Origin: Azolla caroliniana
Taxonomy: Eukaryota; Plantae; Polypodiophyta
DNA: 64,000 nt
Direction: 5' to 3'
NCBI GenBank assembly: GCA_043228905.1
Contig: JBHGNT010000007.1
Span: 14,012,001-14,076,000, forward strand
Position 1 is the first letter of the stretch. Each line of letters opens with the position of its first letter. Positions 1 to 64,000 of the stretch are shown here, in pieces. Below the pieces are notes generated by a model. It made no database searches, was not told the DNA's origin, and saw only the letters and a list, made by a program, of their open reading frames with translations. A program made the translations under genes and the position numbers.

Positions 1-502
1 GGCTACGGAGAGCCGTATGACACAGACCCGGTGCGAACTAGAGGAAGAGACATATTCGTAAATATGTTTCGAAGAGCCCATCGAGGCTACATTTTTAAAT
101 AGCCGAAAAGTCATATTAGTATAAATATGACTTAGGGAAAACCTTCTTCAGTTAGTAGTTGTCATTTTCTTGTTGGAGAAAGAAGAAGAGACAGTACGTA
201 ACGTTGTACAGAGAGAGAGAGAGAAAGAGGTCGCTGCCTCTGTTGTAACTGCCACCTGTGGCGAAGATCGTGAGTCCGAGGTCGTTGCCTCCGTGAACTC
301 ACTGTTTTTTGTACATTCTTACATAGTGACAGTTTGCAGCCTGTGGGCTGCCGTGGTTTTTCCCCTAGTTTGGGGTTTTCCACGTAAACCTCTTGTGTAT
401 CTTCCTCTTCTTTGTGTCGTGTTCTATTTCCCGTTTTCTGTGTATCATTCTAAGCTCGGTTATGGCCGAGCGTTGCACATAAGGAACGACCAGTTCCCAT
501 CA
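1..502 (+). mobile_element. Right part of a copia family X LTR (3' LTR or solo LTR), inserted in the extra ORF of gypsy A
   Basis: Shares long blocks with 16941-17628 and, reverse-complemented, with the LTRs at 57033-57776 and 61811-62765 (e.g. aaatagccgaaaagtcatattagtataaatatgacttaggg). Ends ...cccatCA at 502 with no PBS after it. Confidence 0.85.
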
Positions 503-850
503 CATCCCATATGCGTTTACATGTACACATCGAACCTCCAACTAGAACTTGGCGATTTCACGGAAAAAGGGATCTGGGATCTCCTTCGTTCTATATGCCT
601 TGGCGAATGATGAATATGGACCGAAATATCTATGCAGGGATTCCGCAGGAGGGATTTCGAAATGCCTTTCACCCAATGATGAGAAGTCCAATTTTTTCCG
701 GATGGATGACTTGGTGACCGTGTTGATGTTGAGCTTCCTAGCGATGTCTAGTGCGTCAGCGTGTGGAGGTGCCTCAGGGACTCTGATGTACCCATCCAAG
801 CGTTTCTCCACAAGCCATTGATGCAAGGCGATAGAGATGGATATCGGCAT
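503..850 (-). pseudogene. N-terminus of the gypsy A extra 3' ORF (plant mobile domain / transposase_32-like, tentative)
   Basis: MPISISIALHQWLVEKRLDGYIRVPEAPPHADA...YFGPYSSFAKAYRT...FFREIAK aligns by eye with the gypsy B ORF starting at 15311. Cut by the copia LTR at 502. Confidence 0.7.
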
Positions 851-1210
851 AGTCGGAATAGACTCGTGGCTAATGGGTGAAGACTGTTGGCTGCGGTGAG
901 CTTGAGCTCTGTGATAGGATGGAGAAGAGGGTGCGGGAGGGGAGCGATGAGAGCGATGAGAGTTAGAAGGTTGATTTCTGTATTGTAAAAAAAACCTTTT
1001 ATTTCCTTCTTTTTATGGACTAGGGCTCATTGGTCGGTGAGCCATCGTGGTGCCGTGTGTTCTTGGCCTAGAAGTCTGTGCATGCCTTAAGTCCTTTTAA
1101 TAGCATCGCTATCTTCTGCTTTTCCTTTTTTCTTTTTTCTTTTTTCTTTTTTTTCGTAATGGTTACATACAATACTATTTTTACACTATAATACAAGTGG
1201 GGCCGTCTAC

Positions 1211-4200
1211 TTACTCCACGGATTCTCCGGCTTTGTCTTGTCCGGCGGGGAACAGGTTAGGTGGCGTAGGTCCCAGATAAGGTTTAAGGCGAAACCCATT
1301 TACTTTTTGTTGTAACACTTTCCCGGCCAACGTGCCCAATTGAAACATGCCTTGTTCGGCTCCTACTATCCAGTATGAACCTGTCCAGCAGAATCTTAAT
1401 TTTCCTGGCATATGCCCCATGCGTGTTTGGAAAACTAATACCACTTTTCCCACCGTAAAATCTTTTTCACGTGCATGCCGGTGTAGGTCCACGAATGCTT
1501 TGCGCCGCCGTTGTTCCTGCTCTAATATGGCCATACTATGTAACCTTGTTTCTCCTAGCTCTAGTAGTTGTTGTAGTTGTACTTGTTCGTATTTGCCCTT
1601 TGATAGCTGGGCTCGTACTTGAATCCGCAGACTGGGTACCTGGAATTCGACTAGCATCACGGCCTCCAGACCAAATGCTAGCCTAAACGATGTTGATTGT
1701 ATGTTGGTCTTATAGTTGGTACGGTATGCCCATAACGCGCTATGCAACTTGGTGTCCCAATCCGTCCTGTTCTCATTTACTATCTTTTTTAGGATAGTTT
1801 GGAGGGTTTTGTTCGTGGATTCCGCCAAGCCATTTGCCTGCGGGTAATACGACGTACTTTTTTTGTGCACCACAACGTAATGTTGGGTCAGTTCGCTGAT
1901 GACCGTATTCAAAAAGTGACTCCCTTGGTCACTAATGAGCTCGATAGGGCGGCCGAAACAACACCATATGTGTTCGTAAAGGAATTTCGTTGTGACAGTC
2001 GCGGTATTCTCGTGTAGTGGTTTCGCTGCTACCCACTTGGTACAATAATCTGTAGCCACCGGGATGTTCGAGTCGCCGCCGGGGTAAAGGGTTCCACGAA
2101 ATCTAACCCCCACTTTTGGAAAGGATCTAGTGGTAACACTTGTTGGTGTGGCATTCTTGCGACTTCCGTGGGCTGGCCCAGTCGTTGGCATAAATCTTAT
2201 TGTCTACAATATTCATACACGTGCTTTTGCGTTGTCGGCCACCAAAATCCTGTTTGCCAAATTTTCCGGGCCGTAACATCGCCCGCGTAATGTCCTCCTA
2301 TCGTACTACAATGGGCTTCGCATAGAACCGCGGCCTTCTCATCCTACCGTTTTCCACACCTCTAAATGTCGTCACTGCCCTTGTGGTATAGTGTGTCTTC
2401 CACTAAACAGAAATTTCGACTTCGTATGGGCAGTCGTTTTTTCTCGTCCATCTGTAATTGGGGTGGCGGTAACCCCGTGGTTAGGAAGTAGGTCATTTCC
2501 ATGAGCCACCAATCCGGGAAAGTCTTTTCCGTTCGTTTTGCTAGCGTTGCTACCCGCAGAATGTCCGCGTCCGGAAAGTCGTCGTCATCCATCTGCACCG
2601 TTTCTCCATTATCGAGTCGGCTCAAAAAATCTTCCACTACGTGTTGCGTACCTGAGCGGTGCTGAATTACAAAGTCGAATTCTTGAAGCAGCAACATCCA
2701 TCTCACCAATTTCCCCGTTAGCACTTGTTTCCCTACCAAATATAGCAGTGTCGAATGATCCACGTGAAACGTGAATTTCCTCCCTAGTAGATAATGCTGG
2801 AACTTATTGATGTTGCAGATCATACCCAACGCCTCACGTTCTGTTGTGGAATAGTTACGCTCAGCCGTTGATAATTTCCGACTAGCGTAGTACACCGGTC
2901 GGTACCAATTCGGCTTTGTGAGCTACATTAACACACTACCTATTGCTATGTCCGAGGCATCTACAAACACGTGGAATGGCTTCGCCCAAACTGGTGGTTG
3001 TACAACGAGTGCCTGCGTTATCATTACCTTTTGTGCATCATATGCCTTCTCTTCCGTAGCTGTCCATTGGAAGGCAGTCTGATGAACGGCGACATGTAAC
3101 GGCGTGGTGAAGTCCGCCAAATAGCGTATCATTCGACCATTGTATTTGCCCTAAAAACCGGCTGAGTGATTTCGCGTTTGTCGGCGTTTTCGCGTCAGTA
3201 ATCGTGGAGATTTTATTCGGATCGACCGCTATCCCTTCCTTGCTGACTATATGGCCGAGGAGAGCCCCGCTGGTAATGCCGAAAGTGCATTTGGCGGGAT
3301 TCAGGCTTAAGCGTGCGGTTCGGCAACGCTCCAGGCAAAGTTGCAGATGCGTAAAATGGTTGGTTGTTGTCCCATATATCGTGAAATCGTCTAAAAAAAC
3401 TTGCATGAAGGCCGGAATATATTCCCCAAAAATCTCCGTGATTGTCCGTTGAAATGTCGTTGGCGCCGTCTTTAGCCTGAACATCATGACGATTGCGACA
3501 TAGACTCCCTAGTCCGTGACAAACGTCATCTTCTCTTGGTCGTCGGGGTGCATGCGTACTTGGTTGTACCCACTGAAGCCATCTAAAAAGTTGTACATGT
3601 CATGCCCCGCGACGGCGTCCAGTACGCTATTGGTGAACGGTAAAGGGAATGCGTCTGTAATGGTTACGGTGTTCAATTTCCGGTAGTTCACGCATACACG
3701 TATTTTGCCATTTTTCTTTGGTACGACTACTATCGGGCTTAACCATGTAGCTTGTTTAACTGGTTGTATGAATCCGGCCTTGAGTTTGTCAATTTCTTCT
3801 TTTACGTGGGCCGCGTAGTTTGGGTTCATACGGTATCGACATTGCTGGACCGGTTTCACATCGGTTGCTAAATTGATCTTATGTTGATAGAACTTCGGAT
3901 CTAACCCCTTCATGTCCTCGTGGGCCCAGGCGAACACATCTTTATACTTCCTGAGTAGTGTTATCATCGCGTCTCTCTGATCAAGCAGTAATTCTTTTGC
4001 GATGGAGAGGAATCGGGGTTCTAACGTCGTACCCACGTTTACTTCTTCCAGGGTTGAGGCGGTGACTCACCGTGAAATTTCCATTTCCCTCTCGAACGTT
4101 GCCCGTGCTCTACTTAGTTCTAATATTGACTCCAGGTTTGGTTCGTAAGCCTCATCGTGGAGTGTAGCGGATGTGGCATATTCCGCCGCGGTTTCAATGA

Positions 4201-7200
4201 CGTCGATTTCGAACAGCGGAATAATCTGAGGGTGCTCGTCTAGGTATACCTCTAATTCTGTATCATCCACCCCAACCAGCATATTTATATCCTCCGCGTA
4301 CAATGGTGTTATGCCCTTGGGTTGTGCCACCATTTCCTCTGTTGATACGCGGACCTTGGTGCGTCCGCGTCGAAAGCTGATACACTTGTGTTGCCAACTC
4401 TGCTTGATATTTGTTGAACGAAGCCACGGTTTGCCCAGTAGCATAGGATACGCTCCTAGGGCGTCAAGGGTGAGGACTACCGCCGAGATGTCGAAGCAAT
4501 GTCCTCCAATGATAATGCCTACCTTGCGTATCAAACCCAATGGTCGCACTGAACAGGTATCCGCCATGCGAAGCCAAAACGAGCAAGCTTCCCATTCTGA
4601 AATTCCCAATTGTTCGCATGTCTTCGCACTAATTACATTAACGCCCGAGCCGCCACCAATTACGCATCCTGGGATTTCCTAACCGTGTAGTACCAACTTA
4701 ATAGCCGGATTGTGGTGATCCACCACTGTTGGTCTAGTGCTAATGTCCGTAAAATTCGCGGCGACACTTACCCCAGGTCTGCCCGTCATCCGCTCCTCCA
4801 CGTCCTGGCGGAATCGTGGGACTAGTTGCAGTAGCTTCTCCATGGTTAACGTTATCTTGCAGCCTATCAGTGCTTGCCATATGGGATCCGGACGTGGTCC
4901 CTCTTCCTCCAATAGTTCCACCGTGTTTGCGGAGTCCTTCCGCATGTGTTCCGTATTTGCCACATTTGCTTTTTCAACCCATGCTTGGGTTGTCTGCCGT
5001 ATCTCATCTTGCGCGGCCCAATCAACATTTTTTGTTTGCTGACGTGTCGTGACTTGCTGTACTTCCGTCGTAATCGTATTGACAGCGGGCCCCTTGCCCT
5101 TTCGTACTGGGCATTGTGTGGCATAATGTCCGGGCTGTTGACAAACAAAACAATGAATGCTAGATTCGCCCTTCTCAGCCCCTAGTGGTGTGTGCCGATC
5201 CCCAGGTGTGACTTGCTCCTCCCGGTCGTGATTCGTTTGTCGGAGTGTACGCGGTGGTTGTTGTTGATCTCGGCGCAGTTCCTGGTGCCGGGCATCGTCC
5301 GAACTTTCGTCGTACCGCCGTTGTCCCGATACTGATGATGCTTTCCGCAAGGCCCATTGAAACCGCCGCGTTTGTTCGTCGGACGGTAATTCTCATAGCG
5401 TCAACCCCCTTTAGTATTTCTGGGGTTGCCACGGTAGTCTTCATCCTCTGGCTCGTCTTCCTAAGAATCGTTGTGATTCCCGCGATTCCAGTAGTGCCAG
5501 TCATCGCGTGGGTTCCGATCCATATAGCATGGTCGTTCTTCTTGCCGCCTTTGTTCATTATGGCGTGGGGGACGTTGTGTTTCCATGCTGCGTTGTCGTG
5601 ACGTGGCTCGCCTAGAAGCGTAGCGTTGCGCACACAAAGGATAACGTGAAAGTGAGGAAGGAATCACTGGGATTATGGACGGAAGAGACGAAAGAGTAGA
5701 GATGGAGTGAATAGAGATCAATAAGATATGACAAAATAGGATTTTTAAGGAATATAAGATAAGACAAGATAAGATATAAACTAATATATGAGAAAGTGTA
5801 TGAAATTTACAATCATTTTCATGAAAGAGTTACAAAATGATTGTGCACATCGTTGAACCTCCGAACTTTGTCTTGCAAGGTAATCACTCTTCTCTTTCTT
5901 GATCGTAGACCATTACAATCTTCACTTCAATATTTTGATGAAGATAAGGCTTGAACCGCCTCCCTCTTGTTGAGAGTTGACCACCACGACCGCCAAGCTA
6001 GAGCTCCACGTTTATGTTAAACTTCTTCCCTTCTTTCTCTATTTTTATGGTATCTCTTATGAAATATATAATTTGATTGATATCTCATACATATCTCCCT
6101 TTGATCTTCTCTTTCACCATTTAAATAGGTGCCCCCATGCATATGATGCATTGGAGGGTACAAATCATGCATGTAGTGCATGAAATGCATGTGATGCATG
6201 ATAAACATCTCGCTCATTTGAGCTTTTATGTATGAAACAATATATGCAATAACAATAAACATGAAAACATAATCTTAATGGTAGGTGTGTCAACTTTGGT
6301 GTATGAGGTTGTGGGTTCGAGTCTCAAAATGCTATTGAATACAACATACAACTTTATTTTTATATCATGAAGCAAATCCTTTATGTAATATAAAGTATAT
6401 ATAAATATGCTTTATTTTATGTATATTACTAGTATAGAGTAAATGGTAAGATTTGAGAGTCATAGGGTGGGGTTATTGGTTCAAGTCCTCTCTTGTTCGT
6501 GTAATATAATATATTTATCTATATATATATATTATTTTTCTTTACATATATATAATATTATCATATGTGTTGTTAATATTATCTTTATATATAAAATATT
6601 ATCAAATGTTATTTTAGTTACGTATTTATCTTATTGTAGACTTTTAATGTGAAGCTTTCGTACTTCACGATAGCGTACTGTGGGCGTGGATCTGTTCAAC
6701 ATATTGTAGTCACACTACTCAATTGTGTGAGCTTTCGAGTGACAGATTGGACAGTGGATTCGCATGTTGCATTCAACTGCGGAATGCCCCGAATTCAAGC
6801 AAATCGTGCACTGGATCGCTTGGCAAAAATGTCGTTCCTCATCTTGAGGTAACGCTTGTCATAATGAGGACATGGAAAACCTTTCCTCTTCTTCGTCCAG
6901 CTTGAGCTGTAGCACTTTTTCTATGACCATATCGGTCGTTTCCCCTTTCACTCTATTGTTGTTTAAATGTCTCCCTAGCCTCGTCCTCCGTCGGGCCCCG
7001 TTCTAATTTCCGTCGTAGATTTTGGAAGCGTAAACTAAAATCCACTACCGTCTCGGTCGGCAACTGTTTAATTGTGTAAAACTGCCCGAGGATTTCGTGT
7101 TGCGGCACCCTCCGATGAAAAAATCGCATAAAGGCTGACTACAGTTGGTCGAAGGTCGTGATTGCTGGCAGATCCATTTGTGAATGCCAAAACGCCGCTC

Positions 7201-7600
7201 TCCCATCCAAGGTTAATCCGAACTCCGTCATTTTGGACTGGTGCGCTACTGCTTCGAAAAGGCTATGCACCATGTGGTTTGTTCCAAACATTGAGGAATA
7301 GTCAGATGTGGGTTGCGGCGTCGGTTTCGCCGTTGAAGCGGGGATAAACAAAGGTCATGTTGGATGCTACGGCAGGCAGGGAAAGACCACAGTGCTTTTG
7401 TGGTGAGCGCGCTTCCTACGTATCGCCGAGGTATTTGGGGAGCGAGAAATCGTCTTTGTGGTCCCGACCGGTATCACTGAGGTCACTGAGGTGAAGCTTT
7501 TGCCGTGCGCATTCCTCTGCCTGGCGTGTGATAGACCTTGGGATTGGTTAGTCTTGTCGTGTTGGTTCTCTGGGGCATCTACGGCTAAACATCCATTCAT
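1211..7600 (-). pseudogene. gypsy A gag-pol pseudogene (multiple stops and frameshifts)
   Basis: ORF fragments: zinc knuckle CFVCQQPGHYATQC (4679-5350), protease (4067-4680), RT (3038-4036), RNase H (2362-3132), integrase ending VNGFRLKPY (1211-2191). Confidence 0.92.
5633..6672. mobile_element. About 1040-bp AT-rich insertion in gypsy A gag, probably an old solo LTR
   Basis: Abrupt drop in GC content. The gag frame rejoins across it (..STPTVR|NATLLGEP..). Imperfect 5-bp TSD gcgca (5628-5632) / gcgta (6673-6677). Termini are not clean TG..CA. Confidence 0.55.
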
Positions 7601-7646
7601 CGTTGTTCTTCTGTGAGAAGACACAGATCACCAAGCGTGCCAAAAG

Positions 7647-8116
7647 TGTTACCGATTAGGAACACGGTCTACGGTCAGTCCTTCGACCTAGACCTCAAAG
7701 TGACTGTGTTGCAACGAATGGTATCGTCGTAGCGTAATACTTAGTGGGATACCTCCCGTATCCTAGTCGCGCATAAGGTAGATGGCTACAACCGAACTCC
7801 TTAGACACTGGACTAGCAACCACATTGTTACTCACACCTACACTCTTACGACTACGCTATGCCACCCAAGAATCACAAACCCATAGTAGATTAACCATAG
7901 ATACGCACAGGAATTAGAGAAGATAGAACTCTATTGGAATACGCCTTTTACATTCAAAATTACACGCTACCTCTCTCAGAGGTTTTCTGCCCTTTATATA
8001 CACAAGGTTTTTTAGCCGTTCACGCTTCCCGCGTGAATCGTTTACATGCGTTACAATATTACTCTATTCTATATTACTACGCTCTTGTCTGTCGGTTACT
8101 ATTCCTGCGGACAACA
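7647..8116 (-). repeat. 5' LTR of gypsy A (470 bp)
   Basis: Reverse complement matches 63576-64000 closely; TG..CA ends; adjacent PBS. Confidence 0.92.
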
Positions 8117-8880
8117 GGGATGGAAAAAAATAAAGGGATGCATAAATGGCCAATAGTGAACTGGAATCTTCAATACAAGGTGACCCCCCTCTCGAATACT
8201 GGACAACAAATCAAACTGAAACTAACAAGAAAAAAGTGGTTCAAGGAAATATGTGGAAGTGAGATGAAGAAGGACAACATAAGTAGAGTCAATATATATG
8301 GTAAATGTATTGATGAAGGATGGATCGTTGGTCTGTCCTATATTTTGGCCTTGGGAAATAAGGAACCACATAGCAGAGAAGAAGCACTTGGATGTTTGGA
8401 ACAACAAATGGATGTTCATGTAGACTCATCATATGGTACCGCAATAGGGATGAAAATGAAAAGACAATGGAAAGATGCCTTGATTTGGAGTTCGGGCAAG
8501 GCGAGTGAACAAGGCATATGCTACATAAATGTGAAATTTAGGATTCAACTTCCTAAAGTGTTCATGGAATTCATGGTATACATCCTTGAAATGCTGACAC
8601 AACTGGAAGAGGAAGATCACCAAGATAGGATATTAGCTACCATATTGGAAGCGGAAAATGCATTGGTCGGGCCTCAGAAGGTGCAGCTTATATGAATCTT
8701 AGCTTGCTAACTTGGAATATACAAGGAATTGGTGGCACCCAATTCCAGATGAAAAAGGATGTATTGGCTCCTAAAATCCAATGTTGCACTGAGGTAGTGG
8801 TGCTTGATATTATCTTGGTGCAGGAGCACCATCTAGATGAGGATAAGATCAATAAAATTGGAAGCATTTGCCCTAGGAAC

Positions 8881-9313
8881 TGTTACCGGCCGGCAAAGGA
8901 GTCCAGAGTGTGAAACGGGGAGTTATTTAATTGTTAGGAATGGTTGTAAGTAAGCTATGAGTGTGGACGGACGAACTGGAATCGGTATGCCGTTCCGGAT
9001 CCAGACCGATCCCGAACAGGTGCGGATGGCACCGTTTTGTAATTCTGACCGGAAACCTATTTCAAGGCCTAGATACAATGTAATGAGCAGCGGTTATTTA
9101 ATAAAGCTTAGTGTTGTTATCTCTCTGTGTTAATTGCCGTTCTGCATTCATTGTTATATCTTACGCATGTGAATATTAAGGACGATCATGCTAAGCAACC
9201 TAATTAAGTCGAATTAATCGTTGAGTCTAATCCTCTTGCCGTAACACCCCTTTGGTGAAGTGTCTTCCGTAGACACCCTGTCTTAGGCCATTGTCCGGCC
9301 CTAAGAGTTAACA
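8881..9313 (+). repeat. 5' LTR of gypsy B (433 bp)
   Basis: TG..CA ends, direct repeat of 18896-19309; TATA-like ctatttcaag and AATAAA on the + strand. Confidence 0.95.
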
Positions 9314-9366
9314 CAGTTTTTGGTGACCACGATTCCTGTTTTTGCAACGAATGACGGCACGGATGG

Positions 9367-12300
9367 ATGACTAGATCAACGCACGACCTGGTTACAGATC
9401 GAACTCGATGCCTTGCCGAAAGGCAAAGGAGACGTGAGGCTTTCCGGCAAGCGGCGCAGGAAATTAGAGCGGATCGCTCGTTTTCCAACGTAATTCGGAG
9501 AGTAGCAGAGGACTCCCTCTGGTTACAGCAAACATCACACCCGGACGACGGCAGCAGCCTAAGCAGCCTCCGGGAAACCGAATCCCTTCTCCAAGCGTTG
9601 GCAAACAGAGAAGGCGAAGCAGAAGCCTTTTCAACATATGAATCGGATTCCGAAGGGGAATACAGTGTCCACACGAACTACCGTAGCAGCAACGAAACCC
9701 TAGGCGGACCGGAGGACGAAGGATTGGACACCTTATCGACACCGGAACCGGAATTACTAAGGCTGGAACCTCCAGAACCAACAGAGGAAGAGCGACCTCC
9801 GACACCGGAAGTCGAGGAGGAGAGGCCTCCGTCACCAAAAGAAGAGGAAAGACCACCGACGCCGGAGAAAAACCAGGCACGACCACCAACACCGCCAGTC
9901 CACGCACCGATACCGGACGACGACATGCCCTTCCAGTACTCCAAGTATAGAGATGATCCGGACGCGGAAGCTCATGTTCACGCCTTTGAACAGACATGGG
10001 AAGCAAACCATGTGTCCCAACAATTGACCTCGAAAGAAGAGGAACGCTCTAAGATAGCGGAATTTGGCGTCACATTGGAGGGACCGGCAGCAAGATTACG
10101 CCAGACGCAGGACCCATCTACCATCACCACCTTTGCAGATTTAAAAGCTAAATTCTTGCATTTTTTCCAAAAGGAGGTGGACTAGACAGTAATGGTGGGC
10201 TTATTTTATACCATCCGACAGGAGGCAGGGGAGAGCATTCCCCAGTTTGTCATCCGGTTTCAACGGATGCATAGTCAGCTTGCCCACGCACCTCCGGAGG
10301 AGGAATTATGAACTATATTCCTAAATGCGCTCCGAGAACCCCTACGTACGGTTTGCACGGTAATTGACTTCCGCACAAGTACCATCGACCAGGTCATTGA
10401 CCGGGTGAGAGAGATGGAAAAGACAGGCTCCTGGCTCACACTAGGAGCACTCCAACGGGCGTTACCGTCCGATGAAGACCTCCGGTTTCGGCAAGCAATA
10501 CAGTGCACAACCTGCTTGAATTCCGGACACCCGGCACTAGAATGCACTATGAGGACACAATGTGTAATCTGTCAATCCAAGGGCCATACGATATATATGA
10601 TCGGTACCAGGATTACAATAGACAATACGAACATTACGACCGGGAGCACTCCCCCGGGTATCGTCAACAACGGGAGGAATACGGCAGATATAACAACCAA
10701 CCTCGTCAACAGTACCGCAATAAGAAGAACTATAGCAAAAAACGGCATTTCAAAAAAGGCGGCTACCCAAGGGATCCGAAACAAGGAGCTTCAAGCAGCC
10801 ATCTGGACCAAAACCCCACGCTTACCACGGGACTTGCCTCGGGTACAACAGACAATGCCGAATCCACCAGTACCCGGAAAGCCTACTGCTACTACTGCTG
10901 ACAGGAAGGCCATTATAGTAATCAATGCCCGGCGAAGAGCTATGACAAACGACCGGTAGTAAATATGGTAGTCCCTGAAGTGGCAGATCTACAGCAGGTG
11001 ACCACAAGGTCGAAGGGCATGGCCAAGGAATGGGAGACGCAGGAGACCATCCGGAAGCAAGCGACGGAGTGGGTGAAAAAAGCAAACGAGCAAAATGTCA
11101 CAGACCTACAGCGGCAAAAGGAGAATACCGTAGGGCTTGCCGGCGGCAGTCACGCCGAGAACGAGACATGGCTGGCATTGCAAGAATGCCAGATTACGCT
11201 GCCACTAGGAAGACTCCTACAGCTCGTGCCAAGATTCATGGAAGGACTGAAGACGGCCATGACGGCAGGAGAATCATCACTGGCACCGATACTCTTCTCG
11301 AATCACGGCCATTGTAAAAGGGAAAGAACTCCTCGGCACAGTTATAGACGGAGGCTCCGGGGTGAATGTAATAAGCCTCTGGACGTGTGATACCCTGGGA
11401 ATCCACGAGTGGGAGCCGTGTCCGTTCTGGTTACGGATGGCCGATACAAGCTCAGTGTGGCCGACAGGATTAATACGGAAATTAGAAGTCACCGTGGGCG
11501 GTCATACATTTCACATCTCGGCAGTAGTGCTACAATTACAGGCACAAGGCGCATACCCGCTATTGCTGGGGCGACCGTGGTTGAAAACGGCACATATCAA
11601 ACAGAATTGGAGGAAAAATATAATTACCTTCCAGCGAGGAAAAGCCAAGGTACGGGTACCAACACAGCCAAGGACGAGCACTGGCAAGGAATGTACACCG
11701 TTGTATGCAGATTGCGTCAACATGCTAGAAGGGTTAGCTGACGAAGAAGAAGCTCAGTACTTGGAAGAAAACCCGAAGATCATACCCCTCTTCGAAATTG
11801 ACATTGCCGAAGCAGTAGCACCATACTTACCGCAGCCGGAATAGGCGGAAGCAGAACTGGATAAAGACGCAATCCGAGAGTTACGGCAAGCGCAGGAAGC
11901 GTTGGAACGGGAAATGGCCGTTTCACAGCGCGTAAAAGTGTCGCAACTTGAAGAGGTGAACCTAGGGACCACGGACGAAGCAAAACTGATGCACATCGCC
12001 AAGGAGATGAAGTCCGAAGATAAAACGGCGATGATCACACTTCTCACAGGATTTCGCGACGTGTTCGCCTGGTCATACAAAGACATGCGAGGACTCGACC
12101 CTCAGTTATACCAACATCAGGTTCACTTGAGCAAGGACGCAAAACCAGTGGCACAAAGACGGTACCGAATGAATCCCAATTATGCCGCCAAAGTCAAGAA
12201 GGAAATCGACAAACTACTAAGAGTTGGCTTTATCCATCCGGTAAAGAAAGCGACATGGCTGAGCCGATCGTAGTCGTACCGAAAAAGAACAGAAAAATTT

Positions 12301-14863
12301 GAGTTTGTGTGGACTACCGGAAACTCAATGCGGCTACAGTAACGGATGCGTTTCCACTTCCGTTCACAGATGGAGTGTTGGATGCCGTCTCCGGCCATGA
12401 GGTCTATAGCTTTCTAGACGGATTCAGTGGGTATAATCAGATCCGGATGCACCCCGATGACCAAGACAAAACGGCTTTCGTCACCGAATGGGGGGTGTTT
12501 GTGGCCATGGTGATGATGTTCGGACTCAAAACGGCACCGGCAACATTTCAACGAATCATCATGGAAATCCTTGGTGAATATATCCCGGCTTTTATGCAGG
12601 TTTTCCTTGACGATTTCGCCATCTATAGCCGGGAGGAGGACCATTTTCGGCACCTCCGTCTTTGTCTAGAAAAGTGTAGAGCGTACCGGCTAAGCTTGAA
12701 TCCGGCAAAGTGTGTATTTGGCGTGTCCAGTGGAACCTTACTAGGACATATTGTGAGCCAAGAAGGCATTGCAGTTGACCCGGACAAAGTGAAAGCCATA
12801 TTAGAAGCATCCACGCCAGCAACGGCAAAAGCATTGAGCCGGTTCTTAGGACAGATCCGGTGGCACAGTCGGATGCTCCGATACTTGGCTGACCTGGCTA
12901 CACCATTGCATGCCGCCGTACATCGGACACCATTCCGGTGAACCGAAACCGAGGATAGGGCGTATAGGGCCCTCAAGGTACTATTGTCGCAAGCACCGGT
13001 AGTGCAGCCTCCAGATTGGAGTAAAGAATTTCATGTGTTCGTGGACGCCTCCGACATCACAATCGGAAGCGTACTGATGCAGCTTACGAAACCAAAGTGG
13101 TACCGGCCAGTGTACTATCCCAACCGAAAGCTATCCCAAGCGGAACGGAACTACTCTACCACGGAACGGGAAGCTCTAGGGATGATCTACAGTGTGACAA
13201 AGTTTCGGCATTATTTATTGGGAAGGAAGTTTTCCTTCCATGTAGATCATTCGGCACTCCTTTACCTGGTGTCCAAGGCGTCACTCACTGGTAAGTTGGC
13301 CCGGTGGACCTTACTATTACAGGAATTCGAGTTTGAAATATTCCACCGACCCGGTATACAACATGTCGTGGCGGATTACTTAATCTGATTAGAGTCCGGA
13401 GAGACGGGGGATGGAGTAGCGGACGAGTTTCCGGATGCGGAGCTGTTTCGAGTCACTACGGAAACGGCAGCAGATGAGACGGTGGCACAGGAAGACAAGT
13501 GGCTCACAAACATGCACCAGTTTCTGAGCACAGGACTGCCTCCGGAAGAGATGAACCGGGACAAAAGGAAACGCCTCGCAGTGCAAAGCCGACATTTTTG
13601 CTTACTGCAAGACACACTTTACCACAAGGGCGCGGATGGCATATGGAGACGGGCTGTGCGCAGCGATGAAAAGGACCTCATACTGAGGGAAGCCCACTGC
13701 GGAGTTGCCGGAGGTCACTATGCCGGAGATGCGACGGCATGGAAAATATGGCAAAGCGGCCTATGGTGGCCAATGATATTAAGAGATGCGGTACGGTACG
13801 CAAAAGAATGTGACCTATGCCAGCAAATGGGCCAGCCAATGAAGCAGGCTCGTATGCCACACCAGCCGGTACTACCACTCGAGCCATTCCAGAAGTGGGG
13901 GCTGGACTTTGTTGGACCGTTCAAACCACTGGCAATGAGAACAGGTAATCGGTACGTCATCGTCGCGATGGATTACTACACGAAATGGGTGGAGGCCAAA
14001 GCCTTAAGAGACAACACCGCTGTCTCAACGGCAAAATTTCTATACGAGTACATCTGGTGCCGTTAAGGATGCCCGATCGAATTAATAAGCGACCAAGGGG
14101 GGCACTTTCTCGGCCAAGTAGTTGAAAGCCTGATGACATTCTATGTCGTTGTCCATAAACGGAGCACACCATACTATCCGCAAGCAAACGGGTTAGCAGA
14201 ATCGACGAACAAAACGCTCCAGAATATCCTCCGGAAGATCGTCAACGAAAACGAACGGATTGGGATACCAAGCTACATAGCGCGCTTTGGGCATACCGGA
14301 TGGCATATAAAACGAGCATCCGAACAACACTGTTCCGGTTAGCGTTCGGACTAGAGGCAGTAATGCCGGTGGAATTCCAAGTACCCAGCTTACGGATCCA
14401 GCTACGGGAACGGCTAAATGAGAAGGAGTCGGAGGCAATACGGTTAACAGCGCTGTGTGAACTCGAGGAGCAACGACTGGCAAGCATCCTGCACTTAGAA
14501 TTGGACCAACGGCGACGGAAATCATTTGTCGACCGGCACAGGAAAGGAAATGAAAAAATGTTTGCAATCGGCAAGCCGGTGTTAGTATTTCAGACCCGGA
14601 TGGGCAAGATGCCGGGTAAACTACGGTTTAGATGGACCGGTCCGTATTGGCTGACACGTGAGTATAATGGGTCCTACCAGTTAGGGACACTTGTCGGCGA
14701 AGTGCTAGGAAAATGGGTCAACGGATTCCGATTGAAGCCATATAGAGGACCGATGCCTAAGAACCCATTTGAGCAAAGGACCGACACAGGCGAGGAAATG
14801 GCAACCTGTGAGGGGAACGGCAACCACCAAGTCGGAGGAGACGGCAAGCTGGTAACAGGGTAG
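9367..14863 (+). pseudogene. gypsy B gag-pol pseudogene
   Basis: gag (DPDAEAHVHAFEQTWEANH), CCHC knuckles, protease VIDGGSGVN, RT VFLDD, RNase H DASD..NYSTTEREAL, integrase HHCC + GLDFVGP. Several stops and frameshifts. Confidence 0.94.
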
Positions 14864-15310
14864 AATGAGGCGACGGCAAACCGTAATGAAGCCGGTAAGG
14901 GTCCGATAGGACCAACGGACAACTAACCTCACACCACATTAAAATTTAATAATAATAATAATAATAATAATAAAGCGAACTAATCATGCAAAAGCGAGGT
15001 ATGAATGGACGAAACAGCGAGGAGCGAAAAGGTACGTAGTGGGCATTTAAGCGCCACCACAGGACATAATGCTATTTTAGTACACGACGTGCACACACTC
15101 GAAAAAGGCGCCAGAATGCACAGAGAAAAACCACTGCACATGGAGACCCTCTACTTTCGCGAACCCAGGAGCACAGAAGCACCAAGGCGCTGCAAGATCA
15201 TCAGACGAGAACCTACGCACAGAGAACCCCCGCCTTCTGAACTCTCTCTCTCTCACTCTCACTCTCATCACCATCCAACCTCGTCACCACAATCCGACCT
15301 CGACACAGAC

Positions 15311-17311
15311 ATGGACCCGCAAACGTTGTCGGAAGCCGCCAAGAAATGGCTAAAGCAACACGGGCTCGAGGGCTTCTTGACGATTATGGAGGCACCGCCA
15401 CACAAAGAAGCCGACAAGGTGATCAAAGAAATCGACACAAAGGTCATAACGGATGAGGCGATCCGTGCGTTAACAGGCCTTCCGGAGGGAGGCATATTCA
15501 CGATTGACAATCCGACCTCGGAGCAACTCATCAAGTATTTTGGTGAGTACTCCCTAGCCAGCAAGGGCTACCGGACACAGGGCGGCGGAGATATGTTGTT
15601 CCGCGAGATTGCCCGTGTGCTCCACGAATACGGCCATGTGTACCCCAGACCCCCTGTCATGCCGTAGAACCGGGCAAGGATGATCATCGCCACCTATGAA
15701 AGGATCAAGGTGGACTGGCCGGTATTGATCGCAGACAGTTTGTGTGTGGCGATCGAGATTGTCAGAGGAAAAGACGGCAAAGAAGGCCGAGAAGGACGGA
15801 GGATATGGCACGCAGTAACGCAATGGCTCACCTTGCTTGTGCCACCCGTCGAGCCCGTACAGCCCAAGAATCGGGGAAGAGTGGCGGACGGCACCCCAAA
15901 GACGGCTTCCAAAAGACAACAGTTGTTGGCCTCTAAGGCCACTAAGGGGAAGGTGGCGAACGTAGAACAGGCGGGAAAGGAGAGCGCCAGCCGGAAGTGG
16001 CCAACGGACGCACAGGAGGAACCACCGGCACGGCCCGTAAAGGTTACACTTCGCCGACCGGTGAATAGAGATGCGGACCCTTTAGCGGCAAAACTCAATG
16101 CCGGGACTCACGAAGAGGAAATAGAGGAGGAGCCTACGGAGCACCTCCAGCGACGGTCGTCGGCAAGGACCGTTGAGGCAGCCGGGAAACGTTCGGACCC
16201 TTAGACGGAGGGAACACCGGCTCCCCATACTGAGACTCACACGCCAAGGGAGGAATCGGAACCGGTGCGCACGGCACCGGAACCAGAAGCCCCTACACCA
16301 CCGGCAACACCGGCAAGTCCCATCCCGCCAGAGCCGGAAAGGTCAATGCAGCCTCCCTCGGCCAACCAAGAAGAAGTGCAAGGGGAACTAGGACAGCAGG
16401 GTGGTCCACAGGCAGAAACGGAATTGCAACTCGGCACAATCAGGCGGGACCACCCATCTACAAGCGAGCCCATCTGTCAAACCTCCGTGCAAGCACAACA
16501 ACAATGCACCGGTAGCCCGTGGCTCCGGTGGATAGGCAAACAAATTGCCGGAGCAGTGGGGTATATTGAGGTGGAAGAAAGAGCGCAAAGCGAACGGTTG
16601 CTCGTCACAACCGAACAACTAGAGACAGCCCGGTCCAGAATCCGGTGCCTTGAAAAAGACTTGGATCAGGTCACGGCAGAGATGGCCAAAATGGCCTTAA
16701 CGGCAACACAGATCCAATCACCGATGACTCTGATAAGTGTACAAAATAAAGAAACGGATCAACCTGTACATACCAATAAGACCCAGGCAACGGAAACCGT
16801 TCCAGAGAGAGATGCGGCGCAAGCCCAGGAGCTTGTGGAATTGAGAGATGAACTTGCCGCACAAGAAGCGCTAAGGAGTCGGGAACGGGAATTGAAGACA
16901 GCGGCTGAATCAGAATTAAAGAAGACTGTTGAGAACCTCCTGTTGGAAGACAAGTCCCTTCGAATGGGAAGGGAGAAGAACAGTGCCGACGAACAAACTC
17001 AGCCGAGGCCGAAACGGTATGAACCGGATGGGGAGAACCCGACTTCGGAGAGTCGGATGGTGGAGGCCCGGTATGAACCGGATGAGGAGTACCCGACTGC
17101 GGAGAGTCGGATGGTGTAGGCCCGGTATGAACCGGATGAGGAGTACCCGACTGCGGAGAGCCGGATGGAGCCAATCGAGGCTACATTTGTAAATAGCCGA
17201 AAAGTCATATTAGTATAAATATGACTTAGGGCAAACTTTTAGTTACTGTTGTCATTCTCGTTGTTAATTTTTCTTGTTGGTGCAAGAACAAATCAGAGCG
17301 CGTAACTGTAC

Positions 17312-17342
<31 letters not shown>

Positions 17343-18841
17343 CGAGGTCGTTGCCTCTGTTGTAACCGCCGCCTGTGGCGAAGATCTGAGAACACGAGGT
17401 CGTTGCCTCAGTGATCTCACTGTTGTATATTTCTGCATAGTGACAGTTTGCAGCTCGTGGGCTGCCGTGGTTTTTCCCCTATTTTGGGGTTTTCCACGTA
17501 TACCTCCTGTGTACCATTTCTCCTCTTCTTTTTTCTTTTGTGTCGCGTTTCATTACCTGTTTTCTGTGTATGAAAAGAATCTCGGTTGTGGCCGAGCGTC
17601 GGACATAAGGAACGTCGAGTTCCCAACACCTCCGTCGGGCAGAGGAGAGCCTCCGGAAAGGCCATCAAGCGTACGACCGGCTAAGGGAGGAAAAAGACAA
17701 AGTGCTGCAGGAAAAGGACAAAGTGCTGCAGGAAAAGGACAAGCTGCGGAAGACGGCAAAAACGGAAATTGAACGGCTAAAGGAAGAGCTCCGCCAGCAG
17801 AAGGACCGCGAGGACCGGGCCCGTCGACAGATCAACGCACGGCTCAAGCAAAAGACAGATGATTTTGAGCACCTGGACCGGGACTTCAAACGGCTGGAAA
17901 CGGAGCATAAGGAATGGATGGCCGAACTCCAGCAGGAAGTTGATCGGGCCGCAACGGCGATCGCCGACGAACGTGCGGAAAATACAAGACGGTTGGACGA
18001 GGCGGAGAAGGTCCGGATAGAGCTACAGAGGCAGCAGCAGGAAGAAAAGGAGAGAGCGTCAACGGTATTGCAGAAATTACAAAGCACATATCAAAGGCAA
18101 TTGACGCATTACAAGGAGCAGGCGGAAGACAACGTCAAAATCATCAAGCAATTGAAGGAGGAACGGCAAGCGGCGGAGATCAAATCGCAATTGGGAACGG
18201 GCCGGATTCAGTGCATCCTCCGGGCATGGTTGAATCAGACAAAACACTTGATCGACGAAAGCTCCGTAAGATAGTGGACAAAGTGGGCACAAAATGCGGC
18301 GGAACTCCAATTGCTACGGGCAGACGTGGCAAACCGGCGGAAGGAAGGAGATGATTGTTACACGTTGACTTCCGAGGACTTCACCGCCATACGAGACGAG
18401 CTGGCCGACGACTTCCAAGTCTTGGCGGATGAACAGCTGGCGCAGGTCCGGCAACTTGTAGCTCAGCTAGACGATTATAGGCTGGACGCTCAAATCCAGT
18501 TTGAAAGCTACGAGCGGTCCCGGATTCGGGAAGAAAAAGCACGGGAAGCGGCAACGGTTAACCTTAGTGATGAGGACCCATTGCCGGCCGAGGGCTAGGT
18601 TGGAACCAGTCAACCAGAAACCACTACGATGGAGGGAGTAACGACAGAAACGCCGGTGTCAGAGCAACAAATGGAGGAGCAACCGCAACAGCCACCAAAG
18701 GACCCGTCGCAGCAGCCATCAACAGAGCAGCAACAGCAGCAGCAACAACCACAACAACAACAACAACAACAACAACCAATTCCAGATGAACCATTGGAGA
18801 CTCTCGAACAAAGCATTCTGGATATTTTGGACGAAGAATAG
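15311..18841 (+). pseudogene. gypsy B extra sense-strand 3' ORF (about 950 codons without the inserted LTR): PMD/transposase_32-like N-terminus, disordered linker, long coiled coil, polyQ/acidic tail
   Basis: ORF pieces 15311-15667, 15680-16204, 16265-16940, 17702-18274, 18311-18598, 18629-18841 lie between the integrase and the 3' LTR. Motifs ITDEAIRALTGLPEGG and KVDWPVLIADSL. Confidence 0.75.
16941..17628 (+). mobile_element. Solo LTR of copia family X (688 bp)
   Basis: TGTTGG..CCAACA ends, perfect TSD CCTCC (16936-16940 / 17629-17633), homologous to the LTRs of 57033-62765. Contains a 54-bp tandem repeat at ~17016-17170. Confidence 0.93.
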
Positions 18842-18876
18842 CAAGGGTCGGATGTGGATTCGACGTACAAGGTACT

Positions 18877-18893
18877 GTCCCACGGGCGTGCCA
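18877..18893 (+). promoter_or_regulatory. tRNA-Arg 3'-end-like motif (inverted PBS) at the PPT position of gypsy B
   Basis: GTCCCACGGGCGTGCCA ends 2 nt before the 3' LTR; no purine run adjacent to the LTR. Confidence 0.7.
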
Positions 18894-18895
18894 TG

Positions 18896-19309
18896 TGTTA
18901 CCGGCCGGCAAAGGAGTCAAGAGTGTGAAACAGGGAGTTATTTAATTGTTAGGAATGGCTGTAAGTAAGCTATGAGTGTGGACGGACGAACCGGAATCGG
19001 TATGCCGTTCCGAATCCGGACCGATCCCGAACAGGTGCGGATGGCACCGTTTTGTAATACATACCGGAAACCTATTTAAAGGCCCGGATACAATGTAATG
19101 AGCAGCGGTTAATTAATAAAGCTTAGTGTTGTTATCTCTCTGTGTTAATTGCCGTTCTGCATTCATTGTTATATCTTACGCGTGTGAATATTAAGGAAGA
19201 TCATGTTAAGCAACCTAATTAAGTTGGATTAATCGTTGAGTCTAATCCTCTTGCCGTAACACCCCTTTGGTGAAGTGTCTTTCGTAGACACCCTGTGTTA
19301 GAGTTAACA
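18896..19309 (+). repeat. 3' LTR of gypsy B (414 bp)
   Basis: Direct repeat of 8881-9313 with a 19-bp deletion near its end. Confidence 0.95.
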
Positions 19310-22300
19310 GGAACTGGACCAATACATGGTCAGCAGCTACGGGGGATAGGCAGATTTAGGGGGGAGTACTTATAGCTATGAAAGCTAAGTTTACTATTGA
19401 TTGTACAAGCAGGGGGAGTTTAATAGAGGGTCGTGATGTCTACATAAGGATAAAACATAGTTGTGGGCACTTGGGCATACTGAACATATATGCCCCAAAT
19501 TCAGTTGCTAAAAGACGAGAATTCTGGTTGCAATTACAGTGGCCAAGAAGCCAGATACTGAGTTGTGGATCATTGGAGGAGACTTTAATATGGTGGAGCA
19601 TCCAGAAGATAGAAGAGGCAATGCAAATGGCATGGTGCAGGGGGTGGAGAAGTATGCATGGGATAAGTTTTGTTTAGCATATAATGTGATAGACTGTTGA
19701 AATGCACCTAATTTTCAAATGCAAAAAGAAAAATTTCTTCGATACTCTAGAGTAGGAGGAAGTGTGCATGGGCGGACGATGTCCAGGTTGGACAGATGGT
19801 ATTTGGACCCTCGACTCATGGATAGGAAAGGCAAATGCATTATTTGTTTGGGTACAATGTTCTCTGATCATGCCCCAATTTGTTGCACATACAAGAAAAC
19901 AATCGATGCAAGCCACATAATGTGAAAGTGTGCAAGGAATTGGTTATGGATATTAAATGGATCGATGATATACGGAAAATATGGTCTAATATCAAATGGA
20001 GGTACCTTGACCCTGCTCATAGGCTAGCTGGGAAACTTGAGGCATGTGCACGTTTTTTTCAACATAAAGCGATTGAAATTAGAAAAGAGATAAGGGAGAA
20101 AATGCAGAGAATGCAATGGTCGCTCGTTTCTATGCAACGACTAAGAGAATTATACCCACATAATGTATGGATTGAAGCTCGACTAGAGGAGGCCAAAAGA
20201 AAATTAGAGATGTACCAAAAACTTAGGAGTACTTATGCGTATTGAAGTAAGGCAACAAGCTGGATGAGGGTAGGAAGGATTTTTTGAAGCTGTTAAATGC
20301 AAAGGATCCGGGATTCAACCTTCATGCTTAAAAAAGATAGATGGCACAATGACCACATGCAAAGAGGAAATGCTTGAAATAGCCACAAGCTATTATACTC
20401 AACTACTAAGTGTATGCAATGAGGAACTAATTGATCAGGTTGCCTTCAAAAATATAATAAATAGGATACATAAAGTTACAACTCAGATGATGGACCGACT
20501 AAATACCCCTATAGGTATGCATGAATTGTGGGATGCTATTGGCGATATGAACACACAAAGCTGTGCAGGAATTGATGGACTTCCTATATACTTTTACATC
20601 CAATATTGGGATCTAATTAAGGATGACATGCTGGCAAGGATGCAATACATTATGGTAGAAGGATTAATGCCCACAACAATGTGTAGAGGCATGATTTATT
20701 TAATACCCAAGGTTGGTAAAGACCTAACAACGCTTGATAATTGGCGACCATTGACGATTCTCACCAATGCATATAAGATAATGGCCAAAGTCGTAAGTAA
20801 GAGATTGAAAATGGTTCTTGGGGACATTATACATACAACGCAAACTGGCTTCCTGGAAAACCGGAGCATTGTTGACAATGTGATAACATTCTGGGAATAC
20901 TCAACATGGGTGGAGGAGCAAGAAGTGGACCTAGCAGTAATGCTACTCGACTTCGAAAAAGCTTATCACAGGATTTCATGGGATTTCCTAGAAGCGGTGA
21001 TGGCAGCCCTAGGTTTTGAACAACAATGGATCCTTGGAATGAGTGCCTTTTACAGAGGTGCATCCAGCCAGGTGTTAATGACTGGAAGTATGGGGAAGAG
21101 CTTTAAGATGCTACGTTCGGTACGCCAAGGATGCCCATTGGCCCCATATTTATACATCATTGCAGCAGAAGCTTTGCATTATCAAATTGCTAATAGATCT
21201 TGGCAAATACAAGGCCTTACCTTGCCCGATAATGAAGGTATGGTGCTTGATACGGCATATGCTGATGACACAATGACCTATGTCAAAGGTGATGCACACA
21301 ACTTGGGCAGATTGCAAAATGCAATTGATGAGTTTTGTAGGGGATCAGATGCTAAAATAAATTGGAATAAATCTATGGGCATTTGGATCAGTAATAAGCC
21401 CATGTTAAATTGGGTCCCCGACCCCAATTTTAGATGGTTGAGGAAAGGAGAAGCTACAAGATACTTGGGCTTCAAAATTGGTATGGACATCGATCGAGCA
21501 AAACATTACAATCTACTAATGGACAAAATAAAAGCGAAGTTAATATGGTGGAATGCAAGAAAACTATCCTTTGCGGGCAAGATTGTGATTGCAAATCAGA
21601 TTCTAATGGCCACTATTTGGCATACTGCTACATGCTGGATAATCGTGCCCAAGTCGATGAAATTGATAAAAAGGATTATCAGAAATTTCTTATGGGGGGG
21701 GCACGGAGGAAAAACAGGCCTGTGCAAAGTTTGCTTGGACCATGCTTATAAAAAGGAAAAGTGAAGGTGGGGTAGGATTGATAGATCCCATGGTGCAAAC
21801 GAAGGCCTTGCTAGGCAAACTAGTGGTCAGGAGCCTACAACCTCCTGAGGCACCTTGGAAAGTTCTATGGCGGCGTAGATTGAGGATGTGGTTGCCGAGA
21901 CAAGGTGGACGTTGGCCAAGCAGCCCATTTTGGGGCTTTGTGCCAGAAATGAGACCCAAATATTGGGGAAGTATGCAGAGTCACTGTGTTATTGGAATTA
22001 TGAAAGCATGGCAAGAAATCAGAAAGGGGATCACATGTAGGTGGAGAAATGATGCATATGCACGGATGTACATGCCAATTGTATGGAACCCATTGATTAG
22101 AGATATGGATGGGCTAATGATAGGCCAAAAAGCAGGTTTCAAATGGGCTAAGTTAATCAATGCCCAAGGGAATGCATTAGTGGAGAGGGAGAGGTTTTTG
22201 TCCAATGAGGTGGGCACTCAAAAGGCTAGAATATGGAGAATAAGCAGGGGTAAAGGCATGCTCAAGAGAATTACAGATGCCATTGCATGCTACAGGAATA

Positions 22301-24594
22301 CCGTGGAAGAGGAAGAAGTAACAACCTCTGAAATTGCATGGACAAAACTTTTAGATGCCGAGAACTGTTTAATTGGCATTAAGGGAATGAAAATAGAATC
22401 AAATGAGGTATTCTACTACAAACTAGAGCACAGAATGGTAAGAGTTGAGCAACCAACCTTTCAAAGAGAAAGGCCGATTAGGCTAATCGCAAAAAGTGGC
22501 AAGAATATGATTATTAACCCTAAACCAACGGAGATCACACCAGCAACAGTGTGTTGGCCTATACAAGGGCATTTGGATCAGTTATAAGGGGACCCAACGA
22601 TGTATTGTTGGAGAACTCAAAGACGAACTGATGGGGAAAAGCTAGTTAAATTTTTTAGGTATAACACGAAGATTGGGAGGCAAATTATTCTAGAACAAGA
22701 ACACGACAAGATTGCAACAAGGAAATTTTGGATACAGGAGGGCATTAGTGAAATGAGACTAGATAAATTCTGGAAAACGATATGGCATGACAGATATGAC
22801 CGCAAGATAATGACCGCAAGATAATGATGTGTTTATGGCTTATTGCACATAGAGCCTTGCCGGTAGGGACGTGGGGTAAAGGCCCCAATGTAGACCCTAG
22901 ATGTATTGCATGTGGATAGATAGAAAGCATTTCCCATTGTCTATGGGAATGTCGCGAGGCAGTGGTTGTATGGGGAAGGCCACTACGTTTGCTTTGCCAT
23001 GCCTCTAGTTCGTTCACCCTCAACTGGGGGCATGCTTGTTGGATTTGTCTTGAGGATGATGTGGCGAAATACGATGGCATGTGTGATGCTAAGTACATAG
23101 GGGAGAATGGCATCATGCGGTTGATCACTAACAACAGGGTACCTACAACTTGTGCACAGAATCAAAAACTTGGAGATTTTTGGATGTTGCTTGGCCCCAT
23201 TACTATATGGTATATATGGACAGCAAGGTGTACCAGGGTATTTTCAGCACACAAACGCCCCCTAGCTGAATCGATTAAGCTAATCTGGCACACATTAATA
23301 ACTACACTAAGAGCTCAATATGAGCGTATTGATGGTACTAATGATGTCGCAGAACTAATGAGGCTGAATTTTTGAAAGCAGTGGTGTACTACACCGATGG
23401 CCGCAGCAAATGGAATGGATATACTATGGAGGTATGAAGTAACCAAATGGTTGTTCCCCCCCTCCCATTAGATGAACAAGGGGGGTGAAAGACATGGCAT
23501 GTGGGATAGTGAATGTAGGTGATGTGCATGAAAGGATGGCTAGAGCCATATGTGAAAGTGTAAGATAAATAAGCAAGATCTCTTGTGTAGGATAGGATAG
23601 TCTTGGCTCGGCCTTCCCGAGAAAGGGATCGAGTTTGTGTATATTTTAACTAAAGGAGTATATTCTTTTTTGGAAAAAAATATATATACAAGAAGACTAC
23701 ATTAGGCTTATAACAATCAAAGCACTATAATGCCAAAGGGTATGCAAGCAAGAAGGAAAATTCCACAAAGTACTTGAACCTAAATTCTTTATTTACATAG
23801 ACATACAACGGGCCTAGGGTCAATAACATGGAGAATTGACTAATTGTAGAGACATTACAAATAAAAAAAGCACATGGAGACAAGGATATTCATGAACAAA
23901 TGCCTATTCTCAATGTTGCATATAGTGCTTCAAATGAACCTCAAGGGAATAATCACAACAATTACTACAATGAGTCATACTTGAAAGGTCAAGTGACCTC
24001 TAGCCACATCCTTTCCTCTCACATTGTTTTGGATTTTCTTGAACCAATCCTCAATTAGATAATTTTCACAATGATCTAACTCTTACAAGCCAATCACCTT
24101 TGATTTTGCTATTATCATAAATATATCAAACTTCCAACAATATTTAATTTCAAAAAGAAAAATGCCACTTGCAAAATGCTATGTGAAAATCATCACTTGA
24201 TGATGTTTTGATAATGTAACAATGAAAAAGGCTCTTGATTTCGATATATATGTACCTACTGATAACCAAGTATAGACTAATGCCTGCAAATGTTATCACA
24301 AAATAAAGATTGCACCAGAAGAATTTAATTGCATTGTTTAAGATCTCAAAAACTTTCTGAAAATACATCTAAAGATAATGAGAAGGTAATGATTGTTCAC
24401 AAAGATTTAACTGCATCATTTTAGATCTTGGAAACTTTTTAATTGCATTGTCTATAATACATAACTTGTTTCAAGTTATAGGAATGATTGCTGCAACACC
24501 CAGAAAAAACATAGCAATGTCACATCTAGACATTCGACGATGGGGAGCATTGAAAAGCAATGAAGGAAAATGTAATGGAAAGAATGTATGCTAT

Positions 24595-27500
24595 TTAATC
24601 TCTAGGGACACAAACAAGTAAACCTGAAGGAGTATTTGAGAGGCAAAGCTTCCCTGAGCCAAGTAAATCACGTATATGAAACCGCATACCCAATTGTGAT
24701 GTCCTCAACATTTTCTTTTCCAAAGAAGATAAAAGCAATCCTTTATACTGCCTTCGGTTCAGAAGAGAGAATACCTCTTTTCGTCCCTACATATTATGAA
24801 AAAAGATAAAACTTTGGCCATGCACATCTATATATGTTATTTTCTCTTAACATAGAGAATTGTTCACTACAACTTGCCTGTGCCAGGTTTTTTAGTATAA
24901 CGCCAATATTTGGAATAGCAAACCAATAGGATTTCTGATCAGCTAATTGTCGTACCTACATTATAAAAAAAGGGTATTGATATCATTTTCTCCATTGAGG
25001 ATATATATGAGGTTCAGTTACTTTTCTAGCAAAACAAGGAGGATGAAGAATTTAAGGGGGAAAACTTCAAAAGGTTTTCTCATGATCTCGCAAGCAATCC
25101 TAAAACCCACAAAGTGCTCCAATACTACAAAGCTTACTTCTTTCGTTTAGTAAATGCTGACAACGATGAATTATAGACTAAATTTAAATGTGTGCATACA
25201 CATATTGACAACAAGTTTGAGCACATTCTTATCCCCTCTTCACTTACCAGAAAGCCTGTTTTTATGAGAAGAGAAATATGGCTGTCTTGGACATGACATC
25301 CTGCTTTGGCAAGAAGAGATTCCTGAGAAAATGATTGAAAGTGAGATTATATGCAGCATGCCTTTTATGCTGCTATCAAAGATTAAAATGATAGCAAATG
25401 CGACCAAGAATTTATTAGGGGTAGAATCTTCAAGAATACATTTCCAATATAAATTCATCAGGGCGAAAATGAACGAAAAAAGAGTTTACCAGCGACAACT
25501 TAAGTAAATAATTCAGGGAGCTTCCCAACTTAGATTTGAGTTTTTTAATTGAATTTTTCTTTCTTTTCAAAACTTAATCTTTCATAGAACAATTTGCAAT
25601 GGCAATGCCCAGATTTGAACACATCCTATGGATAGATGAATTACTAGCTGTACCAGTGGGCCATGCCACTTTTACTTTCAATGAAATTTGTAAGACTATT
25701 GAAAATAGCAAGAGGTAATAATCTAATGTGAAAATAGTGAAAATATGGCCTCATATTAATGATAACATCAACTCTCGGCTTAATAATATTGAAAATAGCA
25801 ATTTTACTCTGCCAAAAAGGATAATTTAACTGATGTAGTTCGGTGATAATTCATCGTGATTGATCAAGTTCCGGAGAAAAAGAAATGAATATTGTGATTT
25901 TAGAGAGAGAAACAGGAATGTTTAGACCCTGTAAAAGGGATGAAGCACGTGGGTTAAAAGTGCTTAACTATGATGGATTATCATTAAAATGCACTAATTC
26001 CATTATCCTTTTTGGCAGGGGTATATTTGAATTCTTCAATATTATGAGGATATTACCCGTAATATGAGGGAATATTTGATATTTTCCCCAAAATAAACTC
26101 CACATGATCAAAACTAAAACCCCTCAATTCCCAGTTTTGCAATGTATAACTAATCTCATCTTGTAAAATTAGTCTTGTAGACACACACACACAGATCGTT
26201 AATTATTAATTCCACACATCAGAGAGGGAGGTTTTCTACTGAAACAATTCGTTTGTCAATGATCAAATGTTAACCCGGTCTGTGATATGCTAAGAGTATG
26301 CAACCTGGACTATCCATCCACTGAGACTGATGCCGTGGGATCATTGTCTTAGACAAAAGCTAACAGAAGAAAGATAAGGTTGGGCTCTGCTAAGATACAA
26401 TTTACATCCATGTAAAATGTGTTTTATTTGCAGCACATCCTCATGATATGTTTGGAGGCCTCCCTTAAAAAGTTGTTGGGTGCATTTAGCCTATTTTGAA
26501 GGGCTGGTCAGCCCCTTCTCCATCAGAAATCATTACTTATTCCCAGGAAGATTGCCCCTAAGTTTGTTTAGCACAATTTTATCTACAAACATGCAGAAAT
26601 TAGTGTTCAAAATCACGGATTGTAGATCAAAATCGAACTTTTTGTTCATTCTTGCAGGTACATGTGCAAAAGTCTTCACAGTTGGTTCCTGAAACAACCT
26701 GAGCATCTTTGTTATGTCATAACCAGGGATAATGCTTTTATAAAGTTGTGTTCCGATGGCTAATGTAATGAGAATTGTAATTTCAGATTTTATTGGAGTA
26801 ATGTAATGAAATAATTGCAGGGTACTAAACTTGGGAGCATTTTTCTGTACTCAACCATACTGTATATTTCTTATTCATTTGTCTGTAAAAGCTCATGTCA
26901 GTTCAATGTCTTAACTATGGTGTGTAATCAAAATTCCATAGCTAATCGAACTGCACAAGGCTGCTTTTAGTAATAATCAATCTGGGCGTACAATGTCACA
27001 CAATCTAGCATTTGAAAAAACAGTTTACAAGCAAATGTAGCAAACAAAGTTTTCAAAAACTTGAGCTCTTCTTCATTTTACTCCTAACATCTTAATCACA
27101 TATGAGGTTTTACTTACAAAGTGAGTTTGAGTGATACCGACATCAACATATGTTGGCAAAACATGATCCTTATACCAATCAAATATCACCATCTCACATC
27201 CGGTATATTTCCCTTCTACAGACTCCTTGCCCAACTTTATCTGAGTGGCAAACAAATTTCAAATTAACAATTGCAACTATAATATCTTGCTTTAAATGTT
27301 ACCACAAGTAACCACAGAAATAAAAGTACAAACCCAATTCCTAACCACTCATCTGCACACCCCTTCCTAAGATTGACTTAAACTCTCCCCCTCTCTCTCT
27401 CCAATTTATCATGACAAGGGAAAAATGTGGAGGCTCACACTCCACACATTATGCTACATTCGCTGCACCTAATTACAAAACAATATTCTTTGCTAAACAC

Positions 27501-30500
27501 AGGAACTGCAAAAATCAATACATGTCAGAGCCTATCCAATTGTACGTCATCCGAATCATTGCTTCCATATGACTTAGTTCATACTCGCTTCAATGTGAGA
27601 TAAGACGTTGGGGCACAGGTGATGAGACTAGTTGACTATGCACATTTTTTCCTTTAACAAATTTGGAAGTTTGTGTATCACACTTTGATCCAATGGTCTC
27701 TTGTTGATCACATTTGGTTATACTTTCCACAAATCTTTGAAGCAGAACAATCCTTGCATAAATTTCTCTCATAGCCATAGTGTGCACTCTCCATCACAAT
27801 ATTCATTGGTTAAGTTCTTGAATATCAAGAGTCACTATTCACTTACACATGTACTACATGAAAACGTGATATGTTTTGGTCTCATATGTCATTTGACCTT
27901 CAAAGACAATAATAAAATTTGTCTCACTCACCCCCATTCCCATACAAAAATTAAAGACAGTTTTAGAAATCTATATTAACTCTATAATTTATTTCACAAA
28001 GGTCCCTGATGGATGCAAACAATAATTTCAGATCGTACTATCTCATAATCTAAATTTGTCCCTATTCAACATACAGAGAATACTTTTTTACTTTCAACGG
28101 TACACTTATTCATTCTTCTCTTAAATTGCAATGATACTTCTCTTAAATTGACATAATTTATAGCATTTTGATATGAAACACGCCTCCTAGAAGATAATTT
28201 TATATAACCTAATTATTCTTATCTTCAATAAAATAAGATATTATTTTCACCACGTTATCTAAATCAGAAGTTCCACCTGTTCAATGTAATCATTAAAATA
28301 CATTATCGCATAGTCATCTTGTCCAGAACTCAGCTTGAATATACGAACAGTACTCTGTTGCTTCAAAATCTATGAAATGCAAATTTAATAATTCAAAAGA
28401 AACCGAGAAAATCATCATACATATACTAATTTTCTTAGGCTAATAGTCTCAAACGTTTTCCACAGATTATCCCAGGAAACAAAAAAGAAAGGAACCACCA
28501 TGGAGAAGTAGAAGAAATAAACATTTTCTGACATTTATTTCAATTAGCTTTAAACCAAAAAGAAAAGATGCAAACCTCCAGTTCTCTATCCACAACTGTG
28601 CGATCTTTCACAGCACTATAAAGCTGAGACAGTAACACAAATGGACGCATCGATACCTGCAAGAGAATAAAATTGATGTTGCAAAAAAATGGTATGAAAG
28701 CCAAGTCAAGATAAATAGAAGTAATCATTTATCCAACCTTTCTTATGTCTGGGAATTGTGCATGCATCATCATTAGAGCAGCATCTGTATCTGAAGGAAT
28801 ATTCCAAACCTCTACAAAAAGCCAAAAATATATATCTTATCATCAAATTGCAAAACGTAAGTAAATCAGGTCAACCCAGATGTGGAAGCTATTCCACCTG
28901 GCTGTGGAACTAACAAGAATGAACTTCAGGTCAATGCTTAGGTCATCTGGTGGGCCAATCTCAGCTGCAGGCCGTTATGGGAGATCCGAGACCACAGTGA
29001 ATTTATGATCTTCTTTATCACGAGAGCTACATCATCAAAACATGGAAATAGCTGTCTTGGTTCTTGGCAATATCCATCCATAATCTGATGAGATAGCAAG
29101 AAAAATGAAGTTTCAAATGGATTTACAGCTGATATTGAAAAGAAGAATTATGAACCCCGTGGCACCAATATCTGCAGGCAAAAGAATAAAGGGACCCTGT
29201 GCTAGTATTTCTGCGTGAGAGAAAGAAAGAATAACTGTCAATTTAATTGGATGGCAACATTAAGTTTGGTAACTGTGAAGGATGCTATGTTAGTGTCACG
29301 CGAAGATTAATGGCCTTCCGAACAGCAACTTCAACATTTCGTACACCAAAAGGTTATAGCTTTATTTGGGATAAGTTGCAACAACTATTATCATTGTGTG
29401 ACCCAATTCCTGATTTTAGATGTTGGATCTCAAGAACTTGATTGGGCATCTGTTGGAAATAGAGGATTGACCATGATATCCACAAATGATGCTTATAACA
29501 AGTTGATTGACAAACATAAGTGGATTGACGAAAGGATTACGAAGGTATGGGGTTTTCATAAACCCATTACCTGGTGCTTTTATGTGATCACAGCCAGTTG
29601 GTGTTCTCGATTGATGCTAGGAGCTAAGGAATTCATTTGGAGCGTATGGTTGGAGCTTTACCAATGGTGGATGCATTAAACAAAAGAAAGATTGATAGTT
29701 GAATGTGCTTCTTATGCTCAGTGGAATCGGAAGATAGTAGGCATCGATTTCTTCCATTCCCAATGGCTAGAATGGTTTGGAGGTGTATCAATTTAGTGTG
29801 GATGTCTTTGGCTCAAGTAAGACTAATCCACATAGTGCTCAAAAAGATACCAATCAAATTTTGACAATACTTAGAACTTGGTCATTAATTATGTAAAGTT
29901 GACTAGAAAACAAAATCCGATGGGAATTGATAGACGTATTTACATTAAATTCAGGTTTTTATCTAAATTCTATTTTTCCATGGAAGAGAAGGAAACTTGG
30001 CCAATCATTAACGAAAAGCTTTTTCTTTTCCTGGCCAGATCTTTTAAATGCAGAAAGATGATATTGAATGTTATTCTATTAAGAGTGAAAACAATGGATA
30101 GTTCAACCATGTGCTTAATTTCAAGGAGAAAGTTTTCGAAGAACACATGTTCAAAAACTTCAATGTATAATCTATCAAGGATGCGTATTTTCAAGAACAC
30201 GTGTTAAAATTCTTCATATCGCAGAAACGGTGAAGTTACTGTAGAAAAGAAAATCTAAGGAACAGACATAGCATGACAATCCAGAAAATCTTAAGAATCC
30301 ATTATAGGAGACAATCCAAAACAATGCTTTCAATATGCGTAGAATTATGTTAAGGCAGCAACATGGAGGCCTTTCTTCTTCTCATCCTTGTCCAAGTCAT
30401 TCCAGAAAATGTTTTTAAGATATTTAGAATAACTATAGTAAGGGTAAAGAAACTGACCTTCTTCTTCATCAATTCCTCTTCCGTCTTCTCTTTCATTCTC

Positions 30501-30779
30501 CGTCTTCTGTTCATCTGAAATGGCGTATGGATTAACTTGAGATTCTGCATTCTTCTTTTCTTCTACCACCTCCTCGATTTGGATCTTGATTCGAGGAGGA
30601 AGGCATTGGTCTACTTCTGCTTTTTCTTCTCCTTCGTCTTCTTCTTTTATTTCCTCTTCTCTGCGTTTACTCGTGTTCTTCTTCTTCTTCTTCTTCTGTT
30701 GCTGCTGCTGCTGCGGGGTGTTGCCGGCTATGGCGCGTGCCCACGCATAGACCGAGTTCAAATCCCGCTTCCGATTCAT
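24595..30779 (-). CDS. STK19: STK19-family protein (serine/threonine kinase 19 homologue; winged-helix nucleic-acid-binding, TC-NER factor in mammals), 8 exons, 345 aa
   Basis: Exons 30779-30458, 28811-28738, 28656-28576, 28369-28277, 27240-27118, 25322-25248, 24955-24878, 24786-24595 splice in frame (1038 nt). Motifs SDTDAALMMMHAQFP, PFVLLSQLYSAVKDRTVVDRELE, VRIFKLSSGQDDYAI, YWFAIPNIG, GRKE, LGMRFHIRDLLGSG match plant STK19-like proteins as I recall them. Exon 1 is the least certain. Confidence 0.88.
29380..29830 (+). mobile_element. Degenerate LINE 3' fragment (zf-RVT-like) in STK19 intron 1
   Basis: Frameshifted remnants reading ..AYNKL..KVWG..W..AKEFIW..GALP..C..ESEDSRHRFL..PMARMVW, typical of an L1 ORF2 C-terminus. 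Confidence 0.55.
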
Positions 30780-31043
30780 CTGCAAAAGAGTAATTCTGAA
30801 GCCTCATCTCTTCTTCAATGACTGACTCATCATGAATCAATAAATCAAATTAGCCAAAGCAATTATAACTCTGCCCCAACCAACATCTACACACCTAACG
30901 CCAATCGCATTGTGATGATCGAACTTGTTGGGTCCTCCCCATTCGAAGATGATTTGATGCCGCGATCTAATCCTCCAACCCCAACAACTGTGGGGGAGCA
31001 AGAGGGACGATCATGCGCACAATGAGAGAGATCAATCGGTTCA

Positions 31044-32713
31044 TGTTGGTCAGGCAGGACAACCTCTCTGTATACTAGGGAACTATACAGAGAGGTGTGT
31101 GAATTTTGAGAGGGCCAAAAACTAGAACTGATAGTCGATCGGCTTGTCTTTGTAATAGTTTTGCATTATTAATATAATTTTGTGCTTGTGGGCAAACCCT
31201 CTGTTCTTATTTCTAGAATCTCTAAGTGTACTATTGTTATTGTGAAATCGTACGCACGCATCTTTGGTAGCCGATTCGGCAAAAACCCACATCATGTGTT
31301 CCTTTCAAGCCTCAAAGCGATCAATCTGTATTGATGAGTGTCATCTGAAGTAGGTGATTAGGGCTATCTCTGGTTTAAGACACCCAGGGAACATCTGCCT
31401 AAAGTTACCCCACATCCCGAATCCGATTAAGTACAGTGTCAGCAAGTCATCCCGAAACCTACCCCTCCTTCCTACCACAATACCTTGAGTCGGTTACTTA
31501 GGAGTATTACTGACAGTGTGTTCCTCTAGATGGGAGTAACACAATTTGGCACACCCGGTTTGAGTTGTGGGTACACAACGAACAAGCAAAAGAAGGAGGC
31601 CCAACTATAGGAATAGTGCAACATAGGGGACCACGGACTCGGTCCGAACCCCGACGTGCAGAGAAAGAAGAGAGTGTGACACAATTAGTGCTCAATGAGC
31701 AACCTCAACAGGAATCGTAAGCCTAGTCGGCAACACTTCGATTCAGTATCGACCAACAATAGTAGTTCCGAGATCAAGCACCCCGAAGACAACGACCCAC
31801 TACAAGGGGTACCCGAAGACCAAGAAATCAACGTGATGTCGTATCCGTATCCCTAGATACAATGATGAAGCCAATGTTGAGGTGCATGCATGCGCTTTTC
31901 TGACGACGTGGTAGACCAACAACGTATCCCAACTCCTGGTCGCGGCCGATGTAGACGCATCGAAAATTGCCGAGTTCGGCTTGTCGCCTAAAGGACAAGC
32001 AACAAACTGGTATTCGCAACACGACTTGGGGGAGTTCCAATCGTTTCAAGAGCTTAAAGATAGATTTATCCGACTATTCCATTGCCGGATCCCACAGTGG
32101 GAATTGATGAGCCAATTCTACACCATGTCTCAAGAACCTTAGGAATCAATTTGGCAGTTCATCATCAGGTTTCAAAACTTGAGACGGTAGTTGGCACGAC
32201 AGCCCCCTATAGAAGAGTATGATCAGGAACGTTATGAGGAAGAGTATGCACTTGGGTACACAAGAGAGACGATTAGGAGGAGGCCAGTCAACAATGTAAG
32301 GCGATTCACGAACAACTAGAATTACTAGAATTACAATACTAACTGGTGCCAGTGGGATCAACGATGCAACGAGGATAATAAGCTTGACATTTGCTGCTTC
32401 CCGTCAAATGAGGATTGAAGGGACGACGAGACAAGCACAACATTACAATCCTCAACCATGGGAAGAAGTCCGAAGAACCTACCCGGCAACCACCGCCACC
32501 ACAAATTGAACAACGAGAATCGAGTCAGTCACCACCCATCATATGCTTCAACTGCCGCAAATCAGGGCACTACGCAACTCGATGCCCAGAAAACGCTTGA
32601 GGGAAGGCATCGTCCGTCAACATGATCACGGTCGAGGTTCAACAAGTGACCACCTACAACAACACTAAGTAGTCCAAGTGGGAAGAGCTTAGGACAAGAT
32701 CCAGAAAGCGAAA
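31044..32713 (+). mobile_element. gypsy C remnant: 5' LTR (~31044-31541), PBS, decayed gag
   Basis: LTR end ..gtaaCA at 31541, PBS TGGCACACCCGGT from 31547, gag remnants (KIAEFGL, CFNCRKSGHYATRC). The LTR start is inferred from TGTTGG similarity to families B and D. Confidence 0.75.
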
Positions 32714-32746
32714 TGTAGGGAAAAGAAGGGAAAGAGTAATAGAAAG

Positions 32747-32780
<34 letters not shown>

Positions 32781-34531
32781 AAAACAGTTATAATATTACG
32801 CCAGGTTACTATTACATCATTGGTGGTGGCTTTATAAGCCCACCATCGATACAGTTACGGTTTCCTTCTCATGAAGGAAACTGTATTCCTAGGATTAATA
32901 TATTTTATTTATTTATTTTTGCTTATAATAATTATTATTTTCCACACTCCCCCCTAAGCAAAAATTTCTAAAAGTGTAGATTTTTATCTTTTTCTTCGAT
33001 TACATCAATTAATCCAATTTGCTTGCAACAAATAATGTGCTTAGAATGTTGAAGAGGTTTCGTTAGAAAATTAGTCCACATTTGATGAGTGGGAGCAAAC
33101 TTTAACTCTATTTTCTTTGTTTCAATGAGATCGTGAAGAAAATGATGTTTTAAGTCCACATGACATATATTGTCGCTCATCTTCGGATTGTTGGCTAACT
33201 TGATGCAAGATTGATTATCGCAAAACAAAGTCACTGTTGGAATAGTATATAGTTTAAATTCTTCAAGCATAGCTTTAATCCATATGCCTTCTTTAGCCAC
33301 TAAAGCCGCGGCAACATATTGAGCTTCGGCGGATGACAATGCTATGATAGTTTGTTTCTTTGACTTCCATGAAATTGTAGTGCTAGCTAGTGTGTAAACA
33401 TAGCCACCTATTGACTTGCGATCGTCCACTTCTCCCCCCCCAATCTGAGTCTGACCAACCATATAGTTGGCTAGAGGGATTTGTCCATCCTTGCACAAGT
33501 GTAGTTGACTCAAATTGTATGGCCGAGTATGTCAACGCATAATGTTGAGTATGCTTCAAGTATCGTAGTAATCTTTTGAGCGCGATCCAATGCTTTGGTC
33601 CTGGATTAACCATGAAACGAGAAAGAAAACCGGCGGCAAAGCAAATATCGAGACATGTGTGACTTACGAAATATCTTATACACCCAAGAATTTGTTTATA
33701 GGGTACATCCTTCATTTCGGAAATTTCTCGTTCATTTTTAGGAGAATCATCATTTGAAAGTTTACATGGAGAGGTAAGAGGAGTACTAATAGGCTTACTA
33801 TGGAGCATATCAAATATTTGGAGGATAGAATTACTATAATTTGATTGTGATAATGAGATACTATGATTTGTTCTATTTTGAGTTATTTTGATGCCTAGAA
33901 AATGTGTCATAGGGCCTAAATCAGTGATAGGAAAGACATATGCAAGTTCCTTCTTTGCAATAGTTAGATAAGATTTGGAATTAGAGATCAAGGTTAAATC
34001 ATCAACATAGACACCTATGATAACAAAATCGGATTTGTATTTTCTAACATATGGGTAAAAGCATGCGAGTGGAAACACTATTATAGCTAATTAGCTACTA
34101 AAATGGCCATAGCTAATTAGCTATTTGTTTAGCTAGTCTTTCTTGTGGGAAAATCAAATATTTGAAAAACTAATTTATGAAAAAACTCAAATATTTGAAC
34201 TTCTGTTTCAGACGTAGTGGAACTTGGGGAATATCACCATCATCTAAGGTCGACTTCAATGTCATCAATTTCCTGTTTAGCCTAAGTCTGATTTTGAACG
34301 CAGATGGAGTACTCAGAGCACGAACGCAGACGTAGCTCCCGCAACAGCAAAAAATCAACATTGCAGATTGAGAGCTACAACACAGAACCCGCTCGATCAT
34401 CGTCCAGGTATGTTTCAGTTACAGAAACCCCAAACATTTGTTTTTTCTTTTTGACTACTGTCTGAACTTTGGTGCCGATTCATATTTCCTCAAAATCGAA
34501 TAGGGCGAAGTCCTTGGAGTCCCATACAAGG

Positions 34532-37500
34532 ATGTCTCGCAAATCGGGGAGTAGCAACAGGTGTGTTTATATTACTTTTTTTGTGTTTAATCCTGTCTTT
34601 AGTGATTAGGGTTTGTGATTGAAATTTCTGATTAGGGTTTGTGATTGAAATTTCTGATTAGGGTTTTTGATTATAAATTTCTGATTAGAATTTCTGAATA
34701 GGGTTTTTGTTTATAAATTTCTGCTTAGGATTTCTGATTAGGGTTTGTGATTGAAATTTTTTATTAGGGTTTCTGATTGAAATTTCTGATTAGGGTTTTT
34801 GATTATAAATTTCTGATTAGAATTTCTGAATAAGGTTTCTGGTTACAAACTTCTGATTACAGATTTTGATTAGGGTTTCTGATTTCAAACTTCTGATTAC
34901 AGATTTTGATTAGGGTTTCTGATTTCAAATTTCTGAATACAAATTATGATTAGGGTTTCTGATTTGCTAAGTTAAAGATTTTGCACCATTTTTGTTGTTG
35001 TTGATTGGGGTTTTTGATTCTCACATATTCTGATTTTGCACTATTTCTGATTTCTGAAATGATATTTCAGATGGCTCGTTCCTCCGTATACGAGAGTGCT
35101 AAACTTCGCAAAATTTTGCGAGACAAAGGAGGACTTCCACAACACCTATGGTCTGTCACTCGAGGGTGTTGACCCTGCTGTCCTAAGTGATAAATTGATC
35201 AGTGATATAGACTGGATGACAGTATATACAGTGCCTAGAGTCAAAGGCAAGGTCAAGCTGAAGCATGTACGAGCCGACTTGTACGATGACTGCATGAGAC
35301 TGCACCAGAAAGTTCATCAGGAGATCCCAGTCAACAATGAGTTGTCAGTTTCATTTGCTAGAGCATTTGCATATGAGTACTGCAAAACAGCGAAGGAATC
35401 TAGAGACCCTGAAATGTATAGGGTAGCTTGGGCAGTCTATGGTGAGGCATCGGTAAAAAGATGCCGAAAGATGGGGACCTTGGCACAAAAAATAGACAGA
35501 TTTTGGAGCATGGCAGCTGTTGATGCAACTGCCGACTCCCAGCAAGACCGGGGGCATACACCACACCGACACCCAAGGAAAGCCAATGTCGATGATACAG
35601 GTGAGACATTGGTTAGCTATATGCTAAAAAATGTCCATGAAGCCTGTGAGACATTGGCATTTTTTAAGACTGATTTAGAGAAAGCCACAATGGCTTCTGC
35701 AATGGAGAGCAAAGTTACTTCTGCTGTTACAACAATTAGAAATAAGATTCAGGTAACTATTGTTTTGCTGGTATGTGATTGTGTTATAAATAACGGGTAA
35801 AATGTGCTAATCAAGCATTATCTGGAATAGGTTGCGCAACAAGAGCTTGAATTAGAGGGGCCACTGGATCCCCAGCGTAAAATAGAACTGCAAATAGAGA
35901 TCCAGGTTCTTTCAATGAACCTGGACCTTCTAGGTGTAAATACTGTTGCAGATTACAATTTGGATAAGCTTCAAGTAAGTTAACGATTCCTGAGCAAAGT
36001 TGGTGTATCTTTCAACAACAAGAATAATTAATCGGTAAATTTCTCTGTTGCGTTGAAGGAACAATACATTCATCAAGAACAGGTAGTTAGCTGCCTTAAG
36101 AAGAAGCTACATTTTGTGGAGGGAATGGTAAGGACCAGACAGGATTTGGACCTGAACATTCTTGCTCCCTTACCAAATGAAGTAGAACCAGAAAATGATT
36201 TATTGACAGTTCAAGCACGTTGCATCGCTTGCGGGTTAGGTGTGGAGGACAAAACTGCGTCTTTGTTGGTTCACCTACAACCATGCAACCACACATACCA
36301 TCTGCTTTGTTTTCAACATGCCTGTCGAATTGCTGCATTCTGTTTGGGAGATTGCAGTACAACTCTACCAAATGAGTGGAGAAAACAAACAGGTATACCA
36401 TACTGTAGCTAATAAGCTTAGTCTTTTCTAATTAGCTATCCTACTAGCTAATTAGCTATTGGCAGCTAATGAGCTACTAGCTAATTAGCTATCCTAGTAG
36501 CTAATTAGCTATGGTACTAGCTAATTAGCTAGTACCATAGTTGTGTAAAAAAGCTAAATAGTTGTGTAAAGCTAATAAGCTAATTAGCTACTGCCATAGT
36601 TGTGTAAAGTAGCTAATAAGCTATCCTAGTAGCTAGTTAGCTATGGTACTAGCTAATTAGCTAGTACCATAGTTGTGTAAAAAAGCTAATTAGCTATCCT
36701 ACTAGCTAATTAGCTACTGGCAACTAATTAGCTATCCTACTAGCTAATTAGCTATCCTACTAGCTAATTAGCTACTGACATAGTTGTGTAAAGTAGCTAA
36801 TAAGCTATCCTAGTAGCTAGTTAGCTATGGTACTAGCTAATTAGCTAGTACCATAGTTGTGTAAAAAAGCTAATTAGCTATCCTACTAGCTAATTAGCTA
36901 CTGGCAACTAATTAGCTATCCTACTAGCTAATTAGCTATCCTACTAGCTAATTAGCTATCATAGTAGCTAATTAGCTACTGACATAGTTGTGTAAAGTAG
37001 CTAATAAGCTATCCTAGTAGCTAATTAGCTACTGGCAGCTAATTAGCTATCCTAGTAGCTAATTAGCTACTGGCAGCTAATTAGTTGTCCTAGTAGCTAA
37101 TAAGCTATCCTAGCTACTACATAGTTGAGAAAGTAGCTAATTAGCTTTCATTGTAGCTAATTAGCTATCCTAGCTACCACCATAGTTAGTAAAGTAGCTA
37201 ATTAGCTATCCTAGCTACTACCATAGTTGAGTAAAGTAGCTAATTAGCTACCATAGTAGCTAATTAGCTATCCTAGCTACTACTATAGTTGTGTAAAGTA
37301 GCTAATAAGCTATCCTACTAGCTAATTAGCTATCCTAGTAGGTAATTAGCTATGGTACTAGCTAATTAGCTAGTACTATAGTTGTGTAAAAAAGCTAATT
37401 AGGTATCCTACTAGCTAATTAGCCACTGGCAACTAATTAGCTATCCTAGTAACTAATTAGCTACTGCCATAGTTGTGTAAAGTAGCTAATAAGCTATCCT

Positions 37501-38699
37501 AGTAGCTAATTAGCTACTAGCAGCTAATTAGCTATCCTAGTAGCTAATTAGCTATCCTACTAGCTAATTAGCTACTACCATAGTTGAGTAAAGTACCTAA
37601 TTAGCTATCCTACTAGCTAATTAGCTACTACCATAGTTGAGTAAAGTACCTAATTAGCTATCCTACTAGCTAATTAGCTACTACCATAGTTGAGTAAAGT
37701 ACCTAATTAGCTATCCTACTAGCTAATTAGCTACTGGCAACTAATTAGCTATCCTAGTAGCTAATTAGCTATCCTACTAGCTAATTAGCTGCTGGCAACT
37801 AATTAGCTATCCTACTAGCGAATTAGCTATCCTAGTAGCTACTGCCATAGTTGTGTAAAGTAGCTAATAAGCTATCCTAGTAGCTAATTAGCTACTGGCA
37901 GCTAATTAGCTATCCTAGTAGCTAATTAGCTACTGGCAGCTAATTAGCTGTCCTAGTAGCTAATAAGCTATCCTAACTACTACCATAGTTGAGTAAAGTA
38001 CCTAATTAGCTATCCTAACTACTACCATAGTTGAGTAAAGTACCTAATTAGCTATCATACTAGCTAATTAGCTATCGTACTAGCTAATTAGCTATCCTAG
38101 CTTCTACCATAGTTTAGTAAAGTAGCTAATTAGCTATCCTAAATAACTGTCATGTTATTGTAGAATCTTGTGGATTAAGGACGGCACATGATGTGTCTGG
38201 TGCTGATGATGCTGCAACAGATGAGGATACTACTGCCAATGTGGCTGAAAGTAAGAGTCCTGCTATCACATCTCCTTCAGATCAGCTGCACCCTATTCTT
38301 TTGGAACAGTGTACTGAATTAGGCAACGATGTGAAATGCCATGAAATAGTGGAAACAACATGTAAAACTGAGGTTCACAACAACAGTGTTTATGAACACT
38401 TGATGCAACATTTCTTCGAGTCTCAAGACCTTGATTCCACCCCACCGAGCCCAACTACTGAAAATGTCCAAACAGATCCCTCTGTACTTGAAAAGCTAGT
38501 TCAAGAAACGGCTGATGTGCAATTAGCTGCTGAGGCGATGGGAAGGTTGTCGGAGGAGGACACACTTGCGCATTGGGTCCTAGAAGCAAGGCTAAATGGG
38601 GAACCAACCAGAAAAAGGCTGAAGAAGGGGCCACGATCGGGAACAAGACCAGTTATTCGGTCAAGGGGCCCAGACGTAGTGGAGCGAAATACTGTTTAG
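34532..38699 (+). CDS. Transposon cargo gene: unknown N-terminal domain + coiled coil + RING-H2 finger + acidic tail with basic NLS-like end, 5 coding exons, 574 aa
   Basis: Exons 34532-34560, 35071-35752, 35831-35974, 36059-36392, 38164-38699, all GT-AG with matching phases (2,0,0,1), 1725 nt, no internal stop. RING pattern C-x2-C-x17-C-x-H-x2-H-x2-C-x10-C-x3-C. Probable 5' UTR intron 34408-34503. Confidence 0.78.
34600..34965 (+). repeat. Intronic tandem repeat (13/26-bp unit) rich in the telo-box TTAGGGTTT
   Basis: Variants of gattagggtttgtgattgaaatttct, with about nine TTAGGGTTT motifs. Confidence 0.9.
36405..38140. repeat. Satellite built on the 14-bp palindrome TAGCTAATTAGCTA, filling intron 36393-38163
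   Basis: Dozens of copies separated by short spacers (tcctagta, ctggca, ccatagttgtgtaaag). Confidence 0.95.
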
Positions 38700-38948
38700 T
38701 TGGATATGATTGTTAGCTTAGGGATTTTGCTAGGGTTTTATGAAGTTTTACTATCCTGTTGGACAAGTAAAACCTCAGATTGGTTGTTGCTTGATCCACA
38801 TTATGTAATGGAACTCTATGATGTTTTTCCAAGATAATTTGAAGAGTGTTGTTCTATGACTGAAACTCTTTGATGTTCAGGATATTGTTTTGTGAGACTA
38901 GTAGTTACTTTGTGAGTGTGAATATGTTGGTGTTTTCTGATGTTGCAG

Positions 38949-39964
38949 AGTCTAAAGGGTTTGATTCTATTGCTCGTAAGGCCAATGGCAGTGTGGATAC
39001 TGTTGATGTTGCGGCATGTTTAAAGGGCCCCATCTTGAAAGTAGATGTAGCAACTGACACAAGTGATTTGGTCACACAAGTTGATCAAGCATGTAGCACG
39101 GATGACTTGGTGTTGCAGGTAGATGCAGCATGTAGCACGGATGACTTGGTGTTGCAGGTAGATGCAGCATGTGATACCAGTGGACTGATATCGAGCAAAA
39201 CAATAGCTACATGCACTGAGGTAATCCAAGGATTGATAACTAAGTCGACAAAACAAGAGCACCAGAATGTGAAGCTAGGCCCAACACAGTCGACTAGGGG
39301 TTTAAAGAGGAAAAGGACACCAGTTGTGTCAACCGAACTTGAGCTGATTGAGATTGATCGTATCCTACCAGAAAATGGTGTAACAGCGGCTCAGTTTCAG
39401 GAATGGAAACCTAAACCACTAGAAGTCGAGCGAAGAGCCTTGATCTTGGAGCTGGATAAAGTCTTGATGAGTGTGAGATATATGCAGCCAAGGAGGGATG
39501 CAAATCAGTTTCTAGAGTGGGCTGTGGAGTATTTCGATTTGTTTATTTGGAGTGAAAAACCAAAATCAGATGTGTGGAAGTGTTTGGCAAGATTCTTCCC
39601 AAAATGGCGAAGTCGTTTTAAAGGTCAATGGGCACGAGAAAATTGTGAGCAGATGGAAGCTGCAAGATTCAAGAGGCTTTCTGATTTTTGGGCTACTTGG
39701 CTTGAATATAATGCTGACAATACATTGATTTTGGATACAGAACATTTCCGACACTACTTCAATATTCGGAGATGCTGTCTCATTCTACCCGAGGAAATGC
39801 ATGAACAGTACCTGGTGCAAACAGTGAGCTGCCAACTAGGTGCATGGTTGTGGACTCCATACCGAGCTCAATATGCGGATAATATATGTAGACTCGTTCC
39901 ACTGACTAGCAAGAGCTTAGCTGTTTATAGGAGATTTGTAGACATTTCCAATGGTAATTTATAA
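38949..39964 (+). CDS. FCP1/SCP (NIF, HAD-like) phosphatase-like exon with degenerate catalytic motif; probable alternative last exon of the cargo gene
   Basis: ALILELDKVL..RRDANQFLEWAVEYFDLFIWS..KRLSDFW..NTLILD follows the NIF domain pattern, but DxDxT reads ELDKV. Acceptor ttgcag at 38948 is phase 1, like the donor at 36392. N-terminal 36-bp repeat (DLVLQVDAACST) x3. Confidence 0.62.
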
Positions 39965-40109
39965 ATATGTAAAGAGATGACATTATTCAATGAAGAATTT
40001 AATTACTTGTTCCCACTGTACTTATCTACTGTGTAATTTGAGGAATATGTTGCAGATTGTTGATTTCATTCTATTGATGACTATTTAGCTATTGACAGCT
40101 AATTAGCTG

Positions 40110-40878
40110 CATTTGTACAGCTAATTAGCTGCATTTGTACAGCTAATTAGCTACTGATGACTATTTCGCTATAACTTATAACTTAAAACTTAACAAAAAA
40201 GACATGATTTTATTGAGAAAGAAGCACAGAAAGCAGACTGTATACAAGAAATTGATTCCAAACGAATTTATTGATCTGTTTTCGCGAAATACATGTTTGT
40301 TTTACAAGAGAACATGGTAAGTGCTACTTGTAGCTACAAATTCCATGGCATACTATTGTAAATACATTTGTACAGCTAATTAGCTGCATTTGTACAGCTA
40401 ATTAGCTACTGATGACTATTTCGCTATAACTTATAACTTAAAACTTAACAAAAAAGACATGATTTTATTGAGAAAGAAGCACAGAAAGCAGACTGTATAC
40501 AAGAAATTGATTCCAAACGAATTTATTGATCTGTTTTCGCGAAATACATGTTTGTTTTACAAGAGAACATGGTAAGTGCTACTTGTAGCTACAAATTCCA
40601 TGGCATACTATTGTAAATACATTTGTACAGCTAATTAGCTGCATTTGTACAGCTAATTAGCTACTGATGACTATTTCGCTATAACTTATAACTTAAAACT
40701 TAACAAAAAAGACATGATTTTATTGAGAAAGAAGCACAGAAAGCAGACTGTATACAAGAAATTGATTCCAAACGAATTTATTGATCTGTTTTCGCGAAAT
40801 ACATGTTTGTTTTACAAGAGAACATGGTAAGTGCTACTTGTAGCTACAAATTCCATGGCATACTATTGTAAATACATT
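40110..40878. repeat. Tandem triplication of a 255-bp unit containing the transposase stop codon and 3' UTR
   Basis: Units start at 40110, 40365 and 40620 and look identical by eye. Confidence 0.92.
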
Positions 40879-43800
40879 CATACACATTAGCACCAACAGT
40901 GTATAAACCGGAGCAGCTATTGTATTCTGACATTGGGATGTTGATGCATCTGACCAAATGAGAGTACATATACGCCGCTGGTTTGTCTTCTAACAGCCTG
41001 TACACATATTCGTAGTCATCTAGTTTTGCATAAAAAATGCCTTCGATGTAGAATGTCCCGGCAGATACAAAATTTCCCCATGCATCTACAATATTCTGCC
41101 TTGCACACTGTTTACTAACCGTGCACTTTAATATATAGAAATCAGCACCCTCTGAATTGCCTTCTTCAGCATTTACAGCGAAGTTATCCCCAACGTTCAG
41201 GACATCACTCAAAGTATCTCCAAGTCCCTCATATGTGAAGTCAGCATTCTGCCCTGTTTCTCCATCAACTGCTTCCTTATCATTCAGAGTGTGATACTCC
41301 CAATTCTGAATGTATGCTTTGTTTAGACAATATCTCCAATTTCCCTGCACACAATGGAAGCAAAAACAAGTCAATTCTCTAACCGCAATACAATGACCAT
41401 CCAACCTGGAATAACCGCGAACACCATGCAGAGATCGCAATTCGGGAATTCCTTGGCACTCCCAGGTCTTCTCCCTATTTACTTCATCTATCTTCACTTC
41501 CCAAAATTCACGTTTGATATCTCGAACTTGCGAGGAATAAACACCTGTGGCACTCGTCGACATATTTGTTCTTAAAAATTCAACTACATGTGATGCACAA
41601 TTCATGTGCACACCATCTGTCTTTAGTTGTTCATGGGTAAGTGCCCGCTTTATAACAGCCCCTGCACCATCATGTTCACCTTTACCATGGCCAGACCCAA
41701 AAAAATTCCATCTCATCTCCAAACCTGTTATAGCAGGATACCTCCCCACAAAATAAAATGGACGTCGAGCCTTGAATTGTGACGCAGCTCCGTCAGACCA
41801 GACCCAATGTTGAGTAAGCTCCAAACGTTGAGCTAATAACCACTGCCAATGTAACTTAAAACAGTGTTGGACGAACAAGGTATCATGCTTCTTATCATCG
41901 GAAATAAAGAAATGAATTACTTTTTTAACATCACCTGAAACTCGAAAATATGTTATGTGCACAAAAATGGTTACCTGAACTGAACACCAATGCATAGATT
42001 GAATTTCATTCTGCTGCTTGAAAGTATAATTCTCTGCGAAATCTACTACTGAGACTACTACATCATTTGGGAAATCAGATATGCAAGTCTTAAACTGATG
42101 GGCCTGCCATGAATAAATGAAGTTGTGTTTAATGAACTTTCCTAGAGATACTACAAACAGAGACACCAAATCCCTTGGTTTAAGCATCTTCCGAACTAGA
42201 TCCTTTCTTTTACACACCTTTCCTTCGAAATTGGTGTTCACTGACTCAAATAACTTCACAGAGATCAATATTTCACTACTCAATTCATTTGGACACCACC
42301 TAAATCTAGTAGGGCCACAATCTTGACATAAACCCATGACACATTTATGAATATGGAAGATAGCGTCAGATTCTCTCGGACACAATATTGAATCTAATAA
42401 ATAACTCATGGAAGAGATAACGTGCTCAGATGATTTACACTCCTCTTGCGGGCTTGATCGACAGATTGGGCACCCACATGTGCAAACTGTATTAGTTAGG
42501 GATGCGCTATGGTGACGTAGTAGATTAACAGAGTCCTTCAGAAAACCCATCTGTACATGGTAAATGCAACAACATGTGTATCGATCCTTTAAGCGTCTCA
42601 CAAAGTGTGGCTTAAGAGACTCGAATGTTCGTAGTTGAACTTTGATAGTTGGATGCATTCGTTTGAACCTAATAAATAAATCGACTTGCGTAATAAAGGG
42701 GAATTAGTTATTCTCGTAACTAGCTAACTATCCTAGTAGCTAATTAGCTATTCTAGTAGCTAGTTAGCTATTCTAGTAGCTAATTAGCTATCATGGTAGC
42801 TAATTAGTTGTCCTAGTAGCTAATTAGCTATCATGGTAGCTAATTAGCTGGTATAGTAGCTAATTAGCTATCATGGTAGCTAATTAGCTATCACGGTGGC
42901 TAATTAGCTGTCTTAGTAACTAATTAGCTATCATGGTAGCTAATTAGCTGGTCTAGTAGCTAATTAGCTATAATGGTGGCTAATTAGCTATAATGGTGGC
43001 TAATTAGCTATCCTAACTAATTAGCTATCATGGTAGTAGCTATTGAGAGTAGCCAGTTACCTATGTAGTAGCTATCATAGTAGCTAATTAGCTATCATGG
43101 TAGCTAATTAGCTTTCCTAGTAGCTAATTAGCTGGTAATAACGAAATAGCTAACTAGCTACCATGATAGCTAACTAGCTAGCAGTACAGCTAATTATCTG
43201 GTAGTACCTAAATTAGCTATTGAGAATAGCTAATTAGCTATCATGGTAGTAACTATTGAGAGTAGCTAGTTACCTATGTAGTAGCGATCCTAGTAGCTAA
43301 CTGAGGTAAATGTAACTGATAAGCTAATTAGCTTTTCTGCTAACTGAGCTAATTAACTTTCCGAGTAGAGTCAAAACAAATGTTGAGATAAATGTAAATA
43401 CCTGAGGTACATCAAGAAGATGAATGGGATGCTCCTCGTATTGATTTCTTCCAACACGTTTCCTGCATAAATCCTTTTTATTGGGTGAAACCCTACTCTC
43501 ATTAGTCCAAAACATTGTGATTACATCCTTGATTTCAAATGTTATGGGTGTCATTGGCTTACATCTTGTAGTTAGCTTTAGTAGACTAGTTCCTTCACCC
43601 GAGGAAATTATACGGTTCATTGTATTGTACACTGTTTTTCTACTAACACCAATTACCTTAGATAGCTCACTGATGTTTATATCGTCAACATCACTATTAA
43701 GTAACATCATTAGACTAGACCTTTTTAAGACAAGATCATCTTCTGACCTGCTCATGGATACGAAACTATTACGAAGATTATTTACTAAAATAGATGATAT

Positions 43801-44100
43801 GTTTGCATTAAGACCATCACAATCAACTAAGTCCTTTATCGATGGATCATTACATATTCCATAAAGTACTACCTTCTTTTCTTCATTGCTGATGTGCTTG
43901 GTTTGAACATTGAAATAGTCTACAACCTTTCTCTCTATGATGGTAGTCGCATTACTTACATTCTCAGCTAAACTATCCTTACCTTTACTGAGTGTGGCTT
44001 TCGTATCCTTCAACAATTGACGATGTTTCCTTTTTTTTTCTGCCCAATAGTTTCGTATGGCTTGTTGTGTCCTGATAACATCACCTATCCTTATGATCAT
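40844..44100 (-). CDS. Sola2-like DDD transposase, two exons (44100-43402, 42685-40844; 846 aa); intron acceptor apparently mutated
   Basis: Motifs CCCIYH, VDFAENY..QNEIQSMHW..QVT, ISDDKKHD, WSDGAASQFK, FFGSGHGKGEHDGAGAVIKR. Donor CAG|GTATTT at 43402. In-frame VDLFIRFKRMHP starts at 42685 after cgcAA rather than cgcAG. Confidence 0.85.
42720..43352. repeat. TAGCTAATTAGCTA satellite filling the transposase intron
   Basis: 20-bp periodic tagctaattagctatcatgg-type units. Confidence 0.93.
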
Positions 44101-44484
44101 TGAGGGGTAATTCTAAACACCCTTCTTCCCCTTCCATTTGGCTAGACATGTTAAAACCCTAAATTTCCAGAAAAAAAAACAAGTATTAAAGATGGCTATG
44201 GGCAACAACAATACACAAAAATATTCCACACAATACACAAGATTAGACACAACAATACACAAGATAATCAATAGACAGAAAAGTTATTGCAATCCAAGAC
44301 CGAACAGTAGAGGATTTCACTCTGTTGGATCCAACAGTTGAGGAGGCGATCCAAGACCGACCAATGGCAACAACTGAGTGTAGAATGTTGCCGTTGGATG
44401 AGTGAACTCCGTCAAATCGAAATGTGGAAGCAATCCGGGACTGGACAGTAGTGGCAACTGAGTATAGAATGATGGCAATGGAGG

Positions 44485-45218
44485 AGAGAACCCCGTCAGA
44501 TTGAACAGTTACCGATGATGCTTGAAACGCACATAGAAGGCACTTGAGAATAGAGTGGCATAGAGAAGAGAACCCCGTCAGATTGAACAGTTACCAATGA
44601 TGCTTGAAACGCACAGTAGCGGCCCCTGAGTGAGAGTGGAAAAGAGAAGAGAACCCCGTCAGATTGAACAGTTACCAATGATGCTTGAAACGCACAGTAG
44701 CGGCCCCTGAGTGAGAGTGGAAAAGAGAAGAGAACCCCGTCAGATTGAATAGCTCTTTGATTATGCTTGGAACGCACAGTAGCAACCCCTGAGTGTAGAG
44801 TGGCAAAGAGAAGAGAACCCCGTCAGATTGAACAGCTCTTTGATGATGCTTGGAACGCACAGCAGCGGCCCCTGAGTGTAGAGTGGCACAGAGAAGAGAA
44901 CCCCCTCAGATTGAACAGCTCTTTGATGATGCTTGGAACGCACAGTAATGGCCCCTGAGTGTAGAGTGGCACAGAGAAGAGAACCCCCTCAGATTGAACA
45001 GCTCTTTGATGATGCTTGGAACGCACAGTAATGGCCCCTGAGTGTAGAGTGGCACAGAGAAGAGAACCCCGTCAGATTGAACAACTCTTTGATGATGCTT
45101 GGAATGCACAGTAGTGGCCCCTGAGTGTAGAGTGTCACAGAGAAGAGAACCCCGTCAGATTGAGCAGCTCTTTGATGATGCTTGGAACGCACAGTAGCGG
45201 CCCCTCAGTGTAGAGTGG
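44485..45218. repeat. 81-83-bp tandem repeat, nine copies, upstream of the transposase
   Basis: gaacccc anchors at 44488, 44570, 44651, 44732, 44815, 44898, 44981, 45064, 45147. Confidence 0.93.
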
Positions 45219-47840
45219 CGGCAGGTGGACTCGATAGGGTTTAGCAACAGTGGTAGCAACTAACCCACAGTATTCAACTAGAGATGGCCTACGTGATGTG
45301 GCAAAGGATCATGCATAATGGACCTAGGAATTCGATATATAATTTATGGTACACATTATGGTGCACACATCAATTTATGTTGCACATTTATGGCACTCAT
45401 TTACATATGTAATTAAAACACTCTAGTATTTTCAATGGTAGTTTTTTGCATACTTAATTTATTAATGATGGCTTTTTACTAAAATGACTATTTATCAATG
45501 GTAGCTTTTTGCATAGCTAATTAGCTATGTCAAGGACATAGCTAATTGTTTCCACTCGCATGCTTTCACCCATATATATTTTGCTCATTGTTTAGACGAT
45601 TATATCCAACTTTTATAAGAAAAGAGTGTAGTTTGTGATACCATATGTGTTGGCCGGTTAGGCCAGAGTATGAACGGGGAGCTGGTTTTGGGAGTTGTAA
45701 TTAGATAAATTATGATAATTATAAGATTGGACGAACGGACCCGGAATCTGTATGCCGATCCGGATTTGGACCGGTTCATAGCCGATTGCCAGTTGGCACC
45801 AGTTTGTAACACAACTGGATACCTATAAAAGGATCAGGAGACGATGTAATTAACAATGGATAATTAATAGAGAAGTCTTGTGGATTTACGTATTGTTTAT
45901 CTTGTTAATGTCGTTCTGTGCTTAATGTGATTATCATACACGTGTATCAAGTTAATCATTCCGGATAGTAACCAGCAAGGATCGGTTCTGTATTATGACC
46001 ACGATTCCTGCAAAAAGTGTAGTGAACAGCGAGGGAATGGATGAATAGACCGACGAACAACCTAGTGGCCGAGCGAGCGAGAAGACTCGCCGAGAGACTG
46101 CAGAAGCAGGAGGCTTACCAGCGGGGGAGGAGATCCAGTCGGATCAGTCTTTTTCTAGAGTGATTCGGTGGGTCCCGAAGGAGTCACTTCGATTGCAACA
46201 GAACCACCACCCGGACGAAGGAAGTAGTCTGAGTAGTCTGTAGAAAGCGGAGTCCATTTTGCAGCCACTTGCCGCAAGAGACGACGGTTCAGAAGCGTTC
46301 TCTGCCATCGAATCGGATTCAGACGACGAACATAACGTCCAATCGAATTATCATAGTAGCCATGATACCCCAGACGACCCGGAAGATGACGAGTCGGACC
46401 ACATATCGACACCGGAGCCAGAAATAACAAACCCGGAATCTCTGGACAAACCGACTGGCATGGACCAAGAGGAGGAGGAATGAGTTCCGACACCACCACC
46501 TGAGTCGTCAAAGGAACAAGAGGAGCAAGCTCCGACACCACCAAATCGGCAACAGGAAAATCACAAGGAAAGACCCCCGACACCACTAGACCGAGTTCCG
46601 ACACCGGTTCTGATAGCACAAGAAGATGACGAAATGCATTATCAATATCCGAAGTATTGGGATGACCCGGACGCGGAAGTCCGTGTATACGCGTTTCTCC
46701 AAACATGGGAGGCGAATCATGTCTCCCAATGACTGAACGAAGTAGAGGCAAAATGATCAAAAATTGCGGAATTTGGCATAACTTTGGAGGGACCCGCGGC
46801 ACGTTGGCACTCCAAGCACCTCCACGGTAGTATTGCCACGTTTGAGGATTTAAAGACTAGATTTCTACGCTTCTTCCATAGACAGGTGGATCAAAGAGAG
46901 ATTGTCAGCCAATTTTATACGACATGGTAGGACCCATCAGAAACCATTTAGTAGTTCATGATTCGATTCCAGAGAATGCATAGCCAACTTACCAGAGCAC
47001 CGTCGGAAGAAGAAGCGAAGGTGGTATTTTTGGCAGCGCTCCGAGAACCCCTCTGAACCGTATGTGGAGTCATAGATTTTTGGACGAGCACAATAGACCA
47101 AGTCATCGATCGGGTCATGAACATGGAGAAAACTAGTTCGTGGTTAACGATGGGGGCACTCCAAAGAGCACTCCCTACCAATGAGGACCTACGGTTTCAC
47201 CAGGCAATACAATGTACAACATGCCTTAATCCCGGGCACTCAACAGTAGAGTGCACGATGAGATCACAATGCATGCTATGCCATTCCCGGTCACACACAA
47301 TGGACCGCTGCAAGTACAACCTGCTAAATCGGCAAACTGCACCAATCCCGCACATCGAGAGATGAACGATCGGGAAGACGAAGAAGCACGATTTCGGCGA
47401 GACGATCGCTACCGACCGGTACAAGACGTCCGTACAGTGATCGACGGGACGATTATGACTAGGACCGGAGCGGGAGAAGCCGTGACTATAACATTGATCG
47501 TTATGATCGAGATTACTCCCCCGACTATAATCGGAGAAGACAGGATCAATGGGGAGACTATGGAGACCGGCGCCAGCAAGGATACCAGAACAACCAACAC
47601 TATAATAAAAAACAAAATGCTCAGAAAGAGGATCGTCGGGAACCGGCAAAGGATTGCCAACGAGAGCTGGATAAAAGCATAACTAGTGCTCAAACGGAAC
47701 AAAGAAGAGTAGAGGAGCGTAACCGAGCAGTATCCGGATTTCAACCGCGTAACATGCAAAACTTAGAGTCTAGCAGTACATGGAAGGCGTATTGCTACTA
47801 TTGTTGCCAGGAGGGACACTACAACAACCAATGTTCGGTA

Positions 47841-50800
47841 TGTTGGGAATAAAGGGCCATCGTGCCTTTTATTAGTGCACAAGTGTGAATGCACTCATAG
47901 CACACTTTTGAGTTGTATATACATAATATCTAAAAACCAAAAAAAGAGGTACACTCTTTTGTACCCAAGACAACGTGCATCTCTCTCTCTCACTCAGACT
48001 CTCTCCCTCTCTGTTTTTGACCTAAACCCTAATCCTCGTGCTGCCTTCAAACTGGTATCAGAGCCAAGGTTTAGGGTTTTATGCAGAGAAAAGTTTAGGG
48101 TTTTCTACAGGCAAAGTTTAAGGTTTTCTGTAGAGCAGAGATTAGGGTTTTCTACAGAGTAGAGATTAGGGTTTCTGCAGAGCAGGTCACGTTTTCTGCA
48201 GTGCAGGTTTGGTCCTCCGTTTGGGCTAAAATCATGACTAGTAGTAGTGAAAGTAGCCACCTTATGCACATCAAGAAGCTTGAGGGTGCACATAACTTTG
48301 CGGTTTGGAAAAAGCAGTGCTACAACATCCTGCTGCAAAAGAAGCATGCAAAGCCTATAAAAGTCAAAGGGGTAAAGCCTATAGATATGGACGAAGATGA
48401 TTGGCAAGAGTTGAATGAGCTTGCACGCTCGACTATTGAGTTGTCGATTTCTGATGCCTTACTTTTTAATATCAAAGGTTTGGACTCCGCTTATTCTATA
48501 TGGATTAGACTACAGGAACTGTATGCCCAAAAGACGATAGCTAGCAAAGTTTATTGGCTTAAGAAACTTATGGATTTGCGTATGATAGAGGGCACACCCA
48601 TGTCAACTCACCTGAGTGAGTTCAATTCCATTTTCAGCCAGTTGATTGCCTTGAAATTCATCATTGATGATGAGTTTAAGGCCACGTTTTTACTTTGCAC
48701 CTTGCCAGAAAGTTGGGATACTTTCAGGACTGCTATGAGCAATTCAAATGCGATGCTTCTTTATGCCGATGTAGAGAGTCCTCTACTCATGGAAGAGATG
48801 AGTCGGCAAAATAATGCATCCAATAAGTAAGTCCTCTAGTGCGTTGCATATGAGGGGTAGGTCACAACAAAGAGGCAAATCTGATAGTTATGGCCGTAGT
48901 AAATCACGTGGTAAAGATGTAGAATGCCATCATTGTGGCAAAAAGGGTCACTTCAAACGTGATTGTTTCAAATGGAAGAAAGAGAAAGGAAAGGGCAAGA
49001 AGATAGATGATTTCATAGAAGAAAAGAGAGACATTCAACCGAGGAAAGGCAATACTAAAAGTGAAGAGGTGAATGTAGTCACTCATGATAGTGATAATGG
49101 AAATGATGTACTCTTTGTTTCATCATTCCATAGAGAACATGTTTTACTTGCAGATACGGATGGTGACATGCAGACTTGGATACTCGATTCCGGTGCTTCT
49201 TTTCACGTCACCCCTCATCGTGAGTGGTTTTCAGATTACATAGGGGGTCGACATGGTGTTGTCCATCTTGGGGACAACTATGCATGTGAAATTGCAGGTA
49301 TTGGCACTGTGCAATTACAGTTTCAGCATGGTTCTGCTTTCACACTTCAGCATGTACGGCATGTACGGCATGTACCTCAGCTCAAGAAGAGCTTGATTAG
49401 TATAGGACAACTAGATGATGATGGATTTCACACAACCTTTGGTGATGGGAAATGGAAGATTTGTAAGGGATCTAGAGTTATTGCCAAGGGTAGTAAAAGT
49501 GATACTTTGTATCCTCTCCATGTATCTAGTTTGAGTGACCATGTTGTTGCCATAACCGAGCAGCCTAGTGTTTCTTTGTGGCATGGCCGGTTGGGACACA
49601 TGAGTGAAACTGGTATGAAAGTACTTTCTTGTTTGGGTTACTTGCCGTGTCTTCGTTATGCTGATTTTGAACATTGTGATCATTGCATTTATGGTAAACA
49701 TGTACAAACATATCATAAAAAGTCTCTTTCGCTGAAGTCGTCCTCGCTTGAGTTAGTACATTCAGATGTATGTCAGATGCCAGGGCTATCATTAGGGGGA
49801 AAGAAATACTTAGTCACTTTTGTCGATGATGCTACACGGAAGGTATGGGTTTACCCTATTCGTAGCAAGGATGAAGTGCTCGACAAATTTCGAACATTTT
49901 TGGCATTAGTTGAGAATCAAATTGATAAGACACTTAAGTGTCTTCGCTCTGACAATGGTGGGGAATATGTGTCCAAGGCTTTTCAAGCATTTTGTGACAG
50001 CAAAGGGATAAAGAGGGAACCCACCGCCCCTTATAATCCACCCCAAAATGGAGTTGCAGAGCGTATGAATCGGACTATTCAAGATAAGGTCCGTACTATG
50101 CTGTCTCATGTTGCGTTACCCCATGGTTTTTGGGCAGAGGCTGTTATGACAGTTGTTCACTTGATTAATCGGTCACCTAATAGGTCTTTGGGAGGGGGAA
50201 TACCCCAAGAAGCATGGTCGGACAAGCCACCTTCATATGCTCACTTGAGAGTGTTTGGCTGTGAGGCTTCTGTGCACATTCGTAAAGAACAACGTAACAA
50301 ACTTGAGCCAAAGTCCTGCAAATGTATTTTCCTAGGATACGGTGACGAGGGTGAAATGGGGTATAGATTGTGGGATCCAGAGAAAAGAAAAATAGTACGC
50401 AGCAATGATGTTATCTTCCGGGAAAATTGCATGCATAAACAACCCGAAAAGACTGAGGAAGTACGTAGGGTTGTATTCCGAGAAGAAATACCTTTTAGAT
50501 AGGAAAATGTGCCCGCTGTATAACAGCAAACACCTGCTATAAAATTACTTGCAAATGCAGAAAATGAGGTTGGAAATGATCATCCAGTCTTTGCCAATAA
50601 TGATGAGCCAACAAATGTGCAGGAACAGCTAGAACAACAAGTTGTGAATGTTGATTTGCAGGCTGAAATGCCTGGACTGCAAATTGAAAATGATGATTTG
50701 CAAGCTCAACAGCTACCAAACAATGAGCATTGGGTTAGGAGATTGTCTAGAGTTACTAGACAACCTGACAGATTTGTTCCTGATGCAAACAATGTGGCTG

Positions 50801-52868
50801 ATTATGTCATGGTAACTGATTGTGGCGAACCGACTTGCTTCAAGGAAGCAATGGACAGATAGGACAATAAGAAATGGTATAAAGCCATGTTGTCAGAGAT
50901 GGAATCTCTTGAGAAAAATGATACTTGGGATTTGGTGCAATTGCCTAAAGGGCAGAAAACACGTCCATGCAAATGGGTTTATAAAATACAAAGTACAAAG
51001 TACAAAGCAAGATTGGTTGCAAAAGGATACAAGCAGGAATATGGAGTTGATTTTGATGAGATCTTCTCGCCTGTAGTCAAGATGACTACATTAAGAATCA
51101 TTTTGGGCTTAGTTGCAACTGAAGATATGGAGCTCATATAAATGGATGTGAAGACCGCCTTTTTACATGGCGATCTGCATGAAGACATATATATGCAGCA
51201 GCCTGAAGGTTTTGTCACTAAAGGCAAATAGAAGATAGTTTGTAAGCTCAAAAGGAGTTTGTATGGGTTGAAACAAGCACCAAGAGAATGGTATCATAAA
51301 TTTGATGCATTTATGCAGTCTCAAGGTTTTCGTAGAAGTCAAGTGAACCATTGCTTGTACACCAAGAAGGCAGGAGATGGCAGCTTGATTATCTTGGTTT
51401 TGTATGTTGATGATATGTTGATTGCTGGCAAGGATGTTCATGCCTTGAATTCATTGAAGCAAAGCCTTCATGGCAACTTTGATATGAAGGATCTTGGTGA
51501 TGCAAATCACATCCTTGGCATGCAAATACTCCGAAACCAATCGAAAGGGGTACTCTTTCTATCTCAGCAGGAGTATATCTCTAAGGTTTTGCAGCGTTTC
51601 AATATGGAGGGGGGGAAAACAATTGGGGTTCCATTGCCTCCATATTTGAAACTCAGTGCAGAAGACAACCCTACATCTGATGATGAGAAGGTTGAAATGA
51701 CTAAGGTTCCATATGCTTCTACCGTTGATAGTTTGATATATGCGATGGTTGCTACACGCCCTGATATTGCCTTTGCAATGGGAGTGGTTAGTAGGTATAT
51801 GGCAAATCCTGGAAAAAAGCATTGGGAAGCGGTGAAATGTATTATGAGATACCTCAAAGGCACAAAGGACTTGTGTATTTGCTTTGGAAAGCAAAAGGCA
51901 TCTGTCGTTGGTTTTACGGATGCGGACTATGCTGGTCACGCAGACTGCAGAAAGTCTACTTTTGGGTATGTGTTTACTTTCATAGGAGGAGCGGTCTCTT
52001 GGATCTCCAAACTACAGAAGTGTGTTGCATTGTCTACTACAGAGGCAGAGTATGTTGCTGCCACTGAGGCATGCAAAGAGGCTTTATGGCTTTCATATCT
52101 AGTGAGAGATCTTGACATTACAAAGTTACCTATTCTTCATTGTGACAACTAGAGTGCTATCATGCTAGCTCGAAATCCCGTCTTTCATGCAAAGACGAAG
52201 CACATAGAGGTGAAGTATCACTTCATTAGAGATGTACTTGACAGCAAGAACATTGAGCTTCTCAAAGTACATACAAATAATAATCTTGCAGATCTTCTCA
52301 CGAAGGGTCTTCTAGCTAAGCGATTTGCTCATTGCCGACATTGTGACAGCCAGAGTGCTATCATGCTAGCTCGAAATCTCGTCTTTCATGCAAAGACAAA
52401 GCACATAGAGGTGAAGTATCACTTCATCAGAGATGTACTTGACAGCAAGAACAAACATTGAGCTTGTCAAAGTACATACAAATAATAATCCTGCAGATCT
52501 TCTAACGAAGGGTCTTCCAGTTGAGCGATTTGCTCATTGCCGACAGATGATGGGAGTTGGATAGATGTATGTATGTAGTTCAGCTTTGTACATACTTGGA
52601 CTTAGCTGACTTTTTTTTTGTTTTTTTCTTCTCACGACACATTGCCTTTAGGTGGGAGGTTGTTGGGAATAAAGGGCCATCGTGCCTTTTATTAGTGCAC
52701 GAGTGTGAACGCACTCGTAGCACACTTTTGAGTTGTATATACATAATATCTAAAAACCAAAAAAGAGGTACACTCTTTTGTACCCAAGACAACGTGCATC
52801 TCTCTCTCTCACTCAAACTCTCTCCCTCTCTGTTTTTGACCTAAACCCTAATCCTCGTGCTGCCTTCA
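47841..52868 (+). mobile_element. Full-length Ty1/copia element F (Tnt1/Tork-like)
   Basis: LTRs 47841-48049 and 52661-52868 (4 transitions + 1 indel), TSD CGGTA, tRNA-Met PBS TGGTATCAGAGCC at 48053, PPT aggtgggagg. Confidence 0.96.
48234..52565 (+). pseudogene. copia F gag-pol pseudogene
   Basis: gag, CHHCGKKGHFKRDC, WILDSGASFH, integrase RSDNGGEY, RT LYVDDML, RNase H; several stops and frameshifts. Confidence 0.93.
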
Positions 52869-55800
52869 CGGTAAAGAGTAAAGAAAAACGACCGGCAATC
52901 AACATGGTGGTCGCGGAAGTGGCGGACATCCAGCAAGTCACCACTAGATCAAAGGGAAAGATGGCCGAATGGGAGGCTCAGGAAGCTATCCACAAACAAG
53001 CTACGGAATGGATAACAAAGGCAAACGAACGGAATGTCACCGACTTGAAGGAGCGGAACGCATTGGAGGAACCTACAGAGACAACGCAACAGGAGAACCC
53101 CACATGGCAGGCATTACAGGAATGCCAGATCATGCTACCTCTAGGTCGGTTACTACAATTGGTGCCCCGATTCACCGATTGTTTAAAATCGGCATTGGCC
53201 CCACCAAGCCCCACACCGGTTCCGATGTTCTTTTCAAATCTGGAGGAAGGGCCGACAATGGTGGATACTAGCAATCCCACAATCTCCACCATTATCAAAG
53301 GACGGGAAGTACCGGGGACGATCGTCGATGGCGGATCAAGAGTAAACGTAATAAGCCTCCGAACATGAAACACTCTTGGAATCCAAGAATGGGAACCATG
53401 CTCATTCTGGCTTCAGATGGCGGACACCAGCTCAGTACAACCGGCCAGATGATTTGGAGGTGACAATCAGAGGCCATGCTTTCTGGATTTTTGCTTTCTT
53501 CCTCCAGTTGAATGCACAGGGAGCATATCCATTGTTGCTGGGACGATCATGGTTATAGACCGCCCACATCAAACAGAACTGGCAAAAGAACAACATTACG
53601 TTCTGAAGGGGGAAAAGTAAGGTAAGAGTACCCACACACCCTCAAGTGGGCCCAGGCAAGGAAGTATCACCGTTATATGCCGAAAGTGTGAACATGCTGG
53701 AAGGGCTTGCCGATGAGGAGGTAGATCGCTACCTTGATGAAAACCCAATGATAGTCCCTCTGTTCGAAGTGGATGTTGCAGAGGTAGTCTCCCCATATAT
53801 TGTGCAACCGGAGGATGCCGGTGAGGAGCCAGATAGGGATGCGATCCGGGAACTGCGACAAGCACAAGAGGCCCTAGAGCGGGAGATGGCAGTATCACAA
53901 CATCACAATTGGAAGAAGTGAATTTGGCAATTGACGAAGAAACAAGACCGGTGCATGTGGCCAAAGAAATGCCACTGGAGGAGAAATCGGCAATGGTCAC
54001 ATTATTGAAAGAATTCTGGGACGTATTTGTGTGGTCATATGAAGACACGCGAGGATTGGACCCGCAATTATATCAACACCAGATTCATTTAAGCAAGGAT
54101 GCGAAACTGGTAGCGCAGAGATGTTACCGGATGAATCCGAACTACGCAGCTAAAGTAAAAGAGGAGATCGACAAGTTGTTGCGGGTTGGGTTCATCTGTC
54201 TGATGAATAAAGCCACTTGGCTAAGCCCGATTGTGGTGGTACCGAAGAAGAACAGAAAGATTCGGGTCTATGTGGATTACCAGAAATTGAATGATGCCAT
54301 TGTCACCGATGCATTTCTGCTCCCATTCACGGATGGAGTCTTGGATGCGGTAGCAGGCCACGAGGTGTATAGCTTCCACGATGGATTTAGCGGGTATAAC
54401 CAAATCAGGATGCACCCGGACAATCAAGAGAAAACAACATTCGTCACCGAATGGGGAGTCTTTGTAGCGGTCGTGATGATGTTCGGACTGAAGACGGTAC
54501 CATCAACGTTCCAATAAATCATCATGGAAAATTTCGGGGAATTTATCCCAGCATTTATGCAGGTGTTCTTGGATGACTTTGTGGTGTACAATAGGAAAGG
54601 AGAACATCTTGACCATCTCCGGTTATGCCTGGAGAAATGCAGAGGTTACCGGCTAAGTCTAAACCCAACGAAATGCGTATTCGGGGTAACCAACAACACA
54701 CGACTAGGCCATATTGTGACTAAGGATGGGATTGCGGTGGACCCGGATAAAGTTAAAGCCATTTTGGAAGCACCAGCACTGACAACCGCCAAAGCTTTGA
54801 GCCGGTTTTTAGGGCAAATCCGGTGGCATAGCCGGATGCTCCGATACTTGGCCGATCTTGCGACACCACTACACGCAGTCGTACACCGGACACCTTTCCA
54901 ATGGACAGAACCGAAGGATAAGGCATACCATGCGCTCAAAATAATGTTGTCCCAGGCACCAGTCGTACAACCCCTGGATTGGTCAAAGGAATTTCGTGTG
55001 TTCATGGACACATCTGATATTACGATTGGTAGTGTTCTTATACAGCTCACCGAACCGAAGTGGTACCGACTGGTTTACTACACCAGTCAGAAGCTCTCCC
55101 AGGTGGAACAGAATTATTCAACAACGGAAAGGGAAGCCTTGGGAATGATAGAGAACGTAACGAAGTATCGTCACTACTTGTTGGGACGGAAATTCTCATT
55201 CCACGTGGATCATTCAGCATTATTGTACTTGGTCTCCAAGGCATCGCTAACCGGCAAACTAGCACGATGGAAACTGCTTCTACAAGAGTTCGAATTCGAG
55301 ATTTACCACAAGCCGGGAGTACAACATGCGGTAGCAGATTACTTGAGCTGGTTAGAATCTAGAGAGGCAGGCGACGGCGTCAAAGACGACCTTTCGGATG
55401 CGCAGTTGTTTAGGGTAATAGCGGAGAATACGGTGGACGAGACGGTTGCCGAGGAGGACAAATCGCTGACGAATATACATCAGTTTTTAAGTGCCGGATT
55501 GCCCTCGAAAGAATTGAACCAAGACGAACGGAAGAGGTTGGCGGTACAAAGCCGACATTTTTGTTTACTGCAGGATACGTTGTACCACAAGGGAGCGGAC
55601 GGTATATGGCGAAGAGCGGTTCGGAGCAATGAAAAGGAGACAATTTTACAGGAAGCTCACTGTGGAGTCGCTGAAGGACATTATGCTGGAGACGCAACGG
55701 CAAGGAAGATATGGCGAAGCAGATTGTGGTGGCCTACAACACTGAAGGACTCGATTCGGTATGCAAAGGAATGCGACTTATGTCAACGGATGGACCAACC

Positions 55801-57032
55801 AACAGAACAAGCAAATTTGACGATACTATTTCCACCTTGAGGTCTGCTGGCACCGCAACCCAGCAAACCCATGCCGCCGCCTCGATGGGGGCAGGTTAGT
55901 TAAAGACACACTTGCAGCCGCGGAGACGACAACCGTGGGCGACAGCTCCGTAGCTACGAAGCCCAACACCACCTTTGAAGTAATCAAGGAACCATGGACA
56001 ATCATTACAGCCCAGTCACAGCGGGGGAAAGCCGTATTAACGGCGGAAAGTGAGGTCCTGGGATATCCGGACATTCTAGACACAACCCATGAGTTCGGTG
56101 CACTATTACAATTCGGAACCACTTTTGAACTCATAGAATTCTTGGCAACGCAACAGATAAAAGTCTCACAACGAATGGCCAAGGAGCACGCGGAGCGCCA
56201 AATGATCGAGCGTGCGTTAACACAAACGGCGGAAAGCGACGATGAGGATCAGTTAGCTAGAGTCGGCAAGCAGACGAACGCCGATATACACCGAATGGGT
56301 ATGGAACTACCCCCATTAAACGCGGCCCTTGCCGAAGTTCATAGGGAACTGGCAAAGGTCAGTATGGGCGCCAAGGATATGGCGATTAAAAATAAAAATG
56401 TCTGGAAAAAGGTTAAATTGACCCAAGCCGAGCTACAAAAGGCCAATGAATGCATCACGGAGTTGGAAAATAACGCGACTACAGCGCAATAGGCAGCTCC
56501 ACCAACAACCAACGCCGTCAAAGACCTGAGGGAAGAAGTTGAAGCTCAGACCACCATTGCCTCGAAAGTGAAACGGGTCGTGCAACTAGCGGAATCAGAG
56601 ATTGACCGTCTCCGCGCCGAACTTCGCCGGTCCTCGGACAGAGAAAAGGACATCCGGGCCAATGGCCGAAAGGCAGTGAAGACCCTTGAAGAGAAACTAG
56701 CAGCGGAGACAACACAACACACCCGAACGAAAGAAGAAAATGCCCAATTACGGGAGGAAGCGAAAAAATCGGAAGCGGCAATCGCGGGACTCTGGGCCTT
56801 ATTGGAGAAGAAGAAAGCATGGTTCGATGAGCAGTTGGTTGGAGAACAGGAGAGGAGGCATCAAATAGAAATCCGCCTGAACAATGAAATGGGAAAACTA
56901 GAAGAACTACATTCGAAGGAATCTCAGCTCTGGGCAGGAATGAGGAACGCTTATGAGGAAGCGACGACGGTTAGTCAACAAGAAATTGCAAACCTCAAGA
57001 AATCCGTAGAAGAAGCATGCAACCATTGCCAA

Positions 57033-60000
57033 TGACAGAAATACACGTTCCTGTTGAACAACACTCGGCCACAACCGAGGATAGAATCAAAACACAGAAA
57101 AAAATGGGGAATGAATGCACGACACAATGGAGAGAAGAGAACACAGGATGTTAACGTGGAAAACCCAAACTCGGGAAAAACCACGGCAACCCACAGACCG
57201 CAAACTATCACTATGTCAGAATGTACAATAAGAAAGCACCGAAGCAACGACCTTGAGCTTCCTATCTTCGCCATAGGCGGCGGTTACAACAGAGGCAACG
57301 ACCTCTTCCTCTCTCTCTCTCTCTGTACACTATTGCGCGCTCTCTCTTCTTGCACCAACAAGAATAACAACATTATCTTCTCTGTTTGCCCTAAGTCATA
57401 TTTATACTAATATGACTTTTCGGCTATTTATAAATATAGCCACGATGGACTCTCAAAAACATATTTATGAATATGTCCCTTCATTCAGTGAGCACTTCTC
57501 ACCGGGCCTTCACCATCCGGCTCTTGTCGGGTACTCCTCATCCGGTTTTCACCGGGTCTTCCGTAGCCGGGTACTCCTCTTCCGGTTTTCACCGAGTCTT
57601 CCGTAGCCAGGTACTCCTCTTCCGGTTTTCACCGGGTCTTCCGTATCCGGGTGCTCCTCTTCCGGTTCTCACCGAGTCTTCCGTAGCCGGGTGCTCCTCT
57701 TCCGGTTCTCATCTGGTCTTCCGTAGCCGGGTACTCCTCTTCTGGTTTCCCATCCGGAGGGACTTGTTTCCTAACAAACTCCCCCTTCACTCCGGCATGG
57801 GATGTCTCACTAGTCCGATCCGCTTCCGGCATGCCTCCAGCTTGTCGGGTATCAATACTTTGGTCAGCATATCTGACCCGTTCTCGGCCGTGTGAATCTT
57901 TGTCAGCGCGAACACCTGGTCATCTACTCTTGCTCGGATCTAGTGATACCTTCGCTGGATATGCTTTGTCCGGGAATGGTAGTCCGCATTCTTAGCAAGG
58001 TGGATGACACTTTGATTGTCACAATAGAGCTGGTACTCATCTTGCCGGATACCAAGCTCTCTAATGAAGTCCTTCATCCATAATATTTCCTTGCCGGCTT
58101 CCACAGCCGCCATGTACTCCGCCTCTGTGGTTGACAACGCAACCGTCTTCTGCAGCCTCGACTGCCACGAAACAGCTCCCCCTGCATATGTCATTACATA
58201 CCCGGATGTAGACCGGCTGGTATCCACATCAGCCGACATGTCCAAATCGGTAAAACCGTCAAGTTGAGGTTTACTGGAGCTAAATCGGAGACACATATTT
58301 GAAGTGCCCTTCAAGTACCAGAGTATCCATTTGACCGCGTTCCAGTGCTCCGTGCCGGGATTGCTCATAAACCGGCTCACCACTCCGACTGTGTATCCTA
58401 TATCCGGTCGGGTACACGCCATTGCGTACATTAAGCTCCTGATGGAAGAGGCATATGGAACCTTCATCATATTAGCCTTCCCTGCTTTCGTCTTCGAGCT
58501 TCGCTTACCCGATAACTTGCAATTTCCCGGAAGTGTCGATCCGACCGGTTTCGCATCAAACATGTTGAACCGTTGAAGCACCTTTGTCACGTATTTCTCC
58601 TGTGACAGCCACAATTGCTTCGTTGGCTGGTTCCGGATGATATGCATCCCTAGCATCTGTCTTGCCGGACCCAAGTCTTTCATTGAGAAGGTTCGGTTGA
58701 GAGCCTTCTTCAGCATCCGTATTTTGGCTTGGTCCCGTTCAACGATCAACATGTCGTCCACGTACAGAAGGAGTATCAGGAAGTCGCCTCCTTCTAACTT
58801 CTTCACAAACACACAGTGATCGGCCTGCGTCTTGTGGTACCCTTGATCGGTCATGAAGGCGTCGAACTTCCGGTACCATTTTCAGGGAGCTTGCTTCAGT
58901 CCGTAAAGGCTCTTCTTCAACCAGCATACCAGGTGCTCCTTCCCTTTCTCTACAAATCCTTCCGGTTGCTACATGTAGATCTCCTCTTCGAGGTCACCGT
59001 GAAGGAATGTCATCTTCGCGTCCAGCTGCTCTACCTCGAGGTCCATGCTTGCCGCTATACTCAGCACCGTCCGGATGGAGGTCATCTTTACTACCGGGGC
59101 AAATATCTCGTTGAAGTCCACACCCTTCTTCTGTTGGAACCCCTTCACCACGATCCTGGCTTTGTATCTTGGGGGGTTGCCGGCATCTCCCGGTTTCAAC
59201 TTGTACACCCACTTGTTACGGAGTGCTCACTTACCTTTCGGCAACTCCACCAATTCGTACGTATGGTTCTCATGCAGGGAATCCATCTCATCCTGCATGG
59301 CACTTAACCATTTTCGGTTGTGGGTGTCATCCTTCGCTTCTTCGAAGCTTTCCGGCTCCCCCTCATCGGTCAACAGCACATGCTCTGCATCCGGAAATCT
59401 CCGGGGGGGCCTTCTCTCTCTGAGAGGATATCTCCGTGTCTGGGCTTCGATAACTAGCTCCTCCATTTGCTCTTCATCCGAATCCGATTTGGGGTCTTGG
59501 CCGGTTCCGGTTTTAGCTTCCTCTACTTCTTCTTTAGCCTGTTCGGTATCCTCACCGTAACCGGCTGGTTCCTCGAGTGCTAACCGGTCTCTTGCCGGTT
59601 GGGTCTGCCCATCGTAGAATCGATCCTTACCGGTCGACTCGGAGTTCATTATCTTCTTCTTCGACTCCCAGTCGGCGAGCATCTTGTCCTCCATGAAAAT
59701 AATATCTCGACTCTAGAATATCTTCTTGTCGACCGGGTCCCACACTCGGTAGCCGAACTCATTGTCGCCGTAACCGAGGAATATGCATGGCCGGGTCTTT
59801 GGATCTAACTTTCCTCTCCGGTCCTTAGCTACATGCACGTACACGAGACACCCGAACACCTTCAGATGCCGGTAGGACACTTCCTTAACGGTCCAGATCT
59901 CTGCGGTGTGTCCCTATCCAAGGGTACTGAGGGTGATCTGTTTATCACATGAGTCGTTGTCGACAACGCCTCAGCCCAAAATGTCTTGGGTAATTTTGCA

Positions 60001-62765
60001 TGCACCAGCATACTCCGGACCCTCTCCATTATGGTCCGGTTCATCCTCTCAGCCAACCCTTTTAGTTCCGGCGTCTTCGGCACAGTAAATTCGAGCCGGA
60101 TTCCCTTCGAGCGGCAGTACTCCTCAAACTGCCCCCGGTATTCTCCTCCGTTATCTGCTCAAACCGCCTTCAACTTCTGGCCGGTTTCTCTTTCCACTCT
60201 CGCGTGGAGCTCTTTGAAGACAGATAGCACCTGATCCTTCGTCTTCAACGGTGTGGCCCACAACTTCCGGCTATGGTCATCTATGAACGTCACGAAGTAC
60301 TGTGATCCTGCATGTGACTTCGTGTCCACTTGACACACATCAGTATGCACCAACTCCAGTGGTGCATTACGTCTCATCGGTGGCCTTGGTCGGAAGGAGG
60401 TTCGGTTTTGTTTACCGGCCAGACAATCAGTGCACTTCTCCAAGTGCACGTTCTTCACTGGAATGAGGTTGTTTTCTGCAAGCCTCTTCATCCCCTTCTC
60501 GCTCATGTGACATAGTCTCTTGTGCCACAACTCACCGGCAGTGTCGGATGCCACATTCACTTCTTATGGGCATAACCAGGCATTCATCAAGTACATCGTG
60601 TTTACCTTCCGGGCCCGAGCCACAATCAGGCTCCCTTTGCTGAACTTCATAACACTGTTCCGTATGCTACCCGTGTAGGCTTCATCATCTAGCCGACGGT
60701 TCAGTCGAACCTCCGGAACGTGTCGGACATCCTTCAGCAGCAGCTTGCATCCGGTTGGTGTTGTCAGCCACACGTCTCCTATGCCGACAATTCGGCATGT
60801 ACCTTCATTCCCCATCCGGACACAGTCGTGATCACATGTTGAGTAGGATGAGAAGCATTTCCGGTCCGGGGTAAGGTGGAACGACGCTCCGGAGTTGACC
60901 ACCCAGGTCATCTCGTTGCAGGCAAGGTTTAGCTCACTCTCCTCGGTGATGAGCATCAACTGTTCTTCACTTGCCGCGATTGTCGTCGTTCCCTTCCGGT
61001 CCGGCCCCCTCCGGTCTTTACCGTTCCGGTCTGGTGTCCGCTTTGAATCAGTACCATCAGTTTCCTTGTCTTTTCGGAAATGCCGACAGTTCTTTTGGAA
61101 ATGTCCCGGCTTGCCGCAATAGAAGCAGGTAGGCCTCCCCCTTGACTTTGACCATGTCCCCGACTTCTCCCGATACTGGGGACTACGGTTCCTTTGTCTT
61201 CCGTATCCTTATCTTTCCGATGCGCCTCCTCATCTAGCAAGCTCGACTTCACTCTTGCTAGGGATAACCGTTTCCCTTCCGGCCCGGCGTTGCCCAAAGT
61301 GACAACCAACGTCTCCCAGCTATCCGGGAGGGAACCGAGCAAGAGTAGCACTAGTACCTCATCGGCGAGAGGTACTTCCAATGAAGTTGCCTGGTGTATC
61401 AGCCCCTGGAAGGGATTCATGTGCTCCGCCATGTTGGAGCCATCTTGGTACCGGAGTCTAACTAGCTTCCGGAATACCGAAACCTGGTTAACAACATTTT
61501 TGTTCTGAAACATAATGCTGATCTTCTCCCAAAGCTCATGAGCCTTTCTCTCTTCATTGAAGTTGTTGTATAGGCTCATGTCAATGAAGCACTGTATGTA
61601 GGCCGTTGTCTTCATGTGCATCACCTCCCATATCGTGGCGTCGATTTTGTCCGGTCTCTTGTCCCCGAACTGAAGCGGCAACCAAAGATCTTTAACCACG
61701 AGCACGTCCCTCATCTTCGACTTCCACACTGAATAGTTGGAGCCGGTGAGCTTGAACATGCCTCCCCACCAATCGTCCATTTTCTGTGTCGTTTCACTCT
61801 GATACCACTTTGATAGGAATACATGTTCCCGTTGAACAACCCTCGGCCACAAACGAGGATAGAATCAAAACACAGAAAAAAACGGGGAATGAATGCATGA
61901 CACAATGGAGAGAAGAGAACACATGATGTTAACATGGAAAACCCAAACTCGGGAAAAACCACGGCAGCCCACAGACCGCAAACTATCACTATGTCAGAAT
62001 GTACAATAGGAAAGCACCGAAGCAACGACCTCAAGCTTCCTATCTTCGCCACAGGCGGTGATTACAACTGAGGCAACGACCTCTTCCTCTCTCTCTCTCT
62101 TTGTACACTATTGCGCGCTCTCTCTTCTTGCACCAACAAGAATAACAACAACATTATCTTCTCTGTTTGCCCTAAGTCATATTTATACTAATATGACTTT
62201 TCAGCTATTTACAAATATAGCCATGCTGGACTCTCAGAAACATATTTATGAATATGTCCCTTCATCCGGTGAGCACTTCTCACCGGGCCTTCACCATCCG
62301 ACTCTTGTCGGGTACTCCTCATCCGGTTTTCACTGGGTCTTGCGTAGCCGGGTACTCCTCGTCCGGTTTTCACCGGGTCTTCCGTAGTCGGGCGGGTACT
62401 CCTCATCCGGTTTTCACTGGGTCTTCCGTAGCCGGGTACTCCTCGTCCGATTTTCTCCGGGTCTTCTGTAGTCGGGCGGGTACTCCTCATCCGGTTTTCA
62501 CCGGGTCTTCCGTAGCCGGGTACTCCTCTTCCGGTTTTCATCGGGTCTTCCGTAGTCGGGTACTCCTCTTCCGGTTCTCACCGGGTCTTCCGTAGCCGGG
62601 TGCTCCTCTTCCGGTTCTCACCGGGTCTTCCGTAGCTGGGTGCTCCTCTTCCGGTTCTCACCGGGTCTTCCGTAGCCGGGTGCTCCTCTTCTGGTTCTCA
62701 CTGGGTCTTCCGTAGCCGGGTACTCTTCTTCCGGTTTCCCATCCGGAGGGACTTGTTTCCTAACA
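57033..62765 (-). mobile_element. Full-length Ty1/copia element of family X (Tnt1/Tork-like)
   Basis: LTRs 57033-57776 and 61811-62765, TSD GCCAA (57028-57032 / 62766-62770), tRNA-Met PBS tggtatcagag next to 61811, PPT gaagggggag next to 57776. Confidence 0.96.
57787..61780 (-). pseudogene. copia X gag-pol pseudogene
   Basis: gag 60956-61780, protease WVVNSGASFH, integrase FIDDHSRK, RT LYVDDML, RNase H GGAVSWQSRLQK; frameshifted. Confidence 0.93.
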
Positions 62766-63556
62766 GCCAAGCCATAACAAACAACGTGCGCATCCTTTTG
62801 CAAACGAATTGGGAGAGGTTTACGACGCAATTAAAATCGGTGCTAGACAAAGGATGGATGGTCTGGGCTGCACAAGCGGCCGAATTGCATACATACCGGG
62901 CGGACTGGGAGAACTGAAGGAAAGATGGCTGAGGGTTCTACAAACTCAATGAGGAAAGCATTGCGGCAGTACGCGAGGACCTAGCGCAAGACTATCGCAC
63001 GCTAGCGGACCAACATTCCAAGGAACTCGCGCAGCTACTAGATGATTTTAGCAAAAGTCAAGAGGACTGGTTTCACCAGATCACGCAAGCCGGTAGCACG
63101 CGAACAAACGAGGAATCCATCGCGATACCAATTCTGGATACTGCCAAACAAGAGGAACCTCAGCCCATGTCACCAGAAATTACCACTACGGTGAACAACA
63201 CGGAATGGCAAGCCGAGCCCCCCGCAATACCAGACAGCAAAACCACCGACCAATAGGAACCCCACCCACCACAGCATACGCTTATGGCCGACATCACGAA
63301 GGAAGTTACGGATGAAACAGAGCCGCGACCTATCGCAATCCCGTAGACGATTGAACCAACCCGAATCGCCCAAGAGGATCCAATAGAACCCGGACTGCCC
63401 ACACAGAAAGCCAACGACACCATGGAAAGCCCTCCTGACCAACCAAGGGAAGCACGGGCCCTACGTCGTCCCCGGATCCGGACACTGTGGCAGAACTAAA
63501 CATCAGGGCCATTTTGGAGGAAGATTAAAGGGGTGGGTCCGACGTGCCATGGCATT

Positions 63557-63573
63557 GTCCCACAAGCGTGCCA
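63557..63573 (+). promoter_or_regulatory. tRNA-Arg 3'-end-like motif (inverted PBS) at the PPT position of the A-family element
   Basis: GTCCCACAAGCGTGCCA ends 2 nt before the LTR at 63576. Confidence 0.7.
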
Positions 63574-63575
63574 GG

Positions 63576-64000
63576 TGTTGTCCGCCGGAATAGTAACCGA
63601 CGGACAAGAGCGCAGTAATATAGAATAGAGTAATATTGTAACGCATGTAAACGGTTCACGCAGGAAGCGTGAACATCTAAAAGACCCTACGTATATAAAG
63701 GGTAGAAAAGCTCTAAGAGAGGTAGCGTGTAATTTTGAATGTAAAAGGTGTATTTCAATAGAGTTCTATCTTCTCTGATTCCTGTGCGTATCTGTGGTTA
63801 ATCTACTGTGGGTTTGTGATTCTTGGGTGGCGTAGTGTAGTCGTAAGAGTGTAGGCGTGAGTAACAGTGTGGTTGCTAGTCCATTGTCTAAGGAGTTTTG
63901 TTGTAGCCGTCTACCTATATGCTACTAGGATACAGGAGGTATCCCACTAAGTATTACGCTACGACGATACCATTCATTGCAACATAGTCACTTTGAGGTC
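63576..64000 (+). repeat. 3' LTR, gypsy family A (runs off the window end)
   Basis: Reverse complement of 7647-8116; TATA cgtatataaag on the + strand. Confidence 0.92.

Follow-up and report, generated by a model that had tools for sequence, protein, structure and literature searches.

How is plus-strand DNA synthesis started in an LTR retrotransposon that has no polypurine tract (PPT)? The question is raised by two gypsy elements in the window, which here means the whole 64,000-nt stretch of Azolla caroliniana DNA that was analysed. In the standard scheme, as given in the available parts of PMC5371799 and PMC10886601, priming from a PPT is regarded as a feature that retroviruses and LTR retrotransposons share, and the left LTR end is set by the start of the plus strand. 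The first-pass annotation had noticed two tRNA-like motifs with CCA placed 2 nt before the LTR, and both sites are confirmed. GTCCCACGGGCGTGCCA-TG-TGTT lies at 18877-18899 on the 3' LTR boundary of element B, and GTCCCACAAGCGTGCCA-GG-TGTT lies at 63557-63579 on that of family C. A pattern spanning both sites has 2 matches in the window, against 0.04 expected.

The claim that no purine tract adjoins either motif holds beyond the window. Among 113 sites (111 outside loci and the two window sites), the longest purine run in the final 25 nt before the LTR is 3 nt or less without exception, and in the final 60 nt it is 7 nt or less at 112; no conventional PPT lies beside the motif. The copia elements were said to have normal PPTs in all three cases. 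This stands for two, as purine tracts precede the copia 3' LTRs that were located (from 52651 on the plus strand and near 57779 on the minus strand), whereas the third tract, before TG at 32947-32955 on the minus strand, marks a junction that is only presumed, with its LTR pair not located. A simple inversion of the element interior is ruled out. As had been noted, gag-pol and the 5' primer binding site (PBS, at 9321) are both on the plus strand, and all 33 loci with protein matches have them in sense, with 0 antisense among the 33 of 113 matches hit by window proteins.

Element B is a Ty3/gypsy element that spans 8881-19309, has the TSD GGAAC on both sides, and shows the RT-RNase H-integrase order of the Ty3/gypsy arrangement (Table 1). 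Its LTR pair measures 433 nt and 414 nt, with 394 matches, 20 mismatches, and 19 gap columns. No additional RNase H domain (aRH) was seen in the window ORFs or in the intact relatives P0121-P0125, and no chromodomain occurs among the Pfam matches of the window ORFs and relatives. The extra ORFs at 15005-18838 have homologues in 31 related loci and belong to no Pfam family; an atlas search with an extra ORF returned weak coiled-coil look-alikes only. Gypsy A (~500-1200, minus strand) has sequence like these extra ORFs after its pol. Element B is surrounded by a LINE (8120-8880 and 19310-22587, RT at 20274-21764). A further gypsy copy at 45648-64000 has a B-like 5' LTR and PBS and a family C 3' end, and its interior is broken by two copia insertions (from 47841 on the plus strand and at 57033-62765 on the minus strand); judging by this layout it is nested or chimeric. 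Several tandem arrays (13/26/40-nt, 20-nt palindromic TAGCTAATTAGCTA-type, 255-nt, and 83-nt) occupy 34577-45294, and ORF pieces amid them match NIF phosphatase (38864-39964) and HTH (43324-44112).

Table 1. Coordinates of element B and of the family C sites in the window
Feature	Position	Strand	Remarks
5' LTR of B, TG...CA	8881-9313	+	TSD GGAAC at 8876-8880
5' PBS of B, TGGTGACCAC	9321-9330	+	7 nt past the LTR; relatives L036/L062 have TGGCGACCAC
gag-pol of B, broken: gag, protease region, RT, RNase H, integrase	9355-14863	+	no additional RNase H domain seen
Extra ORFs of B, broken, sense, coiled-coil-like	15005-18838	+	interrupted by a copia-type LTR at ~17064-17633
T-arm copy of tRNA-Arg(UCU) nt 49-58, GTGGATTCGA, G53>A	18854-18863	+	weak extension to nt 47-48
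13-nt insert between tRNA nt 58 and 59	18864-18876	+	4-bp covarying hairpin, 18865-18868 with 18872-18875; invariant T at 18876
Copy of tRNA-Arg(UCU) nt 59-76 including CCA, without nt 66	18877-18893	+	minus strand is the predicted 17-nt tRNA binding site
Spacer TG, 2 nt, before the LTR	18894-18895	+	
3' LTR of B	18896-19309	+	TSD GGAAC at 19310-19314
5' PBS of another family C copy, TGGCACGCTTGGTG	7629-7642	-	tRNA-Arg(UCU) type including the nt 66 partner; LTR 7647-8116 on the minus strand
Family C cassette	63533-63575	+	T arm 63533-63542, hairpin insert 63543-63556, tail 63557-63573, spacer GG, LTR from 63576

At the PPT position lies a cassette of ~42 nt. Aligned to a tRNA-Arg(UCU) gene, it corresponds to nt 49-76: nt 49-58 are followed by a 13-nt hairpin inserted between nt 58 and 59, by nt 59-76 without nt 66, by 2 nt, and then by the LTR. 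The motif had been described as a tRNA 3' end, which is correct, but its upstream continuation across the hairpin into the T arm had been overlooked. Bacterial and phage tRNA-Arg genes only served to name the tRNA until a plant-type copy was found in L002, a relative that belongs to the assembly series of the other outside loci. This tRNA-Arg(UCU) is complete, plant-type, and ends with CCA (ARAGORN; Rfam RF00005, 71 bits). It lies antisense at L002:1190-1265, ~460 nt upstream of the 3' site of the element and at the contig end, and looks like a full read-through of the minus-strand primer that was followed by an internal jump. Its 3' end reads GTCCCAC-C-GGGCGTG-CCA, from which it follows that the cassette is without C66. 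The plant tRNA-Arg(UCU) end given in the first-pass annotation, with one C missing from the motifs, is thus borne out, and the motif fits a plant-type 3' end with the captured L002 copy as reference. ARAGORN found no tRNA over the window, and Rfam gave chance matches only on the cassette.

The search pattern was built from the two window sites, and for this reason the 111 outside loci are the real test of the motif. Metagenome contigs were scanned for the 17-mer, with its variable spot free to be 1-3 nt long, followed by NN-TGT. The scan gave 122 loci from 24 of 64 parts, with a total estimated at ~330, and the motif was kept in 111 loci that were retained as elements, all from one series of assemblies. 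Eleven loci were dropped, together with a duplicate match in L087: L066, L100, and L079 are 5' PBSs read backwards, and the other eight (L015, L018, L026, L029, L032, L058, L067, and L110) have T-arm scores of 3-6. Single linkage on the flanks gave ~45 families among the 102 copies with enough flank.

Since the tail positions are fixed by the search pattern, variation in the tail is not scorable. The variable spot inside the 17-mer is 2 nt long, and thus lacks nt 66, at all 113 sites, although the pattern permitted 1-3; its bases are GG in 47, AG in 34, GA in 18, AA in 9, and AT in 5. A T stands directly before the 17-mer at every one of the 113 sites. The gap between CCA and the LTR is 2 nt in 113/113, a value that was demanded by the pattern at the loci and is independent at the window sites with verified LTRs. 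Upstream of the 17-mer and outside the pattern, the 10-mer GTGGGTTCGA has a T-arm score of 7/10 or better in 104 of the 108 copies, compared to 33 of 1620 control windows. Its distance to the 17-mer is 13 nt in 67 of 96 distinct copies and 14 nt in 22, and enrichment extends to nt 47-48 (22 and 25 of 45 families, background 29%). Changes C56>T (6 families) and G57>A (8 families) in the T arm show no asymmetry.

The cassette is also present in public DNA runs under four organism labels (A, B, C, and D), and 358-905 contigs per run cover a 56-nt cassette stretch under labels A, B, and D. The contigs covering the cassette have loose ends beyond ~18849-18856 and 18899, and therefore the conserved unit is ~45 nt and common to elements with unlike flanks. 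Viral contigs contain neither the cassette nor a relative of P0125. At the protein-matched loci (33 of 113 matches), homology to the extra ORFs lies upstream in sense, and gag lies downstream in sense after an LTR and PBS. A single 2340-nt contig (L024/L025) holds a ~2.3-kb unit of LTR, PBS, interior, and cassette, with both sites kept and no gag/pol match, and is likely a non-autonomous member; several further families are also without protein matches. On this comparative evidence, the cassette is real, conserved, and functionally constrained.

The preferred reading, with a probability of about 0.65, is that the cassette is a second, bipartite primer binding site on minus-strand DNA, at which plus-strand synthesis would start from a second host tRNA-Arg(UCU) instead of a PPT. 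It is drawn from sequence comparison and builds on the position of the cassette, its conservation, its tRNA match, the covariation of its hairpin, the missing PPT, and the overwriting by tRNA sequence of the 5' PBS alone.

The hairpin insert differs from its surroundings in being conserved in structure only, whereas the tRNA parts are conserved in sequence, which points to an invariant outside partner. Nine distinct perfect 4-bp stems occur among 75 family-by-hairpin variants. On average 3.51 of the 4 hairpin pairs form, compared to 2.63 for shuffled arms (maximum 2.91, n=1000). In an alignment of 25 copies, hand-picked out of the 113, double changes occur at all 4 hairpin pairs (24 cells versus 8.7 when shuffled). 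The covariation implies a single-stranded role. Non-Watson-Crick pairs on the plus strand comprise 15 G-T and 9 A-C, a slight lean away from the minus strand.

This lean fits an unlikely alternative, in which the element's own RNA over the cassette forms a structured tRNA-shaped fragment that is cut after CCA, survives RNase H, and primes the plus strand in cis like a PPT. A second tRNA would then be unnecessary and the standard scheme would be kept. GTGGG and CCCAC are able to pair on the plus strand, and T55>C (13 families) improves the plus-strand pair with G59. On the other hand, the 7-nt T loop is destroyed by the insert, and the acceptor 5' strand is found upstream in 17 of 108 copies compared to 24% in shuffles. 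In 4 families, B among them, G53>A produces a plus-strand A-C mismatch, and the T stem shows no compensatory change in the 25-copy alignment, in which its 3' side is fixed by the pattern. Folded alone, neither strand of the cassette does better than shuffles (6/6 each), the RNA strand included. A cis RNA primer also leaves unexplained why unpaired tRNA letters are kept and how RNase H would cut precisely in mixed sequence. A host tRNA is favoured over such a mimic because the T loop is broken, the acceptor 5' strand is absent, and the tRNA parts are conserved as sequence beside a covarying hairpin. The suggestion of the first-pass annotation that a second host tRNA may prime the plus strand is supported comparatively and fits better than its version with a tRNA-mimicking RNA.

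The 5' PBS provides a second line of comparison. In cassette families it usually measures 10-14 nt, the longer ones including the nt 66 partner, and it begins 1-7 nt after the LTR. Among the families with 5' junctions in L010-L078 this gap varies over the same 1-7 nt, whereas the 3' gap is constantly 2 nt. In L079 (reverse strand, first 140 nt), which belongs to the L025/L040 family by 83-93% identity over the LTR end, the usual 10-nt PBS is replaced by 18 nt that match tRNA nt 76-59 at 17 of 18 positions. Reverse transcription of a tRNA primer is expected to stop at modified A58, and 18 nt is the length expected from such a stop. L066 and L100 also have an 18-nt PBS for tRNA-Arg(UCU), ahead of a sense ORF. 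Overwriting of the PBS by tRNA sequence is thus seen in two copies (L079 and L002), while nt 66 is restored at 0 of 111 3' sites. Because the 5' site is rewritten from tRNA and the 3' site never is, the 5' site should be the first-strand PBS, and the 3' site a PPT-position site that is copied from the genome only.

The same observation counts against a quite improbable exchange of roles, in which both strands would be tRNA-primed, an antisense transcript would be packaged, the cassette would be the first-strand PBS, and the short 5' site would prime the second strand. With its ~26 tRNA pairs and constant 2-nt gap the cassette is indeed more PBS-like than a 10-14-nt 5' site with a 1-7-nt gap. 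However, the rewriting expected of a first-strand PBS is found at the 5' site, and the sense strand carries gag-pol as well as the TATA-like and AATAAA-like motifs of the LTR.

The type of the 5' PBS is not constant. Element B, L036, L062, and L042 have a TGGCGACCAC-type PBS, which corresponds to a different tRNA end from that of the 3' site and which we take to be Arg(UCG). The L042 family mates L050 and L073 have a UCU-type PBS with the same 3' site throughout, so the PBS type switches within a family. Elsewhere in the window, TGATACCA-TA-TG at 45637-45649 immediately precedes another gypsy copy, at its 5' LTR; TGATACCA presumably resembles the initiator tRNA-Met end, and its occurrence is probably due to chance. 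In 7 of the 9 Arg(UCU)-PBS families, compared by eye, the variable bases agree between the PBS and the 3' site (one is mixed and one is discordant). Such agreement is what would be expected if the cassette paired with the 5' PBS in genomic RNA, as a minus-strand primer or circularisation signal, and the plus strand started otherwise. In the Arg(UCU)-PBS families this pairing extends over 8-10 nt with ddG -9.8 to -17.2. It is negligible (ddG -3.3 to -4.7) in element B, L036, and L042, which have the other PBS type and still an intact cassette. The B family thus already contradicts this reading. Moreover, the captured tRNA copies indicate that it is a host tRNA that primes at the PBS, and the constant 2-nt distance to the LTR finds no explanation, which makes this reading very improbable.

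Binding of the tRNA to the minus strand was modelled by co-folding with the L002 tRNA, with RNA parameters as proxy. CCA is paired and nt 66 is unpaired in all 45 family representatives. The means are 16.9 pairs in the last 18 nt and 8.9 pairs in nt 49-58, with ddG -20.8 on the minus strand versus -5.6 on the sense strand; there is some circularity in these values, since every sense copy of a tRNA will pair, through its opposite strand, with that tRNA. Replacement of the T-arm segment weakens tRNA binding in 41 of 45 families. In the model, the tRNA bound to minus-strand DNA makes a three-way junction with the hairpin at its centre. In the element RNA the cassette is tRNA-sense and shows no tRNA binding (ddG -5.6).

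Under the second-tRNA reading, replication would proceed as follows. Minus-strand synthesis would begin from a first tRNA on the short 5' PBS. RNase H would clear the RNA, and two stretches of the minus DNA would become accessible, one of 17 nt that can pair with tRNA nt 76-59 and one of 10-12 nt that can pair with nt 58-47. The T stem of the second tRNA would open and pair with both segments around the DNA hairpin, which would give a three-way junction at 58/59 with nt 66 bulged. The 3' CCA of this tRNA would then start plus-strand DNA 2 nt before the LTR, and no sequence-specific RNase H cut would be needed. Finally, the tRNA would be removed by RNase H and the 2 nt trimmed by integrase. The fixed 2-nt gap would place the primer 3' end at CCA, as the left LTR end is set by the plus-strand start. 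The junction may orient RT for polymerisation, or, as a speculation, shield the hybrid from RNase H. RNase H can attack a tRNA-DNA hybrid, and the acidic residues of the enzyme look intact, so protection must be assumed. Probably, then, a highly amplified lineage has dropped its PPT and uses host tRNAs to start both cDNA strands, the second via a tRNA-DNA three-way junction, with two different tRNAs in some families.

A role at the DNA level has also to be weighed: the T-arm copy might be a Pol III B box or another DNA signal, or the cassette a frozen accident from an inverted PBS without any priming role. The insert presumably removes the C61 spacing of the box B consensus, and the hairpin covaries in a manner that implies a single-stranded role. 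The box B core is GGTTCGA, and tRNA-derived promoters are described for Helenus in the available text of PMC10886601. However, the site here is outside the LTR, it is kept across ~45 families with diverged flanks, and nothing else remains to prime the plus strand, so that a DNA-level signal or an accident is hardly credible.

In a quick tree of 54 RT-RH sequences (SH-aLRT only; P0135 and P0276 left out owing to short aligned regions), the window elements and five ENA proteins form their own long-branched clade (100), apart from the chromoviruses. The clade sits inside a group with liverwort (Marchantia/Riccia) elements (97), and the sister of this group consists of angiosperm elements, presumably Athila. 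Among named Pol proteins, those of Marchantia (37%) and Riccia (36%) come closest. These relatives point to a non-flowering land plant as the probable host. The lineage is a candidate member of the aRH-lacking Tat Z1/Z2 grade of PMC10508981, which its features fit and whose main text, in the part available, makes no mention of PBS or PPT. Tat Z1/Z2, Phygy, and Selgy of non-flowering plants share the RT-RH-INT order with no aRH seen; in contrast to them, the present elements are ~10 kb long, have sense extra ORFs, and form their own long-branched clade. Phygy (4-bp TSD, Trp) and Selgy (4-bp TSD, Ala), as given in the available text of PMC6317226, are rejected as candidates, since the TSD here is 5 bp, the PBS is Arg-type, and ~3.5 kb of extra ORFs replace their small non-pol interior; the PPT is referred to there only in generic terms. 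Tat elements with aRH (Ogre, Retand, TatI-III) are rejected because no aRH is present in the window ORFs or P0121-P0125. Ogre, Retand, and TatIII resemble the present elements in tRNA-Arg priming and 5-bp TSD; they carry aRH and have a tRNA site at the 5' end only (PMC6317226, same text). Athila features a tRNA-Asp/Asn PBS, unlike the Arg-type PBS here, and the window elements fall outside the angiosperm clade for which that label is presumed. Helenus/TRIMp3 is rejected as well, as it has A and B boxes in the LTR and keeps its PPT, whereas the cassette is outside the LTR and no PPT is present.

Several known systems resemble the cassette in part. In the bipartite PBS of yeast Ty1/Ty3, a single tRNA binds through its acceptor end and its T arm to two segments that lie apart; these segments are on the RNA genome and serve minus-strand priming, and Ty3 starts its plus strand from a PPT (PMC5371799, available part), whereas the polarity here is opposite and the site is at the PPT position. 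Drosophila Gypsy has tRNA sites at both genome ends, two for tRNA-Lys2. According to the accessible portion of PMC1635307, both anneal tRNA on RNA and only the 5' site is needed for cDNA synthesis; in contrast, the 3' site here is tRNA-sense on RNA and could bind tRNA on the minus strand only. Helenus TRIMs also hold tRNA-derived sequence within an LTR element. It is a Pol III promoter in the LTR, the elements keep their PPT, and a role in priming is ruled out by the author (PMC10886601, in the text available).

PBS and PPT are general LTR-retrotransposon features in the available text of PMC11963269. The openly accessible literature that was searched shows no LTR element with a tRNA-primed plus strand, in line with the earlier remark that none was known for plant LTR elements. 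To our knowledge, priming is known to vary for the minus strand only. The element is thus probably of a known kind with an undescribed priming route. Annotation filters that rely on a PPT can miss or mis-orient such elements. The cassette also offers a defined 42-nt substrate for asking how RT decides whether an RNA primer on DNA is to be extended or degraded. If the reading is true, a successful natural lineage with a tRNA-primed plus strand would show that the PPT is replaceable, and two replication steps would be gated by tRNA supply.
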